Shown: positions 1-64,000 of the stretch, in pieces | Numbering within the stretch: the stretch's first letter is position 1 | Layout of the letters: every line of letters begins with the position of its first letter | Virus record (IMG/VR): IMGVR_UViG_3300030616_000016 | Span: 62,001-126,000 of that record | DNA: 64,000 nucleotides | Reading direction: 5' to 3' (one strand) | Made by a program: the position numbers and the translations under genes | The notes under the pieces: generated by a model | The model's database searches: none | What the model was told of the DNA's origin: nothing | Seen by the model: the letters and a program-made list of their open reading frames with translations, nothing else

Positions 1-304
1 TTGTTATAGTCCGAGGATTTAGTTCAAATAATCCAACACTCCCACATCCAAGACATCTTGGACACTGGATAGGTTTTCTGCGAATCGATCCTTTTCCATT
101 ACACAGATTACAAGTTTGCCTATATCTGAGATTTTGATTTAAGATATGAATCGACTCATTACGTGTCCGATTTTGTGGTTTAGGAGTTGCAGAATCCGTT
201 TTAGATTCCTTTTTAGACTCTTCTTTGCATGAGACTATGATGCTCACAAACATAAACATTGCAAATACTATAGCGATAGCTATTAAAAAACAAATACAAA
301 TCAT
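1..304 (-). CDS. Partial ORF running off the window: N-terminal hydrophobic segment plus DnaJ-type zinc-finger repeats
   Basis: Manual translation from ATG at 304: MICICFLIAIAIVFAMFMFVSIIVS...CNLCNGKGSIRRKPIQCPRCLGCGS; not in the ORF track because it is truncated. Confidence 0.6.
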   Translation of the reverse strand, partial: MICICFLIAIAIVFAMFMFVSIIVSCKEESKKESKTDSATPKPQNRTRNESIHILNQNLRYRQTCNLCNGKGSIRRKPIQCPRCLGCGSVGLFELNPRTIT

Positions 305-326
305 TGTCAAATCCTTTCATAATAAG

Positions 327-1502
327 TTATAATTTACCGGTCATAAATTTTATTGCTTTGCCAAATGAATCAACCTTATTAAGTTCAATTACATTGGCTA
401 CTTGGAACTCATTCCTGCCTTGTTTAGTTTTATTAGTACGTATACGTCCTCTAACAAGACATGTCTTGTTTGCTTCGCCAAGTTCTTCAAGTGTTTTCTT
501 CAAAGATTTCTCTGCTTTTTTATATGAAACAACTGGAGCTATGCTATGTCCATCTTCCATATAAAGAATACGCCTCTTTGATTCTTCAACTATGAATAAC
601 TGGCAGGCAACGGTTACGAACATCCAATGTTGCAATCTGCTATCTTCGCCCATAGCTACTCTAGATGCATCAGATAAAGTTTTAATATCACAATCCTTTA
701 TCCTCTCAAGTCTTTCTTTGTTGTCATCTAGAAATGGTGCGCTTTCAGATAGACTGAAACCAAGATGATAAAGCTCTTCTTTATGATACACATTTTTATC
801 CATAGGTTCACAGTCTAACATTTCTATATTAAATACTTCGTTCTTCTTTTCTTCGTCATTCAGAGTCTTGCGTTTCATTATCTTGTTAGACTCTTTTTTT
901 ATGTTCTCAATATTAATGACAATCCAATTTCTATTTGGCTTACCATCTTCTGTAGTTTCAGCTATTGGATCAAAGAATCCAATCTTTGCCAAAGCATATA
1001 AGGCTGATGTATATATGGTTTTATAATTATTAATATAAGCCCATATAAACTCTGTTAGACTGTCGAATGGTCCATACTTTTTAACCAGTTCTTCAATAGC
1101 TGAGGCAGCATTGCTATTCACATAGCGTATACCATCCATGCCTACTCTTATGCCGTACCCATTCTCTAATGGCTGGCATATTTGTGAGCATCCTTCTATA
1201 CTTGGCGGTCTAACTTCAAGCCCAGCAGATGTCGCTTCTTCAATATATTTACTGACAGTAGATTTGTTGTTGGACCTGGCATTAATCATTGCGCTTATGT
1301 ATTCTTCAAGATATAAGCATTTTAGGTATGCAGTCTTATAGGTAAGATAGGCATAGCTTACACTATGTGAGTTTTTTGATATAAGACCACTAGATAAGAT
1401 ATAATTATGGGGCTCGTTTTCCATTCTAATATTATATAGTCTACGCTTACCTAGTTTTCTTATCTTATTTATCTTTACTTTCTTCAATTGCAAGTTTTGC
1501 AC
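327..1502 (-). CDS. dnaE: DNA polymerase III alpha, C-terminal half, preceded by split-intein C-fragment (IntC about 1371-1487; likely TTG start at 1487)
   Basis: KKVKINKIRKLGKRRLYNIRMENEPHNYILSSGLISKN|SHSVSYAYLTYKTAYLK: intein blocks F/G ending in Asn with +1 Ser, followed by DnaE SH..Y..YLK, EY.SAM and HhH motifs. Confidence 0.93.
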   Translation of the reverse strand: MQNLQLKKVKINKIRKLGKRRLYNIRMENEPHNYILSSGLISKNSHSVSYAYLTYKTAYLKCLYLEEYISAMINARSNNKSTVSKYIEEATSAGLEVRPPSIEGCSQICQPLENGYGIRVGMDGIRYVNSNAASAIEELVKKYGPFDSLTEFIWAYINNYKTIYTSALYALAKIGFFDPIAETTEDGKPNRNWIVINIENIKKESNKIMKRKTLNDEEKKNEVFNIEMLDCEPMDKNVYHKEELYHLGFSLSESAPFLDDNKERLERIKDCDIKTLSDASRVAMGEDSRLQHWMFVTVACQLFIVEESKRRILYMEDGHSIAPVVSYKKAEKSLKKTLEELGEANKTCLVRGRIRTNKTKQGRNEFQVANVIELNKVDSFGKAIKFMTGKL

Positions 1503-2334
1503 GATTGAATTTTCTCCTCATACAAAATTCAGCATTATTATACATGAGTCTTAGCACTTTTGTTAAATCCCTTTCTATATACCACTCTATATAATATAAA
1601 ATACCTCTTTGCTGTGAGGGTATTTTATAATCTATATCTAGTATATGGAATAGCATATATGATATTTGTGATACAACAGATTTCGTTCCTAGAAATCTTA
1701 TGCACCATTTTTTATTAACGCTATTTCTATATAGAGTTCCATCACCATCAAAAAATCCTCTTAGCATATGTCCAAATAAATCTATTTTTATAGGAGGTAA
1801 TACTGCATCATTTGTTTTATCACTTGTAAAACCAAATCTGTAAAGATCTTCAACCATTTTTGGAGATGCTACTGTAATTCTGGACATTGGTTTTACATTG
1901 ACTTCTCTGCCTGCTATTATCTTTTTACCTCCAGGTATTTCTATTATCTTGTTATCAGTTTTCCATTGTTTTTTAACATAGTTGATTATATATCTGTCGC
2001 TCTTGCTAAGAGATAGGGATATTGAATTGTCTTTTTCTACTAACCATCCGTCGGCCAATAGCAATCCAATTACATATGCCTTGTGTTGGTTATCTATTTT
2101 GCTAAAGTAGAAATGATCAACACTATTATATTCCCACTTCTCTCTTGCTCTTATGCCAAATCTATGTAAAAGATCGTAGATAGTTTTAGTAGTCTTGAAC
2201 TTAAAGTTCAAGCTTTTAAGTATCTCGCTACCAGATTTCCCTTTGGTATAGAGTTCTATAATCTTTTTCTCATCTTCTAATGTCATTTTCTTATTTGGCG
2301 GATTTTTTGGTTTGTAGACCATATAATACTCCAA
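1465..2334 (-). CDS. Free-standing LAGLIDADG homing endonuclease with N-terminal HTH-like region
   Basis: Two LAGLIDADG-like motifs, YVIGLLLADGW and MLRGFFDGDG; lies between the two dnaE halves. Confidence 0.88.
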   Translation of the reverse strand: MEYYMVYKPKNPPNKKMTLEDEKKIIELYTKGKSGSEILKSLNFKFKTTKTIYDLLHRFGIRAREKWEYNSVDHFYFSKIDNQHKAYVIGLLLADGWLVEKDNSISLSLSKSDRYIINYVKKQWKTDNKIIEIPGGKKIIAGREVNVKPMSRITVASPKMVEDLYRFGFTSDKTNDAVLPPIKIDLFGHMLRGFFDGDGTLYRNSVNKKWCIRFLGTKSVVSQISYMLFHILDIDYKIPSQQRGILYYIEWYIERDLTKVLRLMYNNAEFCMRRKFNRAKLAIEESKDK

Positions 2335-2361
2335 GATAATATGTATATGTAATACTCACAT

Positions 2362-2390
2362 ATTATATCATATTACTTGTAGCATGTCAA
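2362..2390 (-). promoter_or_regulatory. Consensus sigma70 promoter embedded in the last codons of dnaE-N
   Basis: Minus strand TTGACA-tgctacaagtaatatga (17 nt)-TATAAT, upstream of the endonuclease start at 2334. Confidence 0.8.
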
Positions 2391-5049
2391 GACCCATATT
2401 ATATATTTCTTCTACAGTATGCATTTCATTGTCTGTGCACATAAATTTATGTTCTAGTGATACAATTTCTTTTTTGCCATCTGATAATTCAATTTCGAAA
2501 GCGTCCATTTCACCAGAATCTATTACTTCGACTAGATTGTCATTAACTATATTACCATTTTTGAAGCTTTGGCCTACAATATTTTCACGACCAGAAATAC
2601 TCTTAATGGTTTTATTAATGATTTTTTCACTGTCGTATATTCTAAGCTTAGTTGATGGTGACAAACATGCATTAAAACCATAGCGCGAAAATGTTTCTAT
2701 TTGACTCCATATTCGGGAAGATATATCCTCAGACACGCCAGTATTTTTGGCTAAGTCTGCTATAAACTGAGGTTTAATTTCTGCTATGATATCTGCCTTC
2801 TTCTTACCAACACCGTATCTAAGATAGTCAGCCTTGGCTGCAGTCCATCCACATAAGTCTCTTGCAATCTTGATTATCTGTTCTTGATATACAATGACTC
2901 CATAGGTCTTTTTGAGTACACTACCTAGTTCAGGTGTAATCAGTTCTATATCGTCAATGCCATGCTTACGGTCAATGAAGGATTGAACCATGTTCTTTCC
3001 GTCAGCTCCCTTTGCACCAAGTGGACCTGGTCTATACAAAGCAATCATATCAGATATTTCACTAATACTATCTGGTTTGAGTTGCTTAATGTAGTTGCCC
3101 ATACCACTGGATCCAATTTGGAAGACCTCATTCCTCATACTACCTTCTCTGAGAAATCTAAATACCCTGGAGTCTTCTAGGTCAATCTCTCTAATGTTGA
3201 TTTTGTTATCATGTCTTTCATTAATAAACCTAATAGCTTCATCTACTATATCGAGAGTCTTAAGTCCTAGAAAATCAAGCTTTAATAGCCCAGTGTGTTC
3301 TGCATCATCTTTATCTAGCTGTGTTATGATAGAATATTCACCCTGGGATCTTTGGCATGCTAATGGATGATTTTCTATCAAAGAATCTTTTGATACAATG
3401 ACGCCACCAGCATGCTTACTCCATGCCGTTTTGGCTCCTTCCATCTTTACCATTGTATTGTAATAGTCTTCACGATAAACGTCGTCTTTGAGTGCTTCCT
3501 GCAACTCTGGAACGACCTCATGCAGCTCAGTTATGTTTAAGGTAATGTCTTCGTCATATTTGGCACATATATGTGATCTACAATTAGAATATTGTTCTTC
3601 CCATGATTTGGTTCTTGGGTTAAATATATTGAGCGCTGGGAATACTCGTTTTGCAAGAAAACGAGGCTTCATTGTTTGTAGTGTAGCAACTCTACAAACA
3701 TTGTCTTGTCCAAATAGATCTACGAGATGAGCAAACATCTTAGGCTGTGTACTAGAAGGAAAGTCAATATCAAAGTCCGGTGCACTCTTTCTATCTGGAT
3801 TAAGAAATCTTTCAAAGTATAAGTCATACTTTTCTGGATCAATACTTGTGATGTCAAGAGCGCGAGCTACTCTTGAGCTTGCACCACTTCCGCGTCCGTC
3901 TCCAACGAGCACATCATGATTCTTTGCCCAGTTTACTGATTCCCATGTTATAAGGAAATAGTTATCAAATCCTAAGTCATGTATAACTTTAAGCTCATAC
4001 TCAATTTGGTCTACTAATTTTTGCCTATGTTCTTTGTCTGCATCAGGCCAGGCTTTATCTATACCAGCCATGGCTTGATTTCTTAATTCTTGTTGTGGAT
4101 TTGCTACACCTGGCAACCCAGGTACATCAATATCTTTTTTGGATATACAATAATTGCACTTTTCAGCTACTTCAAGTGTGTTTGTAACAGGCACTTCTGT
4201 TCCAATACACTCAACCATTTCTTCATAGCTTTTGATATATCCTTCTCCGGTACGACCTGTGTATTCTTTGCTGTTATAATATAGCCCATTAGTACATAGG
4301 AATATATCGTGAGCCCTCTTATCTTCTTTATTAAGATAGTGAGCATCACAAGATGCTACTGTTTTGACACCAAATGAATCTGCAATTTCCATTAATTCAT
4401 TTGCTACATCAATTTCTTTAACTTCTTTGTCTCCATACATTCCGTCAAAGCCGTTGTTCATGACCTCAACATAAAAATCATCGCCAAACTCTTTCTTCAT
4501 AAGTTGCATATAATCTACTATGCTTTGTTGAGAGTCTGTCTGTCCACCAAGTAGTCTAGATACTGAGCCTGCAAGAAAGCCACCAAGACACCCAGTTAGT
4601 ACAACTAATCCCTCTTTATGTGCAAATAAATCTTTCAACCATATTCTTGGTTTGGAATAAAAACCATATAAATGGCCCATAGAACTCAGGTATGAAAGAT
4701 TTTTGTATCCTTGTCTTGATTTTGCCAAAAGTGTCAGATGGTAACTTTCTATTTTCTTTACTTCTTCTTTAAGATCTGCGGCAGAAGATGGTACAAATAG
4801 CTCGCCATCGTCATTATAAGCTTTTGGATCTTCATGAGTAATGTATGCTTCCATACCCAGCATTGGTTTGATTCCTGCTTCATTACATGCATCAGAGAAC
4901 TTAACAACGCCAGCAATATTTCCATGATCTGTCATGGCTATTGCTTGTTGACCAAGACTTTTAGCTTTGTTAGCAGCATCTTCTGGCTTGATGATAGAAT
5001 CGTTGAGTGAGAACATAGTATGTAGATGCAAGTTAACAAAATTAGACAT
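2368..5049 (-). CDS. dnaE: DNA polymerase III alpha, N-terminal half (PHP + polymerase core), ending in a 99-aa split-intein N-fragment (2371-2667)
   Basis: PHP motifs HLHTMFS, TDHG, DAHY; core motifs GRGSGASS, PDFDIDF, KLDFLGL, VYQEQI; then YGFNA|CLSPSTK...SLEHKF intein blocks A and B. Confidence 0.96.
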   Translation of the reverse strand: MSNFVNLHLHTMFSLNDSIIKPEDAANKAKSLGQQAIAMTDHGNIAGVVKFSDACNEAGIKPMLGMEAYITHEDPKAYNDDGELFVPSSAADLKEEVKKIESYHLTLLAKSRQGYKNLSYLSSMGHLYGFYSKPRIWLKDLFAHKEGLVVLTGCLGGFLAGSVSRLLGGQTDSQQSIVDYMQLMKKEFGDDFYVEVMNNGFDGMYGDKEVKEIDVANELMEIADSFGVKTVASCDAHYLNKEDKRAHDIFLCTNGLYYNSKEYTGRTGEGYIKSYEEMVECIGTEVPVTNTLEVAEKCNYCISKKDIDVPGLPGVANPQQELRNQAMAGIDKAWPDADKEHRQKLVDQIEYELKVIHDLGFDNYFLITWESVNWAKNHDVLVGDGRGSGASSRVARALDITSIDPEKYDLYFERFLNPDRKSAPDFDIDFPSSTQPKMFAHLVDLFGQDNVCRVATLQTMKPRFLAKRVFPALNIFNPRTKSWEEQYSNCRSHICAKYDEDITLNITELHEVVPELQEALKDDVYREDYYNTMVKMEGAKTAWSKHAGGVIVSKDSLIENHPLACQRSQGEYSIITQLDKDDAEHTGLLKLDFLGLKTLDIVDEAIRFINERHDNKINIREIDLEDSRVFRFLREGSMRNEVFQIGSSGMGNYIKQLKPDSISEISDMIALYRPGPLGAKGADGKNMVQSFIDRKHGIDDIELITPELGSVLKKTYGVIVYQEQIIKIARDLCGWTAAKADYLRYGVGKKKADIIAEIKPQFIADLAKNTGVSEDISSRIWSQIETFSRYGFNACLSPSTKLRIYDSEKIINKTIKSISGRENIVGQSFKNGNIVNDNLVEVIDSGEMDAFEIELSDGKKEIVSLEHKFMCTDNEMHTVEEIYNMGLDMLQVI

Positions 5050-5051
5050 AT

Positions 5052-5771
5052 TTACTCCACTGTTTTCTCAATTAAGCTTTGGATTAGTTTAGGATGTTCG
5101 GTATGTGAATTAACTATCTTCTTATTTGAGCTATCGTACTTGTTCATCCACATTTCAACCACGTCATCTGTTTTTAATTGATCTTGAAGCACAATACTCA
5201 AAAAGTTTCTTACTTTTTGTTCTACTTTGTCTCTTTCTCCAATGTGTCTATAATCATATAGCTCTATTCCTGGAGATGGATACATTATCTTCTTATCATG
5301 TTTATATCTAAACACATGGGAGATAGAATTATCTAACATGTATGAGTCAAAGTCTTTGTAGAATCTATGAATATTCAGATTGATTGCTTTACATGTTCCA
5401 CTATCATTGTTAGACATTAGAGAAAATAGCTCGTAGATATCTTCTTCTTTGAATACTTCGGATCCGTAAAGATATATTACCCAATCCTTTGGCTTCAATA
5501 TCTTTTCTTCAAGCAAACTAAGTTTTTCTCTCTCGCTGTTAAACTTATCTGCAAAGTATGTAAGCTTTCTATCCTCAAGTATTATTTGTGAGTCTTTAAG
5601 GATTTCTATGATCTCATTTGCTTTACATCTCGTACTGTCGGTAGAAGGTCCTGTCTGGTTTCCATCTATAACAACAATTTCATCTACATAAAATGCAATT
5701 GAAGCTATAGAACGTGCAATAAATTCTGATTGATTGTATGCATTATATACTAAGATTATTCTGCTTTTCAT
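5052..5771 (-). CDS. Glycosyltransferase family 2-like protein
   Basis: YNAYNQSEFIARSIASI...VDEIVVIDGN, a GT-A fold N-terminus. Confidence 0.6.
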   Translation of the reverse strand: MKSRIILVYNAYNQSEFIARSIASIAFYVDEIVVIDGNQTGPSTDSTRCKANEIIEILKDSQIILEDRKLTYFADKFNSEREKLSLLEEKILKPKDWVIYLYGSEVFKEEDIYELFSLMSNNDSGTCKAINLNIHRFYKDFDSYMLDNSISHVFRYKHDKKIMYPSPGIELYDYRHIGERDKVEQKVRNFLSIVLQDQLKTDDVVEMWMNKYDSSNKKIVNSHTEHPKLIQSLIEKTVE

Positions 5772-5774
5772 TGC

Positions 5775-6305
5775 TTACCTTTCTTGTGTTGCAGCTAAGA
5801 ATACATCATTATTTTTTAATGCCATGTATGCAGCTATGGAATCTGCTACTGCTTCCTTGGTTTTTTTGGTCCACTTATCAAAGTTTGCAGCTAGTAGGTA
5901 TTTATCTGTGACGGCTTTTATGATATCATCTTTAGACGCAGATGAATTACCAGTTACTGCTTTCTTTAATCCTCTTGGTGTTATATTGGCAACAGGTATG
6001 TTTAATGTCCTGTATATGCCAATAATAGCTCCAATTGTTAATGCAGTTTTTGTAGCAGCAGATGCATTTTGAGATCCAGCTGGCAACTCCATGCATATGA
6101 TGTTTGGCTTGTATTCTTCTATAATACTAAGGATAGTATCAGATATATATCTGACATTACTTACATACTGTTCACTCTTTAAACGAAAGTTATTATCAGG
6201 CACAGTGACAATACATCCACATTTTACAATATTATCTTGATCTACGTCTATAACTGAATAACCAGTGGCGCGTATTGATGGATCTAATCCTAATGCAATT
6301 GCCAT
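5775..6305 (-). CDS. ruvC: Holliday junction resolvase RuvC
   Basis: LGLDPSIRATGYSVI, ICMELP, KKAVTGNSSASKDDI, AVADSIA. Confidence 0.9.
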   Translation of the reverse strand: MAIALGLDPSIRATGYSVIDVDQDNIVKCGCIVTVPDNNFRLKSEQYVSNVRYISDTILSIIEEYKPNIICMELPAGSQNASAATKTALTIGAIIGIYRTLNIPVANITPRGLKKAVTGNSSASKDDIIKAVTDKYLLAANFDKWTKKTKEAVADSIAAYMALKNNDVFLAATQER

Positions 6306-6315
6306 TTGTATGCTC

Positions 6316-7659
6316 CTAATATATTTCTGTCACTACTTTGTTGCTACGATATACTCTGTCTAACAGATTGATCCATTGTGATACTGGAGTGTCCCAAGTA
6401 TATTTATCAGATATCCTTAGGGCATTTTCGCATTGCCTTTTGTAAAACTCAGGATCACGTAGCTTATCAATTATATTAAGTATACTATCGTAGTTTGGCA
6501 TTGGGCGTGGAATGGAAGTTCCATCTTCTATTAAGCATTCTTTTGGCTGCCAACACAGTCCTGTTTCTTTCATAAACTCTTGTGAGGCTGCAAATTCTGG
6601 AGTAATAGTTGGTACTCCGCATGCCATTGCTTCAAGAGGAGGTAACCCAAAGCCTTCTGTAGCTAGTGACAAATAAACATCAAAGCTGTTAAACACTCTT
6701 GCAAAATCTGCTTCTGGAATACCTCTAAGTACCTGATGGTTGTTGGTTCTTAATACTTTGCCTTCTACATCCCATAAATCTTCCAGGCTAGAGAATCTCC
6801 AACCACGGTCACCTGGAGGACAATGTAGCCAGAATACTAATTCAAAACGTTCTTCTTTTAGCTTGTTAGAATTACAGTTATGACAACGATCATGCCAAAA
6901 CATTGGTTTTTTGTTGAAATAGTACTCGTAATTAATATTTGGAGCACTAATCATATTACATGCAGAACAGCGGCGAATCATATTCTTATCTACCATGCTT
7001 TTAAGTATATGAAACCCAGGTATATACTTTCTTCTCTGATTCCTTCCTACATATCCAATAAGCATTGGATTCTCGTAAGCATCTCTACTTGTACTAAGTA
7101 CTTTTGCTTGTAGTTTAGCTTTTGCTTCGGCAGAAAATGGACGATATGTCTTTTTGTTAACACCAGCTAGAATTGGTTGGCACAAAATGTCTTTATCTAT
7201 TCCTTCTAATTCATGTAGAATATCATACCCGAATTTAGTTACTGGTACAAGTGCATCAGCATAGTTCCATACATCTGTAAATTGGTGTAGCACACAGCCA
7301 TCTATGTATACTTGGGATATCCATTTGAAGTTATAGTTATTCTTCATGCCAATCATATGACTAAGCATCCATGGATCACCACATGTCCATATTATATCTG
7401 GTTTTGTACTCTCGATAACTCTTGGAGCTGTTATCTCTCCATGTTTATCATCCTTGGTTGGTTTAGGTCCATCGGAAGTATTAACCATTTTTGTGTGGTA
7501 TATTTTCCACGGAACTTCTTCTATTGCCTCAGAATGAAACCATCCAATCTGTTCTATCTCATAGTCACCAGTATTATAAATAGGAATGAATATCTCACGA
7601 ATAACTTTTGCGAAACCAGAGTGCATAGCTGCAGAGTCACCAAGGATAAGTATTTTCAT
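6316..7659 (-). CDS. GT-B (family 4-like) glycosyltransferase with zinc-finger insertion
   Basis: Start MKILILGDSA...SGFAKV; GYVGRNQRRK; EGFGLPPLEAMACGVP; CSAC...CHNC insert. Confidence 0.85.
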   Translation of the reverse strand: MKILILGDSAAMHSGFAKVIREIFIPIYNTGDYEIEQIGWFHSEAIEEVPWKIYHTKMVNTSDGPKPTKDDKHGEITAPRVIESTKPDIIWTCGDPWMLSHMIGMKNNYNFKWISQVYIDGCVLHQFTDVWNYADALVPVTKFGYDILHELEGIDKDILCQPILAGVNKKTYRPFSAEAKAKLQAKVLSTSRDAYENPMLIGYVGRNQRRKYIPGFHILKSMVDKNMIRRCSACNMISAPNINYEYYFNKKPMFWHDRCHNCNSNKLKEERFELVFWLHCPPGDRGWRFSSLEDLWDVEGKVLRTNNHQVLRGIPEADFARVFNSFDVYLSLATEGFGLPPLEAMACGVPTITPEFAASQEFMKETGLCWQPKECLIEDGTSIPRPMPNYDSILNIIDKLRDPEFYKRQCENALRISDKYTWDTPVSQWINLLDRVYRSNKVVTEIY

Positions 7660-7862
7660 ATTTGTCTGTCTCCAATATCTAATCTTTTGTCTTGTGGGTA
7701 TCCCTTTATCCATTCATCTGGATATTGTTCTGGTGCAAGACATATTCTTGTTGCATTTTGTTCAATTAATTGCTTGAGGTTATCCTTGTCTTTATCTGAC
7801 AGAGATAGCACTATAGGATCTTTTTCTGAATCAAATATTCTGTCCCTAAATTTAATAAGCAT
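7656..7862 (-). CDS. Small hypothetical protein
   Basis: ORF track; 4-nt overlap with the downstream GT start. Confidence 0.55.
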   Translation of the reverse strand: MLIKFRDRIFDSEKDPIVLSLSDKDKDNLKQLIEQNATRICLAPEQYPDEWIKGYPQDKRLDIGDRQI

Positions 7863-7920
7863 GTTCTTATATTATCTTCCTATTTTAATATGTCAACTAT
7901 TAAATTAATTATTATTATTC

Positions 7921-7949
7921 TTGACTAACAATACTACAAGTGGTAGAAT
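7921..7949 (+). promoter_or_regulatory. sigma70-like promoter for the plus-strand glycosyltransferase
   Basis: TTGACT-17 nt-TAGAAT, 39 nt upstream of ATG 7988. Confidence 0.65.
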
Positions 7950-7987
7950 TATTAGTAATCATATTACATCATTTTGGAGAAAGAACT

Positions 7988-9136
7988 ATGAGAGGAATTC
8001 GTTTTGTTGGAGATGCATTAGCACCATCTGGATACGGCAACGCACTTAGAGATTTAGCAAAACAGTTTCATGAGCTAGGTATCCCATTCTATTTTGATCA
8101 TATAGAACATGACAAGAATAGAGCTGATTTATGTGAGTTTTGGGATAAGCATATGGATAAGTATAGACAAGAAATTCCATATGATATCATTGTAAATGTT
8201 ACTACACCAGAGTTTTATAAGTTTAAGCCAGATAAAAAGGTCGTAGCATGGACCTTCTGGGAAACAACTAAATTTCCTAGAATAGAGATTGGTGGTGGTA
8301 GAGAAGGCGATTGGGTCAAGCAGATGAATAAGCTTGATGAATTTTGGGCGCCAACAACTTTTGTGAAAGATGTTGCTATTGGTTGTGGTGTAGAAACACC
8401 TATTCAGCTGTTACCTTGGCCATGTGTAAGCAAGTATATTAACATTGAGCGTCCAAGATTAGATTCAGCAAGTATCAATAAAGCAATCAAAGATAAATTT
8501 GTTATTGGATCTATAGGTCAGTTTACTGAGCGTAAGAATTTTAGAGACTTTATTATGGCACTTTGTTCTACCTTTAACAAGGAAGAAGATGTCATTGGGC
8601 TTATCAAAACCTATAGATCAAACGATAGCTCGCGTGAAACTAATGTTGTCAGAACGGTGTTATCTGAATGGAAGAAGAGCCTAAACATTCCAGATGCTTG
8701 TAGTTTCTGTGGAGTTCATTCTATTCTCTCCGAGTCCCAGATGGTAGCGTTGCTAGACACTATTGATTTATATGTGTGTACTTCTCGGGGAGAAGGAATG
8801 TCAGGCCCATTAATTCATGCTATGGCAATGGGAAAGCCTGTTATTTCTTCTGACTTTAGTGCTATGAGTGACTTTATTTATGGCGATACATCTTTAAAGG
8901 TTGTTCGATACTGTCTAGAACCTGTTCATTCTATGTCACACATACCTTGGTATGGTCATAGACAAGACTGGGCTAGACTAAACGTTTCTGATATTAGGGA
9001 AGGAATGCGTGAAGGATATGAATTATGGAGAGATGACAGAGATAGATTTGAAGAGATTGGACAGCGTGGAAGGGATTTTGTCAGAAAGATCTACTCTGAC
9101 GAAGCAGTCCAGAAACGAATTAAGGAACTTATCTGA
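7988..9136 (+). CDS. GT-B (family 4-like) glycosyltransferase
   Basis: PSGYGNALR, GSIGQFTERKN, SRGEGMSGPLIHAMAMGKPVI. Confidence 0.85.
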   Translation: MRGIRFVGDALAPSGYGNALRDLAKQFHELGIPFYFDHIEHDKNRADLCEFWDKHMDKYRQEIPYDIIVNVTTPEFYKFKPDKKVVAWTFWETTKFPRIEIGGGREGDWVKQMNKLDEFWAPTTFVKDVAIGCGVETPIQLLPWPCVSKYINIERPRLDSASINKAIKDKFVIGSIGQFTERKNFRDFIMALCSTFNKEEDVIGLIKTYRSNDSSRETNVVRTVLSEWKKSLNIPDACSFCGVHSILSESQMVALLDTIDLYVCTSRGEGMSGPLIHAMAMGKPVISSDFSAMSDFIYGDTSLKVVRYCLEPVHSMSHIPWYGHRQDWARLNVSDIREGMREGYELWRDDRDRFEEIGQRGRDFVRKIYSDEAVQKRIKELI

Positions 9137-9272
9137 TTGCAATATATTAAAGTCAAGTCTTCCTAATAAACAAATTGCATATCTCTTATTAAATGGCTAT
9201 AAGCCTAAAGAGATATGCAATATGTTACGCATTTCTATAAGATCGTTTTATCGTAGACTTAAACAAAACTAA
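9009..9272 (+). CDS. Possible small HTH DNA-binding protein (true start uncertain)
   Basis: C-terminal KQIAYLLLNGYKPKEICNMLRISIRSFYRRL resembles a LuxR/sigma-region-4 HTH; the 5' part overlaps the GT gene. Confidence 0.4.
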   Translation: MKDMNYGEMTEIDLKRLDSVEGILSERSTLTKQSRNELRNLSDCNILKSSLPNKQIAYLLLNGYKPKEICNMLRISIRSFYRRLKQN

Positions 9273-9424
9273 ATACTTATTTTTACTAAACAGGGTTTAG
9301 TAAAAATGGTTTTAACCCATGCTATTGGGCTTGTCCATATTCCCATCAGGCAATGTGTACACTGCCCTATTCTGTATAAACTATCACCAGAAATTTACTA
9401 TTTAGTTATTTTTAGTTTAGTCTT
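9255..9424 (-). ncRNA. Candidate retron msr-msd-like RNA downstream of the RT
   Basis: Terminal inverted repeats aactaaata (9267-9275)/tatttagtt (9399-9407), extendable imperfectly; G immediately inside the 5' arm on the RT strand (9398); two small hairpins and a 13-bp hairpin enclosed. Confidence 0.35.
9279..9307. terminator. 13-bp perfect hairpin between convergent genes (bidirectional terminator or msd stem)
   Basis: atttttactaaac-agg-gtttagtaaaaat. Confidence 0.55.
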
Positions 9425-9437
9425 ATAGAAATACTCT

Positions 9438-10586
9438 TTAGAACGAGTCAGCGCTTTCCTTTTCTCTAACTGCTCTTTTTATTTGACTACTTAGTCTTGC
9501 GTGTGATTGCTTTTCTTTTGCTATGTCTTCTAATATTTCTATATCTTTACTGCTTAACAACTTTCTTACTCTGATAATATCAAGGTGAGCAGCATATGAT
9601 AGAGTTGCAAACAATGTTTCCAACTCCTTTTTATCACATTCATAATTCATGACTTTATGGATCCACCCTTTATATTGCTTATATTTTTTGGATCCTATTC
9701 CACTAATTCTTCTTGCCATTGTTCTACGACTTATGTCAACTCCAAATACAACACCCAATGCACTTATTCTATTTATACCGCTTAACATAACTTTTGACTT
9801 ATGTTTATTAAATCTCATTCCTTCTACTGCTACGGCCTTATTTGCGCACTTGAAAATATCATTTATCCATTCTTTCCAGAATCTTTTAGATATGTAAGGC
9901 ATAGAGCTACTTAGTTGTATGTCGTCAGCATATCTTGAATATCTGATCCTTCCATATGGCCAACCCATGCTTGACATTGTTATATCAAACTTTCTCATAC
10001 ATAGATTTGATATTACAGGACTTGATGGAGCACCTTGTGGTAATCCATTTGTCATTGAAACAAGAGGTATTAATGGTATCTTATATTTTCTGCAGCATGT
10101 ATCTACAGTATGTAATGATATAAGCATCTTTCTAATATGTTTTGCTTTAATAGATGGAAAGAAGTTCTTAATATCCATACTAATCATTATTCTAGCTCCA
10201 TCATGTATCGACTGTAATTTGTTAATTGCAGTTTGGAAGCGTCTAGAACGTCTTAGTATTCTTCTAAAAGATTCTTGTGTTGTAAACAGCGGTTTTGGAC
10301 TATATGCTAAGCTATGTCCATTTCTGTCATACTTTTGCAATAGCCATGAGACATATCTTTGTGCCGTTTTTAAGTCTTCGTCTGGCTCATGTAAATGCCT
10401 GATGCCACCTGATCTTTTTCTTATCATGTGGTGTGTATATCTTGAGTCTCTATCGTTTGAGTTTTGTTGTAAGTCTTCAAACAATTGCTGAATTGTAATA
10501 CCAGATGGCAAGACTAGACTTAGAAAATTGTCAGGAGTTATATCATGAAGTCTCAGTTTCTTCTTTATCTGATTCTGTTCCATCAT
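9438..10586 (-). CDS. Retron-type reverse transcriptase
   Basis: IRKRSGGIRHLHEPDEDLKTAQR, MDIKNFFPSI, GLPQGAPSSPVISN, YSRYADDI, FNKHKSK; ALG at the position of the retron VTG motif. Confidence 0.88.
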   Translation of the reverse strand: MMEQNQIKKKLRLHDITPDNFLSLVLPSGITIQQLFEDLQQNSNDRDSRYTHHMIRKRSGGIRHLHEPDEDLKTAQRYVSWLLQKYDRNGHSLAYSPKPLFTTQESFRRILRRSRRFQTAINKLQSIHDGARIMISMDIKNFFPSIKAKHIRKMLISLHTVDTCCRKYKIPLIPLVSMTNGLPQGAPSSPVISNLCMRKFDITMSSMGWPYGRIRYSRYADDIQLSSSMPYISKRFWKEWINDIFKCANKAVAVEGMRFNKHKSKVMLSGINRISALGVVFGVDISRRTMARRISGIGSKKYKQYKGWIHKVMNYECDKKELETLFATLSYAAHLDIIRVRKLLSSKDIEILEDIAKEKQSHARLSSQIKRAVREKESADSF

Positions 10587-11667
10587 CTCCGCCTTCCGAT
10601 TCCGTATTGTCAGATATTAATTTGGTTATATCATTGTTTGCTGCAAATTCATATAGTGCTATTATTCCTTGCACGCTTTCTTCGCCTATGTAGTAGTATC
10701 CACCACGCTTGGTGATTTTACCATCTACAATCATTTGATCTACTAAAAATCTTTCTTCACTAAACCCATGATTAAAGATGAATGGATATTTTACTTCGGC
10801 TCCCTCCGGCATAGTACCAGACTGTCTAGTCTTATTGATTTTCATGTAATGCATGAAGCCAATAATTTTCTCTTTCTTCTTTCCATCTTCTTCTACAATG
10901 GCAGCTGGAGCTTCGCTTTTGCTACCTCTACGAGTCATCAGCCTTACGTGTGTAAAATGCTTAACCGCATTTCCTCCCTTAACGAGAGTTAGGTCACCAT
11001 ATCCACCAATATTGGTGTATATTTGACCAATCATTATGATTGTTGTGTTTGTCTTTGCTGCAGGACCACAAGCAAGTCTTAGGAACTGGCTCATTTTTCT
11101 TTGAAGAACACCGATGGTATCATCGTTTAGGCTACGGTTAGTACCGGTTTTACTTTCGAGTTCTGCGCGTGGAAGCAGACCGCCAATTGAATCAATAACT
11201 ACGATGTCTACTAAATTCTCTCTCATAATGTCGAGACATTTATCTAGCATGTTCTCCATCGTATCTTTCTCAATTATAAAGAGCTCATCTGTATTGACTC
11301 CTTGTACTTTTAACCACTCTTTATCCAATGCTTCTTCTGCATCAACCCAGCATGCAATACCATGGTTTTTCTGAACTTCTGCTACACATCTTGCACATGC
11401 AGTGCCTTTAGCTGTCTGTTCTGGTCCGGCGATTGTAACAATTTTACCTCTAGGAAAACCTCCGCCTAAATAGTCATCCCAGCCTTTAATGCCGGTTGAT
11501 ATTCTACCGTAATCCTCTAGTCCAAAATGTACAATTTGATTTTCATCATCGATGTCTTTGTTAATAGAAGTCGCTACTCTTTTTAGACGAGCCATCTTCT
11601 CTGCTTTTATATCTTGTGGAGATACAATCTTTTCTTCACTAGTATCTTTGCTTTTTCTCTTAGCCAT
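10543..11667 (-). CDS. recA: RecA recombinase with non-canonical P-loop
   Basis: ISTG...D..LGGGFPRGKIV, WVDAEEALD, VVIDSIGGLLPRAEL, QRKMSQFLR, GGNAVKH; Walker A reads GPEQTAKGT. Confidence 0.93.
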   Translation of the reverse strand: MAKRKSKDTSEEKIVSPQDIKAEKMARLKRVATSINKDIDDENQIVHFGLEDYGRISTGIKGWDDYLGGGFPRGKIVTIAGPEQTAKGTACARCVAEVQKNHGIACWVDAEEALDKEWLKVQGVNTDELFIIEKDTMENMLDKCLDIMRENLVDIVVIDSIGGLLPRAELESKTGTNRSLNDDTIGVLQRKMSQFLRLACGPAAKTNTTIIMIGQIYTNIGGYGDLTLVKGGNAVKHFTHVRLMTRRGSKSEAPAAIVEEDGKKKEKIIGFMHYMKINKTRQSGTMPEGAEVKYPFIFNHGFSEERFLVDQMIVDGKITKRGGYYYIGEESVQGIIALYEFAANNDITKLISDNTESEGGDDGTESDKEETETS

Positions 11668-11670
11668 GTG

Positions 11671-11847
11671 TTATTCTTCCAAACAAGTTTTACAGATTAA
11701 ATTCCCAACGTCATCATGACTGCTACAATCTAAACAGATTGTTTTGCCACATGAACTACATGATCCTAGATATGTGTCGGCCATAGTTTCCATAAACATT
11801 TGGTCGCATATTTCACAGTAGTTATCATTATCGTTGTTGTCACTCAT
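11671..11847 (-). CDS. 58-aa cysteine-rich zinc-finger protein with four CxxC pairs
   Basis: Manual translation MSDNNDNDNYCEICDQ...CSSCGKTICLDCSS...ICKTCLEE; fills the gap between neighbouring genes. Confidence 0.75.
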   Translation of the reverse strand: MSDNNDNDNYCEICDQMFMETMADTYLGSCSSCGKTICLDCSSHDDVGNLICKTCLEE

Positions 11848-12211
11848 TATCTATGCCCTGCATTAAATATAGTAAATGATCTAGCTTCAAAGTAACAAGA
11901 GTGGTTTCATTACTAGGCTTAGCACTTCCTGAAGTACATAAGATAGGAAATCTACCAGTATTTCTTGCTTCGCCTATCAATTTCTTCCAATCTGATTTTG
12001 ATGGCATAAATATTCCATCTTTATTTGTTCTTTGTTTAGCTTCGATCTGTAATAATCGGTTTTGTATATCGCTATCAGATGCAAATACATTTCCAGAGCC
12101 TGCTGTTTCTCTTAAAGATATACCATATTGCTGTGCTCTTTCAACAATGTATCGTTGCATTAATGCAGCGTTTTTATTCCTTCCGCCAACTCTTGACATA
12201 GGAATCTCCAT
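11840..12211 (-). CDS. PD-(D/E)xK nuclease, Hjc-type resolvase-like
   Basis: GSGN...DSDI...LQIEAKQR; W.K...EA...G..PIL pattern. Confidence 0.6.
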   Translation of the reverse strand: MEIPMSRVGGRNKNAALMQRYIVERAQQYGISLRETAGSGNVFASDSDIQNRLLQIEAKQRTNKDGIFMPSKSDWKKLIGEARNTGRFPILCTSGSAKPSNETTLVTLKLDHLLYLMQGIDNE

Positions 12212-12312
12212 GCTTATTGCCTTTAAGTTTCTTATAGCCTGTCCATACTAATTCCCAACAGGCTATCTTAACTACCGTAGTGTATAATCTCCAGAGAATA
12301 TATCCACAATGC

Positions 12313-12699
12313 CTATTCATGGCCCATATCCTCCTCAGGATTATACAAATAGGTTTTTCTGCCTATCATAAATCCTAATATACACATCTTTGTCATGCAT
12401 AAATAGATATTCTTATCAAATTCTTCATCAGTATCACTATTTTCTAATATCCATTCTAGATGGTCTTCACATACATTATCTATGAAATGCATGAGTGATC
12501 CTTCACATTCTTCTAACCAATCTTGTATCTCATTGCTCGTCTCTCTTTCTTCGAGCAATCTGTGACATTCGGAGATTATTTCTTTGGATACCATGTTGTA
12601 ATCATCAAGTGTTATTTTCTTCATTGGTTTTTGGTCTCCATGTATATTTTGCATGCCAGGTTTTCTTTGCTTCAGTTGCATTGTCGTTTGTATTATCAT
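12313..12699 (-). CDS. Hypothetical acidic protein (start probably downstream of the track start)
   Basis: ORF track, co-directional packing. Confidence 0.55.
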   Translation of the reverse strand: MIIQTTMQLKQRKPGMQNIHGDQKPMKKITLDDYNMVSKEIISECHRLLEERETSNEIQDWLEECEGSLMHFIDNVCEDHLEWILENSDTDEEFDKNIYLCMTKMCILGFMIGRKTYLYNPEEDMGHE

Positions 12700-13144
12700 C
12701 CTGCTTTGTTTCCTGGCTCTCGTTGGCTTCGTTCTCTGGTTTAGGATCTTCTTTCTTTTCTTCTTTGATGCGATTGTGTTGATCTAAAATATCTACATTA
12801 CATGTTTTGATAAATTCATTAAAGTCTGTTTCACTTAAACAGTAATCATTAACATGAATGTGATAATGTAGATGTTCAGAATCCATCTCAGAAGAAGTTA
12901 CCAGTTTACCAACAATATACAATGTAGAATCCAAATCTACAGCCTTATCTATCTCCTCTTCTTCAGGATATTCGAAGTGTAGTTCGTATATATTACTATC
13001 ATTTGGAGATATACTAGTACCTCTTGCTTTATATACTTTTGTAGATAGAGCTCCTTTCTTGTCATTGTCTACGGCATCGCTCATTAAATCAATCTTGATC
13101 GCCTTCAGAACTGTCATTCCTTGATTGAACCTCTGTATTATCAT
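12605..13144 (-). CDS. Hypothetical protein, possible OB-fold
   Basis: ORF track; YIVGKL beta-strand pattern and charged tail. Confidence 0.5.
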   Translation of the reverse strand: MIIQRFNQGMTVLKAIKIDLMSDAVDNDKKGALSTKVYKARGTSISPNDSNIYELHFEYPEEEEIDKAVDLDSTLYIVGKLVTSSEMDSEHLHYHIHVNDYCLSETDFNEFIKTCNVDILDQHNRIKEEKKEDPKPENEANESQETKQDDNTNDNATEAKKTWHAKYTWRPKTNEENNT

Positions 13145-14309
13145 TATTTGCTCCTACAAAAAATCCTTCTCTCGTGTTCGATGAGTCTGATTGCTCACCG
13201 TGTTGTTCTTCTACTTTCCATAGTACTATGTTATTCTCTTCATGCTTAAGTATTTTAAGCTTGATGGTATTTGTTGCACAGCATTTAATCTGTTCTGCAA
13301 ACTGTTTGATCGGCAGTAATATAGAGAAATCTTCTTCTGTTTCAGTTGTACAATTTAAGATAATATTTGTACTGCCTTCCTCGCCATTAATATTTATTCT
13401 TATCCTTTTAACATTGTCATCGCTACCTTCTTCACCTGGAATAACAATAAAGTTAGCTAATATTAGGCTTGGATCTTTTAGTATAAACCCTGTGAGATTA
13501 ATACATTCTTCTCTATTAATAATGAAGGACGCCATTTCTATAGACTGTTCTTCTATTAAAGAAACACTATTCCATTCCGGTACAGCTTGATCAATATTGC
13601 GTTTCATACACTCAATGTTAATATACCATCTAGTGTCTGCATCAAAATGCGTGAGTCTTATAAAGTTTAAATTATCAAATACAATAAAATTAAAGCTTGG
13701 TGAATGATTTATAATACTGCTCACGTTTGATAATACATCTCTTGTAAGTATAGATGGATTGTTTATGTCACTTAGGTCTTGTGATCTAATAATACTACTT
13801 TGAATTCTATCAATACAATACATTTTTGAGTTATCAATTGTAATTATATCGCCTAGCTGGTTAAATTCAAGCTTTGTTTTTGCCATAGCTTTAATATATT
13901 GTGGTGAAAATATTATTTTCGGTAATCCAATAGCATTAGGTGTAGCACTAAATTCATCTATTCCGTTAGTTCCTTCTTCACATAATCTAAAGTCTCTGTT
14001 GATGTTGCCGCCGTTAATACTAATAAATCTATTATCATAGCTTATATGTATGACATCATCACATGCAGAAATAAAATCAAGTAGCTTTTTGCAGTCATAT
14101 TTAGTAATGACATTAGACTCAAGCTGTTCTTCTAGAGCATTAGCTGCCATAAATTTACCTGCTTGAGATCTTAGGCACATCATAAAGATTGAGTGACTTG
14201 TAACAAAATTGTTATCGTCATTCCAGAATCCAAAATATATGTCTGATGATTGAGCTATTTTAGTGGCATTTTGAAGTAGCTCAATCAAACGTGATTTATT
14301 AATTTGCAT
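13089..14309 (-). CDS. Putative DNA polymerase sliding clamp (DnaN-like)
   Basis: About 405 aa; N-terminus MQINKSRLIELLQNA and KKLLDFISACDDVIHISYDNRFISINGG resemble a beta-clamp; a dnaE is present nearby. Confidence 0.45.
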   Translation of the reverse strand: MQINKSRLIELLQNATKIAQSSDIYFGFWNDDNNFVTSHSIFMMCLRSQAGKFMAANALEEQLESNVITKYDCKKLLDFISACDDVIHISYDNRFISINGGNINRDFRLCEEGTNGIDEFSATPNAIGLPKIIFSPQYIKAMAKTKLEFNQLGDIITIDNSKMYCIDRIQSSIIRSQDLSDINNPSILTRDVLSNVSSIINHSPSFNFIVFDNLNFIRLTHFDADTRWYINIECMKRNIDQAVPEWNSVSLIEEQSIEMASFIINREECINLTGFILKDPSLILANFIVIPGEEGSDDNVKRIRININGEEGSTNIILNCTTETEEDFSILLPIKQFAEQIKCCATNTIKLKILKHEENNIVLWKVEEQHGEQSDSSNTREGFFVGANNDNTEVQSRNDSSEGDQD

Positions 14310-14778
14310 CTCTTCTCCCATCAATAGTTGCTCTTTTTAATGCTTCGTCTAGTTTATTAACTAGCTGACCAGCGCTATACGAAATTCTATTAATCTTATT
14401 ATATCCTGCTATTGCTTCGACATGTGCAATATACATATCTTTAGTATTCACACGTGCTTGTCTTAATGCTTCATCTCCTGTATAGTTCTTGTTAGTTGCT
14501 TCATTCTTTGTGCCTCTTAATTCGTTATATTCCTCATCTCTAGCAATTTCTCGCTCATAGTCTGCTTGTTTCTCAGCGCCTATTAATTCTCCAACCATTG
14601 GCGAGATGCTTACTAGCAATGCAGATAGGTGTAGAAGGTCATTTTGCATATCATAGTAGTTATCCCAAGTGTTTGGTTCTCCGCCAAACTCTTCTGGTGC
14701 ATACTTTTGGGAGATTCTCATAATCTCCCTTATTTCCAGCTCGATGCTTCTTCTACCTTCTTCTGTTACTTCAATCAT
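14299..14778 (-). CDS. Helical protein, possible UvsY-like recombination mediator
   Basis: Size, helical pattern and location near recA; weak resemblance only. Confidence 0.3.
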   Translation of the reverse strand: MIEVTEEGRRSIELEIREIMRISQKYAPEEFGGEPNTWDNYYDMQNDLLHLSALLVSISPMVGELIGAEKQADYEREIARDEEYNELRGTKNEATNKNYTGDEALRQARVNTKDMYIAHVEAIAGYNKINRISYSAGQLVNKLDEALKRATIDGRRDAN

Positions 14779-14791
14779 AATTTACACCGCC

Positions 14792-15337
14792 TTAGACTGT
14801 TGTGAAATAGAACCTATGTGACATAAGCTCGCAATCTCCGCCACAATACGGGCAGGCAATAGTTAATGCAACCATATCTTGTTCACTATCTGATTCAACA
14901 TCATCGTGAATCAGATCACAATCTTCACATATATATAATTCATTCTTGTCAGATGCATACATGGTAACGATGTCGCTTAAGAAATCAGATATGAATAGTT
15001 CTAGAGACACTTTATTTTCTAGAAGACCTAAAGCATAGTCTTCTGCATCTATGGGAGATAATGTACTTGCTTTCACAAACTTAGTCATTTTGTCTATGTC
15101 TGACTTCCCATCATTTATAATATATATAAGAGCATTGTCTTTATCAATGTGTAGCATGCTCATTCCATGTTCAGCATTTGTCGACTTTGATTCACTTATT
15201 AAGTCTTCCCACATATAGGCTAGTGCAGCTGGATGTATCATCAATTCTTTAGCTATATTTATCAATGAAGCTTTGAATTGATCTTTCATCACATCCGAAT
15301 TGACTAACGCTTTTGGTAAAATGTCTGTGTCTTTCAT
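14792..15337 (-). CDS. Hypothetical protein with C-terminal zinc ribbon
   Basis: CEDC...CPYCGG. Confidence 0.6.
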   Translation of the reverse strand: MKDTDILPKALVNSDVMKDQFKASLINIAKELMIHPAALAYMWEDLISESKSTNAEHGMSMLHIDKDNALIYIINDGKSDIDKMTKFVKASTLSPIDAEDYALGLLENKVSLELFISDFLSDIVTMYASDKNELYICEDCDLIHDDVESDSEQDMVALTIACPYCGGDCELMSHRFYFTTV

Positions 15338-15629
15338 TTTTATGTATCCATCTGTAGAAGGTTCTATCGTTAGTCCATATAAACATTAGTTTGTGTGTAT
15401 ATGGTATTCTTTCTTTATAAAGATCACGAAGTATCTGTCTTAGCTCTCCTGATTCCTTACCAGTATTATGTATTATAAGAAGTTCTGTTCTTGTATACAA
15501 AGTCTTCGCATAGAATATTTGAAGCCAATCTTTGTTTAAAATAGTATGCCATGTAGACTTAGCATTCTCAATTAGTTGCTCATCATAGTTGAATAGACTA
15601 AGAGATAACAACATTTTCTGGTATAACAT
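15249..15629 (-). CDS. Hypothetical protein
   Basis: ORF track. Confidence 0.45.
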   Translation of the reverse strand: MLYQKMLLSLSLFNYDEQLIENAKSTWHTILNKDWLQIFYAKTLYTRTELLIIHNTGKESGELRQILRDLYKERIPYTHKLMFIWTNDRTFYRWIHKNERHRHFTKSVSQFGCDERSIQSFIDKYS

Positions 15630-16035
15630 GATCAGGTACCAATGTTACTGTTTCATAATCACTCTCTATATACCCATAGATAATAGATTTAGTATTCATA
15701 TCAATTGGCATATCTTGGTTGACTTCACATTTAACATCATGTATTTTGCCTTCTTGTATGACACCACAAGTTGAAAACATATTGATGAAGCAACGCTTGA
15801 TTGTTGTTGAAATACGATCAACAATAATGTTATTCTTAAATACTTTTGCATCACAACAAACAAAAGTATTTTTAGCAACGTTATCAATAGATGACTTTAT
15901 TATAACGGGCACGATTGAAACATGGTCTTTACCATCTTTTACATACTCTTGATATATATTAAGAAACGTATGTTCCTTGTATATACATTTAGTTATAATA
16001 TAGCCACCTATGATAGCGCTGATATTTTCACTCAC
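15598..16035 (-). CDS. Hypothetical protein
   Basis: ORF track, tight packing. Confidence 0.55.
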   Translation of the reverse strand: MSENISAIIGGYIITKCIYKEHTFLNIYQEYVKDGKDHVSIVPVIIKSSIDNVAKNTFVCCDAKVFKNNIIVDRISTTIKRCFINMFSTCGVIQEGKIHDVKCEVNQDMPIDMNTKSIIYGYIESDYETVTLVPDHVIPENVVIS

Positions 16036-16037
16036 AC

Positions 16038-17036
16038 TTATTCTCCTTGATTGTCTTGTGCACTTACACGAAACTCAATGTTCTCTGATGCATCCCTAAT
16101 AGCATTGATCATCTTATTGATGCCTTTGTCCGTGGCTTCCAATACATTATCATCAGCTTCTGGACAAAGCTTCGTGATTTTGTAGTCACAGAAGTGAGGA
16201 GTAAGTACACATGTACGAGAAGGGCTATCGCTATTTAGTATATTTGTTAGAGCTTCGCTATCAACTGATGAAGTGTTAAGACCAGTAAAGAAATCATTGT
16301 TAAATTTAAGGAAGGCAACAACAGTAAAATTATTTCTTCCACTAGTTTTTCTGCTGATTTGCTCGCTCTTATATACTTCTGTCAAGATTCTAAATCCCTT
16401 GTAATAGCGGACATAGCCTTTATAGAAGTCTTCTGCAGTGATATATGCAAGCACAACGGTTCTTGGATCAGGATCATTTTTGGAGAAAGACTCACTGATC
16501 TCAAGCTCTTTAGTATTAGCACGAACCATGTCTATATATTCTTTTAATTTCTGACGCTTAAGCCTAGCAATTCTACGCTGTTCAATAATGTTAGAGATAC
16601 TTCCAATGGCTTCATCAAGTACTCTAACGTTACGAATCGCAGACATAAGATCATATAGAGAGTTCTTATATATAACCGCAAAGCTCTCCAGTCTTTCAAG
16701 AGCAGCTTTAGCAACTGCTTCAGCATAACTTTGGTCGTCTATCATATTATCCATGATAGAATCGACCTCTTTTTTTACTAGCTCCTCAGAACTGTGACAA
16801 TATTCTGGTATAGTCTCTGAAATAGAATAGCCTATTGCATTTGCTAGTTCTGATGGTGTCATATTGATTATTCTGCTGATGTTTCTTAATGTATCTCCAT
16901 TAGCAACTAACCTTGGCAAAGGATTGTTGAAGTTAGGTGTATAGGAGCCTTTAACAATAACATCAGGGATCATGATACTTAAATTTTCTGTAAGAAAATT
17001 GCGTATCTTCTCTCTTTCTGTTTTAGGTGTAGACAT
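16038..17036 (-). CDS. Hypothetical protein with coiled-coil region
   Basis: 332-aa ORF with a GGAG RBS. Confidence 0.7.
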   Translation of the reverse strand: MSTPKTEREKIRNFLTENLSIMIPDVIVKGSYTPNFNNPLPRLVANGDTLRNISRIINMTPSELANAIGYSISETIPEYCHSSEELVKKEVDSIMDNMIDDQSYAEAVAKAALERLESFAVIYKNSLYDLMSAIRNVRVLDEAIGSISNIIEQRRIARLKRQKLKEYIDMVRANTKELEISESFSKNDPDPRTVVLAYITAEDFYKGYVRYYKGFRILTEVYKSEQISRKTSGRNNFTVVAFLKFNNDFFTGLNTSSVDSEALTNILNSDSPSRTCVLTPHFCDYKITKLCPEADDNVLEATDKGINKMINAIRDASENIEFRVSAQDNQGE

Positions 17037-17052
17037 TAATTAACTCCGCTTT

Positions 17053-18045
17053 CTAGACTTTGTTGAAGTCTTTAATTACATGACTATGACATCTAGGACA
17101 TTCCAGATTATTTTCATCATTAATTACAAACACATTATTACATGCAGGACATGTTATTCCTTCCTCTTCATCTGCATCTATAATAAGAGGATCAGTAATA
17201 TGGTTATCAATTGGATCATCGATAGGATCGCCATATCCAGCCCAATTACGAATGTTTTGAGAAGTTCTGTGATGTCTGTTACCAAACCTAGGATTGTAAT
17301 AGCTACCACCTATTGGAAACATAGTTGATTTTCCTTCAACTACTTCATCTTTGTCTTCATCATATGAATGTGTAGTCATAGATTTTACAAGCTCATTTAT
17401 CTCTTCTCTACATTTCTTATATGTTTCTGTGTAATCTGCAGTTACAACATTGAGATCAATATTGTCAATGACAAGCTTGGGGTTTTTCTGAACATATTTG
17501 ACTAAGATGTTACCAGATTTATTTCCTACAAGCATTACTGCCCATCCATGTTGCTGAAGCATCTCATCTGCAGCATCTACATCCTGTCCACTCCAGAATG
17601 TAGGCATGTTTACATGAGAATGCCAATGGAAATTCATGCGGCTGTATATTGATTTGCCAATGTCTTGTTTAATAGTCAGCATATCTTCTTCTGATATATC
17701 ATCAACAGATATATCTTTAAACTCCTCAGAGTCTTCAATATATTTGTTGATGTAGTTATCGATAATATCATGCTCTCCCTTAATGAGAGGAAGCTCAATT
17801 CTCTTACATCTGTCTTTATTACACAAACGAAAGTAGCCTGAGCTTGCTACTTGTTTAACGATGAATACATTATCAATGATAAGATTACCATTCTTGTCTT
17901 GGATGATGGTACCAAGTCCACCACATTCGGTTGAACAAGCATTGATCCATCCTCTGATCTTTTCTCTTAGGATTGCTGGCATGTATATATTGATGCTTTC
18001 TTTAGTTTCTAAAGCATCTTTCTCGGATTCGTTCTTGATTTGCAT
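17053..18045 (-). CDS. JAB/MPN+ metallo-isopeptidase (deubiquitinase-like)
   Basis: TECGGLG (catalytic Glu) and WHSHVNMPTFWSGQD (HxH-x7-S-x2-D JAMM motif). Confidence 0.85.
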   Translation of the reverse strand: MQIKNESEKDALETKESINIYMPAILREKIRGWINACSTECGGLGTIIQDKNGNLIIDNVFIVKQVASSGYFRLCNKDRCKRIELPLIKGEHDIIDNYINKYIEDSEEFKDISVDDISEEDMLTIKQDIGKSIYSRMNFHWHSHVNMPTFWSGQDVDAADEMLQQHGWAVMLVGNKSGNILVKYVQKNPKLVIDNIDLNVVTADYTETYKKCREEINELVKSMTTHSYDEDKDEVVEGKSTMFPIGGSYYNPRFGNRHHRTSQNIRNWAGYGDPIDDPIDNHITDPLIIDADEEEGITCPACNNVFVINDENNLECPRCHSHVIKDFNKV

Positions 18046-18071
18046 ATCTTTCCTTTCTATGCAAGGAGTTA

Positions 18072-19109
18072 TTATGATGCTGATGTATCTACGCGTCCAT
18101 CAGGCAATAGTTTCAAGTCTTCTTTTTTTGCATATGCTTTCCAGTGGTCAATATCTGCATATGTATCGCCAGAATTACAACTTTCAAGATATTCTTTCAG
18201 AATGGCAAATATTACTCCATAACTACCACATTTAAGATACTGAGGAATGGCTCTGCTAATATTCCCCAAGCATGGACCACCATCAACATTAACATGAGGA
18301 TGTGGATTTGAAGTTTCTTTACCTGGAGGTTCAATAACTGATGTAATGCGTATTCCTGTACTATTATATGGAATACTAACAAGATATGTTCCCATATAAT
18401 AGTACATGTCATTTTCTTTTATCCAGATAGGTGGTGTAAGCCCCTTAATTGAGTCTGGAGCGAACTCAATGTTAGCATATGCACCTGATTCATATAATTT
18501 CATTACTCCAGTAACTGCTTTGTCAATCATCATTTCTTTCTCTTCACCTTCAGGTATGTTTTCTATATCTTTTAACCTTTCCTTGGCTATTTCAAGGCGT
18601 TTCATAAGAGTAAGTTGATGTGTTTGACAAGCTTTCATTTGGTTTTCTGTGAGCCTCAAAGATGTGAGAAGACTAGTTTTCTCACTATCTACATTACCAA
18701 GAAGCTGACGATAAATACATTCCCGTACATCGTTTCTCTTGTTTGCAATGTCTCGTTGAGATCTACGACTAGAGCCACTACCTCTTCTAGAAAGAATTAT
18801 TCGCGCGTCTCTAAAACTTTTAAATGCGTTTGAGATTACTGCGTCAAATATATCTTCTCTAGAAGCAAGTATTTGTAAACAGTTTGGTGAATGGGTAATA
18901 GTTTTTCTTGACTCGTCAACAAAAGGTTCCCATACATTAGATATGTTAGGAATATCTTCAATTGGTGTAGGATTTATAATGCAAAGAACCTCTGAAGTAA
19001 AATCCTGGAATCTATCACTAATGATAATGGTTTTTGTCAGAGAGATCTCAAATGTTCTGAAAACAGCAAATAAATCTGAGCTGTTTGCAACTCCCATATT
19101 ATCAATCAT
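18072..19109 (-). CDS. Prokaryotic E2-like (UBC-fold) protein with N-terminal coiled coil
   Basis: HPHVNVDGGPCLGN matches the E2 active-site pattern HPN..dG.iCL; lies between the Ubl and JAB genes. Confidence 0.75.
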   Translation of the reverse strand: MIDNMGVANSSDLFAVFRTFEISLTKTIIISDRFQDFTSEVLCIINPTPIEDIPNISNVWEPFVDESRKTITHSPNCLQILASREDIFDAVISNAFKSFRDARIILSRRGSGSSRRSQRDIANKRNDVRECIYRQLLGNVDSEKTSLLTSLRLTENQMKACQTHQLTLMKRLEIAKERLKDIENIPEGEEKEMMIDKAVTGVMKLYESGAYANIEFAPDSIKGLTPPIWIKENDMYYYMGTYLVSIPYNSTGIRITSVIEPPGKETSNPHPHVNVDGGPCLGNISRAIPQYLKCGSYGVIFAILKEYLESCNSGDTYADIDHWKAYAKKEDLKLLPDGRVDTSAS

Positions 19110-19147
19110 ATTTGAAAGCCTTTCTGTGTTTTATGATTAGGGTAAAG

Positions 19148-19193
19148 AAAAGTCAAGTACTATAGTAAGTGTTTACTATAATACTTGACTTTT
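19148..19193. terminator. Long imperfect hairpin after the Ubl gene, overlapping a possible minus-strand promoter
   Basis: aaaagtcaagta-c-tatagtaa-gtgt-ttactata-a-tacttgactttt; the minus strand reads TTGACT-17 nt-TAAAAC toward the E2 gene. Confidence 0.6.
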
Positions 19194-19244
19194 TTGTGGC
19201 CACATAACTACACAAAAGTGTAGCTACATTTTTAGGGCACTTTA

Positions 19245-19460
19245 CTACTTGCCGCCATCAACCTTCTGCTGCAGAACGACGATGTCGCCGTTATCCAGGA
19301 CTGTGTCGAGGTCAGCAGCGTCGCCGTTTACACGGACTTTACGACTGCCCAGCTCAACTCCAGCTGTTGCAAGAAGGTTCGCGACGGTTGCGTTTGCCGG
19401 AGTGAGGCTGTAAGTCTTAACTTCGCCTTCACCCTGAGCCAGCTGTACACATGTAACCAT
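19245..19460 (-). CDS. Ubiquitin-like (ThiS/MoaD beta-grasp) protein ending GG-K
   Basis: MVTCVQLAQG...ATVANLLATAG...VRVNG...LDNGDIVVLQQKVDGGK*; AAGGAG RBS before ATG 19460. Confidence 0.85.
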   Translation of the reverse strand: MVTCVQLAQGEGEVKTYSLTPANATVANLLATAGVELGSRKVRVNGDAADLDTVLDNGDIVVLQQKVDGGK

Positions 19461-19499
19461 TGCAGAACTCCTTAAATAGGGTTCATGTTTTGTCAACGT

Positions 19500-20174
19500 T
19501 CAACTACAAGGCCACACTAGCCTGTAGTCCGCTGACCCTTTTAGAAACATTAATTCATCCATAGATAAATTATGTTCATTTGCAACTATAAATCCTATGT
19601 TTCCGTAGTCATCGAATCTCATAAGAGATATAAAGTTTTCTATTCCGAACCTATTTTTTGATTCGTTTCCACAATAAACGCAATTTGGAAATCCGTATAG
19701 CATTTTAGAACCACATAGACCACACTCTTCTTTAGACTCCAGTTTGTAAACTCTTAGTTCTTTTAGTATTCTTTCATTAATCATAAACGATTGTTGCCCA
19801 AGTTTTACCTCTGTACGTTCATGCAAATCTACAAGAGCATCAAATGGAATTCGATTGATCCAGTAATTTAATGGTCTTAAGCTAGCTGTTCTATTTCTAT
19901 ATATAAGTAAGTTAACTAGTATTTTGTCTGCACATATGGGAGAGCCTTCTTTAAAAATATATCCCATAATTTTATTAGTTCCAATAACATTTCTAGAGCT
20001 TCCAATTTCTGGCACTGCTAATGTTAAGCGATTTGGGCTTAGGACTATATCCCATTTCTTTGATAAATCTTGAGGCTCGTCTGGGTTGTGAGGAGTTATA
20101 TGCGCCAGCTTTTCTTCTATAGCTCCACGAAATATTGAGCTTTTTCTTCGCTCTAGACATTGCGACATATACAA
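19500..20174 (-). CDS. Hypothetical protein with double zinc ribbon (start may be downstream)
   Basis: CGLCG...CVYCG; the 5' end overlaps the UvrD gene by about 180 nt. Confidence 0.55.
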   Translation of the reverse strand: MYMSQCLERRKSSIFRGAIEEKLAHITPHNPDEPQDLSKKWDIVLSPNRLTLAVPEIGSSRNVIGTNKIMGYIFKEGSPICADKILVNLLIYRNRTASLRPLNYWINRIPFDALVDLHERTEVKLGQQSFMINERILKELRVYKLESKEECGLCGSKMLYGFPNCVYCGNESKNRFGIENFISLMRFDDYGNIGFIVANEHNLSMDELMFLKGSADYRLVWPCS

Positions 20175-21735
20175 CTCTCCTTTCGGACTCTATTTCGTCT
20201 TCTTCTACCATTGTGCATGGATAGTATCCTTCTTCCATCCCGCACATATAAACAATATCAAACTCAAGTCCCTTTACTCCGTGAACAGTAGCTATAGTCA
20301 CATCTCCTGCATCGTTATCTGAGTTGCTTGTAAGTTTGATCTTATTTACTAGGTCAATCATTGAGTCACAAGAGTCAGACATATAATCTATAATTTCATA
20401 TAAGGATATCTGATACTTACTCTCGTCCATTTCATCAAGGAGTTTACAAGCATCTTTGACTCCTTGCATATCATTGTTTAGGATCTTGTCTATTATCTCT
20501 ACTATGTCCTCATTATCAACAAGAATTTTAGATTTTTCTTGGCTATTTTCTCTGTTAATAAATTGGTTAAGAAATCGTTTGCCTAATCCTCTTTTCAAGT
20601 ATGCAAGAAATTGTGAGGTTCTTTCTATATTGATTCCGTCTTCTTTATTAATAGGATGAAGCCCACATATAAGATCAATAAGTCTTTTTGTCTTACCTCT
20701 TTCTGATAGTGACAGTCCACCTATTCTAGTATATGGTATAGCACGTTGATCAAAATATATAGCTACAGTATCTAGTTGTCTATGTGTACGACCTAATATA
20801 GCCACTGAATTGCCAGCTTCCATATATCTTTGTATGTCTCGTGCCAAAAACTGATTCTCATCAGATTCTGAGTTGAATGGATAGAAATCAACATTAGGTA
20901 TACTAGCTTCTTCTGCAGTAATTTCACTGCTATAAGTATCTGCATTGCAGGATATTAGTTTATTACAATATCCAGCAATATGATTGTCAAATCTCCATGT
21001 ATATGATAATGGAAGTACTTTGGCGCCTGATTCTTTTATGAGCATTTCTGTATTTTCGTAACATGCACCACGAAATTGGTACAAGCACTGATTTTGGTCG
21101 CCTACTACTGTGAATCCTCTGTTAAAATCATACGTAAGTTCTTTAACCATATTGTATTGAACAGTGTTGGTATCTTGCCATTCATCCACAATAATTCCAT
21201 CGCAACCTACGTCTCTCATATATTCTATGGAGTCGTAAAGAAGATCACTGAAGTCTTTGACATGGTTCTTTAGCTTGGTAGTTTTGTATATCTTAGCGAG
21301 AGAATCTAAGCTGTCTTGTACTGACAGATTATTTACTTCTACATTATTTTGAAGCTTAATCTTTGCAGCTTCAAGTAAAAGCTTATAGATATCACTGTCA
21401 GGAGAGTATCCCATTTTCTTTATACAGCTTCTTATCAACTCTGTAGATTCGTTCTGGTCAATAATCTCGAATTCTTGTTTGTTATTCTTGAGGAGTTGTA
21501 AGCCCAAGCCATGGAATGTTCCAATGAAAACAGCATTGTTCCCAGTTAGTCTACTTGTAAGTTCTTTTGCTGCCTTATTAGTAAATGTAATAGCAACGAA
21601 CTTGTAATCTATATCAGCAACACCATAAGCTAATGTGGTTGTTTTGCCACTGCCAGGCGCAGCCATAACTACGTTTTTGTTGGCTGGGTCTTTCATATGC
21701 AAGATAATTGCTTGCTGTTCTTCAGTTGGATTCAT
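19993..21735 (-). CDS. uvrD: UvrD/Rep/PcrA-family SF1 helicase
   Basis: AAPGSGKTT, ITFTNKAA, VDEWQDTN, VGDQNQCLYQFRGA, TVHGVKGLEF, ERRVVYVAMSRAK. Confidence 0.92.
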   Translation of the reverse strand: MNPTEEQQAIILHMKDPANKNVVMAAPGSGKTTTLAYGVADIDYKFVAITFTNKAAKELTSRLTGNNAVFIGTFHGLGLQLLKNNKQEFEIIDQNESTELIRSCIKKMGYSPDSDIYKLLLEAAKIKLQNNVEVNNLSVQDSLDSLAKIYKTTKLKNHVKDFSDLLYDSIEYMRDVGCDGIIVDEWQDTNTVQYNMVKELTYDFNRGFTVVGDQNQCLYQFRGACYENTEMLIKESGAKVLPLSYTWRFDNHIAGYCNKLISCNADTYSSEITAEEASIPNVDFYPFNSESDENQFLARDIQRYMEAGNSVAILGRTHRQLDTVAIYFDQRAIPYTRIGGLSLSERGKTKRLIDLICGLHPINKEDGINIERTSQFLAYLKRGLGKRFLNQFINRENSQEKSKILVDNEDIVEIIDKILNNDMQGVKDACKLLDEMDESKYQISLYEIIDYMSDSCDSMIDLVNKIKLTSNSDNDAGDVTIATVHGVKGLEFDIVYMCGMEEGYYPCTMVEEDEIESERRVVYVAMSRAKKKLNISWSYRRKAGAYNSSQPRRASRFIKEMGYSPKPKSLNISSARNWKL

Positions 21736-21739
21736 ATTA

Positions 21740-21994
21740 TTAGTCTGTTGTAGTGTTAAGGTGGTATTCAATCTCATCAGTAATGGATTTGGTGTCTTTA
21801 TGCAGCGTTTGTTCTCCCTTAATACTGAGTTTGTACTTATTTCTTTTCTTTGGATCTGCATATTTTGTTATAGAGATGCTTATGCGTTCATCTTTCTTTT
21901 GTGCTTGTTCTTGCGGCTGTTGTGTTTGTTCTGTTACATCACCTGGCATTTTAATATATCTCCTAATTTGTCTAGGTCTGATAAAAGATCCCAT
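21740..21994 (-). CDS. Small hypothetical protein (likely start MPGDV)
   Basis: ORF track. Confidence 0.5.
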   Translation of the reverse strand: MGSFIRPRQIRRYIKMPGDVTEQTQQPQEQAQKKDERISISITKYADPKKRNKYKLSIKGEQTLHKDTKSITDEIEYHLNTTTD

Positions 21995-22647
21995 TGTTTA
22001 AACATATGAAGGTCATTTATTAGTATTTTTTTACCACAGTAATAACATTCTGTAAAGTATTCTGTGTGTGGACCAATTAATTTGTAGCGCAATATACCAT
22101 CATTAAATAAATTATATGAAGCACATGAAGGACATAGGTATGGAATTAGTGCTAACATTGTTGATAGTATATTACCACGTTTTATACGAGCTGGATTTGA
22201 TTTGTATATTGTTGTAAAACCAACTACTGAATTTAATAATGATCGAGACATAGCCCCAGATGAATTTCTTCTTAATTCTTCTAGTATTGCTGTTTTTGAG
22301 TTTATTACTATGCGTTGACATGCAATACTAATACGTTGAACAGAATCATAATGCATATAATCTGGATATATAGGTGGTATCTTTATCTCTGACATAGTTC
22401 CAATCATTTGTTCAATGATAGGTGTAACTGACCAGTTATACAAATCTCTTCCTACTAAAGAGCATCTTGTTATAGCACATGGAGGAACATATACATGTTT
22501 TTGATAACCGGGCGACAAATTATTAGTCATAGCTTTTGTAATGTCAGCATATGATACAGTAGGCACTGTCCATTTAGGGAGTATAGTGTTTTTAAGTTCT
22601 AGTGTGGAACAGATTGCTTTATTAAGACAGTTTATACATGGATGCAT
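21934..22647 (-). CDS. Hypothetical cysteine-containing protein
   Basis: CINC, CPSC...CYYCG. Confidence 0.6.
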   Translation of the reverse strand: MHPCINCLNKAICSTLELKNTILPKWTVPTVSYADITKAMTNNLSPGYQKHVYVPPCAITRCSLVGRDLYNWSVTPIIEQMIGTMSEIKIPPIYPDYMHYDSVQRISIACQRIVINSKTAILEELRRNSSGAMSRSLLNSVVGFTTIYKSNPARIKRGNILSTMLALIPYLCPSCASYNLFNDGILRYKLIGPHTEYFTECYYCGKKILINDLHMFKQWDLLSDLDKLGDILKCQVM

Positions 22648-22667
22648 TGCTCTTTTCTCACAGAATA

Positions 22668-23135
22668 TTATTTAGATGTCTCGTATATTGCTTTGATGTC
22701 TATGTTTGATGAGTCTTCCAATAGTAATTTTACTAGTCCTATTTTATTCTTGCTGTTAAATGAAGACATGATTGCTTTAAGTATATTATCATTGTATGCG
22801 CCACAAAATTGGCATATAATCGAGCTTCCCAGACACATACAATTTGAACATCTTTCTGTAAGTTTAGATGTAATACTTATATAATCGCGTGATATTGTTA
22901 CTGGCAAGCAACCACAACTATCTATTGCCAAAATATCATAAGTATCGTTGTCTATGTATCCAACTATTATTTTTTTTGCACGCATAAATTCTTTATATAT
23001 AAGGAGATTATAAGCATTATGTTCTACTTCAAATGGTATTAATATACTATCACTGTCTTGTAAGGGTTTTGTAGACCCTTCAGAAAGTGTAAGCCCAGTG
23101 AATAATATACGATCAAAACGACACGATTTACTCAT
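22668..23135 (-). CDS. Hypothetical protein with zinc ribbon
   Basis: CSNC...CQFCG; 4-nt overlap with the E1 gene. Confidence 0.6.
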   Translation of the reverse strand: MSKSCRFDRILFTGLTLSEGSTKPLQDSDSILIPFEVEHNAYNLLIYKEFMRAKKIIVGYIDNDTYDILAIDSCGCLPVTISRDYISITSKLTERCSNCMCLGSSIICQFCGAYNDNILKAIMSSFNSKNKIGLVKLLLEDSSNIDIKAIYETSK

Positions 23136-23896
23136 GGTCTTTTATCCTTAAAGATATCCCATGTCTTGAAATTAATATCTATTCCAAATGGAATTGTTTC
23201 TTCTGTTCCATTTGCAATATGATAAATACATGAGGATATCCAGCTTGCTGTCCACATTACTGGAAATATAATGCTCTTTTCTGTACACTTGATATCAGGC
23301 ATGTCTTCATCATTATCAAGATTGTTTTCCTCGAACAGCTGAACTTCATCTGGCATGTAAGGAAGTACTGCGTATGCTTCGCATTGAGTTGCTCCAATTC
23401 TTGAGTCTATAAACATGGAAATACGAGCCATATTTTGACAACTATATTCAAACAGGAGTTGTCTTGCCTTCATGTTATCGACGGCAGAAATAATAATGTC
23501 AGCTTTTCTAGCGTATTTGTCAACATCGTCTACGCTTTCAAGTCTGTCTTTATGAAATTCCCACTCCCAGTTGGGCTTTGAATATCCGCTTATAATCTTT
23601 TCAAGTTCAGCTACTTTTAGGGCTCCAGTTTGCCGCCAATTATAAATTTGGTTTGCCTGATTATGGACTTCAATTGAATCAAAGTCTACAATAGTACATT
23701 TGGTGATACCCATTTTTGCCATAGCAACTGCAGCAAATGAACCTATGCTTCCAGCTCCAAGCATAAATACATTAAGCTTCATCAGCTTATCAATGTCAAC
23801 TAGATCAAAGTGACCTTTATAAATTTCTTCATTCTCATTGAATACAAATTCTTCTTCCTGGTTAGACATTGAGTAATTCCTTTCTGGTCTACTCAC
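23132..23896 (-). CDS. ThiF/MoeB/E1-family adenylating enzyme
   Basis: LGAGSIGS, VDFDSIEVHNQANQ, ISAVDNMKAR, DSRIG; C-terminal Cys in IKCTEKS. Confidence 0.9.
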   Translation of the reverse strand: MSRPERNYSMSNQEEEFVFNENEEIYKGHFDLVDIDKLMKLNVFMLGAGSIGSFAAVAMAKMGITKCTIVDFDSIEVHNQANQIYNWRQTGALKVAELEKIISGYSKPNWEWEFHKDRLESVDDVDKYARKADIIISAVDNMKARQLLFEYSCQNMARISMFIDSRIGATQCEAYAVLPYMPDEVQLFEENNLDNDEDMPDIKCTEKSIIFPVMWTASWISSCIYHIANGTEETIPFGIDINFKTWDIFKDKRP

Positions 23897-24602
23897 CGAA
23901 TATTGATTGCATCGAAAAGTATGTATAACATACTAGCTCATATTCCTGAATCCATTCTTCTCTTTTTGTTCCGCTTTTATCTCTTATGATGTAGCTCGGA
24001 TGATAAAGACAGATTATTGGAATATCATTATTGTTATTGTTATAGTAAAATGTTTCTCCAACTAAATCTCCCATTTTAGTTGTAGTATTTACATCTTTTA
24101 TTAATGCTATAGCTGATTGTTTGCCAAGGCAAACAATCAACCATGGATCCAGTATTTCTAATTCTTTGTGAAGAAATGGAATACATTCTTCAACACAGTC
24201 TGTGGGTGGAGGACAAGTTTTCTCACCTTGCCTGAATGGTTTGCATCTGGCTATGTTTGTTAAGTAGCATTCTGATGCTGGCAATTCGGCGGCTTCTGTC
24301 ATCTCATTGAGTTCTTGTCCAGCTGGACCACAAAATGGGATGCCTTGGCTATCTTCCTGGGCCCCAGGAGATTCGCCGATAAAAACTATGTTGTATCGGT
24401 AGCTTCCTCTGCTAAAAACAGGACTAGATGCTATATTTCTTAGTCTGCATTTTGTGCAGTCTAGTACGTCCTGTTCTAAGTCTTGGAGCTGACTTTCTTT
24501 ACTTATATTTTGAGTATCTCCAGACATTTTGCGTAAATCCACTAGGGGTTTTGAGTCTAATGCGCTCTTTGTCAATACTGACAATCTCTGAGCCTGGTAC
24601 AA
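23889..24602 (-). CDS. Uracil-DNA glycosylase family 4 (Fe-S)
   Basis: CTKCRL, IGESPGAQED, PFCGPAG, TNIARCKP, YHPSY. Confidence 0.92.
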   Translation of the reverse strand: MYQAQRLSVLTKSALDSKPLVDLRKMSGDTQNISKESQLQDLEQDVLDCTKCRLRNIASSPVFSRGSYRYNIVFIGESPGAQEDSQGIPFCGPAGQELNEMTEAAELPASECYLTNIARCKPFRQGEKTCPPPTDCVEECIPFLHKELEILDPWLIVCLGKQSAIALIKDVNTTTKMGDLVGETFYYNNNNNDIPIICLYHPSYIIRDKSGTKREEWIQEYELVCYTYFSMQSIFGE

Positions 24603-24945
24603 AGAGCTGGGCTAGGCTCATTTCAGTATACTTTGTTGAAGTTTTGGTAAGCTCTTCTTCTGACCAACCAAACTCCTTAGCCTTTGATACAGCTTCAACA
24701 AACTCACTGTCATTATATACATCAGGATTGTATTCTATATCACCGACATCAACTACCTGACATATGATATTCTTAATCCTTGACTTGATGAATTTTGCAT
24801 CGTCGTTCATATGAATATCTTCTAGTTTACTACACATGACAAGCAAGTCACCGCATAGATTCCATGCGGGACTTGCTTGCAGTGTTTCTAGATTTGATTC
24901 TGACAGTGGAAGTATTTGCGTGATCTTTTCAGCTATAGCTTCCAT
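24499..24945 (-). CDS. Hypothetical protein
   Basis: ORF track; AGGA RBS; overlaps the 5' extension of the UDG ORF. Confidence 0.55.
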   Translation of the reverse strand: MEAIAEKITQILPLSESNLETLQASPAWNLCGDLLVMCSKLEDIHMNDDAKFIKSRIKNIICQVVDVGDIEYNPDVYNDSEFVEAVSKAKEFGWSEEELTKTSTKYTEMSLAQLFVPGSEIVSIDKERIRLKTPSGFTQNVWRYSKYK

Positions 24946-24956
24946 GTTGTCCTTTC

Positions 24957-25439
24957 CTAGTCGATAACGATATAATCAGAATCGACTACTTCATCTGTTT
25001 CGGGGTCAAGAATGTCAACCTTCTGCAATTTGTCCTTGTCAGAAGTATAGCCGTTTATGGCTTTGTAAATCTTGCGTGTACCCCTCTGAATGGGATTGGC
25101 CATATCTGTGCTTGTATCAAGACGCCGGCTTCCAATTGCTTTTAGCAGACCGCTAATCGAAATACAGCCAGAGTTGTCAATCAGCTCATGATTACCAATA
25201 CCAAGCACTTTTCTAAGTGCATCTTCTTCAATGATAAACTCACTATCATTGATCCTGACAGTTGCAACTACCTCCTTATAAGGAAAGAGGAAGAACAAAC
25301 CGTCACCTGTTTCTGCATCCTGGATAAGTACAAAGGCATTCTTGCCTATGGGTACAATTGTTACATCTTCCCAACCATACTCATCAAGGACTGTTTGGAT
25401 GTCAATATTCTCATCCATTACTAACTCCCTTCTGGACAT
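24957..25439 (-). CDS. Possible Bro-N-like DNA-binding protein
   Basis: EDALRKVLGIGN and ISISGLLKAIGSR loosely match Bro-N patterns. Confidence 0.4.
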   Translation of the reverse strand: MSRRELVMDENIDIQTVLDEYGWEDVTIVPIGKNAFVLIQDAETGDGLFFLFPYKEVVATVRINDSEFIIEEDALRKVLGIGNHELIDNSGCISISGLLKAIGSRRLDTSTDMANPIQRGTRKIYKAINGYTSDKDKLQKVDILDPETDEVVDSDYIVID

Positions 25440-25463
25440 GTTAATTAATCACAGCGCGCATTC

Positions 25464-27221
25464 TCATGAATGCTTCCAAGCGCTGTATGAGATATCAATT
25501 ATCTCTGTATCTAATATTTCGTTGGCCACTTGTTGTAAAACAAGTCTTGCAGGTAAGAAAGGTTTTAGCCTATTAAATGGCAGGCCTAAATTAACCTCAA
25601 TAATTCCGTTGGAATATTTATATTCAGCTGACTGAATCACATGATAAACCTTAGGAGTTACAAGGTTTTTAACTGAATATACTATTTTGTTTATTGTTTC
25701 CTTTTTGTTTGACGACATTATAGTATTGATTCTTTTAATTTCATCCAGTATAACACTTGAACTTTCAGTGTTTCTTCTTACTGGTGGCAATTCTCTAAAT
25801 GGTATTATTTCTGCAGGATATTGTCTATCGAATCCTAAGATGGTACTATTTAGAGATTTAGATACCTTCTTCCAGTTAGATAGGCTAAAGCCTGCAGGTG
25901 AACCATAGACTGTATAGAATAGATATACATCTCCGTTCTTAATCTTTCTAGACAGGCTCATGATATGATCTTGCCATAACAGTATTGCTTCCATTTTTTG
26001 CTGGCTAAGAGGCATGACATAGTTTTCTTCAAAGCTTCTGAATTTGATTACACCTACTACCTGAGTGCTAGATATATCAAACTTGGATAGTAGCTTTTTG
26101 TAGTCTATATCATTCTCTTCTGCGAATTTGTGTGCTCTTTCGTCACTCTTGCGTACAACTTCTACATCAATATTATGACCAAGTTCTTCCATAGACCATC
26201 GTTCTGACATAACGCCATAGTGTTTGTCAGAATCGACTACGTCGATAATATTGAACGACTTCTTGGTTTCTGTGATTCTAGCACCCCTGCCAATACACTG
26301 CATATACAGAACTTTAGAGGCTGTAGGCCTACCAAGAACTATTGTATCTATATCTGGTACATCTACACCCTCTGTATATATCTCACAGTTTATAAGGGTC
26401 TGAATTTTACCTTTGTAAAATGCCTCATTAATTTCTCTTCGTTCTTTTTTGGTATTCTCTTGAGATATCATTACAGGATTAAACTCTTCGAGTTCTTCAA
26501 GTAATGATTTGGCGTGAGTATTATCTACTGCGAATATAAGGGTCTTTCCTAAATATTCTGCGTCTCTCATGCCTTGTAGAATAGCCTTATTTCTTGCTTC
26601 GCTATTGACTTGCTTTAATGATTCTCTGGTAAATCTACCATTGACTTTCTTTAAGTCTAGTTTAATGCCAGTTCTTACTATATTGTATGAAGGTTTTGCG
26701 AGCCAGCCTTTTTCAACCATGTCATAGAATGTGCGTTGATAAGAAATAGAATCGAATCCTAGGTCTTTACCGTCTAATCTGGTTGGAGTTGCTGTAAGTC
26801 CTAGGATACGATTCCATTTAATTCTTTGAATTATGCCATCATCTCCTGATATGCTTGGCATAGGGAAATGATGTGCTTCGTCACATACTATAGTATCGAC
26901 TTCAGGAAGTTCATTATGTAATTCTGATGTAGATAGTATACTGGCGATTATGATATCTCCGCCAGCATCTTTCTCATCGGCATTCCATATTGTCACTTTA
27001 GAACCAAGAGACTCGAATGCACCATAGGCTTGAGATATTAGCTCATTTCTGTGTGCAAGCCAAAGAGTTTTTCTCTTCTTTGCATGAATCCAAGATGCCG
27101 CTGTAAATGTCTTACCTGTTCCAGTTGGAAGACATAACAGTGATTTCTTTCCAGGCTTGAGCTTCTTACTCATAGCTTTATGTGCTTCTTTTTGATAATC
27201 TCTTAGTTGTTTCTTAGCCAA
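25464..27221 (-). CDS. Superfamily II (DEAH) helicase
   Basis: LRDYQ, LPTGTGKT, DEAHH, GLTATP, TEGVDVP, QCIGRGAR. Confidence 0.93.
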   Translation of the reverse strand: MAKKQLRDYQKEAHKAMSKKLKPGKKSLLCLPTGTGKTFTAASWIHAKKRKTLWLAHRNELISQAYGAFESLGSKVTIWNADEKDAGGDIIIASILSTSELHNELPEVDTIVCDEAHHFPMPSISGDDGIIQRIKWNRILGLTATPTRLDGKDLGFDSISYQRTFYDMVEKGWLAKPSYNIVRTGIKLDLKKVNGRFTRESLKQVNSEARNKAILQGMRDAEYLGKTLIFAVDNTHAKSLLEELEEFNPVMISQENTKKERREINEAFYKGKIQTLINCEIYTEGVDVPDIDTIVLGRPTASKVLYMQCIGRGARITETKKSFNIIDVVDSDKHYGVMSERWSMEELGHNIDVEVVRKSDERAHKFAEENDIDYKKLLSKFDISSTQVVGVIKFRSFEENYVMPLSQQKMEAILLWQDHIMSLSRKIKNGDVYLFYTVYGSPAGFSLSNWKKVSKSLNSTILGFDRQYPAEIIPFRELPPVRRNTESSSVILDEIKRINTIMSSNKKETINKIVYSVKNLVTPKVYHVIQSAEYKYSNGIIEVNLGLPFNRLKPFLPARLVLQQVANEILDTEIIDISYSAWKHS

Positions 27222-27222
27222 G

Positions 27223-27567
27223 CTATGCTCCCTGTATTATCTGTCGTACAGTGAGACAACATGCCTTTCTGAAAGATATTTTACCATGTTTATTGACAAC
27301 TTCACTAAACGCAGGCCTAAAAATCTTGTCTCGAAAGTGGACTGCTGCCTCAATACTATCAAATGGAACCGGTATCATAGTAACTACAGGCTCATTGATA
27401 ATAATGTAGTTTTGACCTTCTTCCTCAATAATACAACTGGATATACTAGTGTTACCAGTGATTATTATATTATCCTGATCGTTCTTTGGCATAAGGATCC
27501 TCCGGGTCGACTGCCAGGCTGAATCTTGGTCTGTTGCCGCTCTGGTCTCTGTTTTCAAACAAGGCAA
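27223..27567 (-). CDS. Hypothetical protein
   Basis: ORF track. Confidence 0.45.
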   Translation of the reverse strand: MPCLKTETRAATDQDSAWQSTRRILMPKNDQDNIIITGNTSISSCIIEEEGQNYIIINEPVVTMIPVPFDSIEAAVHFRDKIFRPAFSEVVNKHGKISFRKACCLTVRQIIQGA

Positions 27568-27808
27568 TCTTAATTTGTTTGTTGTCTCTCAAAGCACCGT
27601 CAACGATGTCTTTGATTTTGTCATCGGACTCAGGGTCTTTACCAAAAAGTTCAAGTACACCACTGTGAACTGTATCACTTCTTGTTGTCCATAATGCTCC
27701 TACAAAGAGCTTATCGCTACCCTTCTGATATCCTCTGCCACGACCTCGGTCGTCATTTCTTCCTCTGTCGTCTCTTCTCGAACTACTATTGTTTCCGCGC
27801 CAGCTCAT
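27470..27808 (-). CDS. Small RG-rich protein, possibly ssDNA/RNA-binding (DUF736-like)
   Basis: RDDRGR repeats at the N-terminus, VGALW, ALFEN...NRPRF; GGAG RBS. Confidence 0.55.
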   Translation of the reverse strand: MSWRGNNSSSRRDDRGRNDDRGRGRGYQKGSDKLFVGALWTTRSDTVHSGVLELFGKDPESDDKIKDIVDGALRDNKQIKIALFENRDQSGNRPRFSLAVDPEDPYAKERSG

Positions 27809-27810
27809 AT

Positions 27811-28128
27811 TTATCCTCCTATGGTATAAAGTATAGCTGTGTCCCAGTTTGCTCCGCATACTTTACATTTGTATCCGGATGTATATAAAGGTTTTAATAT
27901 AGTTGTAGAACATGTTGCACATTTATATATTCTATTGTGACTCATATTGCCAACAGCATCTTCTTTATTTCTTCTATCCAGCTCTTCCATTACATAATTA
28001 TCAAGAGGAGCACGAAGGGGAGTATTATCTAGCCATACTAAATATGCTGTTGGTATTTGAGCTAAAAACGTGCCTTTATGCTTTCCAAAGGGTATTCTAA
28101 AGTTCTGAGCAGACATATTTGTCACCAT
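27811..28128 (-). CDS. DUF3820-like protein with C-terminal zinc ribbon
   Basis: IPFGKHKG...IPTAYLVWL; CATC...CKVCG. Confidence 0.6.
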   Translation of the reverse strand: MVTNMSAQNFRIPFGKHKGTFLAQIPTAYLVWLDNTPLRAPLDNYVMEELDRRNKEDAVGNMSHNRIYKCATCSTTILKPLYTSGYKCKVCGANWDTAILYTIGG

Positions 28129-28756
28129 TCAAGTAATCGTCTATTTTGTTTGCTTCTAGCTCAATGCCTGGTAGAAATGATGCTTGTTTTCTACTGGCAA
28201 TAAAGTCCGCTAGCTGCACAATTTTTACTTCAATATCATCACATTTTACTGCGAGATCGGCTTCAATTTTTGGTTTAGAAAATCTATACATATGGAATCT
28301 GACACACCGTGCTAGCATCATTTCAGTTACTTGAAATGAATACGTGTCTCTAAAGCTCATAATATATTCAAAACCTAGGATGCCATGCCGATAATCTGTT
28401 TTATCTTTCCACCTATGTCCATTCTTTCTTATGTCATGTACAATAGCTGCACCGACTACTGCATCTTTCATATCTCCTGGTATGTCAAAGTATGTGGCGA
28501 GCTGTCCTGCTATATACATAACTTTGATAGTATGTCTAAGCAAGCCATGCTCTCCATTATCTTCTGGTGGATGATATTTACCACTAGATGATGCAGCGGC
28601 ATAGAAGAATTGTTCATCTGCTTCTTTCAGTGCACTTGATACTAGATTTCTTATATTTTTGTCTTTTATATTGAGTACAATACGGTTAATGAAATTGTCA
28701 ATGTTCATATATTCTTCTTTCTTATTTTGATGCCCACCTATCTCTATATTTAGCAA
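28097..28756 (-). CDS. HD-domain phosphohydrolase (YhaM-like)
   Basis: AASSSGKYHP...GLLRHT, AIVHDIRK, VRFHM, LADFIASR. Confidence 0.85.
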   Translation of the reverse strand: MLNIEIGGHQNKKEEYMNIDNFINRIVLNIKDKNIRNLVSSALKEADEQFFYAAASSSGKYHPPEDNGEHGLLRHTIKVMYIAGQLATYFDIPGDMKDAVVGAAIVHDIRKNGHRWKDKTDYRHGILGFEYIMSFRDTYSFQVTEMMLARCVRFHMYRFSKPKIEADLAVKCDDIEVKIVQLADFIASRKQASFLPGIELEANKIDDYLNGDKYVCSEL

Positions 28757-29096
28757 AAGTGTTGTGCATTGCTTTATTCATTTCCTCTATTTTATGAGGC
28801 ATGTCACACAATTCATGAACAATCTTATTGTTAAAAGATTTGCCACGGAATAGCTGTAGAGTTGCTCTGATAAATATGGTTATTATTACCCATATAATAT
28901 ATAGGTATAAGAACAATTTGTCAAGCAATAATAATTTATTTGTCATCTAGTTTATTCTCAAAAGAGAAAGAAAAGCTATTATCTTTGGCGCTTGCCATAT
29001 AGAGTTCCCACTAAATATGAGACAAGCTGTAAATGATATACTCCTTAGTAGGTGTAGTTATTTACTTAGATAATAGCTTTTCATAGTAATGACAGA

Positions 29097-29411
29097 CTAT
29101 GTAGCACCAAGATCCCATGGTTCTTTTGGTGGTTCAGTCGCGTCTCCGTTAGTTACAGCTTGTAATGTTTGCTCCACATTGTGTTTAAATCTCATTGCAA
29201 ACTGACTAGGCTTAAGGCTTGTAATACCGCAAACCTTAGTTAACGCCTCCTTATAAACATTATAAATATTATCTCTTTCCTCAGAGCTAAGTATTTTGCC
29301 TTGTAATAGCGTCAGGCAGCTTACTATTTCAACCATACGTTTTAAATCTTCTTTGTCTACATAGTAATTACCTTCTAAGCTCTGCTTGTTCATAATACAG
29401 TTCCATAGCAA
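29097..29411 (-). CDS. Hypothetical protein
   Basis: ORF track. Confidence 0.55.
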   Translation of the reverse strand: MLWNCIMNKQSLEGNYYVDKEDLKRMVEIVSCLTLLQGKILSSEERDNIYNVYKEALTKVCGITSLKPSQFAMRFKHNVEQTLQAVTNGDATEPPKEPWDLGAT

Positions 29412-29464
29412 CTGGTTTTGATTTATATCCCATACTCCTTTAAAGAGTGTAAGATAAAACTTTT

Positions 29465-29492
29465 ATTATATCATAAATGTGTGTAATATCAA
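29465..29492 (-). promoter_or_regulatory. Extended -10 sigma70-like promoter
   Basis: Minus strand TTGATA-16 nt ending in TGa-TATAAT. Confidence 0.5.
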
Positions 29493-29507
29493 CCTTTATG
29501 TTTCAAA

Positions 29508-29561
29508 AAACGGGTACTTACTCTACTTCGATTAAAAAAAGAAACGGGTACTTACTCTACT
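29508..29561. repeat. Two exact 20-nt direct repeats with starts 34 nt apart
   Basis: aaacgggtacttactctact at 29508-29527 and 29542-29561. Confidence 0.9.
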
Positions 29562-29596
29562 GATAAAAAAGAACTTATGCACACAAAAAACAAGAT

Positions 29597-29755
29597 TCAC
29601 TTCTTTTCGTCACCACAAATAGTACATCTGTGACCTGAGGATGTTTTGTTGTGGACGCGCTGAAACTTTCCGTATCTCTTGTCCTGAAAGATAGCGCCGG
29701 CTTTATTCATCTTGCCGTTTGCAATATGACCTTCACAAGTACAAGTTTTTATCAT
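29597..29755 (-). CDS. 52-aa zinc-binding phage protein
   Basis: Manual translation MIKTCTCEGH...QDKRYGKFQRVHN...RCTICGDEKK; GGAG RBS. Confidence 0.75.
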   Translation of the reverse strand: MIKTCTCEGHIANGKMNKAGAIFQDKRYGKFQRVHNKTSSGHRCTICGDEKK

Positions 29756-29781
29756 GATGTGCTCCAAATTGGTAAAAGATA

Positions 29782-29833
29782 GAGACCATCTAAAGTAATA
29801 TTCTATTCAAAGAGTATTAAAGTAGATGGTCTC
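29782..29833. other. Long stem-loop
   Basis: gagaccatcta/tagatggtctc (11 bp) with an inner taatattct/agagtatta stem. Confidence 0.7.
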
Positions 29834-30018
29834 ATGATTTGATGCGATGGAAATTAATTCCAATCTCATCAATGAATGAAAGATAGCCCAGAGCGATTAA
29901 CGCTATTTTCGTGCTATCAATTCATATATAATATTATCTGAAATTAATATTAGTGCATAGTCGCTTCTCCGTCAGAATTTAGATTTCTGGAATTGTTATT
30001 CTTGAATGTTATTTGAAA

Positions 30019-30405
30019 TTATCTGGTGTCAATTTTGCTACTCTCTCCTGTTTCTATGCAATAATGGACTGTTGTTTCATGACCTGTCATTACTATCATA
30101 TGATTTCCGCACATATTTATTACATTAGTACTTTCTAAATCATATACATTAAATACCTTTTGCAGTTCTTTGTCTTTGAATATGAAGACAAGATCCATAT
30201 CGAACGCACTAAACTGTGTGTTAGTATCTGATACATTTATTATGTAGTCGAAATCTATCTTTTTATTGATGGATTCTTCAAGATATTCTTGATAATTTTC
30301 ATCAATATCCTGAGGGTCTTCTACTCCATATACTTCTGATATTTCTTCTTCTGTCAAGACTTCCTTGATTGTTTTGCCTTCGATTTCATCAATGTTTCTA
30401 TACAT
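30019..30405 (-). CDS. Hypothetical acidic protein
   Basis: AAAGGA RBS then ATG 30405; the track start lies inside the IS end. Confidence 0.6.
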   Translation of the reverse strand: MYRNIDEIEGKTIKEVLTEEEISEVYGVEDPQDIDENYQEYLEESINKKIDFDYIINVSDTNTQFSAFDMDLVFIFKDKELQKVFNVYDLESTNVINMCGNHMIVMTGHETTVHYCIETGESSKIDTR

Positions 30406-30459
30406 TGAATTTCCTTTCTGAGAGAGTGACATTACCCCACGCCTAAAGGCGGGGGCTTC

Positions 30460-31626
30460 CTAATTCATCGAAAATTGCGTTCCATACTGGCTACGTCTTA
30501 CATCTTCTCCAAAGGCTTTAGGTTCCCCTTGCCCAGGGGTACAAAATGCAAAATTCAAAATATTACTAGATGCAAGGGCATCTCTATCGTGTTTGGCACC
30601 ACAAGTGCAAGTCCAATATCTGTCACTTAGCTTAAGATTATTATTTATAGCGCCGCACTGGTTACACATCTTGCTGGATGGTTCAAATCTTCCTATAGTC
30701 AAAACATGCTTTCCATACCAACCTGCCTTATACTCAAGAAAGGTACGAAAAGTATACCATCCAACATCAGAGATAGCCTTGGCCAAACAATGATTCTTCA
30801 CCATTCCAGAAACGTTTAAATCCTCAAGACACACTGCTTGGTTCTCGTCAATGAGCCTTTTGGACAATTTATGCAAAAAATCTTTACGTTGATTAGAAAT
30901 CTTCTCATGTATCAACGCTACCTTCCTACGAGCCTTGTTTCTATTTGAAGAACCTTTCTTCTTCTTTGATAATTGTTTTTGCTTTCTTGCCAATCTTCTT
31001 TCAAGTTTCTTTAGGTATCTTGGATTATCTATTTTCTCGCCTGTTGATAGTGTTGCAAAATGTTTTAATCCAACGTCAACACCTACACTATTATCTCGTT
31101 CAGGATTACATTTGATAGGTAATTCTTCTCCATTGTCAACCAAAATAGAAGCAAAGTATTTCCCAGAAGGAGCCATGAATATAGTTACAGTTTTAATATT
31201 GCCTTCAAATTGTCTATGGAATTTGCATTTGATGCCATCACGGAATTTCATTACATATAGCCTATTATTATCAAAATCCACATTACTTCCTTGTGGAAAT
31301 TGACAAGATTGCTTTTTGAATTTCTTCTTAAATTGAGGATATCTTGCCTGTTTCTTAAAAAACCGCCGGAAAGCATTGTCAAGGTTTCTAAAGGCCATTT
31401 GCAAAGATTGACTATTAACTTCCTTCAGCCAACCATGCTCAGATTTCATATGTTTCAATTGCTTTATCAAATCAAAACAGGAAGGAGATTTCCCCGTTTT
31501 TTGATAAGACTCTGTTTTCTTTTGGAGTCCCAAATTGTATATGAACCGTACACAACCAAAATGCTTCACAAGAAGCTCCTGTTGTTTTTTGTTGGGGTAT
31601 ATTTTGTATTTATATGCTCGTATCAT
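30460..31626 (-). CDS. tnpB: TnpB RNA-guided endonuclease, apparently intact
   Basis: MIRAYKYKIYP HTH; RuvC motifs GVDVGLK, LEDL, DRDALAS; CNQCG/CTCG zinc ribbon. Confidence 0.95.
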   Translation of the reverse strand: MIRAYKYKIYPNKKQQELLVKHFGCVRFIYNLGLQKKTESYQKTGKSPSCFDLIKQLKHMKSEHGWLKEVNSQSLQMAFRNLDNAFRRFFKKQARYPQFKKKFKKQSCQFPQGSNVDFDNNRLYVMKFRDGIKCKFHRQFEGNIKTVTIFMAPSGKYFASILVDNGEELPIKCNPERDNSVGVDVGLKHFATLSTGEKIDNPRYLKKLERRLARKQKQLSKKKKGSSNRNKARRKVALIHEKISNQRKDFLHKLSKRLIDENQAVCLEDLNVSGMVKNHCLAKAISDVGWYTFRTFLEYKAGWYGKHVLTIGRFEPSSKMCNQCGAINNNLKLSDRYWTCTCGAKHDRDALASSNILNFAFCTPGQGEPKAFGEDVRRSQYGTQFSMN

Positions 31627-31635
31627 TATATTTAT

Positions 31636-31664
31636 AGTATAGCACAGGTTTCTGTAAATGTCAA
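31636..31664 (-). promoter_or_regulatory. sigma70 promoter in the IS left end driving tnpB
   Basis: TTGACA-17 nt-TATACT. Confidence 0.75.
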
Positions 31665-31732
31665 GAGAAAAACGCATTCTTATATCCCCATGGCTAAAGC
31701 CAGGGGTCTTACGAATGCACCTTGATAAAAGA

Positions 31733-31761
31733 GCAGGAGGAAGGTATCCTCTTCCCCCTGC
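31733..31761 (-). terminator. Rho-independent terminator closing the non-coding tract
   Basis: Minus strand GCAGGGGGAAG-7 nt-CTTCCTCCTGC followed by TCTTTT. Confidence 0.7.
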
Positions 31762-31875
31762 CAGGTTTCATTATCAAAAGCTCCAGCTGCTTTCAATTAT
31801 CAGTTGAACGCTGGAATTCAATGAAATGTTGCATTTATGTTGTCTACGGCGCTATAGCCAATTTTTAGATCTAAG

Positions 31876-31958
31876 TACCTGCGACCTGCCATTAGTCCAA
31901 GGACACATAAGGAATAAAATGGAGTGTCCTGAGGGACTTGAACCCTCAACTCAGGCAT
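31876..31958 (-). ncRNA. Circularly permuted tRNA-like module 2 (3' half with CCA, linker, then 5' half)
   Basis: CCTG-AGTT-GAGGG TTCAAGT CCCTC-AGGACAC-T-CCA-linker-GTGTCCT-TG-GAC TAATGGCAG GTC-G-CAGG; acceptor, T, D and anticodon stems all pair. Confidence 0.8.
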
Positions 31959-32050
31959 AGTTAATATTGGCGTTCGAGAAGACAACGCAACAAATGCTGA
32001 GCTTTCAGGGAATAGTCTGAATTTAGCGTGCTTTCATATTATCACCAGCT

Positions 32051-32120
32051 TTCGCCGCGTATGCCAGTTCCGCCATCTTCCCATATAGTGGGAAGAGCAG
32101 GGTTCGAACCTGCACGGTGA
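32051..32120 (-). ncRNA. Circularly permuted tRNA-like module 1
   Basis: GCAGG TTCGAAC CCTGC-TCTTCCC-actatat-GGGAAGA-TG-GCG GAACTGGCATA CGC; 7-bp acceptor stem closed by a loop. Confidence 0.8.
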
Positions 32121-32168
32121 AGGAAAGTACTTATTTCAGCTTAACCTTAAGCTTCAGCTTGCCCTGTA

Positions 32169-32906
32169 TTATCCGAAAATGAAGTTACAGATGTCCTTGC
32201 CGATTTCTTTGCGTTCAACAGACGTGTTGTTTGCTTCTTCTCGTGCAAACTTGACTGCTCTCATAAGAACAGCAATTTTGTCAAGCATTTCTTTCTTACG
32301 AGTTGCAGAAATACATGTACTGAGCTTTGTAGTAGTCCAGTAACCGATAATCTCATCGCTGACTACAAGCTGAGTCTGTGCAGGATGCTTTTCAGTAGCA
32401 GCATAAAGAACGATAGGTTTCTCAACCTTACGTGTTTTATGTGTCTGACGCGCGCCTGATTTGAACATTCCGGAATCTTCATCACGAGCCCATGTTTCTG
32501 CTGGATCCAGTTCAGGAAGTTTCTCGACATATGTTTTAATATCGTTCAGCTGTTTTTCGAGGTACAGCAAGAATGTGGGAGGGGCGTCTTTTACAATTAC
32601 TGTGTCGCCAACCTTAATATCTGCTTTTGCAATGGTATTGCCAAAGTCTTTAGTTGCAGTAACATCAAACAGATCTGCGAGAGATTCCGCTACTTCGTTA
32701 ATTACATTGTTCAGATTTTCTTGTACCTTTACTGATTCTTCTGGAAAGTTCTCACCTTCTTCGTCTTTAGGCTCATATACTTTATGAAGGCCATTGAATA
32801 TTTGTGGTGCATCTGACAAACGATGAGCCTGAGTAATGATAGAATTATGGCGGGATTTTTCGCCCTTCTCAACTGCAATAATCTGATTAAGTTTAACTTC
32901 AGACAT
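32169..32906 (-). CDS. Conserved helical/coiled-coil protein immediately upstream of the tRNA-like RNA
   Basis: KLNQIIAVEKG N-terminus, P.TFLLYLEKQL, V..AREEAN; GGAGG RBS; function unknown. Confidence 0.8.
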   Translation of the reverse strand: MSEVKLNQIIAVEKGEKSRHNSIITQAHRLSDAPQIFNGLHKVYEPKDEEGENFPEESVKVQENLNNVINEVAESLADLFDVTATKDFGNTIAKADIKVGDTVIVKDAPPTFLLYLEKQLNDIKTYVEKLPELDPAETWARDEDSGMFKSGARQTHKTRKVEKPIVLYAATEKHPAQTQLVVSDEIIGYWTTTKLSTCISATRKKEMLDKIAVLMRAVKFAREEANNTSVERKEIGKDICNFIFG

Positions 32907-32931
32907 TTGTTACCTCCTTCTGTAAGATTTA

Positions 32932-33681
32932 TTATTCAATTATTTCTTTTATTTCTTTTATGATACTTTCTTTTGATTTAATTTTTGGTTTTGACTCATG
33001 CAATATATTATTAGTACTTTCTTGTATCATATAATCTTCAACTTGGATAGATTTTAATGTGTCTTTATACAAGTCATCGATTGTTATATCTGAAATATCA
33101 TTTACACTATCAGAATATGTTGATATCATGTTATTAAATTTTGATTTAAGCTCTACTTGTTTAGACTTTGCCCTCAGAGAAATGAGCTTAGAATCATATT
33201 CATTACATTTCTTTTCATATTCTTTTATCTTATTTTCCCAGCTAATCAGAATTTTTCTTAAAGAGCTTAGTGTTTCTTTTTTAAGCTTAACTTCTTCTTT
33301 CATTTTCTTTAGAACAAGTGACCTAGAATGAATCGTTTCTAGTTCTTTTAGGTTTCGCTCTACATTTGATTCTTTTAGATTTTTCTTTATGTTACTTGTA
33401 ACTTCTTGTATATTTTGTTCAAGTCCATAAACTTCTTCTTCCAGAAACTTTATATCTATTTTTAACTCTATTGCCTGTGATTTACTTACTTTCAAATTAC
33501 TTTTCAGGTCATCTATAACGACCTCGATTCTATCAATTTTTACATCTGTAGGAATTGATTTTTCTATCTTCTTAACAGTAGTTTTCTGTGCTGTTTTGAC
33601 ATAGCTTTTAACTCTGCTGTATCCAATAAATACGATTGCTAATATTGTTATTATGGCTACGACAACAAGTTTTTTAATCAT
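32932..33681 (-). CDS. Membrane-anchored coiled-coil protein (PspA-like)
   Basis: N-terminal hydrophobic helix and long heptad pattern. Confidence 0.6.
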   Translation of the reverse strand: MIKKLVVVAIITILAIVFIGYSRVKSYVKTAQKTTVKKIEKSIPTDVKIDRIEVVIDDLKSNLKVSKSQAIELKIDIKFLEEEVYGLEQNIQEVTSNIKKNLKESNVERNLKELETIHSRSLVLKKMKEEVKLKKETLSSLRKILISWENKIKEYEKKCNEYDSKLISLRAKSKQVELKSKFNNMISTYSDSVNDISDITIDDLYKDTLKSIQVEDYMIQESTNNILHESKPKIKSKESIIKEIKEIIE

Positions 33682-34858
33682 TCAATTTCTCCTCTGATTT
33701 TGTTGATTTTTGTAGATTATATTGCATTATGTTTTTATCAAATTCTCTAATCTGTGTCTTCATTTCTTCTGATTCTTTTATAAGTTTGCTATATTTATGT
33801 TTGATAATAGCTTTAGAATGTAATAAGCCAATATGTTCAATAAGTTTATTAAATTTGTAAGCGAATCTAGTAGCTTTTGCTGGAATTTCTGTCAATGCTT
33901 CTACTTCTTGATCAGTTAGAGTTGAAGTTTTTAATTTATCAACTCTTGATTTTAATTCATTAAGTTTACTTTGTGGTAATTTCAACTTATTTAATTGGTA
34001 TTTGAAATCATCTTTGAGGAGATCTGCGAACTTTCCTTCTTTTGCTTCAAGTATATTATCAAAGAATCCTGTACCTTTCTTAGGTTCTTCTTCTATATAT
34101 TTATCAAATCTAGTTACGGGTTCTTCCGGAGCACTCGCAAGTTCTTTCAGATACTCTGAAGGCTTAGGTAATGTTTTAGGTTCTTCTGTTGTTATTTTCT
34201 GTTGTAATGATCTTATCCACTCAGCACGTCCATCAAACTTGATGCTGTTTAAAGAAATATGGTTATAATAATATTCAATAAGACAATCTGTTACATTTTT
34301 TAATATTTGTTCTTTTGGCATTTGATATATACAAGTCTTAAGACATTTTTTACTAATACTTTCCAAAACATTTTCTTTAATGTTTGGATATTCTGCTTTA
34401 ATGTATTCTTTTATTAATGGAAGTCTTCTTTCAATAAGTTCATTATTTCTAAGATTATTCATCATTAATAATATTACGATTGTTAAGCAAGTTCCAAAAA
34501 TATATGGATTTATTTTGGTCTCAACTTTTGCAGCATCTCCATATAAGCTATGCCATATTACAATAAGTTTTCCTGCTTGGATTATTGAATATACAATTAA
34601 TGGGATAAATAATATGTATCCTAATGCCTCATATGCACTCATATATGGAAGTGTATTTATATTCATTATTGGCATTGGCTCCTTGGTTTGTGGAACATGG
34701 ACATTGCTAAGTATTGATATAAGAATAAGTACAAACGAGATTATTAGTGCACAAAATAATGACTTACTGGTTTGTATGATTTCAGATAAAAGTATTATCA
34801 ATGCAAGTAATGGTAATCCAATACAAATGATTATTATAATGTATATAAGCACTACCAT
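33674..34858 (-). CDS. Multi-pass membrane protein with soluble C-terminal domain
   Basis: Several hydrophobic segments in the first 135 aa. Confidence 0.65.
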   Translation of the reverse strand: MVVLIYIIIIICIGLPLLALIILLSEIIQTSKSLFCALIISFVLILISILSNVHVPQTKEPMPIMNINTLPYMSAYEALGYILFIPLIVYSIIQAGKLIVIWHSLYGDAAKVETKINPYIFGTCLTIVILLMMNNLRNNELIERRLPLIKEYIKAEYPNIKENVLESISKKCLKTCIYQMPKEQILKNVTDCLIEYYYNHISLNSIKFDGRAEWIRSLQQKITTEEPKTLPKPSEYLKELASAPEEPVTRFDKYIEEEPKKGTGFFDNILEAKEGKFADLLKDDFKYQLNKLKLPQSKLNELKSRVDKLKTSTLTDQEVEALTEIPAKATRFAYKFNKLIEHIGLLHSKAIIKHKYSKLIKESEEMKTQIREFDKNIMQYNLQKSTKSEEKLND

Positions 34859-34860
34859 AA

Positions 34861-35865
34861 TTATCTCATTAAATATAGATTGCGTAGTTCATCTCTATCA
34901 TAAAACACATTACGGATTTCTTGTCTAATATTATAGTCTTGAAATATTCTATCATAAAAACTAGTAGTATCTCCACCAAGAAATTCTATTGCATCATTTA
35001 TTGGTTGAGTTGTATTATGGTCTGGAGTAATTCCAATTCCTTCTTTCTCGACTCCATATATATCATATATAATTCCTGCTGTGTAATTGAATCCATCGCC
35101 TCTATAAAACTTATATGCTTGTACGGCTCTAAAAGCACCAAATGTTTTAGAGCCAAATATTGTAGCTTCTGAATAGTATTTCATTGCTGAAACAAATATT
35201 TCTGCGAATTGAAATGTACAAGCACTCGTAAGTATACACATATTATTTTTATGAAGCCATGTATTTTCTGTTTGCACAGACATATCTGCAAAATCACTAA
35301 ACGCAAATGCTGTATTATTAATTGCTGCAACTAATTCATTAGAATAAGTTTTGTGAGTAAATCCAGCAAGCAGTTTTATGTATTCGCCTAATCCGCCATT
35401 ATTACAATATCTAAGATCGAGAATTAAAGAATTGCATTCGAATTCATACATGTAATGGTTGACATTAAGCATAACAGTTTCTGCCATTCCAGCAGACATT
35501 TTATCTACAGATATATATAATATATCTGGTTCAATTTTATATATTTTTAATGTTCCTGATGCTTCATTATCTGATATGGCTGCTTCCATTTCTTCGCTGT
35601 TTATATACCTTGTATATAAATCTGTTTCAGAACGGAGTCTATTTATATATGATTCTAAAGTATCTGAAGTTAAAGGTGGTTGAACGTTTCCATAAATATA
35701 GCCTTGTGATAATACCGAATATGCTTCTTGTAGATATTCTTCATCTACGTTTGTAATTTGATTTTCTGTATTTGGATTGCTACTATTTCCTCCTCCTCCA
35801 CAGCCATTACAAAATATAATTATGATACATAATATGAACAAATTAATTTTGATATTTTTTATCAA
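34861..35865 (-). CDS. Lipoprotein with an S41 (tail-specific protease)-like domain, catalytic residues apparently lost
   Basis: Lipobox-like IIFCNGC; DLRYCNNGG; TFQFAEI and TFGAF where S41 enzymes have TASASEI and TFGKG. Confidence 0.65.
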   Translation of the reverse strand: MIKNIKINLFILCIIIIFCNGCGGGGNSSNPNTENQITNVDEEYLQEAYSVLSQGYIYGNVQPPLTSDTLESYINRLRSETDLYTRYINSEEMEAAISDNEASGTLKIYKIEPDILYISVDKMSAGMAETVMLNVNHYMYEFECNSLILDLRYCNNGGLGEYIKLLAGFTHKTYSNELVAAINNTAFAFSDFADMSVQTENTWLHKNNMCILTSACTFQFAEIFVSAMKYYSEATIFGSKTFGAFRAVQAYKFYRGDGFNYTAGIIYDIYGVEKEGIGITPDHNTTQPINDAIEFLGGDTTSFYDRIFQDYNIRQEIRNVFYDRDELRNLYLMR

Positions 35866-35908
35866 GACTACCTCTTTCTGTTTAATAATGGTTGTAATGA
35901 ATAGGAAA

Positions 35909-35979
35909 GTCTCTGGTAAGGCAAAAGGATGAAGAGCACGAGGGCTCTTTGGGGGAAGTCGAAAATTCTCACCAGAGAC
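35909..35979. other. Intergenic structured element
   Basis: Outer stem gtctctggt/accagagac with an inner aagagc/gctctt hairpin. Confidence 0.55.
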
Positions 35980-35988
35980 GGGATATAT

Positions 35989-36780
35989 TTAGAAATCAGT
36001 TGATTTTGCGGTTCTCATACCGCGAGCCATCATTTCTTTCACAAAGTCTTCTCCAAGACTTTCGAAGGTCGCTACATTTGAAGTTGTATCTTCAATTAAT
36101 ACAAACTTCTTAATATTCTCATCGCCGAAGTTATCAGCAATGTCTCTTACTGTATTTGCAACACAGTGTGACAGAGCTTCTCCAGTTATGAGAATATCGT
36201 CTGCTTCCAGTAGGCTATCAAGAAGATTGCCATTAAGTCTTGTAGTAGGGTCAGACGGGTCTTCTACATCGGCTTTTACTGCTGAGTAGTGTTCTGTAAA
36301 AGGATTAGACCCTTTAGTAACATAGTCAATCATAGCAAACTGATTTTCCCACTCAGTTATTGCTTCGAACACATTAGCATCGATTGAATGTCCTTGCGAA
36401 CCAATAAGACAATGTGGCCGCCAGATGCAGAGAACATATCTGCCATTGTCTTCAAGTGTTTTTGTATAATCTGAAGCTTTCTGTTGAAGAGCTGGGTTAT
36501 AGGAATGCCAGACACCATTTTTTACATCATCATGGGATATTACTGTAAATGGGTTTGGATGTTTACCATCTTTATCAACCCAGAATATAGGATGTGCAAT
36601 ATGAATGGTTCTGTGAGAATCCATTGTAATATGGATATCATCTAATCCGTCTTTCATTCTGTTGACCATTTCTGCAAGACGTTTCATATCCTCATCTGCT
36701 CTAGGAACAACTAGGGCTCCTTTTGGATTACAGAAGTCATATTGAGGATCAATAGCAAGAAGATGAGTTTTCTTGTTCAT
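35989..36780 (-). CDS. pncA: Nicotinamidase/isochorismatase-family hydrolase
   Basis: IDPQYDFC, DSHRTIH, WRPHC, TKGSN, GEALSHCV. Confidence 0.8.
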   Translation of the reverse strand: MNKKTHLLAIDPQYDFCNPKGALVVPRADEDMKRLAEMVNRMKDGLDDIHITMDSHRTIHIAHPIFWVDKDGKHPNPFTVISHDDVKNGVWHSYNPALQQKASDYTKTLEDNGRYVLCIWRPHCLIGSQGHSIDANVFEAITEWENQFAMIDYVTKGSNPFTEHYSAVKADVEDPSDPTTRLNGNLLDSLLEADDILITGEALSHCVANTVRDIADNFGDENIKKFVLIEDTTSNVATFESLGEDFVKEMMARGMRTAKSTDF

Positions 36781-36799
36781 AATTGCTGACCTTTCTTAG

Positions 36800-38455
36800 T
36801 TATTTTTTAATACTGATAGAGAACATTTCTTTATCCTCTGTAAAGTATACACTGGTACCATCAGTGTATAGTGGCATTGATGAGTCTATCGGCGGATTAG
36901 TAATAATGCGTTTTTGATTATCTTTAGAGATCTCAATCTTTTGATCGCTAAATACATCAATGCAAACTCCATTATTAAGAACAATGAAATTGATATTATC
37001 AACATCGCGCTCTTCTTTGTCTAGCAGAATACCTTTATTTTCTTTGCTGCATAGTTTGAATCGGAATCTATAATATTTACCAGATTCTTCTGCTATGCAT
37101 ACTAGAATTCCTCTGCTATGTTTTGCATTGATTATTCTAAGTCCATGGAGTTCCTCAATAGGACCTAGAAAACTACCAGAATCTTCTAATGGCGCATATG
37201 CCCAACATTTGTCTAGGAAGTTGCTAATTACTACTCCACTAAACATTTGATTCATAGTACCAAGATTTTGGGATGGATTCGAGCATGCCGCGCTCTTATT
37301 CCCCATATTTTTTGCATATACCTCATATACTGAGGCGCCGTTTCTGCAAAATATACTACCATTGTATATCATGGCTTTGTCTGCGGCAAATTTACCTGGT
37401 ATATCCGTTTCTATTTCTACACAGCCATTATCAATTATGCCTAACACAGGGTCAGGAGATAGATTGCATAGAAATGCCTTTTTATTGGATATATCCTTAA
37501 ATATGGATTTACCACAGTATATTGCCTTATCCGTAAATGTATAGAAAATACCATTTAGGAATTGTATTGATTTAATCGGCTCATTGTACTTATACATTGA
37601 TTTAATGTCAAAATTTGCTGTGCTTCTTATAGTCTTTTGAACCATAGCTATATTAATTGTAGCGTCAGGTTTAGGTGGAGCGCTGCGTTTATTCTCAATG
37701 AATATTGACTTAAACCACTCCATATGAGCTTTAGGAATAACTGAGAAGTCTTGACATACGGATGGAATGGTAACCTTACTATCAAATACGGATATACCAT
37801 CATCCATTCGCTTAGTAAATTCTCTTGGTTTATAGTCTGGGTGTTTACCCTTATAAGGATGGATACCAACATAAAGCTGAAATGCTATTACTGCAAACGA
37901 GAACCAATCGCTTAGTTCTGTGAACTTTTTGGCTAAGCGGTCTCTTATTGAATCCATAATAGCATTAGCTGGAAATGACTTTGTCTGATAACTGTCAACG
38001 TCAATAAAGTAAGGTACTTTATGACCTTTGTCTATCAGAAAGTTCATTTCATTCATATCTACTATCAGGCATTGTTTAGAATGAATGTGCTCGACCGTGT
38101 CTTGTATATTGCGCACAATTTCTAATACTTGATTAGGAGATATATTATTATCTTTTCTGTACTGCTTAGTAAAGAGCTTGCATAGAGCACTTGTCTCTTT
38201 AATATACTTCATTGTATATCCGATGACATTGCTTGTCTTTTTATCGCAAACAATATCTTCCGGTTTGATAACATTGCCGGCTGTTATATAGCCAAGCTCT
38301 TCAATCTTTCTTAATGGTATCATATGCTTGATATCATTATAAATCTTGAAGGCAATATTGTCTTTTTTATATACAGAACCTTGACCACCAGATGCAATAA
38401 AATCATTGTCTTTCAGGTCAAATGAAGCCTTTGTTCTATTTACAATGACTCTCAT
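36800..38455 (-). CDS. Ser/Thr protein kinase-like protein
   Basis: ASGGQGSVY, AFKIY, VDMNEMNFL, IDVDS, DWFSFAVIAFQL...HPY. Confidence 0.85.
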   Translation of the reverse strand: MRVIVNRTKASFDLKDNDFIASGGQGSVYKKDNIAFKIYNDIKHMIPLRKIEELGYITAGNVIKPEDIVCDKKTSNVIGYTMKYIKETSALCKLFTKQYRKDNNISPNQVLEIVRNIQDTVEHIHSKQCLIVDMNEMNFLIDKGHKVPYFIDVDSYQTKSFPANAIMDSIRDRLAKKFTELSDWFSFAVIAFQLYVGIHPYKGKHPDYKPREFTKRMDDGISVFDSKVTIPSVCQDFSVIPKAHMEWFKSIFIENKRSAPPKPDATINIAMVQKTIRSTANFDIKSMYKYNEPIKSIQFLNGIFYTFTDKAIYCGKSIFKDISNKKAFLCNLSPDPVLGIIDNGCVEIETDIPGKFAADKAMIYNGSIFCRNGASVYEVYAKNMGNKSAACSNPSQNLGTMNQMFSGVVISNFLDKCWAYAPLEDSGSFLGPIEELHGLRIINAKHSRGILVCIAEESGKYYRFRFKLCSKENKGILLDKEERDVDNINFIVLNNGVCIDVFSDQKIEISKDNQKRIITNPPIDSSMPLYTDGTSVYFTEDKEMFSISIKK

Positions 38456-39291
38456 GGCTTATCCTTAAGCAGTGTAGCACATGCTATATCATCAAAGTGC
38501 TTATTGTTTATTTTGGAATCCATGATGCGTATTTTCTTCATTCTTCTTTTTACAAACTCTCCTTTGAAGGTTTTATATACAGTCATTCGTATAGCGTTAT
38601 CAAGCACACTTGTATTTTCAAAAGAGCTTATACCATCAGTGAACAGGCTTATGCTCATTCCTTCTGCCATTGGCGCACTAGACATTATGTATGGCTCGAA
38701 CATGGGGATTGTAGAGCTCTTAAAGTCTTCGTCTGGGTTATATGACAATACTGTTTTTTCTGGATTGCCCAATATATCCATAGTATTCATATAGTCTTTA
38801 ATCTTTTCATCTTCCATGCGATATGCAAGATAGTATGGCATGTTAGATGTATATGATATTTCTTCAATACGAATCCATGGATTTGGGTCATTCGCTCTAT
38901 CAAAACCATCATTAAAGACAACTACTCCATCTCCCCATACTGCTATGCCAAATCCCTCATTATTGGCTATTACTACCATAAGCGTGGCATAGAATGTCTG
39001 GATGTCAAGACAAAGAGCTATTGCTACTTTTGATAGCGCTCCCAACACTTTATTTTCAAATGAACAAAGAGCAGTTGATAATGTCTTGTGTCCAAACATA
39101 ACTATTGAGCTTCTTAATGCTTGTTCTGCAGCAATTCCAAGTATTTTTGCACCAAGGTCTGTGTTTTGTGCAGAAGAACAGCCGTCACAGACGATACCAT
39201 AGGAATAACCATAGATATCGCCTGTGATAGCATAATCTTCACACATATCATGACTGGCACCAATTTCTACAAAACTATCTTTCTGTATCAT
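38452..39291 (-). CDS. PP2C-family phosphatase
   Basis: HDMCEDY, VCDGCSSA, GDG, LFTDG, HFDDIA. Confidence 0.85.
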   Translation of the reverse strand: MIQKDSFVEIGASHDMCEDYAITGDIYGYSYGIVCDGCSSAQNTDLGAKILGIAAEQALRSSIVMFGHKTLSTALCSFENKVLGALSKVAIALCLDIQTFYATLMVVIANNEGFGIAVWGDGVVVFNDGFDRANDPNPWIRIEEISYTSNMPYYLAYRMEDEKIKDYMNTMDILGNPEKTVLSYNPDEDFKSSTIPMFEPYIMSSAPMAEGMSISLFTDGISSFENTSVLDNAIRMTVYKTFKGEFVKRRMKKIRIMDSKINNKHFDDIACATLLKDKP

Positions 39292-39307
39292 TGGTACTCC
39301 CAGTCAT

Positions 39308-40057
39308 TTAGAAGTTAAGAATTGAAGATGCCGAGCCGGATCCAAGAGACTGTGATTGTGAGGATATGCTTTGACTCACAAATTCAGCCAGCTTTGCAAG
39401 CTTGGATGGAGTAGCTTCTCCGACAGATACGTATTTATCAAGGTTTGCATTATCCTTGAATGTAGTCAAGAAATTCTTGACTGCAGGATCTTTATCAATC
39501 CCGATAAGAACCGTAATAATTGATTCGAGGCTTTCTTCTCTTGTGATATCATCTACTAACGTAGCAACTTGTACTGGCGCATTATTTGATTGATTATCAG
39601 CGCCATCTGTAATGATAAATACAATTGCATTTGTTAGGAGATCTACTTTATCATACATCTGCTTGCTATACTGATGTGTTGCTTCGATGCCTTCATATGT
39701 TGCATCAAATAATGCAGTTGTACCGCCTGTACGGATGATATTAGAGTATTCATCATCACTAATATCACTTAGGAGGCGGAAACCATGCATTTCGTTCAGA
39801 TTAGCATTGAATGTAGTGAAGCGAACCATTAAGTTTTCTGCACGTGGAGACTTTTTGCATGATTCGATTACAGTTTTCAGCATATCCTCAATATCATCTT
39901 TGTATGGAGACACTGAAGAAGATACGTCGATAATAATTGAAACGAGTGTATATTCAGAAGCACCTAGTTCATCAAGCTTTACAGCACTGAATCTGAAGTT
40001 TGATGCAGTCTGCATACTGGTTATGTTTGCAAGATCTTTATCCATTAATCTTGGCAT
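39308..40057 (-). CDS. vWA-domain (TerY-like) protein
   Basis: IIDVSSSV MIDAS motif, GTTALFDA, IITDGADN. Confidence 0.85.
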   Translation of the reverse strand: MPRLMDKDLANITSMQTASNFRFSAVKLDELGASEYTLVSIIIDVSSSVSPYKDDIEDMLKTVIESCKKSPRAENLMVRFTTFNANLNEMHGFRLLSDISDDEYSNIIRTGGTTALFDATYEGIEATHQYSKQMYDKVDLLTNAIVFIITDGADNQSNNAPVQVATLVDDITREESLESIITVLIGIDKDPAVKNFLTTFKDNANLDKYVSVGEATPSKLAKLAEFVSQSISSQSQSLGSGSASSILNF

Positions 40058-40059
40058 GG

Positions 40060-41046
40060 TTATTTCCTTTCTTTGTTAAGCCTGTTTCCTTCTCCTAAAT
40101 GCATAAGGGGAAGCGGTTTAGGGCTATCACCATTTAGGAAGTATACCTTGGTAGCCGGGTCTTTTGTAATTGTACCTAGTGCTTTAAGTGCTTCAAGCTG
40201 GATATATGCAGGATTATTTGCAATAGCATCGTTAACTTTCTGAATTTCATATGCTTTTGCGTCTGCAAGGATCTTCTGTTTTTCTGCTGAAAGCATTGCG
40301 GCGTCTTTATCTGCCTGAGCAGTTTTAACTTTCTTCTGCTGTTCAGTCTCAAACCTGCGCAACTCTGCTTTCTCACGTTCAGCTTCCTGCTCGCGTTTCT
40401 TCTTACTCTCAACACCTTGCTGGATTGTGTTGGGAAGTTGAATATTTCTAATGAGAACAGCTTCAACATCAAGGCCCTTTGGTGCAACGTATTCTTTAAT
40501 TGAAGTAAGAAGATTTGCCTGCATCTTTTGCTGAATTTCTTCCCTAAAGAATGACTCTGCAGTTTTCACACTTTTACCTTGTTCTCGCAATAAGCTTCGG
40601 AACTTGGGTAACATGTGTACTTCCATAAGGTCTTTAGGATTACCGGTTTCTTGCAGAATGTCTGGAGCCATAGACTTGATAATTCGATACTGACAGCTTA
40701 CATCGAATGTCGTAACAAGCTGGTCCATACTTGGGATGGGAACCTGGCTCATTGTAATACTTTTCTGACGACAATCGAATTCTTCCCAATCATACAAAGG
40801 ATTGGTAAGGTGAATGCCTGCTTCATAGGGCTGATCAACGACTTTACCAAAGAATGTAGCTACTCCAATATGTCCTGGAGGTATTGAGATAACACATGAA
40901 GCGATGAGAGTAATAGCGCCGACGGCTCCTACCAGTAGACCGCCAAGAATATAAGGACGCCTTTTTTCTTCTGATTTAGCCATAAGACCATATACAAACA
41001 CCAACAAACCGATTAATGCAATTATAATACCAAGAGCAAGTATCAT
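40060..41046 (-). CDS. SPFH/Band-7 (prohibitin-like) membrane protein
   Basis: Two N-terminal TM helices, IPPGHIGV...FGKV, VEAVLIRNIQLP, coiled-coil tail. Confidence 0.88.
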   Translation of the reverse strand: MILALGIIIALIGLLVFVYGLMAKSEEKRRPYILGGLLVGAVGAITLIASCVISIPPGHIGVATFFGKVVDQPYEAGIHLTNPLYDWEEFDCRQKSITMSQVPIPSMDQLVTTFDVSCQYRIIKSMAPDILQETGNPKDLMEVHMLPKFRSLLREQGKSVKTAESFFREEIQQKMQANLLTSIKEYVAPKGLDVEAVLIRNIQLPNTIQQGVESKKKREQEAEREKAELRRFETEQQKKVKTAQADKDAAMLSAEKQKILADAKAYEIQKVNDAIANNPAYIQLEALKALGTITKDPATKVYFLNGDSPKPLPLMHLGEGNRLNKERK

Positions 41047-41068
41047 ATTACTACCTTTCTAAATCAAA

Positions 41069-41206
41069 TTACTTTTTAGTATATATACCAATGAAACCAT
41101 TCCACTGGTAATTTTTGTACTTAATACCACAAATGAATCCAAACAATAGTGTAGATAGAACAACAAAGCCTATCATTATTAAAGTAGCTTTTGCTAATTG
41201 TTTCAT
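41069..41206 (-). CDS. 45-aa membrane peptide
   Basis: Manual translation MKQLAKATLIMIGFVVLSTLLFGFICGIKYK...; AGAGG RBS. Confidence 0.5.
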   Translation of the reverse strand: MKQLAKATLIMIGFVVLSTLLFGFICGIKYKNYQWNGFIGIYTKK

Positions 41207-41214
41207 TCTACACC

Positions 41215-41480
41215 TCTATAATAAGTAAGTTTCCGTATAGCAGCCAACTCCTGGGGAAATCGACATTAGGAAAGCATGTCGACTAACTATATGTCTCCAT
41301 ATAGAACAGGTGAAACGTTGGTTTCTCGATTAACTTTCACCTTTCAGCTGTCAACTTTCAAATCCTGAACTTTGAATTTTAAAGTTTGAGCTTTGAAGGG
41401 CTAAGTTTAGTTCGTATTATGAGTACGATACGTAATTCCTATTTTCTTTTCTCCCTCTTCGCTATGGAAAACTTATTGTA
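41215..41480 (-). ncRNA. Candidate structured ncRNA
   Basis: Hairpins aggtgaaa/tttcacct (41308-41342), ctatatg-GAGA-catatag (41287-41304; GNRA loop on the minus strand) and tcgacat/atgtcga (41260-41282); repeated AAAG(C/T)T motifs. Confidence 0.5.
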
Positions 41481-41481
41481 T

Positions 41482-42000
41482 TTATTCTATTGTAATAGTA
41501 GTCGTTGCATTGATCATTGACAGCTTACCGTCAATTTCATCTTCAATTTCGCCAAGCTCTTCCAGTTTCTTATGAACACTTGGTGCATCGACACTGATGA
41601 CAAGTCCCGCACTGTCTTTGTCGAAGCTGTTGTTCATCGATTCTTCTTGCTTTACATGGCTATAAACTTGCATATATGAAGTTTTAATTGAAGGGAGAGT
41701 TTCTCTTCTCCAAATTAGCCATTCTGCAATTGTCATTTCATAATTGCCAATTTTAACAACAGTTGCTTCATTTGCAAGCTGAATTGCCATTCTGATGTTC
41801 TTTTTGCGTTCGGCAAGATCAGTGATTGTTTGCATTGTATCTTGCACGAATTTTGCTGATCCGCCTTCATTTTCGTATGGATCCTTAAATTTCTCATTCC
41901 TTATAGAAACATCAATAACTGCTTTAGTTTTCTTGTTAATCTTATTATTGATGAGTTTAATTTCTGCGAGCCCTTCCGTAATAGTCATGTTTGATTCCAT
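41482..42000 (-). CDS. Conserved coiled-coil protein (resembles the DIP1984/DUF6847-like class)
   Basis: MTITEGLAEIK...AIQLANEATVVKIG...MTIAEWL...IDGKLSMINATTTITIE. Confidence 0.6.
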   Translation of the reverse strand: MESNMTITEGLAEIKLINNKINKKTKAVIDVSIRNEKFKDPYENEGGSAKFVQDTMQTITDLAERKKNIRMAIQLANEATVVKIGNYEMTIAEWLIWRRETLPSIKTSYMQVYSHVKQEESMNNSFDKDSAGLVISVDAPSVHKKLEELGEIEDEIDGKLSMINATTTITIE

Positions 42001-42196
42001 GCTGAACCTTTCCTCTCTATTAATTTGTTTTAACCAAAAATTCACCAAACAACACAACTTGCTTATTAAATGATAATTAGATAGTTACTTAGATAATCAA
42101 ATTATTTGATAGATCGGTAACATATCTCAATTATGCAATTTTTTGGTAATATATGTATATCACTGTGCCTTAAAATGAGTACCTATTATCGTTTAT

Positions 42197-42443
42197 CAAG
42201 GTGCATTCGTAAGACCCCTGGCTTTAGCCATGGGGATATAAGAATGCGTTTTTCTCTTGACATTTACAGAAATCTGTGCTATACTTTTGCTAATGATCGA
42301 AAACCAAGATCATTGGCAAAGAATTTAGATACCGCAGGGCATGCGGAAATTTACGCCTTTGGAGAAGATGTAAGACTTGTCTGCTTGAAAGCAGTCTTCA
42401 GTGAATTAGGAAGCCCCCGCCTTTAGGCGTGGGGTAATGTCAC
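42197..42443 (+). mobile_element. 247-bp non-autonomous derivative of the IS200/IS605 element retaining both ends, the promoter and an omegaRNA-like scaffold
   Basis: The left end (caaggtgcattcg...ttgaca-17 nt-tatact) is nearly identical and the right end (gaattaggaagcccccgcc...taatgtcac) identical to 30426-31724; preceded by TTTAT. Confidence 0.92.
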
Positions 42444-42447
42444 CTGA

Positions 42448-44118
42448 TTAGTTTATAAGGCAAAACAGATACTTCTGAATTCTGTCACTGCCTGTTGCAT
42501 ATTCGTCTATCAGGCGATATAAGAGCTTGTCCCAGCCTTTAGATAGCATCAACTGCATTACAGTGATGTATATCCTTGTTCCAGACCTCTTACCACTATT
42601 TGCATATATTCCATCATCAGATAGCTTACGACTGCATGCATGAGTATTTGTCTGGTGGCTGAACTTATCTAATACTATCCAGAACACTTTCCCAGACCAT
42701 GCCTCAACTGTCTGTCCGTTATAAGTATGCTTTTGTGGCTTGCATTCTTTTATAAGAGCAGATGGTATATTCCCATCTTCTCCTTCTAGAAAGTGAGGAA
42801 CGGGCGCCGGCCCTGATTCCTCTGCAATATTATTAAGCATAGCTTCTACTATCTGACCTGGATTCCTACGCTTTAGAGTTGCAAGAGCGTTGGTTACCAC
42901 TTCTGCTGGTTTGCCATCTATCTTAGGCATTTGCTCGTCTGGTATAATATTTACTATACCTTTATTACCGTGACGATTTGTAATTTTGTCGCCACTTCTG
43001 AGAATATGAAATCTCTCGTATTCGACAATAAGTTTTGTACAAACTGTGTTTGCTACTTTTGTTCTTATCTCACTGATATTAGACAGTTTAGCTTCACGCT
43101 TGACATGACATTTAAGCGTGATTGTTTCTTCTCCATCAGAATAAGAACCAATTATCTGATTTGGTCTTACAATGTCTCCGGCTTTGGCTTCCATCTTTAG
43201 GCTTTGTTTGCACCATCCTGGTACTACGAATGTCTGTTTCTCAGGAATGACACATGTCATTTTTCTAGCTGCTGACTTACTCATAACAATCTGTTCTTTG
43301 TATACACCAGGCATGATTGCATGAACTGTAAGTAAGTGCTTGCCATTAAGATTGTTATCATAATCTTCTGGAAACACCATAGGTTTATCTGGACTAACTA
43401 GCTTGCTGGAAGCCTTGAAATTAGATGCAGTGGTTCTGCGGCGATTATATTCTGGTACAATAAGATTCTTATTGAGTATATCGCAATAAACCCGACCTCT
43501 TTTGGTGAAGCATCCAATATCGTTTATTTTGCATTCTTCAGCCATGTACATTGTGCGACCACAATTCCCCGATGACTGACTTATACTTGTCCAATCAAGA
43601 ATGCCTTCTGTATTGAATGGCATAAATTCATCCGTTCGTTCTTGAAATAGCTCTAATGATATTTTGGGTCCATAGTGAGTAGCTATTCCCTTTACGACAT
43701 GAGATAATCTTGAAGTTTTAAGTAAATTATCGAGCTTCATTTGAGCTGTGGTAGAATCTTCTTGATGTCCGAACATAAAGAAGTCTGACAGTTGTGTAGC
43801 ATATGCTTGCTTAATGAATTTAAGAAGAAGCTCGTATGGTGTTGATAAATATGTGTGATTAATATTCATACATCTGTTATTAAAGATTGGCATTGGATTA
43901 AGTGTATAGCATAATTGCCGGCTTATTCCATTTACAGAAAACATACCCTTGTTATCAATCTTAGGTATATTTAGTTTTACGACTGTTTGCATGCTCTGGG
44001 ATGCCTCTTTAACAAGCATTTTTGTATGAAATAGGTCATCATATTCTTCTATATGACAGTCAACAGGCAAACAATTACATATAGGAAACAATCTTGCAAG
44101 ATGAGACTTATTCATCAT
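42448..44118 (-). CDS. Compact RNA polymerase beta-like subunit
   Basis: GMFSVNG; GDKITNRHGNKGIV...MP...G.PAEVV.N...RRNPGQIVE matches the RpoB GDK..RHGNKG block. Confidence 0.88.
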   Translation of the reverse strand: MMNKSHLARLFPICNCLPVDCHIEEYDDLFHTKMLVKEASQSMQTVVKLNIPKIDNKGMFSVNGISRQLCYTLNPMPIFNNRCMNINHTYLSTPYELLLKFIKQAYATQLSDFFMFGHQEDSTTAQMKLDNLLKTSRLSHVVKGIATHYGPKISLELFQERTDEFMPFNTEGILDWTSISQSSGNCGRTMYMAEECKINDIGCFTKRGRVYCDILNKNLIVPEYNRRRTTASNFKASSKLVSPDKPMVFPEDYDNNLNGKHLLTVHAIMPGVYKEQIVMSKSAARKMTCVIPEKQTFVVPGWCKQSLKMEAKAGDIVRPNQIIGSYSDGEETITLKCHVKREAKLSNISEIRTKVANTVCTKLIVEYERFHILRSGDKITNRHGNKGIVNIIPDEQMPKIDGKPAEVVTNALATLKRRNPGQIVEAMLNNIAEESGPAPVPHFLEGEDGNIPSALIKECKPQKHTYNGQTVEAWSGKVFWIVLDKFSHQTNTHACSRKLSDDGIYANSGKRSGTRIYITVMQLMLSKGWDKLLYRLIDEYATGSDRIQKYLFCLIN

Positions 44119-45634
44119 TATCTTTCTCCAATACTAGGACTCTGTCCCTGAGATACTTGATGAGTTGATTTTTGTCTTCGTTATTCAGTACATTCATGAT
44201 GTGTTCTATGGCTAGAGTATAGAAAGCGTCGCCTTCTACCATGCTTAGTCTAGGATCAAACACTGCATAGAATATAGAATTCTCTGCGTCTACTATATCA
44301 TTAATTAACTTAGGGTTATCCCTATTATATAGTAGATTAAGATATGGCTCGACTTGTTCTACGTCTATCTCACAATCTTTAAGTATTTCGCGAGCTACGT
44401 TTATGTCGCTAATACCATCATTTTTAAGTACTTTAATGAGACTGACATATGATTCATCAAGTTTATGTTTAGAATCAAATAGGCGCTGGTTTGCTTGTTC
44501 TGATAGCTTATCTGCAGCTTTGGCTATTTCTATATTGCCATCTGCCAATACTCTTGCACGACATGCTGCGGCTCCAGCCTTGCCAATCTCTGATTTCTGG
44601 AGAATGAGGCCTTTTGCAACCTTGATGTCGTCTTCTCGTATTTCAGATAAGGACTTGCCTTTAAAGAATCCTGTAAGGTCCTTAACGTCAATGTCTTCTG
44701 CATTACACATGGCTTTTATTGTCTCAGAATTTTCTGTGTCAATAAGGTCATGTGGTCCAATTACTCTGAATTTTGAGATTCTTTTTACACCATCATCTAT
44801 TATGTTTTCCAAGTCAGGGGTTTCTTCTTGATTATCGATAAGAAACTCTTTGTCCCACTTTGTTGTGGACCAGTCTTCTTCTATATCAATATCAGGATAC
44901 CCAAGTACTGTTTCAATTAGATCTCCATCGGAATCAGCACCCATGCCATCAGTAATAATGGGATGAATAATGATCCTGTTGGATTTAGTAGGAAGTATGT
45001 ATAACTTGCGCATAGAATCGTTGTGTAGCAAGGGATTTCTGAATGCAATTACATAAGGCTTCCCTTCTGTATTGGACTCTTCTTTCCTTTCTTTCCACTT
45101 TTCTATGAACTTGACATATATATGCTGAGGTAATTTTATGTGGTCATAAGGCATTCTGAAGTCGGTAGCAATATGGCCTTTACCAGAATATAATGCTCTG
45201 AAACCAAGGATATATGTATTAAACAATCCTGATTTACCGACCAGCTCTTTAGCCATTATTTTCCATACTCTTTCAGCACTATCTTCCACTACTTCTGTGT
45301 CAATATTGCCAATACCAAGTTGGCTAATTGACACAAGTAGTTTTTCTGTAGCGATTTGTATATCATTTAATACTATGTGCCCGGCTACTGGTCCTGGCAT
45401 ATTCATATTAGGGATTATTACTTTTTGAACCTTCTTGCCGAAGTAATTATTTATTTCAATCGGCAAGTGTACATACCCGCCATACTGAAGTACATCTTCA
45501 TCAAGTATGGTGTTTTTGAGGTTCTTATTAAGTAAATCCGGTTTTGAAATGATCGCTTTTGTTGTATTCGAAAATAGATTTCTTCGTATCTGTATATTAC
45601 CACACTGTTTCGATAAACTCGTCAGATTCATCAT
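44108..45634 (-). CDS. Compact RNA polymerase beta-prime-like catalytic subunit
   Basis: GKSGLF..YILGFRALYSGK, FRNPLLH, IHP...GADSDGD (equivalent of NADFDGD with all three Asp). Confidence 0.88.
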   Translation of the reverse strand: MMNLTSLSKQCGNIQIRRNLFSNTTKAIISKPDLLNKNLKNTILDEDVLQYGGYVHLPIEINNYFGKKVQKVIIPNMNMPGPVAGHIVLNDIQIATEKLLVSISQLGIGNIDTEVVEDSAERVWKIMAKELVGKSGLFNTYILGFRALYSGKGHIATDFRMPYDHIKLPQHIYVKFIEKWKERKEESNTEGKPYVIAFRNPLLHNDSMRKLYILPTKSNRIIIHPIITDGMGADSDGDLIETVLGYPDIDIEEDWSTTKWDKEFLIDNQEETPDLENIIDDGVKRISKFRVIGPHDLIDTENSETIKAMCNAEDIDVKDLTGFFKGKSLSEIREDDIKVAKGLILQKSEIGKAGAAACRARVLADGNIEIAKAADKLSEQANQRLFDSKHKLDESYVSLIKVLKNDGISDINVAREILKDCEIDVEQVEPYLNLLYNRDNPKLINDIVDAENSIFYAVFDPRLSMVEGDAFYTLAIEHIMNVLNNEDKNQLIKYLRDRVLVLEKDNDE

Positions 45635-45977
45635 CTATGTCTCCGTCTTCAATTTTTGTTTTATACCAGAAAGATATTGTATCATTTCCATAGTTCTTTC
45701 CAGGGATTCTGGAACCATGGAGTTCTCCGAATGCTGCGTTGCTTTCGCAACTCCAGGGAAGATTTATATGCATCTTATTCTTTAATCTTCCGTCTTCGGC
45801 TCTTTCTAACTTTCTGACTTTAACAAAAACTGGAACAGGCACGTATACAGAACCATCTTCTTCCTTTTTAACTGGCAATCCGCATATTTTGCCCTCTTGA
45901 TCCTTTGAACTTGTGAATCTTACTGCTTGATCGATAATCTCAGTGAAGCGCTGATTAGGCTTGAGAAACGTTAGCAA
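45597..45977 (-). CDS. Hypothetical protein with acidic tail
   Basis: ORF track, AGGAG RBS. Confidence 0.6.
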   Translation of the reverse strand: MLTFLKPNQRFTEIIDQAVRFTSSKDQEGKICGLPVKKEEDGSVYVPVPVFVKVRKLERAEDGRLKNKMHINLPWSCESNAAFGELHGSRIPGKNYGNDTISFWYKTKIEDGDIDDESDEFIETVW

Positions 45978-46085
45978 TTGGCAACTCCTTACGTCTTTTT
46001 TGAGGTAGGAAGGGAATAAAAAGAGCTGGAATACTTACCAATAAAGGTAAATATTCCAGCTCAATCCATGTTTGGAGACATTGGA

Positions 46086-46904
46086 TTAGATTTCGTCGAC
46101 GCTGAACTCTCCGACAACACCACTGTTACTTGCACTGAGTACATCAGACGGATCTCCAATGAGAATATCGTCTGTAGCAACGTTATTGTCGCTGTTTGAC
46201 CTTGCATTATTGTTACCATACATGATCCTATCGATCACTATACGGTGGAACAGAGGTTGTACAATTGCTCTTTCATTATTGTCTCCGACCCATCCTTCGA
46301 GGGTCTCAGCAGGACCTGGATCTGATTCCAGATGACCAATAATATAGGAGCGAGGAGAATCTTCGATATTGAGTCGATGCTCACGACGCATGATATGAAT
46401 CCATGCAGGAACGTCATCAAGTGACTTTCCCATGATGACACGAGACTTACTATTATGGTAAGGCTTGGCCTCACCTTTGGCAATAATTGATCCGGCACAC
46501 TGAGTAGAATGACGTGTCTGCGGGATTTCTTCATCCGCAACAGTTACGATTCCGTCTACATAATTAAGCCTGAATCCTTCCTTGGTAACTACGTTTCCTT
46601 CCTCATCAGTAGCCTTTATAACTTTACCATCTTCAGTATTGTATGTAAAGGGCATATCGATGATTTTGGAGCGCATATTGCCAATTACAATGACGTATTC
46701 GCCATGTTTGATCTCGCGTTTTGATACTACCTGAATGATGTTTTCAAAGAAAGAACCACCATTGCGAGCCCTCCGTTTTGCAGATACAGTCGACAGAAAA
46801 CCGAGTCCGTCAATGTGAATCCCACCAAAGCTCTGACCGATAACGGTTACACCCACACTGGGTCTATCCGCATTGTTTGCACTATTGTTCCTTGTAATGA
46901 ACAT
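46086..46904 (-). CDS. Hypothetical protein, possible single-stranded DNA-binding protein
   Basis: Beta-rich pattern, YVIVIGNMRS, flexible acidic C-terminus. Confidence 0.4.
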   Translation of the reverse strand: MFITRNNSANNADRPSVGVTVIGQSFGGIHIDGLGFLSTVSAKRRARNGGSFFENIIQVVSKREIKHGEYVIVIGNMRSKIIDMPFTYNTEDGKVIKATDEEGNVVTKEGFRLNYVDGIVTVADEEIPQTRHSTQCAGSIIAKGEAKPYHNSKSRVIMGKSLDDVPAWIHIMRREHRLNIEDSPRSYIIGHLESDPGPAETLEGWVGDNNERAIVQPLFHRIVIDRIMYGNNNARSNSDNNVATDDILIGDPSDVLSASNSGVVGEFSVDEI

Positions 46905-47006
46905 GTGCTAACTCCTTCCTACAAATAAGATTAGAACGATTACCAACACAAAATATTCACAACTATACACACCAATACAAGCTGAACAAAAGTCAAATTG
47001 GGACAA

Positions 47007-47330
47007 TTATTCCATGATTTTAATGTGTGGTTTGGTTATTTTCTCGAACCTTACGTTGTCTTGATATAAAGTTGTATCAGTTAAATCAGGCTTTTCTTTT
47101 GGCTTTTCATCCTTGTTTTCTTTGCCATTTATGGTGACTTCGAAGCGTTTTAACATGCTTTTAGGAAGCACTTCTCTTGCTACTTTTCTGTATAATTCTG
47201 CCTCCTGAGGCTTGGTTTTCATTAGTTTAACAAGAGATGACATGGCTTTATCATGGCCATTTTCTTTGAGTTCTTTTACCAAGTTTTCGTACTTTTCTCT
47301 TGCTTTCTGCTTCTTTTCTGCGCGTGTCAT
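47007..47330 (-). CDS. Basic hypothetical protein
   Basis: ORF track, AGGAG RBS. Confidence 0.65.
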   Translation of the reverse strand: MTRAEKKQKAREKYENLVKELKENGHDKAMSSLVKLMKTKPQEAELYRKVAREVLPKSMLKRFEVTINGKENKDEKPKEKPDLTDTTLYQDNVRFEKITKPHIKIME

Positions 47331-47496
47331 TGACTGCTCCTAAAAAATAGATACTGTTTTTGGTGTCACAAATTTCCAACTAGTTCGACACCAATATTGC
47401 TACTAGGATTGAAATTGCCAGAAATCCCCTTATTATAATAGGATTTCTTACACCTCTAGTGCCAGTTGCCCCAAACGGTTAGTTTTTGAGCAAAAA

Positions 47497-47745
47497 TTAT
47501 TTTTTGTTCATTTTTATAGACTTCATATTGAACACAAGAACTTCGTCTTTATCAGAGATTCTTGTGTCAAGATCGTCTACTATTACACCATTCAGAATAA
47601 CAATTCCATCTTTAGCAATTTGATTTACTTCTGACTTCTTCATTCCCTTAGATAGTAAATCAAGAATAGTTGCTTGCTTTTTGACACGTATATCCTCAGA
47701 TCTACTGACAAGAATACGTGCGCCAACTCTTAGACGTACCTTCAT
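47497..47745 (-). CDS. Second ubiquitin-like (beta-grasp) protein without a C-terminal GG
   Basis: ATILDLL...IVILNG...DTRISDKDEVLVF matches the ThiS/MoaD pattern. Confidence 0.6.
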   Translation of the reverse strand: MKVRLRVGARILVSRSEDIRVKKQATILDLLSKGMKKSEVNQIAKDGIVILNGVIVDDLDTRISDKDEVLVFNMKSIKMNKK

Positions 47746-47814
47746 GTTGCACCCTCAGTGTATTTTATGATTATCTTGTAGATTAGCATAATCATATTAT
47801 AGCACATCCAGATG

Positions 47815-48297
47815 CTAAGTCCAACGAAATAATTTTGAATCTAGAAACAGATGCACTAACCATCCGATGGACATAGAGATACAAATTAAAAGAATATTTA
47901 CAAGTTCTTCGTCTGTATCTTTCCTTAAACAGTATACCATGACAAACGCTATTGTAGGGCAAAGTATAGCAAAGACTTGTGAATGCATGTATCCACGGTG
48001 TTTTGAAGTTTGTGGAAGCAGTGCACATATTGCTACTATATTGGCAATAGCATGTTGTTTAACAATGAACATGATTAGAAGCGCCAGACAAACAAAACGA
48101 TTGAACCATCTTTGTGGAATGGATCCAATGTCGAGGTCTGGGATTAGTGAACCACTGAATGTGAACAAGCCGCACGCTATTGCTATATCTGGTTTATGAC
48201 ATAAATAGTATGCGCCTGTAGATGTAGCAATGGAAGTTAGTACTCCCATACTACAATGTGCTTTGAAATTCATTGTCATTCTCCAATTAGAACACAT
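47815..48297 (-). CDS. Membrane-bound metal-dependent hydrolase (YdjM/DUF457-like)
   Basis: H near the N-terminus, GSLIPDLD, HRGYMHS, HLFLD. Confidence 0.8.
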   Translation of the reverse strand: MCSNWRMTMNFKAHCSMGVLTSIATSTGAYYLCHKPDIAIACGLFTFSGSLIPDLDIGSIPQRWFNRFVCLALLIMFIVKQHAIANIVAICALLPQTSKHRGYMHSQVFAILCPTIAFVMVYCLRKDTDEELVNILLICISMSIGWLVHLFLDSKLFRWT

Positions 48298-48643
48298 TGC
48301 CTTCCATATCGCTTGCCCATCGACTTACTATATCTTCTGATTCTTCAAGACTCATCTGAGTAATACGGGCAATTAGTATGACTGTAGCGTTAGATACTTC
48401 TTTGTCATTACTAACATTTTTGCCTATATTGTCCTTAAATGAATTTTCAATGAACTTAAGTGCCTGTTCTTTATCAGCTTCATAGGCGCTTTTTATTATC
48501 ATGAACGCCGCGTCTATGTTTCTCATCATAGCAAGAAGTATTTTCTGATTATCCAGGTTATAGATCATATCATAGCCGATGCTTCTTGCAATTTCTTCCA
48601 TAAGTTTATTTTTGCATTCTGACATTTTGCTACTCCTTCTCAT
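48287..48643 (-). CDS. Hypothetical protein
   Basis: ORF track. Confidence 0.55.
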   Translation of the reverse strand: MRRSSKMSECKNKLMEEIARSIGYDMIYNLDNQKILLAMMRNIDAAFMIIKSAYEADKEQALKFIENSFKDNIGKNVSNDKEVSNATVILIARITQMSLEESEDIVSRWASDMEGNVF

Positions 48644-48974
48644 CTTCGTTTACTAAGTGTGGGAATTTATTCACAATTATCTTGCATTGTAGTACTGACT
48701 CAAGTTTTCTGATTGTGTCCTTTGTTGTACATACTTCTAAACCGATTGATCTGTCGCCGCATAAGTAGAACTGATCGTTTGCTTTTAGTAAGGTACCAGC
48801 AGCAAATGCAACGCTCTTATCTTCTTTCTCATCAAGAAGCTCGTCGCTTCTGGTTAAGTGATTAAGATTATATTCAATGAATCGCATATCGCCACCTGTT
48901 GTTTCAAGAAACTTTATAACGATATTGTTCTTTCTATGAATATCTTCCACCGATAGTATCTTTTTATTGTGCAT
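48630..48974 (-). CDS. Hypothetical protein
   Basis: ORF track. Confidence 0.55.
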   Translation of the reverse strand: MHNKKILSVEDIHRKNNIVIKFLETTGGDMRFIEYNLNHLTRSDELLDEKEDKSVAFAAGTLLKANDQFYLCGDRSIGLEVCTTKDTIRKLESVLQCKIIVNKFPHLVNEDEKE

Positions 48975-49158
48975 TACCTTGCTCCTTGAAATCTTTATTG
49001 GTTATCATGTTACCATTTGCTCTATCTTTTGGAGGTACATAATTATGGTTTAGGGCCTCATTTTTTGTAATGCCATGCTCCAATTCTACTCTATTCCAAT
49101 CTATAAGATCTGATATGCTACTTAGAAAACGTACTGAATCATTTTTATCTTGCGACAT
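48964..49158 (-). CDS. Small hypothetical protein
   Basis: ORF track, GGAG RBS. Confidence 0.5.
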   Translation of the reverse strand: MSQDKNDSVRFLSSISDLIDWNRVELEHGITKNEALNHNYVPPKDRANGNMITNKDFKEQGNAQ

Positions 49159-49174
49159 CTTTATCTCCGATAAT

Positions 49175-49534
49175 AATTCATTCTATACATATGGTATATT
49201 TATTCTTCGTGATTCATTCGTTTGGCATGGTATTTCAATTTGCTTGATTCGCTAATGAGTAGTGGTGTTTCAATATTTTTGGCTCATTTTAATACTTTGT
49301 TCTATTCTTTCATATGATTCATTCCTTGGTCCTGGTATTTTAGGGCTGATGGCTCATTCAGTACAATTGGTATTTTCGTGTTCATAATTCATTCTTGTTG
49401 TTTGGTATTTCCACCAAGATGACTCATTCTAATAAAGTGGTTGTTCAAATAAAGTGATTCATTCTTCCACGTTGATGTATTCAATTGCATAGTTCATTCT
49501 TTTCTTGTGATATTTCGTGTAGATTGATTCATTC
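49175..49534 (-). repeat. TIGR-like dual-repeat array 1: 10 units, 35-nt period (one of 36 nt)
   Basis: Plus-strand motif GATTCATTC-like at 49175, 49211, 49246, 49281, 49316, 49351, 49386, 49421, 49456, 49491 and 49526, with a GGTATTTY-like motif 18 nt after each; the intervening segments (9 nt, one of 10) are all different. Confidence 0.92.
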
Positions 49535-50170
49535 ATGAAAACTATGATATTCACTCCAGAATAACTTTTCTCTGTAATCCTTACATGCTTTCATGTATTC
49601 TTCTAAAGTCTGTAGAAATGATTTCTGTTCTTTTCTATTGTATGTTATAGGCATAGGAGGAAATCTTTTTATATATTCCTCTTGCTTTTTCTTTTGTATC
49701 TTCTTACGCCTATTTTTTCTTGCAAGTTTTCTTCTTGCTTTCATGCGTTGTGTTTTATTAAGTTGTACAATTTCACTTGTAATTGTTCTTCTATGAATAA
49801 TCCACGATTTCCTAAGTTCTTGTTTAAATTCCTTAAAGAAATCCCATTCTTCTATAGCTCTGATTTTTCTTTTGAGACGCCTTCTTATTTTAATCCTTGA
49901 TTTTCTAATGTGATTAAGTGTGAATATTTTACTACTTATATCTTTGGGCTCATGTTTATCGAATCCTGGTATCCAGTTATATTCACACCATAGGGTAAGA
50001 TCTTTTGTAATTTGTTGAACATGCTCGTAATCTGGTTTTACATAATATGTTCTATATTCTGGAAGATAATGATTGTTTCTTTGTTCTTCAACGAGTTTGT
50101 TTGCTACAATAATTACGCAGCCTTTTAGTGATTTTATTAGATGTTCTCTAACAGATTTTGTTCGATTCAT
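49529..50170 (-). CDS. Highly basic hypothetical protein whose stop codon lies in the first repeat of array 1
   Basis: 213 aa, K/R-rich; TTT CAT GAA TGA overlaps GAATGAATC. Confidence 0.6.
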   Translation of the reverse strand: MNRTKSVREHLIKSLKGCVIIVANKLVEEQRNNHYLPEYRTYYVKPDYEHVQQITKDLTLWCEYNWIPGFDKHEPKDISSKIFTLNHIRKSRIKIRRRLKRKIRAIEEWDFFKEFKQELRKSWIIHRRTITSEIVQLNKTQRMKARRKLARKNRRKKIQKKKQEEYIKRFPPMPITYNRKEQKSFLQTLEEYMKACKDYREKLFWSEYHSFHE

Positions 50171-50197
50171 TTAGTTTATCCTTATATACAATATGCT

Positions 50198-50590
50198 TTA
50201 GAACAAAAACCTTACGTTTGGATACTCCTTGAGACATTCAAGACCGGGTTTGATTACTTCCTGGAAGATATTATATCTGTTAGCTAGCCCGCCACCTAAT
50301 CTGCTAATTAAGAAGATATAATCATCATATTCTTCTATTCTTCTCTCTAGCTTGGCTAGTTCTGTTTGGAATTTAGGCTTATATTCTTCTGGCTTATAAA
50401 AGCTACCGTCATTGTTATTAGGCGCCTTCTTTGTTACGAATCCATATGTATTTGGCATATCACGCAGCTTAGCAGCTCCGCCATATCCCTTATGTAATAG
50501 ATTGTCGCCAAATACAAATATTTCATATCTATGTCTCTTTAAATAGGCCCTTGTTATTTTTGTCTCACCGCCGCTTCTATTAGATTCCAT
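50198..50590 (-). CDS. Phage protein with FVFGDN...GGAA motif (A1S_2505-like, possible macrodomain-related fold)
   Basis: IFVFGDNLLHKGYGGAAKLR...YGFVTK. Confidence 0.5.
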   Translation of the reverse strand: MESNRSGGETKITRAYLKRHRYEIFVFGDNLLHKGYGGAAKLRDMPNTYGFVTKKAPNNNDGSFYKPEEYKPKFQTELAKLERRIEEYDDYIFLISRLGGGLANRYNIFQEVIKPGLECLKEYPNVRFLF

Positions 50591-50609
50591 TTATATCTCC
50601 CTTAATAAA

Positions 50610-50858
50610 TTTGAGCCGCAATTATTACGCAGGATTCAATTGAGAGCAGAGGTAGTTGGTGTCCAATGTCTGTTGGTCAATCCTGCTTACACATCCCAGA
50701 CTTGTTCAAAGTGTGGTTATGTCCACAAGCTCAATCGGAATGGTGAGATATTTAATTGCAGGAATTGTGGCTGCAAAGGGGATGCTGATTTAAATGCATC
50801 TCGAAATATCTTGAATCTTGGATTGGCTCAGGAGTCTATAGTCCCTGAAAAAACATAA
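50610..50858 (+). pseudogene. C-terminal remnant of a TnpB gene
   Basis: VNPAYTSQTCSKCG...FNCRNCG...DADLNASRNIL; no N-terminal part. Confidence 0.85.
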
Positions 50859-50890
50859 AAGAATATTCCTCTATAAATATTCTAACTATT

Positions 50891-51476
50891 GGTGTTTTCC
50901 TTTTTGTGATTCATTCATTATAACTGATGTTTCTATAAGTGTGATTCATTCTTTAATAATGGTAATTTAATGGCTTTGATTCATTTTTCCCCAATGGTAT
51001 TTCTTATGTAATTATTCATTCTTTATACTTGATATTGTGACTACATTGATTCATTTGTATGGACTGGTATTTCATATTTAGTGATTCACTCACTTATTTT
51101 GGTATTTCCATGGGTGTGGTTCATTCCGGCATGATGGTACTTCTAGGCAATTAATTCATTCTTATAGTCTGGTACATTGTCCTATCTGATTCATTCCTTC
51201 TTTATGGTATTTCGTGACTGATAATTCATTCTGTTCAGCTGGTATTTTGGAGCTTATGATTCGTTCGCAATTAATGGTACTTTCTGATTTATAACTCATT
51301 TTCTCCGAATGGTATTTCAGATTGAGTGATTCATTTGTTCATGTTGAATTATTGTGCAAAGTGATTCATTCTCGCGACATGGTATTTTGGGGCTAATGAT
51401 TCATTCATAATATATGATATTTTTTGGATAATGATTCGTTCATGTTGCATGGTAATTCTAGGACGCTGACTCGCTC
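50891..51476 (-). repeat. TIGR-like dual-repeat array 2: about 17 units with an exact 35-nt period
   Basis: GATTCATTC-like motif at 50908 and every 35 nt up to 51468 (17 copies); GGTATTTY-like motif at 50891 and every 35 nt up to 51451; unique 9-nt segments between. Confidence 0.95.
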
Positions 51477-51525
51477 CAAGGGCTTGTAATCTTAACGGAT
51501 TTGGCTTATGCTATTTATTAGTAAA

Positions 51526-51554
51526 ACAGGGCAAGCCATTGTAGCTTGCCCTGT
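51526..51554 (-). terminator. 11-bp perfect hairpin between the Nop-domain gene and array 2
   Basis: Minus strand ACAGGGCAAGC-TACAATG-GCTTGCCCTGT followed by TTT. Confidence 0.7.
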
Positions 51555-51569
51555 AATATATTCTTCATA

Positions 51570-52580
51570 TTACCAAGGCCAGTTAGGGACCTCGATCTTA
51601 TGAACATGTTTCAAGTGATCGAATGCATAAGGCTGGAAAGGCGCTTCGACGCCATAATGAGCACGATAAGCAACTTCCCACCAGTGAGACAGGAATATCT
51701 TAGTAGCCCATCTCTTACTTCTCATATGAATCTGACTATTGGGGAGCTTGCCTTCGCGATATATTGCCCTCTGTTTATGACCAGGCACTCTTCGAAGAAC
51801 TTCTCGTGCAATATGCGCATATTCCTTGGCTTCATTCTTACGCGACTCGATAATCTTCCTTTCAACAACAAGATGTCCATAGAGATCTTTTGGATTGTTG
51901 CATGTCATATTGAAAGACTCACCGATTTTCCAGCAGAGTGTTTTCAGTTCTGAATTCCAGGGACGCATTGACAGACCTCTGTAAAGCGTCTTGCCTGTAT
52001 GAACTCCGCCTCCTTTCTGTAATGAGAGACGAAGTGCGGTAGCTGCTTTGATTCCTCCGGCTTCTTGTATCGCATTTGCTACCTTAATAGCATCTTCTTC
52101 AGATACTCTTCTTGTACTATCAGGATTAATACCGGCTTCGTCAACCATGATTTCTCTTGTAACTTTCTTGCCAAGCCAGCGCTTTCCGTCTACAAGACCA
52201 GCATAGCTATAGATATGTCCTGGAGTCTTAGCTTTGTCCATATCTATATGGGCAATAAGACCGGCGCTGATAACAGGGCCAATACCTACAACTGATTGAG
52301 CCCATGTACCAATTTTTGTTGATAATGAGAAATGATTGAGCGCGAGCTTCACCTGATTCTCAAGACGCTCCGCATTCTTAAGAAACCAATCAAGCACTTC
52401 CATTGGAGGGTCGTCTACGCCCTGCTCTGCTGCTCTAAGCTGACCAGCAAGCCTGATTCTCTGGTTCTGCATGGTATAATAACTATCTACCAGATAGCGG
52501 GCTTCCTGACGCGTAATCTTTCTTGACGCGTTTCTTATGTCTTTACCTACTCTTTCAATAATTTCTTCAATAGCCATCAC
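51570..52580 (-). CDS. IS110/Nop-domain protein lacking a RuvC domain (TasA-like RNA-guided DNA binder)
   Basis: Coiled coil YYTMQNQRIRLAGQLR; HhH-like SVVGIGPVISAGLIAHI; IYSYAGL; RPWNSELKTLCWKIGESF; QIHMRSKRWATKIFL; no DEDD N-terminus and no SG serine after YAGL. Confidence 0.8.
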   Translation of the reverse strand: MMAIEEIIERVGKDIRNASRKITRQEARYLVDSYYTMQNQRIRLAGQLRAAEQGVDDPPMEVLDWFLKNAERLENQVKLALNHFSLSTKIGTWAQSVVGIGPVISAGLIAHIDMDKAKTPGHIYSYAGLVDGKRWLGKKVTREIMVDEAGINPDSTRRVSEEDAIKVANAIQEAGGIKAATALRLSLQKGGGVHTGKTLYRGLSMRPWNSELKTLCWKIGESFNMTCNNPKDLYGHLVVERKIIESRKNEAKEYAHIAREVLRRVPGHKQRAIYREGKLPNSQIHMRSKRWATKIFLSHWWEVAYRAHYGVEAPFQPYAFDHLKHVHKIEVPNWPW

Positions 52581-52598
52581 AATGTCTCCAAAAATTAA

Positions 52599-53756
52599 TT
52601 AAAGCATGTTTACCATGCTATTATATAGACCCGCATACTCTTGCGGGCCTGAACGTTTGCCTGGGTTATCGGACAATTTAACAGTAGGAACAAAGCCCTC
52701 TCTATTATATGAACAGGCAGTCATTTTAATAACGATATTAAGAGGATCTACTCCAACATCATTAGTGAAATTAGTGCCTATACCATATACTGTTTTGATT
52801 CTTTTGTTTACATATTCTTCTATCTCAAGAACCTTGTCAACATCAAGAGAGTCTGAGAATACAATGGTTTTTGTACTTGGATCTATACCAAGGCTCTCAT
52901 AGTGTTTTATTATTTTGTCAGCAAATTCCATAGGATCGCCTGAATCTTGCCTTACACCATCCCAAAGACTCGCTCTGACATAATCAAATGATCTTAGAAA
53001 CCAATCAGTTGTATAAGTATCAGTAAGCGCTATGCCTAGTTTGCCCTTATATGTCTCTGCCCATTTATCAAGGGCAATAGAAGTAGCCATTTGAGGACCA
53101 AATATGGCGCCGTGGAACATAAACCACTCATGAGCTTGTGTGCCAATTGGTCGCATGTTATGAGTGGTTGCTAATAATACATTACTTGTACCAAGACAGT
53201 ATTGTGAAATTTGTTTTCTTGTAGACATGTCATCCAGAAGTTCATTCTGTACACCAAATGAAAATCTGCGTCTGGTTCCGAATTCTATGAAGTTGACTTT
53301 GTGCTTGATGAGTTTGTCAACCTTGTCTACATTTGTTTTATATCTTTCTTTCCTGAACTTAGGCGCTATACCAAGCTTAAGATAGTATAGCTCGCTAATA
53401 GCCGCTAATAGCGGTACTTCCCATAGTATAGCAGAATACCATGGCCCGCATATTTCTACTTTGAGATCTTCGTCTGTTTGTGTAACACATACTTCATTAG
53501 GATTGAATCGATGATGTCGTAGGTATTCTAGATATGTTGAATCAAAGACTCCAATCTTTCGCATAGCTGTAATACTATCGTCTATAAAGTATGTATGTTG
53601 CATATGATCAATAAACTCATTTAATTCCTTTTGCATACTTTCAGGGAACTCAGTCTTTGTTCTTGACTTGAATTCATATTTTACTAATGCAGATGGATAG
53701 TGTTTAAGTACTGCATTTTGCATGGCGAACTTATAGAAATCATTGTCTGCTGCCAT
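52599..53756 (-). CDS. pncB: Nicotinate phosphoribosyltransferase
   Basis: D.YKFAM, LWEVPLLA, EFGTRRRFS, GTSNV, GTQAHEW, LTDTY, GVRQDSGDP, VFSDSL, GIGT, VKLSDNPGK. Confidence 0.93.
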   Translation of the reverse strand: MAADNDFYKFAMQNAVLKHYPSALVKYEFKSRTKTEFPESMQKELNEFIDHMQHTYFIDDSITAMRKIGVFDSTYLEYLRHHRFNPNEVCVTQTDEDLKVEICGPWYSAILWEVPLLAAISELYYLKLGIAPKFRKERYKTNVDKVDKLIKHKVNFIEFGTRRRFSFGVQNELLDDMSTRKQISQYCLGTSNVLLATTHNMRPIGTQAHEWFMFHGAIFGPQMATSIALDKWAETYKGKLGIALTDTYTTDWFLRSFDYVRASLWDGVRQDSGDPMEFADKIIKHYESLGIDPSTKTIVFSDSLDVDKVLEIEEYVNKRIKTVYGIGTNFTNDVGVDPLNIVIKMTACSYNREGFVPTVKLSDNPGKRSGPQEYAGLYNSMVNML

Positions 53757-53779
53757 TGTTATCTCCGATAATGAATATG

Positions 53780-54262
53780 TTAATATATAGCATCTAATCC
53801 TTCACCTGCACGAAATATTTCTGCCTTTTCTATGGCTTCTAATAAACCCTTACATTCACAACCGCAATGTATACATATTGCTAATTCTTTTGGATCTACT
53901 CGATCTTTCTTATTCAAAAGCTCATTGTTAAATTCTCTGGATCCACAGTAATTACATTGTGCTCTAAATACTTCTTCAAGTAACCAAGTAGAAATACCCT
54001 CTTTCCCTGTTGTGCATGTATGTTCTGGCTCCATACTTGTCAGATGGATATAATCATTTGGATAAGTTATAGTTTCTGTTCTTATAACTCTATGAAAATA
54101 TCCAATACATTTCCTTAGTTGTTCTCGATAATCGCTATCTGGGCCAAGATCATCTGCTATTTCATATGGTAATAGAATTTCTCCAACATTATATGTTTCC
54201 ATGACTACTCCATCCCGATGGTATCTATGAAGTATTGTCCATCTCTTAATAATGTCACACAA
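53780..54262 (-). CDS. Hypothetical protein with C-terminal double zinc ribbon
   Basis: CNYCGS...CIHCGC. Confidence 0.6.
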   Translation of the reverse strand: MCDIIKRWTILHRYHRDGVVMETYNVGEILLPYEIADDLGPDSDYREQLRKCIGYFHRVIRTETITYPNDYIHLTSMEPEHTCTTGKEGISTWLLEEVFRAQCNYCGSREFNNELLNKKDRVDPKELAICIHCGCECKGLLEAIEKAEIFRAGEGLDAIY

Positions 54263-54765
54263 GAATGTTTGGATAATAGTTCGCGTGTATCAAATGGCTC
54301 TGTAATTATATGACAGCCATTTAAGGTATCAATTTTGGCTACTTGATTATCAGAAGGAAGTAGATTCATGATATCGATTATTGTATCTTGATCTGTAGTA
54401 TCTACATCAAGCATAAACATCTTATCACTATGTGCATGCTCTTTTTGCATTAGAGCAGTGCGCCACCATGAATCAATAGAAGCTGATATTTCTGGATGGT
54501 CAATCATCTTCTTCATAAGCCATTTCATTGCTGCTTCACAATTACGGCTATTGACAGTCTTGTAAATACGCCACATTCCTCCCCTAATAGTGAGTTCTTC
54601 TTTAAGAATTTCTAGATCTATATCATGATCTTTAATAACGCGACGAATACATTTAGGCTTATTATCGTTTATCTCCTGGTCTTTATTTCTTCGAACTGCA
54701 ATGAACAAATCCACAAACTTTGAATAAAATGTTGGCTCTTTGTTTGACATTTCTATTCCTTTCAC
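54205..54765 (-). CDS. Hypothetical protein with AEP-like motifs
   Basis: MLDVD and TLNGCH resemble archaeo-eukaryotic primase motifs I and II. Confidence 0.35.
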   Translation of the reverse strand: MKGIEMSNKEPTFYSKFVDLFIAVRRNKDQEINDNKPKCIRRVIKDHDIDLEILKEELTIRGGMWRIYKTVNSRNCEAAMKWLMKKMIDHPEISASIDSWWRTALMQKEHAHSDKMFMLDVDTTDQDTIIDIMNLLPSDNQVAKIDTLNGCHIITEPFDTRELLSKHSCVTLLRDGQYFIDTIGME

Positions 54766-54887
54766 AATAAATTGCCACAGAAGCTACCTAGCAATACAGA
54801 AATTGTGCCAAGAAGTAATCCTATGAGCAGTGGCCATACTGCTTCAAGCATCTTTTTAAAATCTTCCATAATAATAACTCCTTGCAT

Positions 54888-55229
54888 TCAATTGACTGAT
54901 TTGGATCCACAGTTTGGACATTCAAATAAGAGTTTAATATCATAGCCACAATAAAAGCATTGATTATACGGCTCAAGATATTTTATAGTATTGACTGTAT
55001 TAATAGTTGTGCCAAGTGCGACATTGCTATTAGGGTTTAGAGTGGCATTAGAAAGCTGAAACATATTCCATTTTAATCTTTTAGTTATATATACATTGTG
55101 CTTATGAGTCCAATTGTATATATAATTCCTATGTACATCGGAAATATCTTCGTTACAAGTAAGTATGTTCTTGTGATATCTGACGCGTATGTGTCGCTTC
55201 ATTACTTTTGCGGCTTCTCTATATTTCAT
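54888..55229 (-). CDS. Hypothetical protein with C-terminal double zinc ribbon
   Basis: CFYCG...CPNCGS. Confidence 0.6.
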   Translation of the reverse strand: MKYREAAKVMKRHIRVRYHKNILTCNEDISDVHRNYIYNWTHKHNVYITKRLKWNMFQLSNATLNPNSNVALGTTINTVNTIKYLEPYNQCFYCGYDIKLLFECPNCGSKSVN

Positions 55230-55414
55230 TGTGATGGTCCATTTCCGAATACGACTCCGTCTCTGTACCCTTCTGTATGTCCAGCATTATATCCTGCCGC
55301 ATAGGCTTTCTTTGCTAGTTCTTTTTGCTTTTTATCTTTTATACTAGCAGCTCTACACCATTTCTTGAATTCCTTCTCACTGTATTCCATCATCCTCCTC
55401 CTCATAGCGGTCAT
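55226..55414 (-). CDS. Small hypothetical protein
   Basis: AYAAGYNAGHTEGYRDG low-complexity motif; GGAGG RBS. Confidence 0.55.
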   Translation of the reverse strand: MTAMRRRMMEYSEKEFKKWCRAASIKDKKQKELAKKAYAAGYNAGHTEGYRDGVVFGNGPSQ

Positions 55415-55470
55415 CTTCAGTCATCTTATGGCGACTTAAGAATGCCCATATTATTATGATTATCAATAAT

Positions 55471-55713
55471 TCAACCCCCATTGTTGTCTCCATCTACATG
55501 ATGATTTTTGCAAATTCTTACCTTGTGTCCTTGATAGTCAATTTCTTTTGTATCCGCCATGGCATTCAATCTGCCACAAATAATACATCTTCCAACTGAC
55601 TTTCTCTTTTCAGCTATTTTATTGCCCAGCAATGCTTTACTATCATTATTTTTGCTCATAAAAATTCTCCTATTGGTTATGTTGTTGTCTGATAACATTA
55701 AGGAATGCATCAA
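55471..55713 (-). CDS. Small zinc-binding protein (likely start MSKNN)
   Basis: CIICG...CKNHH. Confidence 0.55.
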   Translation of the reverse strand: MMHSLMLSDNNITNRRIFMSKNNDSKALLGNKIAEKRKSVGRCIICGRLNAMADTKEIDYQGHKVRICKNHHVDGDNNGG

Positions 55714-55999
55714 TTCTATCAGAAGGTCTTTTGCGCAATTCTTGAATATAAATCGCGCGTCTTTTGGTAAGATTATCTATCCTCTCTTTTAGTTTCACTT
55801 CTTTCCTTGAAATATAAAACTTTCTTACTATTGGTGATAGAACAAACCATCTACTCTTTAGTTTTTCGTACTTTACTTTCAATAGCCATATTTCATCATT
55901 TAAATTGTTTATGGCAATAGATAAATCAGCACCTGACATTTTTGGAATAAGGTTAGTTTTCATGCTCTCTCCATATTTCATAATAATGTAGAGCCGCAT
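55670..55999 (-). CDS. Hypothetical coiled-coil protein
   Basis: ORF track. Confidence 0.5.
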   Translation of the reverse strand: MRLYIIMKYGESMKTNLIPKMSGADLSIAINNLNDEIWLLKVKYEKLKSRWFVLSPIVRKFYISRKEVKLKERIDNLTKRRAIYIQELRKRPSDRIDAFLNVIRQQHNQ

Positions 56000-56337
56000 A
56001 AATCACAAATCTTCTGCTCTATATTAATATCTTTATTCCCACAAAATGGACATAATGCTAAATGAATGTTCTGAATGTCTGTTGATGTTAATGCTGCTGT
56101 ATGCCAATAAGAGTCTATGACTATTGATTTATACTCCATGTGTATTCTAGATATTTTGATACTCTTGTTTGCTATAGTATTTGGAAGCCTGCATTGATAC
56201 ATTGTTGTACCATCTCCTTTATCATATATAGCACCATTAATAAGAGGAGAGTTTTCATCTTGTACATAAATTACAGACCATTGGTTTTCGTATGCAATAA
56301 CACATTCTTCATAGGTCATTATGATACTCTCCTTCAA
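55978..56337 (-). CDS. Hypothetical protein with C-terminal double zinc ribbon
   Basis: CPFCGNKDINIEQKICDLCGS. Confidence 0.6.
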   Translation of the reverse strand: MKESIIMTYEECVIAYENQWSVIYVQDENSPLINGAIYDKGDGTTMYQCRLPNTIANKSIKISRIHMEYKSIVIDSYWHTAALTSTDIQNIHLALCPFCGNKDINIEQKICDLCGSTLL

Positions 56338-56344
56338 TAATCAA

Positions 56345-56668
56345 TTAGTATTCTATAATGACTTCTGGCTGTTTATACTCATTTGTATCTTTGTTAGTTT
56401 TAACCGGCGGCAAGACATTAATGATCCTACCATATGTGTCTTTTACTGTGCGGCTCGCTTCAAATTCTTCTTGTGTTAGTTCATTGGGATTGCCATACTG
56501 TTTGACCCATCCATTATATAGCTGCTTAGCATTTCTTTCTCTTTTTTGTATGATGCTTTTGCTGCTTCTAAATGTACATATAATCATTGATGAAAGTATG
56601 CAGATTATCGCTAATAGTACTACTAATTCAATAAAGGCAAACCCTTTATTACACTTTAATATTTTCAT
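56345..56668 (-). CDS. Prepilin-type N-terminal cleavage/methylation protein
   Basis: NKG|FAFIELVVLLAIICILSS class III signal with E at +5. Confidence 0.75.
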   Translation of the reverse strand: MKILKCNKGFAFIELVVLLAIICILSSMIICTFRSSKSIIQKRERNAKQLYNGWVKQYGNPNELTQEEFEASRTVKDTYGRIINVLPPVKTNKDTNEYKQPEVIIEY

Positions 56669-56679
56669 GATATCTCCTG

Positions 56680-57048
56680 TTAGTCAATGTACCCATTTTT
56701 CTTAAAGCTAACTAATACTATCTTATTTTTCTCGCGATCATGTTGAAGCTTGATGTATACTTTGGTATTACCTATTACTGTTTTGTATACATCCATATAT
56801 TTTCTTACGTATAGATTTGCTTTTGTTGCATAAGCAAAATCTGGCTCTTTTAAGTTGAGCAGAGTTTCTACAACTTGGCTTTTTGAAAAGCTAAAGTCTT
56901 TTTGCGCATGATATCTCGCATCTCTTAATATCATATATCTATCATTCTTAATGAGAGTTTTTGCGCCTTCTAACTCAATAGAAGGCATGGCTCTCCTTTT
57001 TATGACAGGGAGATCTATGTCATTATTATTTGCTAAAGATACTTTCAC
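56680..57048 (-). CDS. MqsR-like mRNA interferase toxin
   Basis: LKEPDF...MDVYK...VYIKL...IVLVSFKK parallels the MqsR LSESDF...QDVY...VYLK...LIVSFKE pattern. Confidence 0.7.
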   Translation of the reverse strand: MKVSLANNNDIDLPVIKRRAMPSIELEGAKTLIKNDRYMILRDARYHAQKDFSFSKSQVVETLLNLKEPDFAYATKANLYVRKYMDVYKTVIGNTKVYIKLQHDREKNKIVLVSFKKNGYID

Positions 57049-57076
57049 TGGTCATTACTCCTCTGACAAAAAATGT

Positions 57077-57472
57077 TCATGGTAGTTCTGAATCGCAGCC
57101 GCAATTATTGCAAGCCTTATGCTTAATGTCTATATCTTGATTACCGCAATATTTGCATCTTATTACTTCAAGATCCTCAATTGATACATTTAGGTATAGA
57201 ATTGTTTCTCCATCTGATACTGCAAATCCGCCTACATTCTCTGAATTTATCACATTAAGTTCATCTTTTACTATATCGACTCCTACAATATTTAGTGTCT
57301 TACCACGAAATATATCCACATAACAAGGCCCACAAATTGATGATTGTGAGACACAACCATTTTCATCTATGTCAGCATGTCTTGCAGTTAAATTATATTC
57401 TTCATGTTCACCTATATTTAAGAATACAGGTGTTTTGTTAATATATGCCCGAACTGCCTCTTTGAACGTCAT
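57077..57472 (-). CDS. Hypothetical protein with C-terminal double zinc ribbon
   Basis: CKYCGNQDIDIKHKACNNCGC. Confidence 0.6.
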   Translation of the reverse strand: MTFKEAVRAYINKTPVFLNIGEHEEYNLTARHADIDENGCVSQSSICGPCYVDIFRGKTLNIVGVDIVKDELNVINSENVGGFAVSDGETILYLNVSIEDLEVIRCKYCGNQDIDIKHKACNNCGCDSELP

Positions 57473-57596
57473 GATTTATCCTCACGGTCTTTAAAGATTA
57501 TCAATAGTATTTTTAGCGAAATAACATACAGTATGAGAATACCTAGAAATAGCTTTAACCATAGAAATAGCATCGAATATTCTTCTCGATAGTATA

Positions 57597-57941
57597 TTAT
57601 TTCGCTTCACGGACATCAATCCCAAGTTTGTCTTTAATCCACTTTGCAACAAGATGTCTGTGACAAAACTTCGTTGATCCTTCCCAGCATAATAGTATGG
57701 GTTCGCCGTCTACTAGCTCATGAATTTCATCATAAACTTCAGCGGCATTTAATTTACTTAGAATCTTGTCGTATTCTCGTACATAGGCTATTTTATCCAA
57801 GTTTCTTCTATAGGACTGTAATAATTCTTGTGATGGAGCTAATGTACGATATGTTGAGCCTATATAGAATTTTGGAGGAAATAGCGCTATAGACACTGCA
57901 TCTGGATGAGTACCATAATTTCTGAAGTATGAAGTTTTCAA
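57597..57941 (-). CDS. DUF488-family protein
   Basis: MKTSYF, VSIA..PP, LAPS, LLCWE...FCHRHLVAKW. Confidence 0.8.
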   Translation of the reverse strand: MKTSYFRNYGTHPDAVSIALFPPKFYIGSTYRTLAPSQELLQSYRRNLDKIAYVREYDKILSKLNAAEVYDEIHELVDGEPILLCWEGSTKFCHRHLVAKWIKDKLGIDVREAK

Positions 57942-58174
57942 TTATCTTCTCCTTTGCTTTTATTATAATAGTATCTGTAAGCTTCTGTGGCTAATGCGCT
58001 CATCATAATTAGTGTGGAAGAACGATTGATATCATTTATTCTTATGAACTCATCAGTGAGCATACGTAATTTGCAATCGCCAATTTCTCCCTTATCTCTT
58101 AGAGTTTCATAATTAGATAGCAGTTCTTTTCTATCTTCGTCTGTCATTTCACCAATATATTCTTCCATACTCAT
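57938..58174 (-). CDS. Small hypothetical protein
   Basis: ORF track, 4-nt overlap with neighbour. Confidence 0.55.
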   Translation of the reverse strand: MSMEEYIGEMTDEDRKELLSNYETLRDKGEIGDCKLRMLTDEFIRINDINRSSTLIMMSALATEAYRYYYNKSKGEDN

Positions 58175-58177
58175 TAT

Positions 58178-58612
58178 TTAATCTCCATTGAGAGTTTCTA
58201 TTGCACGCTCTTTAATGATTTCTTTTACTTTGTCTTCTATCTCATCCATTTTATCTTCATCAAGATTATTTGATTCTGGTTTACGAGGACAGCTTGATTC
58301 CCAGTCACATTCGAAATCTACTGCAGATTTATCTGGTTCAATTGTGTATGTAGCACGACCATGATAATCTTGATATCTCCAATCAGTACTTACTGTCTGT
58401 ACTGATTTATAATTGGAGAGTTTTACTGTATTATGCTCTCTTGCTTCTTGTATATCATCCTGGATTTGTTCTTGTGTAACAATCTTATAGATTTGAGTAA
58501 TATACTTTTTATTACAAGAAGTTTTCATAGCTGCATCATGTATGGTTTCTGCTTCTATGATCTCGCTTTGTCCATTACAGCATAATACCTCAAAATGTGC
58601 TTTATTACTCAT
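58178..58612 (-). CDS. Hypothetical protein
   Basis: ORF track. Confidence 0.6.
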   Translation of the reverse strand: MSNKAHFEVLCCNGQSEIIEAETIHDAAMKTSCNKKYITQIYKIVTQEQIQDDIQEAREHNTVKLSNYKSVQTVSTDWRYQDYHGRATYTIEPDKSAVDFECDWESSCPRKPESNNLDEDKMDEIEDKVKEIIKERAIETLNGD

Positions 58613-58854
58613 TGCTTGTCCTCCTTCTCCATGAATTCAAGTGTATTGTAATCAATAGCTTTGAAGCCCTTCTCTTCGAATGTTTCCATATATTTAAGCT
58701 GGCGCTCAAGATCTTTCAACAAAGCTTGAGCATTTGCTCTAGGAGAGCCTTCTGCAGGTATGTTCTTCTTAACAAGATCAATTTTATCTCTGAGCTTCTG
58801 CTTAAATACATTCCTGTGTTTCATTGTCTCAGGGATATTTACTTTATGTGGCAT
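58609..58854 (-). CDS. Small hypothetical protein
   Basis: ORF track. Confidence 0.55.
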   Translation of the reverse strand: MPHKVNIPETMKHRNVFKQKLRDKIDLVKKNIPAEGSPRANAQALLKDLERQLKYMETFEEKGFKAIDYNTLEFMEKEDKQ

Positions 58855-58855
58855 A

Positions 58856-59629
58856 TTACTCCCTTTCTAGACAGAATGTCTCCATCATGTGATTTTGAAC
58901 TCCTCTGTATTGCCATTGAAAAGTACAATTGACTCCCTTAATCTTAGGAAACTCTCCAACATTTCTATCTTGTATTTTGCTATTTCTTGAGTCACTCTGA
59001 ATAGTTATGAAAATTAACTTACAATCGCTTTTGTTCACGAGATGTTTGACTGAAGATATTCTTTGATGCGTTAGTGGACCATTATAATCTAAGTGTGCTA
59101 CATCAATGTCTATACGACTACATTTCTTGAGAAATGAATCGACATTCTGGTTTATCAGTTTTACATCCTTACTTAGCTTGCTCTTTATCGAGTTTTCGCA
59201 GATTGTATATATACTGTTTTTCGCCTCAAAGGCTAGAATGTTGTATGTATCTACTCCAACCATGTTATTAATTATTACTAATTCAGTTCCTAGGTATGGT
59301 AGACATAGAAATTTGATGCTTCTTAGTCCTTTTGAGTGAATAATATTGCCTATGCTAGTAATGCTATACCGCTTACCTATTGTGGCATATTTATCATTAT
59401 TAGCGTCAATATTATTCTTTTTCTTAATGATTGGAAGGTTGGTTCTAACTTTTGTTTTGATGTTATGCAAATGTGTCTCAACAGTTCTTGGCTTTATATC
59501 AAGCTTAGCTGATATTTGAGGAATAGAAAGACCACGCATGAATAGATCAACATGTTCTTTTTCTCTCTTTGTAAACAAATGCTTTTTATTAGAGACATCT
59601 GACGGCAAATGAACTTTTGTCCTATTCAT
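58856..59629 (-). CDS. LuxR-type HTH fused to a Rossmann methyltransferase-like domain
   Basis: FTKREKE...GLSIPQISAKLDIKPRTVETHLHNIKTK; then FLCLPY, AFE, IDVAHLDYNG. Confidence 0.55.
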   Translation of the reverse strand: MNRTKVHLPSDVSNKKHLFTKREKEHVDLFMRGLSIPQISAKLDIKPRTVETHLHNIKTKVRTNLPIIKKKNNIDANNDKYATIGKRYSITSIGNIIHSKGLRSIKFLCLPYLGTELVIINNMVGVDTYNILAFEAKNSIYTICENSIKSKLSKDVKLINQNVDSFLKKCSRIDIDVAHLDYNGPLTHQRISSVKHLVNKSDCKLIFITIQSDSRNSKIQDRNVGEFPKIKGVNCTFQWQYRGVQNHMMETFCLERE

Positions 59630-59870
59630 CTGGATTCCTTTCTGCTGAAGTATCTCTATCTGGTCCTCTTACTATTGATCTTAAACTCCATGATTTAGAC
59701 TGTGGACAGGTTACGAAATGGCTTGTAAAGCATTCTGTTAAATGCCACTTCCCATTTTTATCTTTTGTCCAAGCTTTTATTGGATCGACATCTAATGGCA
59801 TACGTTTGCCATTGGCTGTTGTGATCCATTTAATATTTGCTTCACATGTTCTGCATTTCTCATATCCCAT
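59622..59870 (-). CDS. Small zinc-binding phage protein
   Basis: CRTC.A.I.W..T.NGK.MPLD...SHFVTCP. Confidence 0.65.
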   Translation of the reverse strand: MGYEKCRTCEANIKWITTANGKRMPLDVDPIKAWTKDKNGKWHLTECFTSHFVTCPQSKSWSLRSIVRGPDRDTSAERNPDE

Positions 59871-59890
59871 ATCTTTCTCCTATCTTTGTT

Positions 59891-60181
59891 CTAAAGTCCA
59901 AACAGTTTTCTGTCTGATCCTAGGTGATCAACTATTTCACGAGCTAATCTTCTAGTAACGAGAATACGTATCATATCATCATCTGCATATGGCTCCTTTC
60001 TTTCAAAGTTCAATTGAAGATGTTCTTCTTGTGTGCGCAGTGCAATGACTATTTCAGCAAACCACGATTCCATTTTACTGACTTCCATTTTTGCTTTATG
60101 TAGCTCGGAACTCATCTCCCAACATTTTTTATTTAGCTTCTTTTCGAGCTCTGTTTTTGGTTTTTGATTATGACAGTTCAT
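59891..60181 (-). CDS. Hypothetical protein
   Basis: ORF track. Confidence 0.55.
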   Translation of the reverse strand: MNCHNQKPKTELEKKLNKKCWEMSSELHKAKMEVSKMESWFAEIVIALRTQEEHLQLNFERKEPYADDDMIRILVTRRLAREIVDHLGSDRKLFGL

Positions 60182-60253
60182 TTTTTTCCTTCCTGTTGGA
60201 CAGAAATATATGGGGTCGGGCTCTATTCCCTTATGCTAAAATTATATGTTAGT

Positions 60254-60532
60254 TTACCACCCTTCCAAAAAACCTAAATTTTCCCAATGGATGTTTTCTT
60301 CCTTGTCTTTTTTCCATCCTCGTACTACAGTAACTTTCCTAAACCACTTTGTTTTAAAGTTTATTGTTACCGGTAGTATGGCAAACCAAGTTTTTATTTC
60401 TATCTCTGTTTCATCTCTTTCAGGATCTAAAAATCTCGCCAGTTCCCATCTTTTATCAATCATACATTCCATTATTGCGACTACTTGTTCCAACCATCGA
60501 GTTTCATTATTAGTTTTGCTCGTCGCTGGCAA
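60254..60532 (-). CDS. Hypothetical Trp-rich protein
   Basis: ORF track. Confidence 0.45.
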   Translation of the reverse strand: MPATSKTNNETRWLEQVVAIMECMIDKRWELARFLDPERDETEIEIKTWFAILPVTINFKTKWFRKVTVVRGWKKDKEENIHWENLGFLEGW

Positions 60533-60688
60533 TAATGCAAACCAAGACTTAATTTCTACATCACCACAAACAGGGGGGGTTTACGTTTACGCTTTATTCT
60601 CATTTCTCTTATATCCTTAACAAAAAAGTCAGTGGACCGGTTACTACTCAGACTACATCTTTACCTATTAATTCTATTGCTATGAACT

Positions 60689-61120
60689 TCATGTCTTGTC
60701 CTCTCGCCTAACTAAAAATGGCCCGCTTTGGTTATCCTTCACAAGCCTTTGTATTGTACCCTCGTCCAACTCAAAGCATTCCAAATTAGCCGATGTATGA
60801 GCAGACGGGACATGCGGAGCATAATCAGGATGTGATGACAAGCCCGCAGATGTTCTTAAAATTCCCTTATCAAAAGGAAGCTCAAATACAGTAAAGTAAC
60901 CATTATCGTTAGTAGCTTGTATTGCTTTTGATTGAGCTTGCTTCGAATTAAATCCGGTTGTTCTAACTTCATAATTAAAAATACAAAGCACATCACCAGA
61001 TTTCAAGTCAGAAGCGTTATGTACTACAACCAAATTAAACTTATCTTGGATTTCTTTGCTAAAGTTAAAGCATCCTCCAGCTTCTACTATTTCATCAGAC
61101 ATTTTTGACTCCTTATCCAT
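60689..61120 (-). CDS. Hypothetical protein
   Basis: ORF track; likely start MSDEIV after an AAGGAG RBS. Confidence 0.6.
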   Translation of the reverse strand: MDKESKMSDEIVEAGGCFNFSKEIQDKFNLVVVHNASDLKSGDVLCIFNYEVRTTGFNSKQAQSKAIQATNDNGYFTVFELPFDKGILRTSAGLSSHPDYAPHVPSAHTSANLECFELDEGTIQRLVKDNQSGPFLVRREDKT

Positions 61121-61256
61121 TAAGGTCTTTGTGCCGGTGGTGCTATATCGGGCTTTGGTGTTTTAGGAGGCTCGTTTACACCACCTTTTTGATATGCCCT
61201 TCTTTAATTGGATGTACTTGTCCCAGCACCTCCTAGCCCCGCCCTGAGAATATAAA

Positions 61257-61314
61257 CCTTGACTGGGCAAAACAAACCTGCTTCCCCTCAGGAAATCGAA
61301 AATCCCAGTCAAGG
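61257..61314. other. Stem-loop with an 11-bp outer stem directly after the ligase stop codon
   Basis: ccttgactggg (61257-61267)/cccagtcaagg (61304-61314). Confidence 0.65.
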
Positions 61315-61321
61315 AGGTTAA

Positions 61322-62962
61322 TTACTTATCGAGATGCCATGAATCGAATTGCGCGGCTCTTCCTTCATGCCCACCAAAATGATTAACTTTTGCGACTCTA
61401 CCAATATAATCATTTGGATTGTTCATAATTTGGATTACCTCTTCGCGGCTTCCCATACTTGAAGCTCCAATCTTAAATGGCTTGCCTGATTCTAGGCTTT
61501 CGAAATTGACAACGCCGGCTATTCCGCCTTTGTCACCTGGTTTAAGATTGACACTTGTTACTTCCCAATCTGCCTCATCGTCCTTAAACTTGAACTTTCT
61601 TCCGTCATTAATAGAGGCGTTGGCAGGAACACCAACAAACCCTTCAATATCTCTATGTCTATCGATATTGTTTATGTCTGCCTTTTCGGGTAATTTGATT
61701 AATCCGCCGCTTTTTGATACAAGAGACTTAAGTATGCTGTGATTATCAGACTGGCTGACTTCTCCAATAGACTTATTGTCTATTTTATCTGCCCGATATG
61801 CTCTTATCTCAGGTTTGATTGTTGGATCAAGGTTAGATCCATTGAGAATACCACCAATCTCATGCGCTTTGAGATATTTGCCATCTCTCTTAAAAGTAAG
61901 CTCGCCCATTGATAGCATCTTCTTGGAAGTCTTTATTTTCTCAATACCAGGAACTTTTGCGGTATATTCAATACGCTGACCAGTCTTCTTGCTAATTCTT
62001 GGAGACCAAAGCCTTGTGCCTTTGGGTCCGCTTTCAATATAAGCACTAGCACCGTCGTATTTTATTCTTACATCACCATCTTTACCAACAATTCTTTTGA
62101 ACTTATCAATATCCTGGTCATATGTTAGATGGAGCCTGTCTTTAACAGCCGGCGCGTTTGGTTTCTTAACTCCAAGACTAATAATAGGCACACTTCTATT
62201 ATCATTCTTATCCATGATTTTATATAGATAGAGTTTTCTATTATTGATAATATGAGGCGCGCTTATCTCTAGTGAGTTCTCACTACCATGCATATATATT
62301 GTCTTAGATGAAACTACCTGTCTGGATTCGCCTGCTCCATAGCCTGTAGGCCCATTCTCTTCTCCTATCCAGGATGTTTCTGCATCCTTAGGAGAATGAT
62401 CAAGATTTTGTGCCAGCCAGGCATTACCTTCAAATTCAGACCTGACAAGCTGCATGATTCTATCTTTAGTTGCTTCAGTAATAGAACCATCAGTATTTTT
62501 GCTTATCTTAAAATCTTGTGGAAGACGCTTCACAATACTAATGTTACCAATGTGTATATCTACATGGTTACCTGCCTTATTTGCTTCATGTAATATAATG
62601 ACCATTTTGGTAAATTGCGCCTTAGCCTTAGTAAATTCATTTGTTCTTCCTGCAGATAGATTGTTAGCAGAAGTAGGACGGCTTGTGTTTACAATTGATG
62701 TTAGCATTCTTGCACAAGACTTTGCACATGGTTTTCTTACTGCTTTATTGAACAACATATTACCAATATGCTCAGGAAGCCTGTCTTTCTTGTATGCATC
62801 ATACAACTTGTAAGCACTTCTGAATCTTCTGGCTCTACTAATTACTTTTGCAAGTCTTCTGCTCTTGAAAATGAGCGGACCTACAATTAGCTCTTCTGCT
62901 ACTTCTCTATATAGAAATTCAGCGTCATGAGTTTTCTTCTCAACTCTCGCTAGAATGTTCAT
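61322..62962 (-). CDS. ATP-dependent DNA ligase with a LigD-type 3'-phosphoesterase-like domain
   Basis: PE-like LHEANKAGNHVDIHIG, DHS and GYGAG; ligase motifs KYDG, GEL, EGFV, KFKFK; C-terminal OB domain. Confidence 0.75.
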   Translation of the reverse strand: MNILARVEKKTHDAEFLYREVAEELIVGPLIFKSRRLAKVISRARRFRSAYKLYDAYKKDRLPEHIGNMLFNKAVRKPCAKSCARMLTSIVNTSRPTSANNLSAGRTNEFTKAKAQFTKMVIILHEANKAGNHVDIHIGNISIVKRLPQDFKISKNTDGSITEATKDRIMQLVRSEFEGNAWLAQNLDHSPKDAETSWIGEENGPTGYGAGESRQVVSSKTIYMHGSENSLEISAPHIINNRKLYLYKIMDKNDNRSVPIISLGVKKPNAPAVKDRLHLTYDQDIDKFKRIVGKDGDVRIKYDGASAYIESGPKGTRLWSPRISKKTGQRIEYTAKVPGIEKIKTSKKMLSMGELTFKRDGKYLKAHEIGGILNGSNLDPTIKPEIRAYRADKIDNKSIGEVSQSDNHSILKSLVSKSGGLIKLPEKADINNIDRHRDIEGFVGVPANASINDGRKFKFKDDEADWEVTSVNLKPGDKGGIAGVVNFESLESGKPFKIGASSMGSREEVIQIMNNPNDYIGRVAKVNHFGGHEGRAAQFDSWHLDK

Positions 62963-62974
62963 GGTCTTTCTCCG

Positions 62975-63307
62975 TTAGTGTTGTGAGCCACAGCTTGAAC
63001 ACACGCGTGTATCTACTGAAACATCTCCCCCACAAAATTTGCATATAAAGTTCTTTGTATCTTTTATGTTTTTGACACTGCACGACTCACATACGTTACT
63101 ATATTTCGCTATTGTTTCTATATCTATGTTCTGTGGAACAAGGAATGCGACTATTTGTTCGTATTTCCCAGCAGTGTAGTAATCTTGACAGGTTATGCAA
63201 ACGCATTCCTCGATGAACTGATATACATCATACTTATATGTATCAGGGTCTACCCATTTTTTGATTTTAATTAAGTCTCCTTGTATGAACTTTAGGTATG
63301 TCCTCAT
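62975..63307 (-). CDS. Hypothetical protein with C-terminal double zinc ribbon
   Basis: CKFCGG...CSSCGS. Confidence 0.6.
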   Translation of the reverse strand: MRTYLKFIQGDLIKIKKWVDPDTYKYDVYQFIEECVCITCQDYYTAGKYEQIVAFLVPQNIDIETIAKYSNVCESCSVKNIKDTKNFICKFCGGDVSVDTRVCSSCGSQH

Positions 63308-63316
63308 CTGAATCTC

Positions 63317-63790
63317 CTAAATACTTGTCTCACATCCGCAGTTCTTACAAACACCTTTTTGTATTTCATCGCTGCCACAGAATTCACAAATTGCTAATTT
63401 CGCATATCTAATCGATTCGGATATTAAAAAATATTTTGAACCATTTGATACTATAAAGCAATCGGTAGGAAATAGTGCATCAACAGACTGTATGGTACAA
63501 ATTTTATCTCTTATTAAGTCTTCCACAAGTACATCAAATAGTTCTGTGCTTCTAATTCCTTTTGCATCAGTAAGTGTTGTTTTCATAGGATATGAACGAG
63601 GTATATCGAATACGATTTTTAGCTTATGTTTTATGGCATGCATTGCTTCTTCTATGGTCATAATATTATCCTTTGGAAATGATATTAGGCAGCAAGCTTC
63701 CATACTCCAGCTGAGGCGCCTGCTAATGCCCATGTAGAAGAAATGCCCATATATGTCAATATACTTGCTCCTCCAAGAGTGGAGAGGCAT
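63317..63790 (-). CDS. Hypothetical protein with C-terminal double zinc ribbon (likely start MTIEEA)
   Basis: CEFCGS...CKNCGC. Confidence 0.6.
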   Translation of the reverse strand: MPLHSWRSKYIDIYGHFFYMGISRRLSWSMEACCLISFPKDNIMTIEEAMHAIKHKLKIVFDIPRSYPMKTTLTDAKGIRSTELFDVLVEDLIRDKICTIQSVDALFPTDCFIVSNGSKYFLISESIRYAKLAICEFCGSDEIQKGVCKNCGCETSI

Positions 63791-64000
63791 AGCAATGAGA
63801 ATCCTTTCCAGTGATTAGCTATTCCTAAAAAGAAATTTTTTGCTGATGACACGAATGAGTTTGTAGTTCTTGTAATAAAGTCTTTCATCAATATACCTCT
63901 GATAAAATGTTAGTTTTAGTAATTTGCTATCTGACATAGTGTCACTGCAATAAGAGTTGTTACGACTATGGCGAAGCTTATTGACGCAAGTGAGCCGCAT

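Follow-up and report, generated by a model that had tools for sequence, protein, structure and literature searches.

The window, that is, the whole stretch of 64,000 nt that was analysed, belongs to a 232-kb jumbo phage, whose genome is 95% complete and contains a single copy of dnaE. At the locus studied here three ORFs follow each other on the minus strand, at positions 5049..2368 (893 aa), 2334/2322..1465 (289/285 aa) and 1502..327 (391 aa). The outer two are the halves of a host gene, dnaE, each joined to one half of an intein, and between them lies a free-standing endonuclease ORF; the definition of a fractured gene adopted here is that of Dassa et al. 2009 (PMC2677866). Judged from its sequence, the locus is a true fractured gene, of a kind that is already known. 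A preliminary description of the same DNA had correctly given the coordinates of the locus, the YGFNA end of the DnaE N-terminal half with the 99-aa IntN that follows it, the IntC with penultimate Lys and terminal Asn, and the SHSVSY start of the C-terminal half. The features of the locus are collected in Table 1. Another gene of the same genome carries a genuine contiguous intein with a LAGLIDADG domain.

Table 1. Features of the dnaE locus, in window coordinates.
Feature	Position	Strand	Description
dnaE N-extein	2668..5049	-	794 aa; PHP, Pol III alpha NTPase and finger domains (Pfam PF02811, PF07733, PF17657); ends ...FSRYGFNA
IntN	2371..2667	-	99 aa; Cys1 (CLSPSTK...MLQVI); block B SLEH; TGA stop 2368-2370
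Sigma-70-type promoter-like site	2362..2390	-	TTGACA-17 nt-TATAAT, 12/12 plus TG extension; overlaps the final codons of IntN together with the stop; precedes the endonuclease gene
LAGLIDADG homing endonuclease gene	1465..2322	-	285 aa from ATG 2322; 289 aa if from TTG 2334; GGAG 2329-2332
Second promoter-like site	1537..1566	-	TTAACA-18 nt-TATAAT, 11/12; within the endonuclease ORF, in its 3' part; precedes the IntC start
IntC	1371..1502	-	44 aa (start GTG 1502) or 39 aa (start TTG 1487); block F LYNIRMENEPHNYIL, block G GLISKN
dnaE C-extein	327..1370	-	347 aa plus stop; begins with Ser+1 (SHSVSYAYLTY...); HhH domain (PF14579)

Removal of the intein leaves a seamless host protein. In the NCBIfam model PRK05673 the N half covers positions 5-751 and the C half positions 752-1064, with an exact abutment at 751/752, and both exteins are intact along the full DnaE model. 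In the pairwise alignment with Salmonella DnaE the N-extein corresponds to residues 3-741 and the C-extein starts from residue 743, so that A794 is opposite K742 and Ser+1 is opposite S743; the equivalent positions are found in the DnaE of a Moorella phage. Both types of alignment place the junction at YGFNA↓SHS (the arrow marks the insertion point), with Ser at +1 and four residues downstream of the cyanobacterial site, in agreement with the few residues mentioned in the preliminary description. Splicing would restore the FNxSHS motif, as had been anticipated there, since the exteins abut exactly when compared with intein-less DnaE.

The two intein parts were queried as separate sequences against the whole PDB. 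The best matches are in both cases the corresponding chains of the Npu DnaE intein (E = 1e-7 for IntN, E = 0.01 for IntC), while gp41-1 is matched only at E = 0.47 and no non-DnaE intein type is found below E = 0.4. The N-terminal nucleophile, Cys795, follows directly after ...YGFNA and is conserved as Cys1 in seven aligned loci. In block B (TxxH) the window has SLEH: the His is invariant, and Ser in the place of Thr occurs in the window only, the relatives having T. At the C-terminal end, ...HNYILSSGLISKN is directly followed by SHS, with the terminal Asn and Ser+1 invariant in the seven loci; the penultimate residue of the intein is K, A or G across loci (Lys in the window), and the Asn found in block F in place of the Asp of Npu is a family-wide variant. 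The net charge is −8 for IntN and +9 for IntC. Candidate starts of IntC are GTG 1502, which has a GGAG 11 nt upstream, TTG 1493 and TTG 1487, the last of which is homologous to the start in the relatives. When the halves are placed on P0022, a contiguous mini-intein, IntN maps to residues 41-142 (38% identical, E = 6e-21) and IntC to residues 147-181 (E = 7e-16), and only four residues separate the two matches; over 44 residues, 147-190 of P0022, IntC is 55% identical. In sequence, the two halves jointly are one complete class-1 mini-intein of DnaE type; the intein is by homology no new type, and is related to the Npu and Ssp DnaE split inteins.

The ORF between the halves is recognized by PF14528 (1.4e-8) and by phrog_4645 (2.7e-41). 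It contains two motifs, LLLADGW (Asp91, codon 2052-2050) and FFDGDGT (Asp194, codon 1743-1741), and its N-terminal region is helical and HTH-like. The protein is 30-45% identical to the ORFs found in the gap of six other fractured dnaE loci, in all of which both motifs are preserved; among the seven proteins 39 alignment columns are invariant, including D91-G92 and D192-G195. The AlphaFold model (pLDDT 89.3) predicts two helices with the conserved acidic residues within an alpha-beta-beta-alpha-beta-beta-alpha domain pair, and Foldseek aligns it with probability 1.0 and E = 2e-8 to 5e-7 to bI3 maturase, I-AniI, I-Tsp061I, I-SceI and the nuclease of the TliVMA intein. The nearest annotated relatives in cultured phages, the Staphylococcus Twort-like phages, are labelled 'intron-encoded endonuclease'.

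The stop of IntN and the start of the nuclease are 45 nt apart, with two in-frame TGA stops standing between IntN and the nuclease ORF. The 12/12 promoter match of Table 1 is unique within positions 1-5400 of the window, where by our estimate about 0.015 perfect sites are expected, and comparable TTGA(C/T)A...TATAAT-like pairs are found in the equivalent position of three related loci (L005, L008, L009); we infer that this site acts as a promoter. For the second site a consensus match gives a faint hint of the same role. Region-wide, promoter-like matches are not above expectation (20 versus 24.4 in shuffles). At its other end the nuclease ORF overlaps the start of IntC by 38 nt, IntC being in another frame, and an overlap of 20-41 nt is present in all seven loci compared; since the IntC start lies within the 3' end of the nuclease gene, the C half may be translated from coupled or embedded signals. 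Regulatory hairpins, which are reported from other fractured genes, receive no backing here: around the starts of the nuclease gene and of IntC, the folds do not surpass those of shuffles (z = −0.23 and −1.58). We also considered, and rejected, a recoding of TGA by which IntN would be read through into the nuclease: TGA terminates 55 of 211 long ORFs in this genome, as an ordinary stop does, and the coding density under code 11 is 86%.

The relatives of this locus surfaced only through an exhaustive search and through an alignment query; a single-protein pattern scan of IMG/VR and a word search led back to this phage and to a single near-identical record. The exhaustive search found 130 relatives of IntN, mostly at the same site, and 83 protein clusters with inteins at the FNx↓C site, of which 77 are split. 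Among eight metagenome contigs that were sampled, seven have the same succession of DnaE-N, LAGLIDADG gene and DnaE-C, with exteins only 24-38% identical to those of the window. The cassette itself is 33-40% (IntN), 33-45% (nuclease) and 32-51% (IntC) identical to its relatives; these values are not below those of the exteins, which argues for selection on the parts of the cassette. At the same site, 55 IMG/VR loci have a Vsr-like nuclease (most of them), a LAGLIDADG nuclease, an unknown ORF of 503 aa, no nuclease at all, or contiguous mini-inteins. The types of nuclease cluster on the intein tree, an indication that intein and nuclease have been inherited together. When GTDB genomes were scanned with the alignment of IntN, using a single peptide pattern, no relative came up, which is weak evidence of absence from cells; a literature search produced nothing specific on the FNx↓SHS site or on a LAGLIDADG gene within a split intein. 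Overall, family scans, extein abutment, catalytic blocks and independent contigs agree with the original reading, in which dnaE is fractured, its intein is naturally split and a free-standing LAGLIDADG gene separates the two halves. That such arrangements are known from phage metagenomes is likewise confirmed, both by Dassa et al. 2009 (PMC2677866) and by how widespread site and architecture are there. For this last reason the proposal of a new trans-splicing pair holds for the particular sequence, as the closest IntN relatives are 33-47% identical, and does not extend to the site or the architecture.

We consider it probable that in this fractured dnaE a trans-splicing mini-intein is combined with a homing LAGLIDADG gene located between its halves. 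The acidic IntN and the basic IntC would associate into a HINT domain, and trans-splicing would start with an N-S acyl shift at Cys1, continue by trans-esterification to Ser+1 and end, once the terminal Asn has cyclised, with an O-N shift. The product would be a DnaE of 1141 aa (794 + 347) with the YGFNxSHS motif restored as YGFNA-SHS. The LAGLIDADG gene, preceded by a promoter-like site and a ribosome-binding site of its own, would encode a monomeric two-motif nuclease, whose most likely target would be the YGFNxSHS motif in the intein-less dnaE of co-infecting relatives; in the repair of the break, the complete cassette of IntN, nuclease and IntC would be copied into the cut alleles (homing). 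A close intein-less allele was not found by the single-protein pattern scan of IMG/VR or by the word search.

This mechanism has to be weighed against other readings of the same locus. One is that the split intein works, while the LAGLIDADG gene no longer encodes a homing nuclease, being inactive or kept only for the translation signals of IntC. The embedding of the IntC start and its ribosome-binding site in the 3' end of the nuclease gene, which is common to all loci, could indeed preserve the ORF in the absence of activity, and in related lineages the nuclease gene has been lost or is one of another type. Nevertheless, both motif aspartates are invariant together with the 39 columns mentioned above in seven proteins of 30-45% identity, the model of the nuclease is confident and complete, its conservation is at least equal to that of the exteins, and the clustering on the intein tree indicates inheritance with the intein; on balance we regard a dead nuclease as rather unlikely. 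It is improbable, on the other hand, that splicing itself does not take place, the intein halves being a dimerisation module or the split dnaE being in decay or non-functional. Phage genes split by a nuclease can work unspliced, as in the case of Aeh1 nrdA (PMC2677866), and the Ser in block B, the Asn in block F and the penultimate Lys are not canonical. Yet the nucleophiles and the terminal Asn are all kept in seven loci whose exteins are about 30% identical, contiguous mini-inteins at the same site (P0022) carry the same variants in blocks F and G and must splice for DnaE to work, and the split gene is the sole dnaE of the genome, with both exteins intact over the full model.

A very remote prospect is that a contiguous intein with an in-frame LAGLIDADG domain was broken into three ORFs by errors of sequencing or assembly, as might be thought because the nuclease ORF shares the frame of IntN and an intein of that kind exists elsewhere in this genome. 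This reading would require the loss of two TGA stops, which are normal stops here, in addition to one frameshift; it must also contend with a nuclease gene that has its own GGAG-ATG and promoter-like site, with an IntN that terminates at the canonical split point, like that of Npu, and with a three-ORF layout that other samples, assembled independently, also show, each with its own relation of the frames. The simplest form of it, a single sequencing error that fuses the three ORFs, which the preliminary description had named as the outcome to fear, is ruled out by the two TGA stops and the change of frame. Finally, a group I intron with an intron-type LAGLIDADG ORF, as the label carried by the relatives in cultured phages might suggest, can be practically dismissed, because no Rfam family is detected in positions 1-6000 of the window at E up to 1, the 45-nt gap and the overlap between nuclease and IntC leave no room for an intron core, and the flanks are recognizable intein halves.

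The fractured dnaE with its presumed trans-splicing intein and homing gene can also be placed in a wider, more tentative picture. Around the motif, insertion points are seen at Y↓C, YGF↓C, FNx↓S, FNxSH↓S/T and AYxK↓C, and the cassettes found there contain LAGLIDADG, Vsr-like or HNH nucleases, the 503-aa ORF, or none. It is possible, and we do not claim more, that the YGFNKSHS motif of phage DnaE is an intein hot spot, that one DnaE-type lineage including the cyanobacterial split intein has moved among neighbouring insertion points while swapping nuclease cassettes, and that phage fractured dnaE genes have been both a reservoir and a viable intermediate for the cyanobacterial split DnaE. This possibility is supported by a 189-kb contig (L005), in which an IntN of cyanobacterial type (6e-17 to Npu) at the Y↓C site is followed by a 135-aa middle piece (IntC, CFNK, IntN) and then by a LAGLIDADG cassette, so that dnaE is there in three pieces. 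The kinship with a cyanobacterial intein inserted only four residues apart is relevant to a long-standing question, how an essential dnaE can be split without a lethal intermediate, and all stages of the homing cycle are seen within this family at a single site, from the full cassette through swap and loss of the nuclease to the contiguous mini-intein. If the halves splice as proposed, this jumbo phage relies on a selfish element for its replicative polymerase. As a tool, the locus may offer an Npu-like split intein with Ser instead of Cys at +1 and many natural relatives; those with Ser at both positions 1 and +1 (L027, L034, L036, L044) are a candidate pool for protein ligation under oxidising conditions.

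These results can be compared with four groups of known systems. The cyanobacterial split DnaE inteins (Ssp PCC6803, Npu; PDB 4lx3, 4qfq, 2keq, 1zd7) occupy the same host protein and motif, and are the closest solved homologues of both halves. They share with the window the split point, the size of the halves (about 100 + 36 aa) and the combination of acidic IntN and basic IntC, and they too have a residue other than His in the penultimate position. With the NCBIfam models built on the cyanobacterial split halves, the alignment of the window runs on through the intein parts (PRK09532 2-871, PRK07373 2-197). However, the insertion in the window is at YGFNA↓SHS, with Ser at +1, whereas that of cyanobacteria is at EY↓CFNKSHS, with Cys at +1; since it lies four residues downstream and uses Ser+1, the intein of the window is a homologue and not an allele of the cyanobacterial one. 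Its halves are adjacent, in a phage, with a nuclease gene between them, while the cyanobacterial halves are at distant loci of a cellular host, and its IntN scores about 35 bits against Npu as compared to 57-61 bits against the best metagenomic inteins of the same site. The earlier suggestion that the pair is possibly orthogonal to Npu/Ssp finds no support in a homologue that is split at the same point and has the same polarity of charge; for gp41-1, whose polarity is opposite (PMC2677866), orthogonality is more plausible on these grounds.

The fractured genes of Dassa et al. 2009 (gp41-1, NrdJ-1, IMPDH-1, NrdA-2, DnaE-1/-2/-3; PMC2677866) have the same order of IntN half, free-standing nuclease gene and IntC half, on one strand and with overlapping frames; they likewise derive from phage-like metagenomic DNA, and include dnaE among their hosts. 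Their nucleases are GIY-YIG or Vsr-like, and the word LAGLIDADG is absent from the text of that paper, while the window has a LAGLIDADG gene. Since most IMG/VR loci at the FNx↓SHS site carry a Vsr-like nuclease, this site is probably one of those of DnaE-1/-2/-3. The contiguous FNx↓SHx mini-inteins (P0022, P0114, P0058, P0062, P0132; loci L041, L047) have the insertion point and the intein family in common with the window, but are single polypeptides that splice in cis and have no nuclease gene. With regard to the nuclease, I-AniI, bI3 maturase, I-SceI, I-Tsp061I and the TliVMA nuclease domain share its fold and its two LAGLIDADG helices with acidic residues. The protein of the window is only 14-17% identical to these solved nucleases and has an additional N-terminal helical region resembling a DNA-binding domain; it is encoded by a separate gene inside a split intein, whereas its solved relatives are found in introns or as in-frame parts of inteins.

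Three minus-strand ORFs fill positions 327-5049. The first matches positions 5-751 of PRK05673, the NCBIfam DnaE model, and the third matches the same model from position 752 onward. In pairwise alignment with Salmonella DnaE, A794 lies opposite K742 and the first Ser of the C-extein opposite the adjacent S743; an equivalent pairing is found at the junction with the DnaE of a Moorella phage, and the exteins abut, with no DnaE residue lost and none doubled. Excision of both intein pieces would rebuild the YGFNxSHS motif as YGFNA-SHS in a joined protein 794 + 347 = 1141 residues long, and the Ser+1 junction restoring FNxSHS, proposed in the preliminary description, is thereby borne out. Its division of dnaE into two intein-bearing halves with a LAGLIDADG gene between them likewise agrees with the domain scans, with the model positions 751/752 and with the layout of independent contigs. 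Since these contigs carry the same three ORFs, the question of whether a sequencing error has broken up one conventional intein, for which two TGA stops would have to be removed and a frameshift introduced, is settled against that reading. A group I intron is rejected too: no group I model matched at the locus, which offers no non-coding space for one. Genetic code 11 suits the genome, 86% of which is covered by 211 long ORFs, 55 of them ending in TGA. The dnaE gene is single-copy in the phage genome.

Features of the split dnaE locus, the phage genome and related loci (arrow, insertion point; L-numbers, related metagenome or IMG/VR loci or contigs; P-numbers, related metagenomic proteins; G000:C1, full record of the source phage)
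Feature	Position	Strand	Remarks
DnaE-N+IntN ORF, 893 aa	5049..2368	-	PHP, Pol III alpha NTPase and finger domains
IntN, last 99 residues of N-half ORF	2667..2371	-	first residue Cys of CLSPSTK; TGA stop ends ORF
Promoter-like TTGACA-17-TATAAT with TG extension	2390..2362	-	overlaps IntN stop; only 12/12 match in region
LAGLIDADG gene, 285 aa	2322..1465	-	LAGLIDADG_3 family; phrog_4645, 2.7e-41
IntC+DnaE-C ORF, 391 aa	1502..327	-	up to 44 IntC residues to GLISKN, then SHSVSY
Phage 'transposase' family ORF	30460-31677	-	phrog_506, 1.5e-133
RNA polymerase beta subunit-like segment in ORF	42448-44118	-	phrog_3295, 2.1e-14
Conventional contiguous intein with in-frame LAGLIDADG domain, in Volactin (actin-like) gene	G000:C1:43593-45647	+	same phage, outside window
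Second, weak intein-splicing match, in ~1800-aa frame	near G000:C1:180472-180633	+	same phage
Three-piece dnaE, 189-kb contig	L005:1311-8453 (also L006, L007)		middle extein of four residues
DnaE-N with additional contiguous LAGLIDADG intein and terminal IntN	L011:1-11756		HNH_3 on C-half protein; more inteins in neighbouring DnaB and NrdD genes
503-aa ORF without Pfam match, in nuclease's place between IntN and IntC	L023:353-1861, L025:3362-4870, L026:3335-4843
Split inteins without nuclease gene, same site	L030/L031, L035, L037, L066/L067		IntN stop abuts IntC start, or 42-265 nt gap between aligned halves
Contiguous mini-inteins, same site	L041, L047; P0022, P0114, P0058, P0062, P0132		nested among Vsr-bearing relatives
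Ser1/Ser+1 inteins (SIL... start), FNK↓SHA site	~3000-4700; L027, L034, L036, L044 (split), L056-L059 (contiguous)
Neighbouring insertion points	L021, L040, P0044, P0048, others; L069, P0095; P0107, P0109; P0085		respectively FNxSH↓C; AYxK↓C; YGF↓C; FN↓C

IntN and IntC were each searched as a separate query. Against all PDB chains IntN retrieved only the Npu/Ssp DnaE inteins (E = 1e-7 to 3e-5), gp41-1 being the next intein type (0.47); IntC also matched Npu/Ssp IntC (E = 0.01-0.1), and alignments with the NCBIfam models for split halves from cyanobacteria run on through the intein parts of the window proteins. IntN corresponds to residues 41-142 and IntC to residues 147-181 of P0022, a contiguous DnaE mini-intein at the same site (38% and 55% identity): mapping to its two ends, the halves therefore make up jointly one complete HINT domain, split in the loop into which a nuclease is usually inserted. 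Across seven related loci there is no variation at Cys1, the block B His, the terminal Asn or Ser+1, whereas the penultimate IntC residue may be K, A or G; the Lys before the terminal Asn was correctly noted earlier. The net charge is -8 for IntN, with -12 over its last 60 residues, and +9 for IntC, a polarity shared with the cyanobacterial Npu/Ssp DnaE split inteins and opposite to that of gp41-1 (PMC2677866). The window intein is homologous to the cyanobacterial DnaE intein without being an allele of it. The suggested orthogonality to Npu/Ssp finds no support in these data; because of the homology and the matching charge polarity, cross-reaction is possible.

The nuclease ATG (2322) is preceded by GGAG at 7 nt, promoter-like pairs similar to that of the window occur at the corresponding place in three relatives, and the 3' end of the nuclease ORF overlaps the start of IntC by 38 nt in a different frame. 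Candidate start codons of IntC are GTG 1502, TTG 1493 and TTG 1487. An AlphaFold model obtained with seven homologues as input (pLDDT 89.3) matches monomeric two-domain LAGLIDADG enzymes (bI3 maturase, I-AniI, I-Tsp061I, I-SceI and the TliVMA intein nuclease), and both motif aspartates, D91 and D194, are invariant in the alignment. The relatives in cultured phages are 'intron-encoded endonucleases' of Twort-like Staphylococcus phages (~26% identity). In the mechanism that we propose, IntN and IntC would associate and trans-splice via Cys1, Ser+1 and the terminal Asn, while the nuclease, from a gene that may be transcribed autonomously, would act on empty dnaE alleles. The anatomy, homology, conservation and single-copy state of this dnaE are established at the level of sequence; we hold the anatomy by itself to be practically certain, and the full statement, of a fractured dnaE with a trans-splicing split intein and a homing LAGLIDADG nuclease, to be quite probable.

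The source record (231,647 bp, G+C ~36-38%), whose bases 62001-126000 make up the window, has an estimated completeness of 95% in IMG/VR, and its RuvC-like resolvase, helicases, RNA polymerase beta-like subunit and glycosyltransferases point to a jumbo phage; the beta-like ORF would fit one owning a multisubunit RNA polymerase. The phrog_506 match identifies a mobile element within the genome. Directly downstream of dnaE-C, a small minus-strand ORF (2-310) contains two CxxCxGxG-type motifs (CNLCNGKG and CPRCLGCG), which resemble the DnaJ-type zinc finger; a hydrophobic tail comes after them.

Word-based searches returned the phage itself and no other relative, and scanning GTDB genomes with a single pattern gave no hit, which is weak evidence of absence; an exhaustive HMMER search with IntN yielded 130 proteins. 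Site counts were taken on the 121 scoring >30 bits: the intein directly follows FNx of the DnaE motif in 83, with IntN C-terminal (split) in 77 of these, and follows FNxSH in 11, a few are at Y↓C, YGF↓C or FN↓C, and 13 reside in other hosts. The homologous inteins at other insertion points lie within ~20 residues of the same motif. Seven of eight contigs of split site-mates consist of DnaE-N+IntN, a LAGLIDADG_3 ORF of 277-314 aa and IntC+DnaE-C, with overlaps of 20-41 nt; in the eighth, the C-half protein bears an HNH_3 domain. Compared with the window, identity is 32-38% for the N-extein, 33-40% for IntN, 33-45% for the nuclease, 32-51% for IntC and 24-29% for the C-extein; the cassette is therefore no less conserved than the replicative polymerase, which would fit either selection on the cassette or its spread by homing.

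Scanning IMG/VR with an alignment as query brought up 55 loci, ~47 of them at the window's site. Of all 55, 27 have a Vsr-like ORF (DUF559/NUMOD3) between the halves, two of them lying outside the FNx↓S site; 8, including two at FNxSH↓C, have a LAGLIDADG ORF there, and 3 a 503-aa ORF of no known type. Several loci lack an intervening ORF, and six have contiguous mini-inteins. The nuclease-less split inteins and the contiguous mini-inteins seem to represent separate stages in the homing cycle. In the tree built from IntN, the window shares a clade (SH-aLRT 92) with LAGLIDADG-bearing loci, namely L002, L004 and L008-L010; the inteins of the 503-aa-ORF loci also group with this clade. Nuclease type clusters on this tree (LAGLIDADG, 3 changes vs 11.5 in shuffles): as related rows share labels, the clustering shows co-inheritance and nothing beyond.

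Further variants occur at and near the site. In L005, the extein of piece 1 closes with GFADY, to which a cyanobacterial-type IntN is attached (6e-17 to Npu). Unrelated genes occupy the next ~3.5 kb; the 135-aa middle gene beyond them codes for IntC, the extein CFNK and another IntN, and is itself followed by a LAGLIDADG gene and lastly by IntC + DnaE-C. Such a middle piece is seen again in the protein P0102, and may be the same thing as the additional in-frame C-terminal intein part in the DnaE-1 locus of Dassa et al. (PMC2677866). In the Ser1/Ser+1 inteins the first residue and that at +1 are both Ser, and serine is therefore the nucleophile at both splice junctions; the split loci have a LAGLIDADG gene between the halves, reduced in L027 to a 152-aa ORF with one motif.

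Fractured genes, including three dnaE loci with insertion sites different from the cyanobacterial one, were reported in 2009 from ocean metagenomes (PMC2677866), a paper without mention of LAGLIDADG; our literature searches found nothing specific on the FNx↓SHS site or on a LAGLIDADG gene within a split intein. The arrangement was thus already known, as the preliminary description had recognized, and the window locus adds to the known fractured genes. The claim of a new pair made there holds for the individual sequence and not for the arrangement. The nucleases of the 2009 genes are GIY-YIG and Vsr-like (PMC2677866), whereas that of the window locus is LAGLIDADG.

What the first reader, a model, noticed from the sequence alone, without database searches (positions are those of the whole stretch)
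17053..23896. Phage-encoded ubiquitin-like conjugation set: E1, Ubl(GG-K), E2 and JAB
Seen: Ubl, E2-like and JAB genes are consecutive on one strand, and a ThiF/E1 gene lies 3.7 kb upstream on the same strand. The Ubl ends in GG followed by one Lys. Established: JAB peptidases trim Ubl precursors to expose GG, and bacterial E1-E2-Ubl-JAB operons (Bil-type) conjugate Ubl to phage proteins as a defence. No thiamine or molybdopterin genes are seen here. Inference: the phage carries its own protein-tagging pathway, possibly to modify host proteins, control its own proteins or reverse host ubiquitination-like defence.
Basis: partly seen in the sequence, partly recalled or inferred. Interest (0 to 1): 0.8.

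Follow-up and report, generated by a model that had tools for sequence, protein, structure and literature searches.

The report
Phage-encoded ubiquitin-like protein-tagging cassette
An uncultured 232-kb phage carries all four genes needed to attach a small ubiquitin-like tag to other proteins (the tag, its activator E1, a carrier E2 and a trimming/removing protease), and the same unnamed four-gene set proves to be widespread in large phages and some bacteria, where nobody seems to have studied it.

Summary
On the minus strand lie a ThiF-type E1 (23132-23896), a 71-aa beta-grasp Ubl ending VDGG-K (19245-19460), a 345-aa protein with a C-terminal UBC/E2 domain (18072-19109) and a JAMM/MPN+ peptidase with a zinc ribbon (17053-18045).

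The E2 has no Pfam, NCBIfam, PHROG or PADLOC model. A profile of its family hits human UBE2L3 in the PDB, placing the invariant Cys280 on the catalytic Cys and HPH270-272 on the E2 HPN triad. An AlphaFold model retrieves almost only E2s. The JAB keeps the full E..HxHx7Sx2D motif and is closest to Rpn11. The Ubl is closest to archaeal SAMP2, and the E1 to UBA6/UBA5.

Searching only for the E2 motif found 14 IMG/VR viral loci and 46 MAG loci. Only these four families recur around it, usually as Ubl-E2-JAB-E1, so the distant E1 belongs to the set.

This is most likely a self-contained, E3-less Ubl-conjugation cascade. It is not Bil, CBASS or Bub. Its targets and purpose are unknown, and no biochemistry exists. 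I rate it a new variant of a known kind, of high interest.

The parts
23132..23896 (-). E1: single-domain ThiF/MoeB-type Ubl-activating enzyme, 254 aa. It has the GAGSIGS nucleotide loop, Asp140, Lys94 and an invariant Cys204 in the crossover-loop region.
   Evidence: Pfam ThiF 1.4e-21. PADLOC E1-E2 adenylation domain 5.9e-18. A profile of 5 orthologues against the PDB gives UBA6 1.7e-13 and UBA5 4.9e-13, ahead of ThiF and MoeB. Invariant residues are listed. It scores below the cut-off of every NCBIfam ThiF/MoeB/UbaA/TcdA equivalog.
19245..19460 (-). Ubl precursor: 71-aa ThiS/MoaD/SAMP2-like beta-grasp protein ending K66-V-D-G-G followed by one Lys. The mechanical ORF extends to a TTG at 19496.
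   Evidence: AAGGAG lies 7 nt before ATG 19460. Pfam ThiS is only 2.5e-3. A profile of 4 orthologues against the PDB gives SAMP2 (5lda_B) 3.1e-5 end to end and PF1061 8e-5. The Atlas model has TM 0.85-0.88 to ThiS clusters, many of them viral. Tails after the last Gly are listed.
19148..19229 (-). Two strong hairpins (12 bp and 21 bp, the second followed by a U-rich run) between the Ubl stop and the E2 start. Probably a terminator or attenuator that lets the Ubl transcript outnumber the enzyme transcripts.
   Evidence: RNA fold -45.1 kcal/mol, z = -6.9 against shuffles. Classic GC-stem plus U-tract terminators sit at the same position in L001 and L005. The function is inferred.
18072..19109 (-). 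E2-like protein, 345 aa. It has a small N-terminal beta domain (about 1-85), a long coiled coil (89-183) and a C-terminal UBC-fold domain (about 186-335) with invariant H270-P271-H272 and Cys280.
   Evidence: No Pfam, PADLOC, PHROG or NCBIfam hit. The family has 1,490 cluster representatives at E<=1e-3. P271, H272, C280 and G282 are invariant in 60 members. 2 of 60 members hit Pfam UQ_con at 2.9e-5. The domain profile against the PDB gives UBE2L3 3.6e-4, with nearly all of the 60 listed hits (85 in total) being E2s, Cys on Cys and HPH on HPN. The AF2 model has pLDDT 86. Foldseek top hits are almost all E2s: Ubc1 prob 0.95, TM 0.48.
17053..18045 (-). JAB/JAMM (MPN+) metallopeptidase, 330 aa. 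It has Glu40, His142, His144, Ser152 and Asp155, and a C-terminal CPxC...CPxC zinc ribbon (residues 298-320).
   Evidence: Pfam Prok-JAB is only 1.8e-3. The full JAMM motif is invariant in 9 orthologues. The profile against the PDB gives Rpn11 1.2e-9 and the Caldiarchaeum Rpn11 homologue 1e-6. The AF2 model (pLDDT 74) has 105 PDB matches at E<=1e-3, led by Rpn11, the Caldiarchaeum Rpn11 homologue bound to ubiquitin, and P. furiosus JAMM1 bound to SAMP2.

Best explanation
This is a self-contained, phage-encoded ubiquitin-like conjugation cascade with no separate E3.

Proposed steps:
1. The 71-aa Ubl is made in excess as a precursor ending GG-Lys.
2. The JAMM peptidase removes the terminal Lys to expose Gly70.
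3. The single-domain E1, probably a homodimer like MoeB or UBA5, adenylates Gly70 and takes the Ubl onto Cys204 as a thioester.
4. The Ubl passes to Cys280 of the E2 domain, with His272 standing in for the Asn of the HPN triad.
5. The E2 transfers the Ubl to a lysine of a target. The target would be chosen by the E2's own variable N-terminal domain and coiled coil.
6. The same JAMM enzyme can also cleave the isopeptide bond, which makes tagging reversible.

What is shown: the domain identities, the conserved catalytic residues, the four-gene linkage and the precursor tails.

What is inferred: every chemical step, the adaptor role of the E2 N-terminus, and the targets.

The most likely purpose is manipulation of host or phage proteins during infection, expressed together with the replication and repair genes that surround the module. 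The direction of use, offence against the host or exclusion of rival phages, is open.
For: All four components are present with intact catalytic signatures.
- E1: ThiF 1.4e-21, closest to UBA6/UBA5, invariant Cys204.
- E2: profile hit to UBE2L3 at 3.6e-4 with Cys and HPH/HPN in register; predicted fold retrieves E2s; invariant PH...C.G.
- JAB: complete JAMM motif; Rpn11 1.2e-9; 105 structural matches.
- Ubl: SAMP2 3.1e-5; beta-grasp TM 0.85.

Linkage. Across 21 loci clustered all-against-all, only these four families recur: E2 in 21, JAB in 17, E1 in 15, Ubl in at least 16. The same holds in 46 MAG loci. The usual order is Ubl-E2-JAB-E1.

Synteny. Three relatives of the window phage, at 45-57% E2 identity, keep the same arrangement.

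Precursor tails. 37 of 38 Ubls carry 1-6 residues after the last Gly.

Ubl expression.
- The Ubl gene is the most GC-rich 210-nt stretch of the window: 56% against a mean of 36%, with GC3 56% against 19-31% in its neighbours. Three relatives show the same pattern.
- A terminator-like hairpin follows the Ubl gene in three phages. This fits a stoichiometric substrate made in excess over its enzymes.

No fifth conserved gene, such as an E3 or a fixed target, was found. E2 N-termini vary from about 200 to 860 aa.
Against:
- The E2 assignment rests on moderate statistics: 3.6e-4 for the profile and Foldseek E about 0.1 for the whole-length model.
- The E1 family replaces the canonical Arg of the N-R-Q ATP-binding motif with Asn82. 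The window's lineage also lacks the N-terminal R-Q pair seen in L003, L006 and L007, so adenylation is not guaranteed.
- The E1 has no ubiquitin-fold domain to recruit an E2.
- The Ubl is of the ThiS/MoaD type, which in bacteria usually carries sulfur.
- A JAB-less subtype still has a one-residue tail (RPQG-S), so the tail does not depend strictly on JAB.
Confidence: 0.7

Rival explanations
1. The module is a phage-borne defence or superinfection-exclusion system. Like bacterial Bil, it would tag structural proteins of competing phages rather than host proteins, and the phage carries it as cargo.
For: Every characterised prokaryotic E1/E2/Ubl system (type II CBASS, Bil) is antiviral, and Bub is suspected to be (PMC10557695, 10.1101/2023.09.04.556158, PMC11601596). 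The same module occurs in chromosome-sized Myxococcota and Planctomycetota contigs. One copy lies next to a SIR2-STALD gene, a defence-type neighbour.
Against: In the window's lineage the module holds a fixed position inside the replication/repair block (UDG, UvrD, helicase, RecA, DnaE). That position is kept in four phages whose E2s are only 45-57% identical, which is unlike a mobile defence island. It is common on large viral contigs of 46-232 kb. No PADLOC model matches the E2, the Ubl or, convincingly, the JAB.
Confidence: 0.15
2. The Ubl is a sulfur carrier. The E1 adenylates it, it becomes a thiocarboxylate, and it donates sulfur for a thio-modification (tRNA, DNA or a cofactor). JAB would only trim the precursor, as QbsD and Mec+ do in bacterial sulfur pathways (from my own knowledge of those pathways).
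For: The Ubl is ThiS/MoaD-like. The E1's best NCBIfam matches are ThiF and MoeB models. Cultured Flavobacterium phages annotate the homologous E1 as 'thiamine biosynthesis protein ThiF'.
Against: An E2 with an invariant Cys and an HPN-like triad is always present, and it has no role in sulfur transfer. No rhodanese, cysteine desulfurase, ThiG/ThiH, MoaE or PP-loop thiolase was found in the window's ORFs of at least 120 aa or as a recurrent neighbour. The E1 scores far below every ThiF/MoeB cut-off, for example 82 bits against 159, and is closer to UBA6/UBA5 in the PDB. The JAB is closest to isopeptidases: Rpn11, AMSH and BRCC36.
Confidence: 0.07
3. The Ubl and JAB serve virion or replication-factory assembly, as proposed for lambda tail assembly protein I with the JAB domain of protein K. 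The E2-like protein would be a scaffold rather than an enzyme.
For: A Ubl plus JAB pair is a known theme in phage tail-assembly clusters (Iyer et al. 2006, PMC1779556). The E2-like protein has a long coiled coil.
Against: The module lies among replication genes, not structural genes. The catalytic Cys and HPH are invariant in 60 diverse members, which a scaffold would not need. An E1 is consistently linked. The lambda-type Ubl is fused to a C-terminal domain, and its JAB is fused to NlpC/P60; neither fusion is seen here.
Confidence: 0.05

Closest known systems
Bil (BilABCD, type I/II; Iyer classes 6d/6c), bacterial anti-phage Ubl conjugation
   Same: It has the same four parts: Ubl, E2, JAB DUB and E1. 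It has no E3. In type II Bil the Ubl carries residues after the reactive Gly that the JAB removes, and the E2 is thought to choose the target itself (PMC10557695).
   Different: - The Bil E1 is multidomain (inactive plus active adenylation domains and an inserted Cys domain). Here the E1 is a 254-aa single domain.
- Bil E2s lack the HPN histidine (the CEHH type, or a His after the Cys). Here the E2 has HPH eight residues before the Cys, as in classical E2s.
- The Bil Ubl is ubiquitin/ISG15-like and less like ThiS. Here it is ThiS/SAMP2-like.
- Bil is bacterial. This module is encoded by a phage, and also occurs in bacterial MAG contigs.
- No Bil chain is named among the PDB hits shown for the E2, JAB or E1 profiles.
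Archaeal sampylation (SAMP1/2, UbaA, HvJAMM1 / P. furiosus JAMM1)
   Same: The Ubl's best solved relative is SAMP2, and the JAB model matches JAMM1 from the very same complex, 5lda. Both systems use a small single-domain E1.
   Different: Sampylation uses no E2, whereas here an E2 is obligatory. The E1 scores 37 bits against the UbaA model's cut-off of 450. SAMPs end in GG without a tail.
Eukaryote-type ubiquitin operon of Caldiarchaeum subterraneum (Ub, E1, E2, RING E3, Rpn11 homologue)
   Same: Both have an E2 with an HPN-like triad and an Rpn11-like JAMM peptidase, which is a top structural match (6fnn, TM 0.76). Both are compact operons.
   Different: The phage set has no RING E3. Its modifier is of the ThiS type rather than ubiquitin. 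Its E2 carries a long N-terminal extension. Its E1 is minimal.
Type II CBASS Cap2/Cap3
   Same: Both combine E1, E2 and JAB chemistry. The E1 adenylation domain matches PADLOC E1-E2 models at 5.9e-18.
   Different: Cap2 is an E2-E1 fusion that conjugates the CD-NTase itself. It has no free Ubl, and no CD-NTase or effector is present here.
Bub (6E/DUF6527) pathways
   Same: Both are E1, E2 and Ubl operons of suspected conflict function (PMC11601596).
   Different: Bub works through oxyesters. Its E1 and E2 lack the catalytic Cys, and it uses a serine protease. Here both cysteines are invariant and the protease is a JAMM enzyme.
ThiS-ThiF / MoaD-MoeB sulfur-carrier pairs
   Same: The folds of the Ubl and the E1 are the same.
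   Different: Those pairs have no E2 and need partner sulfur enzymes, which are absent here. The E1 is below every equivalog cut-off.

Membership tests
Generic E1-E2 Ubl conjugation cascade | Beta-grasp modifier with a C-terminal Gly (Gly-Gly) available for activation | tested here: met
   SAMP2 3.1e-5 end to end. TM 0.85 to ThiS models. The K-x-x-G-G end followed by 0-6 residues is conserved in 38 orthologues.
Generic E1-E2 Ubl conjugation cascade | E1 adenylation domain with ATP/Mg-binding residues | tested here: inconclusive
   ThiF 1.4e-21. GxGxxG, Asp71/73, Lys94 and Asp140 are invariant. However, the canonical Arg of N-R-Q is Asn82 in the whole family, and the N-terminal R-Q is missing in the window's lineage.
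Generic E1-E2 Ubl conjugation cascade | E1 catalytic cysteine | tested here: inconclusive
   Cys204 (K-C-T-E) is the only invariant Cys in 5 orthologues. Its equivalence to MoeB C187 and UBA5 C250 rests on my recollection of those sequences, not on a tool alignment. The PDB alignments that were printed stop before this region.
Generic E1-E2 Ubl conjugation cascade | E2 with UBC fold, catalytic Cys and upstream HPN triad | tested here: met
   The profile hits UBE2L3 at 3.6e-4 with Cys on Cys86 and HPH on HPN. Foldseek returns almost only E2s. P271, H272 and C280 are invariant. One variant: His replaces Asn.
Generic E1-E2 Ubl conjugation cascade | Thioester intermediates and isopeptide products | not testable with these tools
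   This needs biochemistry.
JAMM/MPN+ deubiquitinase | E...HxHx7Sx2D zinc site on an MPN fold | tested here: met
   E40, H142, H144, S152 and D155 are invariant in 9 orthologues. Rpn11 1.2e-9. 105 structural matches.
Bil (BilABCD) | Multidomain E1 (IAD + AAD + inserted Cys domain) | tested here: not met
   The E1 is 254 aa with one adenylation domain. The Bil architecture is taken from PMC10557695.
Bil (BilABCD) | E2 of the CEHH / His-after-Cys type lacking the HPN histidine | tested here: not met
   HPH precedes the Cys by 8 residues. The Bil and 6d descriptions are in PMC1779556 and PMC10557695.
Bil (BilABCD) | Ubiquitin/ISG15-like Ubl | tested here: not met
   The best relatives are SAMP2, MoaD and ThiS.
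Type II CBASS | E2-E1 fusion (Cap2) with a CD-NTase and an effector | tested here: not met
   E1 and E2 are separate genes. No CD-NTase was found in the window.
Bub (6E/DUF6527) | E1 and E2 without a catalytic Cys; DUF6527 serine protease | tested here: not met
   Both cysteines are invariant, the protease is a JAMM enzyme, and there is no DUF6527 hit.
ThiS/ThiF or MoaD/MoeB sulfur transfer | Orthology to ThiF/MoeB and presence of partner enzymes (ThiG/H, MoaE, rhodanese, desulfurase) | tested here: not met
   All NCBIfam equivalogs are far below their cut-offs. No partner family was found in the window or as a recurrent neighbour.
Archaeal sampylation | E2-independent conjugation by a UbaA orthologue | tested here: not met
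   An E2 is present in every locus. The UbaA model scores 37 bits against a cut-off of 450.
Lambda-type tail assembly Ubl (TAPI/TAPK) | Ubl fused to a C-terminal domain next to a JAB+NlpC/P60 protein and a tail-tip gene | tested here: not met
   The Ubl is free-standing, the JAB has a zinc ribbon and no NlpC/P60 domain, and the neighbours are replication genes.

The most novel reading that the evidence does not exclude
This is a founding example of a previously unrecognised, widespread lineage of prokaryotic ubiquitin-like conjugation systems. The lineage combines an HPH-type classical E2 with a built-in adaptor, an Rpn11-like JAMM peptidase, a minimal E1 and a ThiS/SAMP2-like pro-Ubl. It is carried mainly by large bacteriophages and used offensively by the virus to tag and disable or redirect host proteins. 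That would be the bacterial-virus counterpart of how eukaryotic viruses exploit ubiquitination, and the mirror image of Bil. Its E2 and DUB are nearer to the archaeal and eukaryotic enzymes than to the solved bacterial defence ones, so the lineage would also bear on where the eukaryotic E2/Rpn11 toolkit came from.
Probability: 0.35. Interest if true: 0.92.

Novelty: new variant of a known kind. Interest (0 to 1): 0.8.

Why it matters
So far, ubiquitin-like conjugation in bacteria has been shown only as a defence against phages (CBASS type II and Bil; Bub is suspected). A complete cascade encoded by the phages themselves would reverse that picture. It would be conserved at a fixed place in their replication module and spread over hundreds of diverged families. 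It would give viruses of bacteria a protein-tagging weapon, or a regulator, of their own.

The E2 family has no model in Pfam, NCBIfam, PHROGs or PADLOC. These genes are therefore annotated as hypothetical everywhere, and the E1 is mis-annotated as thiamine biosynthesis.

The system is compact. It has four small proteins, no E3, and an E2 with a swappable N-terminal domain. That makes it attractive both for mechanistic study of minimal E1-E2 chemistry and as a possible programmable tagging tool.

The E2 keeps an HPN-like triad and the DUB is Rpn11-like. Both features make the system relevant to the prokaryotic ancestry of the ubiquitin system.

Tried and rejected
- **Near-identical DNA in cultured phages.** Megablast of the region against INPHARED found nothing. 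tblastn of the E2 also found nothing. The phage has no close cultured relative; its polymerase is at most 34% identical to any in that collection.
- **Direct family searches for the E2.** Pfam, PADLOC, PHROGs, NCBIfam and single-sequence PDB searches gave nothing. Only profiles and structure worked.
- **The search for related loci with the 57-sequence domain alignment.** With the 3-sequence alignment it returned only the window's own contig. A degenerate DNA pattern for the HPH...PCLGN motif worked instead.
- **A fifth conserved component (E3, target or adaptor).** All-against-all clustering of neighbours found none. UvrD recurs only in the window's wider lineage. The ORFs between E1 and Ubl (155 aa and 237 aa, Cys-rich) and the one after JAB (332 aa) are conserved at most in the closest relative. 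I rejected them as parts of the module.
- **'JAB-less loci should have tail-less Ubls'.** This was not borne out. The four E2-E1-Ubl loci without JAB have Ubls ending RPQG-S.
- **Cultured Flavobacterium phage FpV4.** It has E1, JAB and an Ubl-like N-terminus in the same order next to a UDG gene. The protein in the E2 position (gp52) shows no similarity to the E2 profile (hhalign probability 0.2). I do not count it as a member.
- **Literature.** Eight full-text searches and five papers read found no description of this phage module. That is absence from the held library, not proof of absence.
- **PDB entries 9egb/9egc/9egd.** I could not find out what these ThiF-type proteins, an E1 match, are.

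Full report
**What is in the sequence**

The window is AT-rich (36% GC) and almost every gene is on the minus strand. It is part of IMGVR_UViG_3300030616_000016, a 231,647-bp uncultivated viral genome. PHROG and Pfam hits support a large tailed phage. They include a DnaE-like polymerase, helicases, RecA, an RNA polymerase beta-like subunit, a tail fiber and a nicotinamide phosphoribosyltransferase. The phage is far from any cultured one.

Reading 5' to 3' on the minus strand, the region of the finding holds:
- a UDG-family gene (23889-24602)
- the ThiF-type E1 (23132-23896)
- two Cys-rich ORFs (22668-23135 and 21934-22647)
- a UvrD helicase (19993-21861)
- an ORF of about 155-224 aa (19500-20174)
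- the Ubl (19245-19460)
- the E2-like gene (18072-19109)
- the JAB gene (17053-18045)

**The E1**

- Pfam ThiF scores 1.4e-21.
- A profile of five orthologues finds true Ubl-activating enzymes first in the PDB: UBA6 1.7e-13 and UBA5 4.9e-13. TcdA, ThiF, Uba4, MccB and MoeB follow.
- Invariant residues include the GAGxIGS loop, Asp71/Asp73, Lys94, Asp140, Arg145 and a single Cys, Cys204, in a K-C-T-E motif.
- From my memory of MoeB and UBA5, that Cys sits where their crossover-loop cysteine lies. No tool alignment covered the region, so this equivalence is provisional.
- Two oddities count against full confidence. The Arg of the canonical N-R-Q motif is Asn82 in the whole family. The N-terminal R-Q present in L003, L006 and L007 is K-G-H in the window.
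- The protein is below the trusted cut-off of every NCBIfam ThiF/MoeB/UbaA/TcdA/PRTRC model. It is not an orthologue of any named E1-like enzyme.

**The Ubl**

- Alone it barely touches Pfam ThiS (2.5e-3).
- A four-sequence profile matches archaeal SAMP2 (5lda_B) end to end at 3.1e-5, with the terminal Gly-Gly aligned.
- The Atlas model superposes on ThiS-family clusters at TM 0.85-0.88, and many of those clusters are viral.
- In 38 orthologues the end is P-K-[VI]-x-G-G, or a single G. In 37 of them 1-6 variable residues follow: K here, KIS in the nearest relative, then I, R, SR, NL, N, NAC, VATHQ and others. That is the signature of a precursor that must be trimmed.

**The E2-like protein**

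This was the least secure call and is now the best supported new point.

- It has no hit in Pfam, PADLOC, PHROGs, NCBIfam or the PDB as a single sequence.
- It has only two close relatives in 5.8 billion proteins.
- A profile search of 1.84 billion cluster representatives found 1,490 relatives at E<=1e-3. All share the C-terminal 130-150 residues.
- In 60 of them Pro271, His272, Cys280 and Gly282 are invariant and His270 nearly so. The motif is H-P-H-[VI]-x3-G-x-P-C-[LW]-G-N. The spacing from the third triad residue to the Cys is eight, the same as HPN to Cys in classical E2s.
- Two members reach Pfam UQ_con at 2.9e-5.
- A 57-sequence domain profile hits UBE2L3 at 3.6e-4. Nearly all of the 60 listed PDB hits (85 in total) are E2s. 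The alignment puts HPH on HPN and Cys280 on the catalytic Cys.
- An AlphaFold2 model (pLDDT 86) shows a small N-terminal beta domain, a roughly 95-residue helical coiled coil, and an alpha-beta4-loop-helices domain in UBC order.
- Foldseek's top PDB matches are almost exclusively E2s: Ubc1, UbcH5, Ube2G, Cdc34 and Ubc13, with probability up to 0.95 and target TM about 0.5. E-values are only about 0.1, because the query includes the long non-UBC part.
- In the viral structure library the matches are uncharacterised proteins of uncultured phages.

**The JAB**

- Pfam Prok-JAB is weak (1.8e-3).
- The complete JAMM site (Glu40, His142-x-His144-x7-Ser152-x2-Asp155) is invariant in nine orthologues.
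- The profile hits Rpn11 at 1.2e-9.
- The model has 105 PDB matches at E<=1e-3. They are led by Rpn11, the Caldiarchaeum Rpn11 homologue bound to ubiquitin (TM 0.76), and Pyrococcus JAMM1 bound to SAMP2. That is the same complex that supplies the Ubl's best match.
- A C-terminal CPxC...CPxC zinc ribbon is conserved in many orthologues.

**Do the four belong together?**

- Three relatives of the window phage keep the order UDG-E1-(2-3 ORFs)-UvrD-(ORF)-Ubl-E2-JAB. They are L001, an ENA contig and a Logan contig, with E2 identity of 45-57%.
- In more distant loci found through the E2 protein, the E1 is adjacent: E1-Ubl-E2-JAB (L003) and Ubl-E2-JAB-E1 (L006, L007).
- I then searched IMG/VR with a degenerate DNA pattern for the E2 motif alone. 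The 14 other stretches it returned come from viral contigs of 12-180 kb. HMMs of the four families found JAB and E1 beside the E2 wherever the fetched stretch was long enough, and Ubl in most.
- All-against-all clustering of every ORF in 21 loci gave exactly four recurrent families and no fifth.
- The same pattern search in one genome per GTDB species gave 46 loci, all in MAGs. The phyla were Myxococcota, Planctomycetota, several CPR phyla, Gammaproteobacteria and Chloroflexota. Again they showed Ubl-E2-JAB-E1, plus a JAB-less E2-E1-Ubl subtype.
- Six of these lie on contigs of 1.3-6 Mb, including three copies on one Myxococcota chromosome. The module is therefore not confined to phages.
- The neighbours of the chromosomal copies are mixed: PolA, SIR2-STALD, an AAA ATPase and Kelch proteins. 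I could not tell whether those copies sit in prophages.

**How it most likely works**

The evidence fits a minimal E3-less cascade:
1. The JAMM peptidase trims the pro-Ubl.
2. The E1 adenylates it and, probably through Cys204, forms a thioester.
3. Cys280 of the E2 takes over the Ubl.
4. The Ubl ends on a target lysine.
5. The JAMM enzyme can reverse the mark. L007 keeps a JAB although its Ubl already ends in GG, which argues for a role beyond maturation.

Nothing else is conserved, and the E2 N-terminal region varies from about 200 to 860 residues. I therefore infer that this region selects the target, as proposed for the Bil E2 loop (PMC10557695).

Two features suggest that the Ubl is made in large excess over the enzymes, as a consumable substrate would be.
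- Its gene is the most GC-rich 210-nt stretch of the 64 kb, at 56.2% against a mean of 35.8% (SD 4.3). Its GC3 is 56% against 19-31% in the neighbours.
- The same contrast holds in L001, L004 and L005, and more weakly in L006 and L007. That points to maintained codon selection rather than recent transfer.
- A strong hairpin or terminator follows the Ubl stop in the window (z = -6.9), in L001 and in L005.

All chemical steps, the adaptor role and the expression logic are inferences.

**What it is for**

This is open. The module's fixed place among replication and repair genes in this lineage, and its abundance on large viral contigs, favour a role in the phage's own infection programme. That could be tagging host or phage proteins.

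The precedent of Bil, CBASS and Bub, and the chromosomal copies, keep a defence or exclusion role alive. I give it 0.15.

A sulfur-carrier role (0.07) is disfavoured for three reasons: the obligatory E2, the isopeptidase-like JAB, and the absence of any sulfur-relay, thiamine or molybdopterin gene.

A purely structural or assembly role (0.05) does not explain the invariant catalytic residues or the linked E1.

**Comparison with known systems**

In function it resembles Bil most: Ubl, E2, JAB and E1, no E3, and a tail on the Ubl removed by the DUB. In membership it fails Bil's defining features, which are a multidomain E1, an E2 without the HPN histidine, and a ubiquitin/ISG15-like Ubl.

It also fails:
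- CBASS type II, which has an E2-E1 fusion, a CD-NTase and no free Ubl
- Bub, which has Cys-less enzymes and a serine protease
- sampylation, which has no E2
- ThiS/MoaD pathways
- the lambda TAPI/TAPK theme

Its E2 triad and its Rpn11-like DUB are nearer to archaeal and eukaryotic enzymes than to anything bacterial among solved structures.

Eight full-text searches and five papers turned up no description of such a phage module. The nearest was a note that an Asgard archaeal virus encodes E1-like proteins only (10.1101/2021.07.29.454249). This is limited to the held library.

**Verdict**

The finding is a member of a large, unnamed family of four-gene Ubl-conjugation modules, so I rate it a new variant of a known kind. 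Interest is 0.8. A specialist would be surprised by a complete, classical-type E1-E2-DUB-Ubl set as a standard part of large phage genomes. The compact system also makes the question 'what do viruses of bacteria ubiquitinate?' directly testable. The weak points are the absence of any experiment, the moderate statistics for the E2, and the unusual ATP-site substitutions in the E1.

Noticed in passing
window 19245-19460: The Ubl gene is the most GC-rich 210-nt stretch of the whole window: 56% against a mean of 36%, about 4.7 SD, with GC3 56% against 19-31% in its neighbours. Ubl genes of relatives L001, L004 and L005 show the same contrast, L006 and L007 show it more weakly, and L003 does not. 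I read this as maintained codon bias for high expression rather than recent transfer, but an overlapping RNA-level constraint was not excluded.
   Followed up: partly
window 327-5049 (minus strand): The DnaE-like polymerase appears split. An 893-aa N-terminal part (2368-5049) and a 391-aa part with the HHH_6 motif (327-1502) are separated by a 289-aa LAGLIDADG homing-endonuclease ORF (1465-2334) in another frame. This could be an intron or an invaded split gene.
   Followed up: no
window 30460-31677 (minus strand): A TnpB / IS605 OrfB (Cas12f-like, with HTH and TNB domains) is encoded inside the phage genome. A second PHROG 'transposase' hit lies somewhere in 34.8-64 kb and was not mapped.
   Followed up: no
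window 9438-11667 (minus strand): A reverse transcriptase (9438-10586; RVT_1, PHROG 2825/1423) sits directly after RecA (10543-11667). The RecA-RT pair is conserved in two related phage contigs, followed by a glycosyltransferase on the opposite strand (7940-9136 here).
   Followed up: no
window 34861-59629: This stretch holds a cluster of eukaryote-like or signalling and stress genes: a protein-kinase-like ORF (36800-38455, below the Pfam cut-off), an SPFH/Band 7 protein (40060-41046) and an S41 peptidase (34861-35865). PP2C phosphatase, LuxR-type regulator, MqsR-type toxin and YdjM hits were not mapped to ORFs. A kinase, a phosphatase and a Ubl cascade in one phage is notable.
   Followed up: no
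L070 (Flavobacterium phage FpV4, NC_041872.1 57944-70495), locus 1839-6618: Cultured Flavobacterium psychrophilum phages carry, right after a UDG gene, four proteins in the same order. gp53 has an N-terminus that looks like a Ubl ending KQVKSGG, followed by a 205-aa tail. gp52 has an unknown fold. gp51 is a JAMM peptidase. gp50 is an E1 annotated 'thiamine biosynthesis protein'. gp52 does not match the E2 profile. About 29 Bacteroides crAss-like phage records also match the E1.
   Followed up: partly
L025, L027, L029, L030, L036, L042, L066, L068: This is a JAB-less subtype of the module (E2-E1-Ubl) in CPR and other MAGs. In the four loci where the Ubl was detected (L027, L030, L036, L068) it ends E-R-P-Q-G-S. 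How that one-residue tail is removed is unexplained.
   Followed up: partly
L028, L037, L057 (all on OZ223209.1, a 5.98-Mb Myxococcota chromosome); also L024, L035, L063: Myxococcota chromosomes carry several copies of Ubl-E2-JAB. Their Ubls end PKVDGG plus a five-residue tail (VVVNQ, AVAHQ, VATHQ and similar). The E1 is not adjacent in most of them.
   Followed up: no
L010, L012, L019 (upstream of the E2); L014, L017, L044: Two architectural variants occur. One is a 150-aa Ubl with an N-terminal coiled-coil extension, ending KVAGG-I or KVAGG-NAC. The other is tandem duplicated E2 genes in one module.
   Followed up: no
window 21934-23135 and 19500-20174: [quoted passage not shown] They are conserved only in the closest relatives, and no family was found for them.
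   Followed up: partly

What the first reader, a model, noticed from the sequence alone, without database searches (positions are those of the whole stretch)
42197..42463. Miniature IS200/IS605 derivative that looks like a stand-alone omegaRNA gene
Seen: 247 bp with the same ends and TTGACA-17-TATACT promoter as the tnpB element, sharing gcctttggagaagatgtaagac and the right-end hairpin but with a different internal stem (agacttgtctgcttgaaagcagtct). Both elements follow TTTAT. The flank after TCAC gives a different guide (CTGATTAGTTTATAAGGCAA versus TCTCTCAGAAAGGAAATTCA). Established: TnpB omegaRNA spans the right end plus flank and targets TAM plus the empty site. Inference: the intact TnpB can be reprogrammed in trans to cut rival phage alleles lacking the mini-element next to the RNAP gene.
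Basis: partly seen in the sequence, partly recalled or inferred. Interest (0 to 1): 0.6.

Follow-up and report, generated by a model that had tools for sequence, protein, structure and literature searches.

The report
Mini transposon carrying a guide-RNA gene
A 247-bp gene-less derivative of a TnpB transposon in a 232-kb phage keeps both transposon ends, a promoter and an intact guide-RNA scaffold, so it probably gives the phage's single TnpB nuclease a second guide; such elements are already known in bacteria, so this is a clean new example, not a new principle.

Summary
Window 42197-42443 (+) is a 247-bp, ORF-less IS200/IS605-type element. Its left end (89 nt, 99%) and last 42 nt (100%) match the only tnpB element of this 231,647-bp phage genome (window 30426-31724, minus strand).

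I built a covariance model from 15 tnpB-linked right ends of relatives, without the mini. It scores the mini at 74.3 bits over its full length, against 77.2 bits for the resident tnpB copy and 13 bits for the next hit. All covariation-supported helices are kept, and stem 1 carries two compensatory pair changes. The left-end sigma-70-type promoter now sits about 35 nt before the scaffold.

It is therefore a PATE-type mini-element that amounts to a promoter plus omegaRNA cassette. Its guide would be the 20 nt at 42444-42463, which cover the last codons and stop of an RNA polymerase beta-like gene.

Use of this RNA in trans by the resident TnpB is plausible but untested. No RNA data exist, no empty-site allele was found, and no TnpA is encoded by the phage.

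PATEs that encode omegaRNAs needing TnpB in trans were already described (PMC10055086). New here are the phage setting, the mosaic make-up of the mini, and tnpB-less scaffolds in about 10 of 45 related viral records.

The parts
42192..42196 (+). TTTAT, putative transposon-adjacent motif (TAM) directly 5' of the mini's left end
   Evidence: The three insertions in this genome follow TTTAT, TTTAT and CTTAT, with no target duplication.
42197..42443 (+). Mini-element (PATE-type, 247 bp, no gene)
   Evidence: Its ends match the tnpB element. No tnpB ORF is present; only an 11-codon vestige starting at the ATG at 42293 remains.
42197..42285 (+). Left end; imperfect subterminal hairpin at 42215-42235
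   Evidence: It is 98.9% identical over 89 nt to the left end of the tnpB copy, and the hairpin motif was located.
42257..42285 (+). Sigma-70-type promoter TTGACA-17-TATACT inside the left end, pointing at the scaffold
   Evidence: The promoter scan scores it 11 of 12 with a TG. The same promoter precedes tnpB in the full copy and in relatives L005, L006 and L142.
42286..42319 (+). Leader with the vestigial tnpB start region; this is the deletion junction
   Evidence: Similarity to the first codons of the resident tnpB runs to about 42299. After that the sequence is unique to the mini.
42320..42443 (+). omegaRNA scaffold
   Evidence: It scores 74.3 bits (E 3e-21) over model positions 1-110 of R1, which was built without it. 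It keeps 16 of 16 positions that are at least 90% conserved in the family.
42332..42346 (+). Scaffold stem 1 (CCGCA / TGCGG)
   Evidence: All five pairs are kept, and two pairs are changed on both sides relative to the resident copy. The helix covaries across 71 relatives.
42381..42394 (+). Variable hairpin (5 bp, 4-nt loop) that replaces the one in the tnpB copy
   Evidence: RNA folds and the alignment show this.
42414..42434 (+). Right-end imperfect hairpin; the element ends in GTCAC at 42443
   Evidence: It is identical to the resident copy. The helix covaries across the family.
42444..42463 (+). Putative 20-nt guide, transcribed from the right flank
   Evidence: Assigned by position only. 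It overlaps the stop codon (42448-42450) and the last four codons of the RNA polymerase gene. Its only match in the genome is this site, which is preceded by the right end and not by a TAM.
42448..44118 (-). RNA polymerase beta-like gene (556 aa) whose 3' end is the guide's target region
   Evidence: Pfam RNA_pol_Rpb2_6; PHROG RNA polymerase beta subunit.
30426..31724 (-). Full-length tnpB element (1299 bp), the presumed source of the protein
   Evidence: Its ends were defined by comparison with the mini and micro copies.
30460..31626 (-). tnpB coding sequence (388 aa)
   Evidence: It has the Pfam domains HTH_OrfB_IS605, OrfB_IS605 and Cas12f1-like_TNB. It matches ISDra2 TnpB structures at E 3e-67 over residues 3-378, and the acidic RuvC motifs are aligned.
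30426..30551 (-). omegaRNA scaffold of the full copy; its putative guide is 30406-30425
   Evidence: It scores 77.2 bits with R1.

Best explanation
The 247-bp element is a non-autonomous PATE-type derivative of an IS200/IS605 (tnpB-only) transposon. An internal deletion removed nearly the whole tnpB gene. What remains is the left end with its promoter, joined to the complete omegaRNA scaffold and the right end.

Inferred mechanism:
- The left-end promoter starts transcription near 42292.
- The transcript carries the scaffold (42320-43443 end at 42443) and runs on into the flank, giving a guide from 42444.
- The TnpB made by the full copy 10.5 kb away binds this RNA in trans.
- The complex cuts only DNA in which TTTAT is joined directly to the right flank. 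That junction is the unoccupied site, which arises after excision by a host TnpA or exists in a co-infecting genome that lacks the insert.
- Recombination with an occupied phage genome copy then restores or spreads the element, together with the neighbouring RNA polymerase gene end.

Shown here: the anatomy, the intact scaffold, the retained promoter, an intact TnpB, and the absence of any self-target. Inferred: transcription, loading by TnpB, cleavage and homing.
For: - The ends and promoter are shared with the tnpB copy.
- The scaffold model R1, built without the mini, scores the mini at 74.3 bits. The resident copy scores 77.2 bits. Nothing else in the window scores above 13.3 bits and nothing else in the 232-kb genome above 15.9 bits.
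- The model's helices are backed by covariation: 90% of cells paired, with 0 of 500 shuffles reaching that value, in 15 sequences; 93% in 71 distinct sequences.
- The mini keeps stem 1 through two double-sided changes. It keeps the G-C closing pair and the right-end hairpin. It keeps 16 of 16 and 20 of 21 conserved positions, the same as the resident copy.
- Its linker variant resembles that of L006, the tnpB-linked scaffold of a 79%-identical TnpB.
- TnpB is full length and homologous to ISDra2 TnpB, with RuvC motifs present.
- Each guide matches only its own occupied flank.
- Relatives of the RNA polymerase gene have only 57-bp or 9-bp spacers at this place, so the mini is an insertion.
- PMC10055086 states that PATEs often encode omegaRNAs that need TnpB in trans.
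Against: - There is no expression evidence: no RNA run holds the locus.
- No terminator follows the guide.
- The scaffold interior is only about 75% identical to the resident one, so compatibility with this TnpB is assumed, not shown.
- No TnpA is encoded in the phage, and no empty-site allele was seen. The situation in which the guide would act has therefore not been observed.
- The phage has its own RNA polymerase genes, so use of a sigma-70-type promoter during infection is uncertain.
Confidence: 0.6

Rival explanations
1. Inert relic. The mini is a dead deletion derivative that persists only because it is harmless or is occasionally moved by a host TnpA. Its RNA, if made, has no role.
For: tnpB-less scaffold fragments are common in related viral records, and most lack a left end, as decay products would. 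A 48-bp derivative with no scaffold also sits in this genome. No expression data exist.
Against: The interior has diverged by about 25% from the resident copy. Yet every covarying helix and all 16 highly conserved positions are intact, and two stem pairs are changed on both sides. The promoter differs by a single spacer base. Neutral decay of that depth should have broken some pairs.
Confidence: 0.2
2. Regulatory by-product. The main effect is on the neighbouring genes. The outward promoter would make an RNA antisense to the 3' end of the RNA polymerase gene. On the other strand, the GC-rich right-end hairpin 4 nt after the stop codon would act as a stabiliser or terminator for that mRNA.
For: The mini is oriented against both flanking genes and abuts the stop codon. 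No terminator stops its transcript.
Against: The terminator scan finds no site on either strand. This reading does not explain why the whole scaffold is conserved. Relatives manage with a plain short spacer at this place.
Confidence: 0.1
3. Inter-phage gene drive or weapon. The guide mainly serves to cut co-infecting relatives that lack the insert. This converts them, or excludes their RNA polymerase-linked markers, as free-standing homing endonucleases do in T-even phages.
For: None of six related viral records, including this one, encodes the TnpA transposase. Homing between genomes is therefore a plausible route of spread in phages. The target lies in the conserved end of an essential gene. 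Strain variants of the phage coexist in run X2.
Against: No allele without the mini was found in either run or in IMG/VR. The nearest known relatives differ at most guide positions. Three TAM-adjacent precise insertions show that TnpA-type transposition, not homing alone, placed the copies.
Confidence: 0.3

Closest known systems
PATE-like minimal IS200/IS605 elements of Geobacillus stearothermophilus (Meers et al. 2023, PMC10055086)
   Same: Both are gene-less elements bounded by the left and right ends of resident TnpB or IscB transposons. The paper states that many encode omegaRNAs that must be used in trans by a TnpB encoded elsewhere.
   Different: This one lies in a 232-kb phage genome with no TnpA. 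Only one TnpB and one mini are present. The left-end promoter sits directly in front of the scaffold. The interior is a mosaic relative to the resident copy.
ISDra2 TnpB and its omegaRNA (PDB 8exa, 8h1j, 8bf8)
   Same: The protein is homologous at E 3e-67 over almost its whole length. The guide RNA scaffold overlaps the 3' end of tnpB and the right end, with the guide taken from the flank. That architecture is established knowledge, which I recall from Karvelis et al. 2021.
   Different: The TAM inferred here is TTTAT or TTAT. From memory, ISDra2 uses TTGAT. The scaffold sequence was not compared directly with that of ISDra2.
IS608 of Helicobacter pylori (model for TnpA-driven single-strand transposition)
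   Same: Both have imperfect subterminal hairpins at the two ends, insert 3' of a short motif without target duplication, and have a right end finishing in a TCA-type motif. The IS608 details are from memory and from PMC10055086.
   Different: No tnpA is present here. The rules by which TnpA recognises the cleavage sites were not tested.
Orphan mini-CRISPR arrays or solitary repeat units in phages (from memory, not checked here)
   Same: Both would be a guide-RNA gene separated from its effector gene on a mobile genome and acting in trans.
   Different: The guide here is fixed by the insertion site and is not acquired as a spacer. The effector is encoded by the same phage.

Membership tests
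IS200/IS605 non-autonomous element (PATE/MITE type) | Left and right ends with imperfect subterminal hairpins, shared with a full-length family member | tested here: met
   The left end matches 88 of 89 nt and the right end 42 of 42 nt of the resident tnpB element. The hairpins lie at 42215-42235 and 42414-42434.
IS200/IS605 non-autonomous element (PATE/MITE type) | No protein-coding gene inside | tested here: met
   Only an 11-codon vestige of tnpB remains. The listed 97-aa frame 42133-42426 starts outside the element and runs through the left end; it was not scanned against any protein library.
IS200/IS605 non-autonomous element (PATE/MITE type) | Insertion 3' of a conserved short motif, with no target-site duplication | tested here: met
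   The three copies follow TTTAT, TTTAT and CTTAT, and their flanks are not duplicated.
IS200/IS605 non-autonomous element (PATE/MITE type) | A Y1 TnpA able to mobilise it | tested here: not met
   PF01797 has no match in the 231,647-bp genome, while the control genomes do match. A host-encoded TnpA cannot be checked because the host is unknown.
TnpB omegaRNA | Scaffold homologous in sequence and structure to tnpB-linked right ends of the family | tested here: met
   74.3 bits over the full model; the model was built without the mini. One caveat: the model includes the resident copy, whose last 42 nt are identical to the mini's.
TnpB omegaRNA | Base pairs of the scaffold kept, with covariation | tested here: met
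   The family helices are supported by covariation. The mini forms the same pairs as the resident copy and has two double-sided changes in stem 1.
TnpB omegaRNA | A cognate TnpB with an intact nuclease in the same genome | tested here: met
   There is a 388-aa TnpB with three Pfam domains, homologous to ISDra2 TnpB, with acidic RuvC motifs aligned. The residues were read from an alignment, not assayed.
TnpB omegaRNA | Transcribed, with a 3' guide taken from the flank, and bound by TnpB | not testable with these tools
   No RNA run holds the locus. A promoter is predicted only.
TnpB omegaRNA | A target (TAM plus guide match) that exists only at the empty site | tested here: met
   In the whole genome the guide matches only its own flank, which is preceded by the right end and not by a TAM. 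The TAM itself is inferred from three insertions.
Rfam RNA families | Match at the gathering score | tested here: not met
   There are no hits at gathering score. The mini has sub-threshold hits only: RAGATH-18 at 21.2 bits and HPnc0580 at 20.4 bits. The full copy does not repeat them.

The most novel reading that the evidence does not exclude
Huge phages that carry a TnpA-less tnpB element may routinely keep extra, separately transcribed omegaRNA genes. One nuclease would then serve several fixed guides: a multi-guide homing or marker-exclusion system acting between co-infecting phage genomes, and a natural intermediate between a one-guide transposon nuclease and an effector with an array of guides. 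The evidence that leaves this open:
- This phage has one tnpB plus the mini.
- A 394-kb complete phage has a tnpB-less scaffold behind its own TTGACA-16-TAAAAT promoter.
- tnpB-less scaffolds occur in about 10 of 45 related viral records.
Probability: 0.2. Interest if true: 0.75.

Novelty: new member of a known kind. Interest (0 to 1): 0.42.

Why it matters
The element is a compact natural case in which guide and nuclease are encoded apart on a virus. The parts are small enough to test directly: one 388-aa TnpB, two guide cassettes and a TTTAT motif.

If the mini's RNA is loaded, a phage-borne TnpB would be shown to serve more than one guide. TnpB elements would also be shown to behave in phages like homing endonuclease genes placed next to essential genes. 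That bears on two questions: how TnpA-less tnpB copies persist in viruses, and how multi-guide systems could arise from transposon nucleases.

If the RNA is not loaded, the mini is an ordinary transposon relic.

Tried and rejected
- blastn of the mini against 50,697 phage records found no match.
- An exact scan of IMG/VR for the right-end terminus found none.
- Relatives of the RNA polymerase protein were not found in IMG/VR by pattern search. The word-based protein search found three, at 66-51% identity.
- Empty-site junction patterns for the mini and for the full copy have no match in IMG/VR.
- Sequencing runs: only two marine-sediment DNA runs, kept as contigs, hold the locus, and no RNA run does. 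Laying them showed low-depth fragments that cross the left junction (X2) and the right junction (X1) with the mini in place. No contig skips 42197-42443, but at this depth that is not evidence of absence.
- Rfam gave nothing at gathering score. I do not rely on the weak RAGATH-18 and HPnc0580 hits, because the full copy lacks them.
- I considered that the GC-rich 445 nt upstream of the full copy might be a group I intron, which would make it an IStron. Rfam gives only a 17-bit tRNA-like hit there, and the left end is clearly at 31724, so I dropped this.
- A left end for the tnpB-less scaffold of contig G001 could not be found.
I left the scan out. I re-ran the script with sequences taken by coordinate.
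- The large representative protein search, structure prediction and complex prediction were not used. The protein family is clear, and the open question concerns an RNA.

Full report
**Setting.** The window is bases 62001-126000 of a single 231,647-bp virus record (38% G+C, CheckV completeness 95%). Two marine-sediment metagenome runs hold the locus. The window encodes a DNA polymerase, helicases and split RNA polymerase beta-like proteins, as in other very large phages.

- Window 42197-42443 (+) is a 247-bp element. Its first 89 nt are 98.9% identical, and its last 42 nt 100% identical, to the ends of a 1299-bp element on the minus strand at 30426-31724.
- That larger element carries the only tnpB gene of the genome.
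- The shared 22-nt block is found twice, against none in 100 shuffles.
- Both copies follow TTTAT and end in GTCAC, with unrelated right flanks and no target duplication.
- The left end holds a TTGACA-17-TATACT promoter with a TG before the -10. Relatives of the element have the same arrangement in front of tnpB.
It is 48 bp long: left-end nt 1-31 joined within the hairpin loop to the last 23 nt of the right end, placed after CTTAT.
- Three precise insertions next to a TTAT-type motif are the signature of Y1-transposase (TnpA) transposition. Yet the phage has no TnpA gene, while the same search finds TnpA in control genomes.

**The protein.** The tnpB product is 388 aa. It has the three Pfam domains typical of IS605 OrfB/TnpB. 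It matches the solved ISDra2 TnpB structures at E 3e-67 over residues 3-378, with the acidic RuvC motifs and the zinc-finger cysteines aligned. Its closest relatives are metagenomic: 87% identity on a 2.9-kb contig and 79% on a 38-kb viral contig. The best match in 185,579 prokaryote genomes is only 55% (Methanosarcina). The host and the source of the element therefore remain unknown.

**Is the mini a complete guide-RNA scaffold?**
- I aligned the 3' ends of 15 tnpB-linked elements, from the resident copy down to about 50% protein identity, without the mini.
- Four helices are supported by covariation: a 5-bp stem 1, a long-range 4-bp helix, a closing pair of the variable arm, and the right-end hairpin. 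90% of cells are paired. No shuffle out of 500 reaches the observed values, and slid controls drop to 40-50%.
- A covariance model of this alignment was searched without filters (for the build, for the search). It scores the resident copy at 77.2 bits and the mini at 74.3 bits, both over the whole model. The next hit in the window has 13 bits, and the whole genome has no further copy.
- Realigning 74 matches from relatives confirms the structure: 93% paired in 71 distinct rows.
- In that alignment the mini forms the same pairs as the resident copy. In stem 1 it reads CCGCA/TGCGG where the tnpB-linked copies read CCCCT/AGGGG, so two pairs are changed on both sides.
- In the tnpB-linked copies this stem also encodes the TnpB tail, so its sequence is held by coding. 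The tnpB-less copies are free of that constraint yet stay paired.
- The mini keeps 16 of 16 positions conserved in at least 90% of relatives, and 20 of 21 at the 80% level, exactly as the resident copy does.
- By inspection of the four closest sequences, the helix enclosing the variable arm is also kept through one-sided changes on its 3' strand. The inner hairpin is replaced by a different 5-bp stem with a 4-nt loop.

**How it was made.** Similarity to the resident copy continues past the promoter into the first codons of tnpB, to about 42299. It resumes about 10 nt before stem 1. The mini is thus an internal deletion that removed almost the entire gene and brought the promoter to within about 35 nt of the scaffold.

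It is not a recent deletion of the resident copy, however. The interior (42286-42401) is only about 75% identical to the resident copy and about 80% identical to the two scaffolds of the 38-kb viral contig, while the ends are 99-100% identical to the resident copy. I cannot explain this mosaic with the data at hand. Exchange between copies at the ends, or descent from a different family member followed by homogenisation of the ends, are both possible.

**Target logic.** The putative guide (42444-42463) covers 4 nt of spacer, the stop codon and the last four codons of a 556-aa RNA polymerase beta-like gene. In the whole genome each guide matches only its own flank. That flank is preceded by the right end and not by a TAM, so occupied sites are immune and only an unoccupied junction would be a target. 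Relatives of the polymerase gene (66% and 53% identity) have spacers of 57 and 9 bp at this position and no element. This shows that the mini is an insertion, but these relatives are too diverged to be cut by this guide.

**What could not be shown.** No RNA run holds the locus. The two DNA runs are low-depth contig sets. They cross both junctions with the mini in place and show no contig that skips it, which at this depth proves little. The empty-site junctions are absent from IMG/VR. Transcription, loading by TnpB and cleavage therefore remain inferences from the anatomy and from published work on the family.

**Comparison with what is known.** Meers et al. (PMC10055086) found PATE-like minimal elements with the ends of resident TnpB/IscB transposons in Geobacillus stearothermophilus. 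They state that such elements often encode omegaRNAs that must be acted on in trans by TnpB encoded elsewhere. A PATE with IStron ends is also described. TnpB genes in phages, including very large ones, have been reported. The mini is therefore a new member of a known kind. It meets the tested defining features of a PATE and of an omegaRNA scaffold. The features not met or not testable are a TnpA partner, which is absent from the phage, and expression.

**Recurrence in other viral records.** I ran the model and the protein over 44 further viral records that carry a family TnpB; with this phage that makes 45.
- About ten of the 45, counting this phage, hold at least one scaffold match with no tnpB beside it. 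The count is approximate: weak matches of 26-31 bits are included, and matches at contig ends are left out.
- Those I inspected are mostly right-end fragments without a left end.
- One, in a complete 394-kb phage, sits about 27 nt behind a TTGACA-16-TAAAAT promoter. It is about 75% identical to the 3' end of that phage's second tnpB, which lies 130 kb away.
- None of the six viral records tested for TnpA, this phage included, encodes it.

This pattern leaves room for the more interesting reading that TnpA-less tnpB elements in phages live as RNA-guided homing elements with extra guide genes. It is equally what decay of transposon copies would leave behind.

**Verdict.** The structural interpretation is supported. 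The trans-acting, anti-rival function is plausible but untested. I give 0.9 that this is a PATE with an intact omegaRNA scaffold, about 0.6 that its RNA is made and used by the resident TnpB to guard or spread its own insertion site, and about 0.3 that competition between co-infecting phages is its main arena.

Noticed in passing
L004 1501-1548 (genome 133294-133341, + strand; outside the window): A 48-bp third copy: left-end nt 1-31 fused within the hairpin loop to the last 23 nt of the right end, inserted after CTTAT. It has both termini but no scaffold or promoter. Contigs of run X1 also carry it.
   Followed up: partly
window 42286-42401 compared with 30468-30551: Mosaic identity. The mini's ends are 99-100% identical to the resident tnpB copy. 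Its interior is only about 75% identical, and slightly closer (about 80%) to the scaffolds of another viral contig. This is unexplained.
   Followed up: partly
L246 1501-1624 (-), viral contig G001 19183-19306: A second scaffold without tnpB (82 bits) lies 14 kb from the tnpB element of a 38-kb viral contig whose TnpB is 79% identical to this one. Stem 1 is again changed on both sides (CCGTA/TACGG). No left end was found.
   Followed up: partly
L251 about 1501-1690 (-), viral record G002 135586-135708: In a complete 394-kb phage, a tnpB-less scaffold (28.6 bits) sits about 27 nt behind a TTGACA-16-TAAAAT promoter. It is about 75% identical to the 3' end of that phage's second tnpB (L250).
   Followed up: partly
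L256 545-792, L257, L259 (viral records G037 and G022): Further tnpB-less copies occur in other viral contigs. One is a 248-nt fragment 98.8% identical to the 3' end of the resident tnpB element; another is a 122-nt fragment at 95%. Neither has a left end.
   Followed up: partly
window 49315-49534 and 50907-51476: Two arrays of a roughly 35-bp-period repeat: 13 copies of a 45-nt unit, each bounded by a TGATTCATTC-like word. They lie in non-coding stretches on either side of the genes at 49529-50590. They could be iterons or a promoter array.
   Followed up: no
window 31725-32168 (-): A 445-nt non-coding stretch, G+C-rich for this genome, lies directly upstream of the tnpB element. It has tRNA-like arms (Rfam tRNA at 17 bits, 32089-32163), but ARAGORN calls no tRNA anywhere in the window.
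   Followed up: partly
window 42208-42242 joined to 42410-42434, in run X2: One contig in the second sediment run joins left-end and right-end parts of the element, skipping 167 nt, and sits in different flanks. This suggests another short (about 80-bp) derivative elsewhere in that community.
   Followed up: no
window 32169-32906 (-) and L254 11228-11635: A DUF7873 protein (E 8e-90) is encoded next to the tnpB insertion site. A homologue lies in the related contig that also carries the RNA polymerase relative.
   Followed up: no
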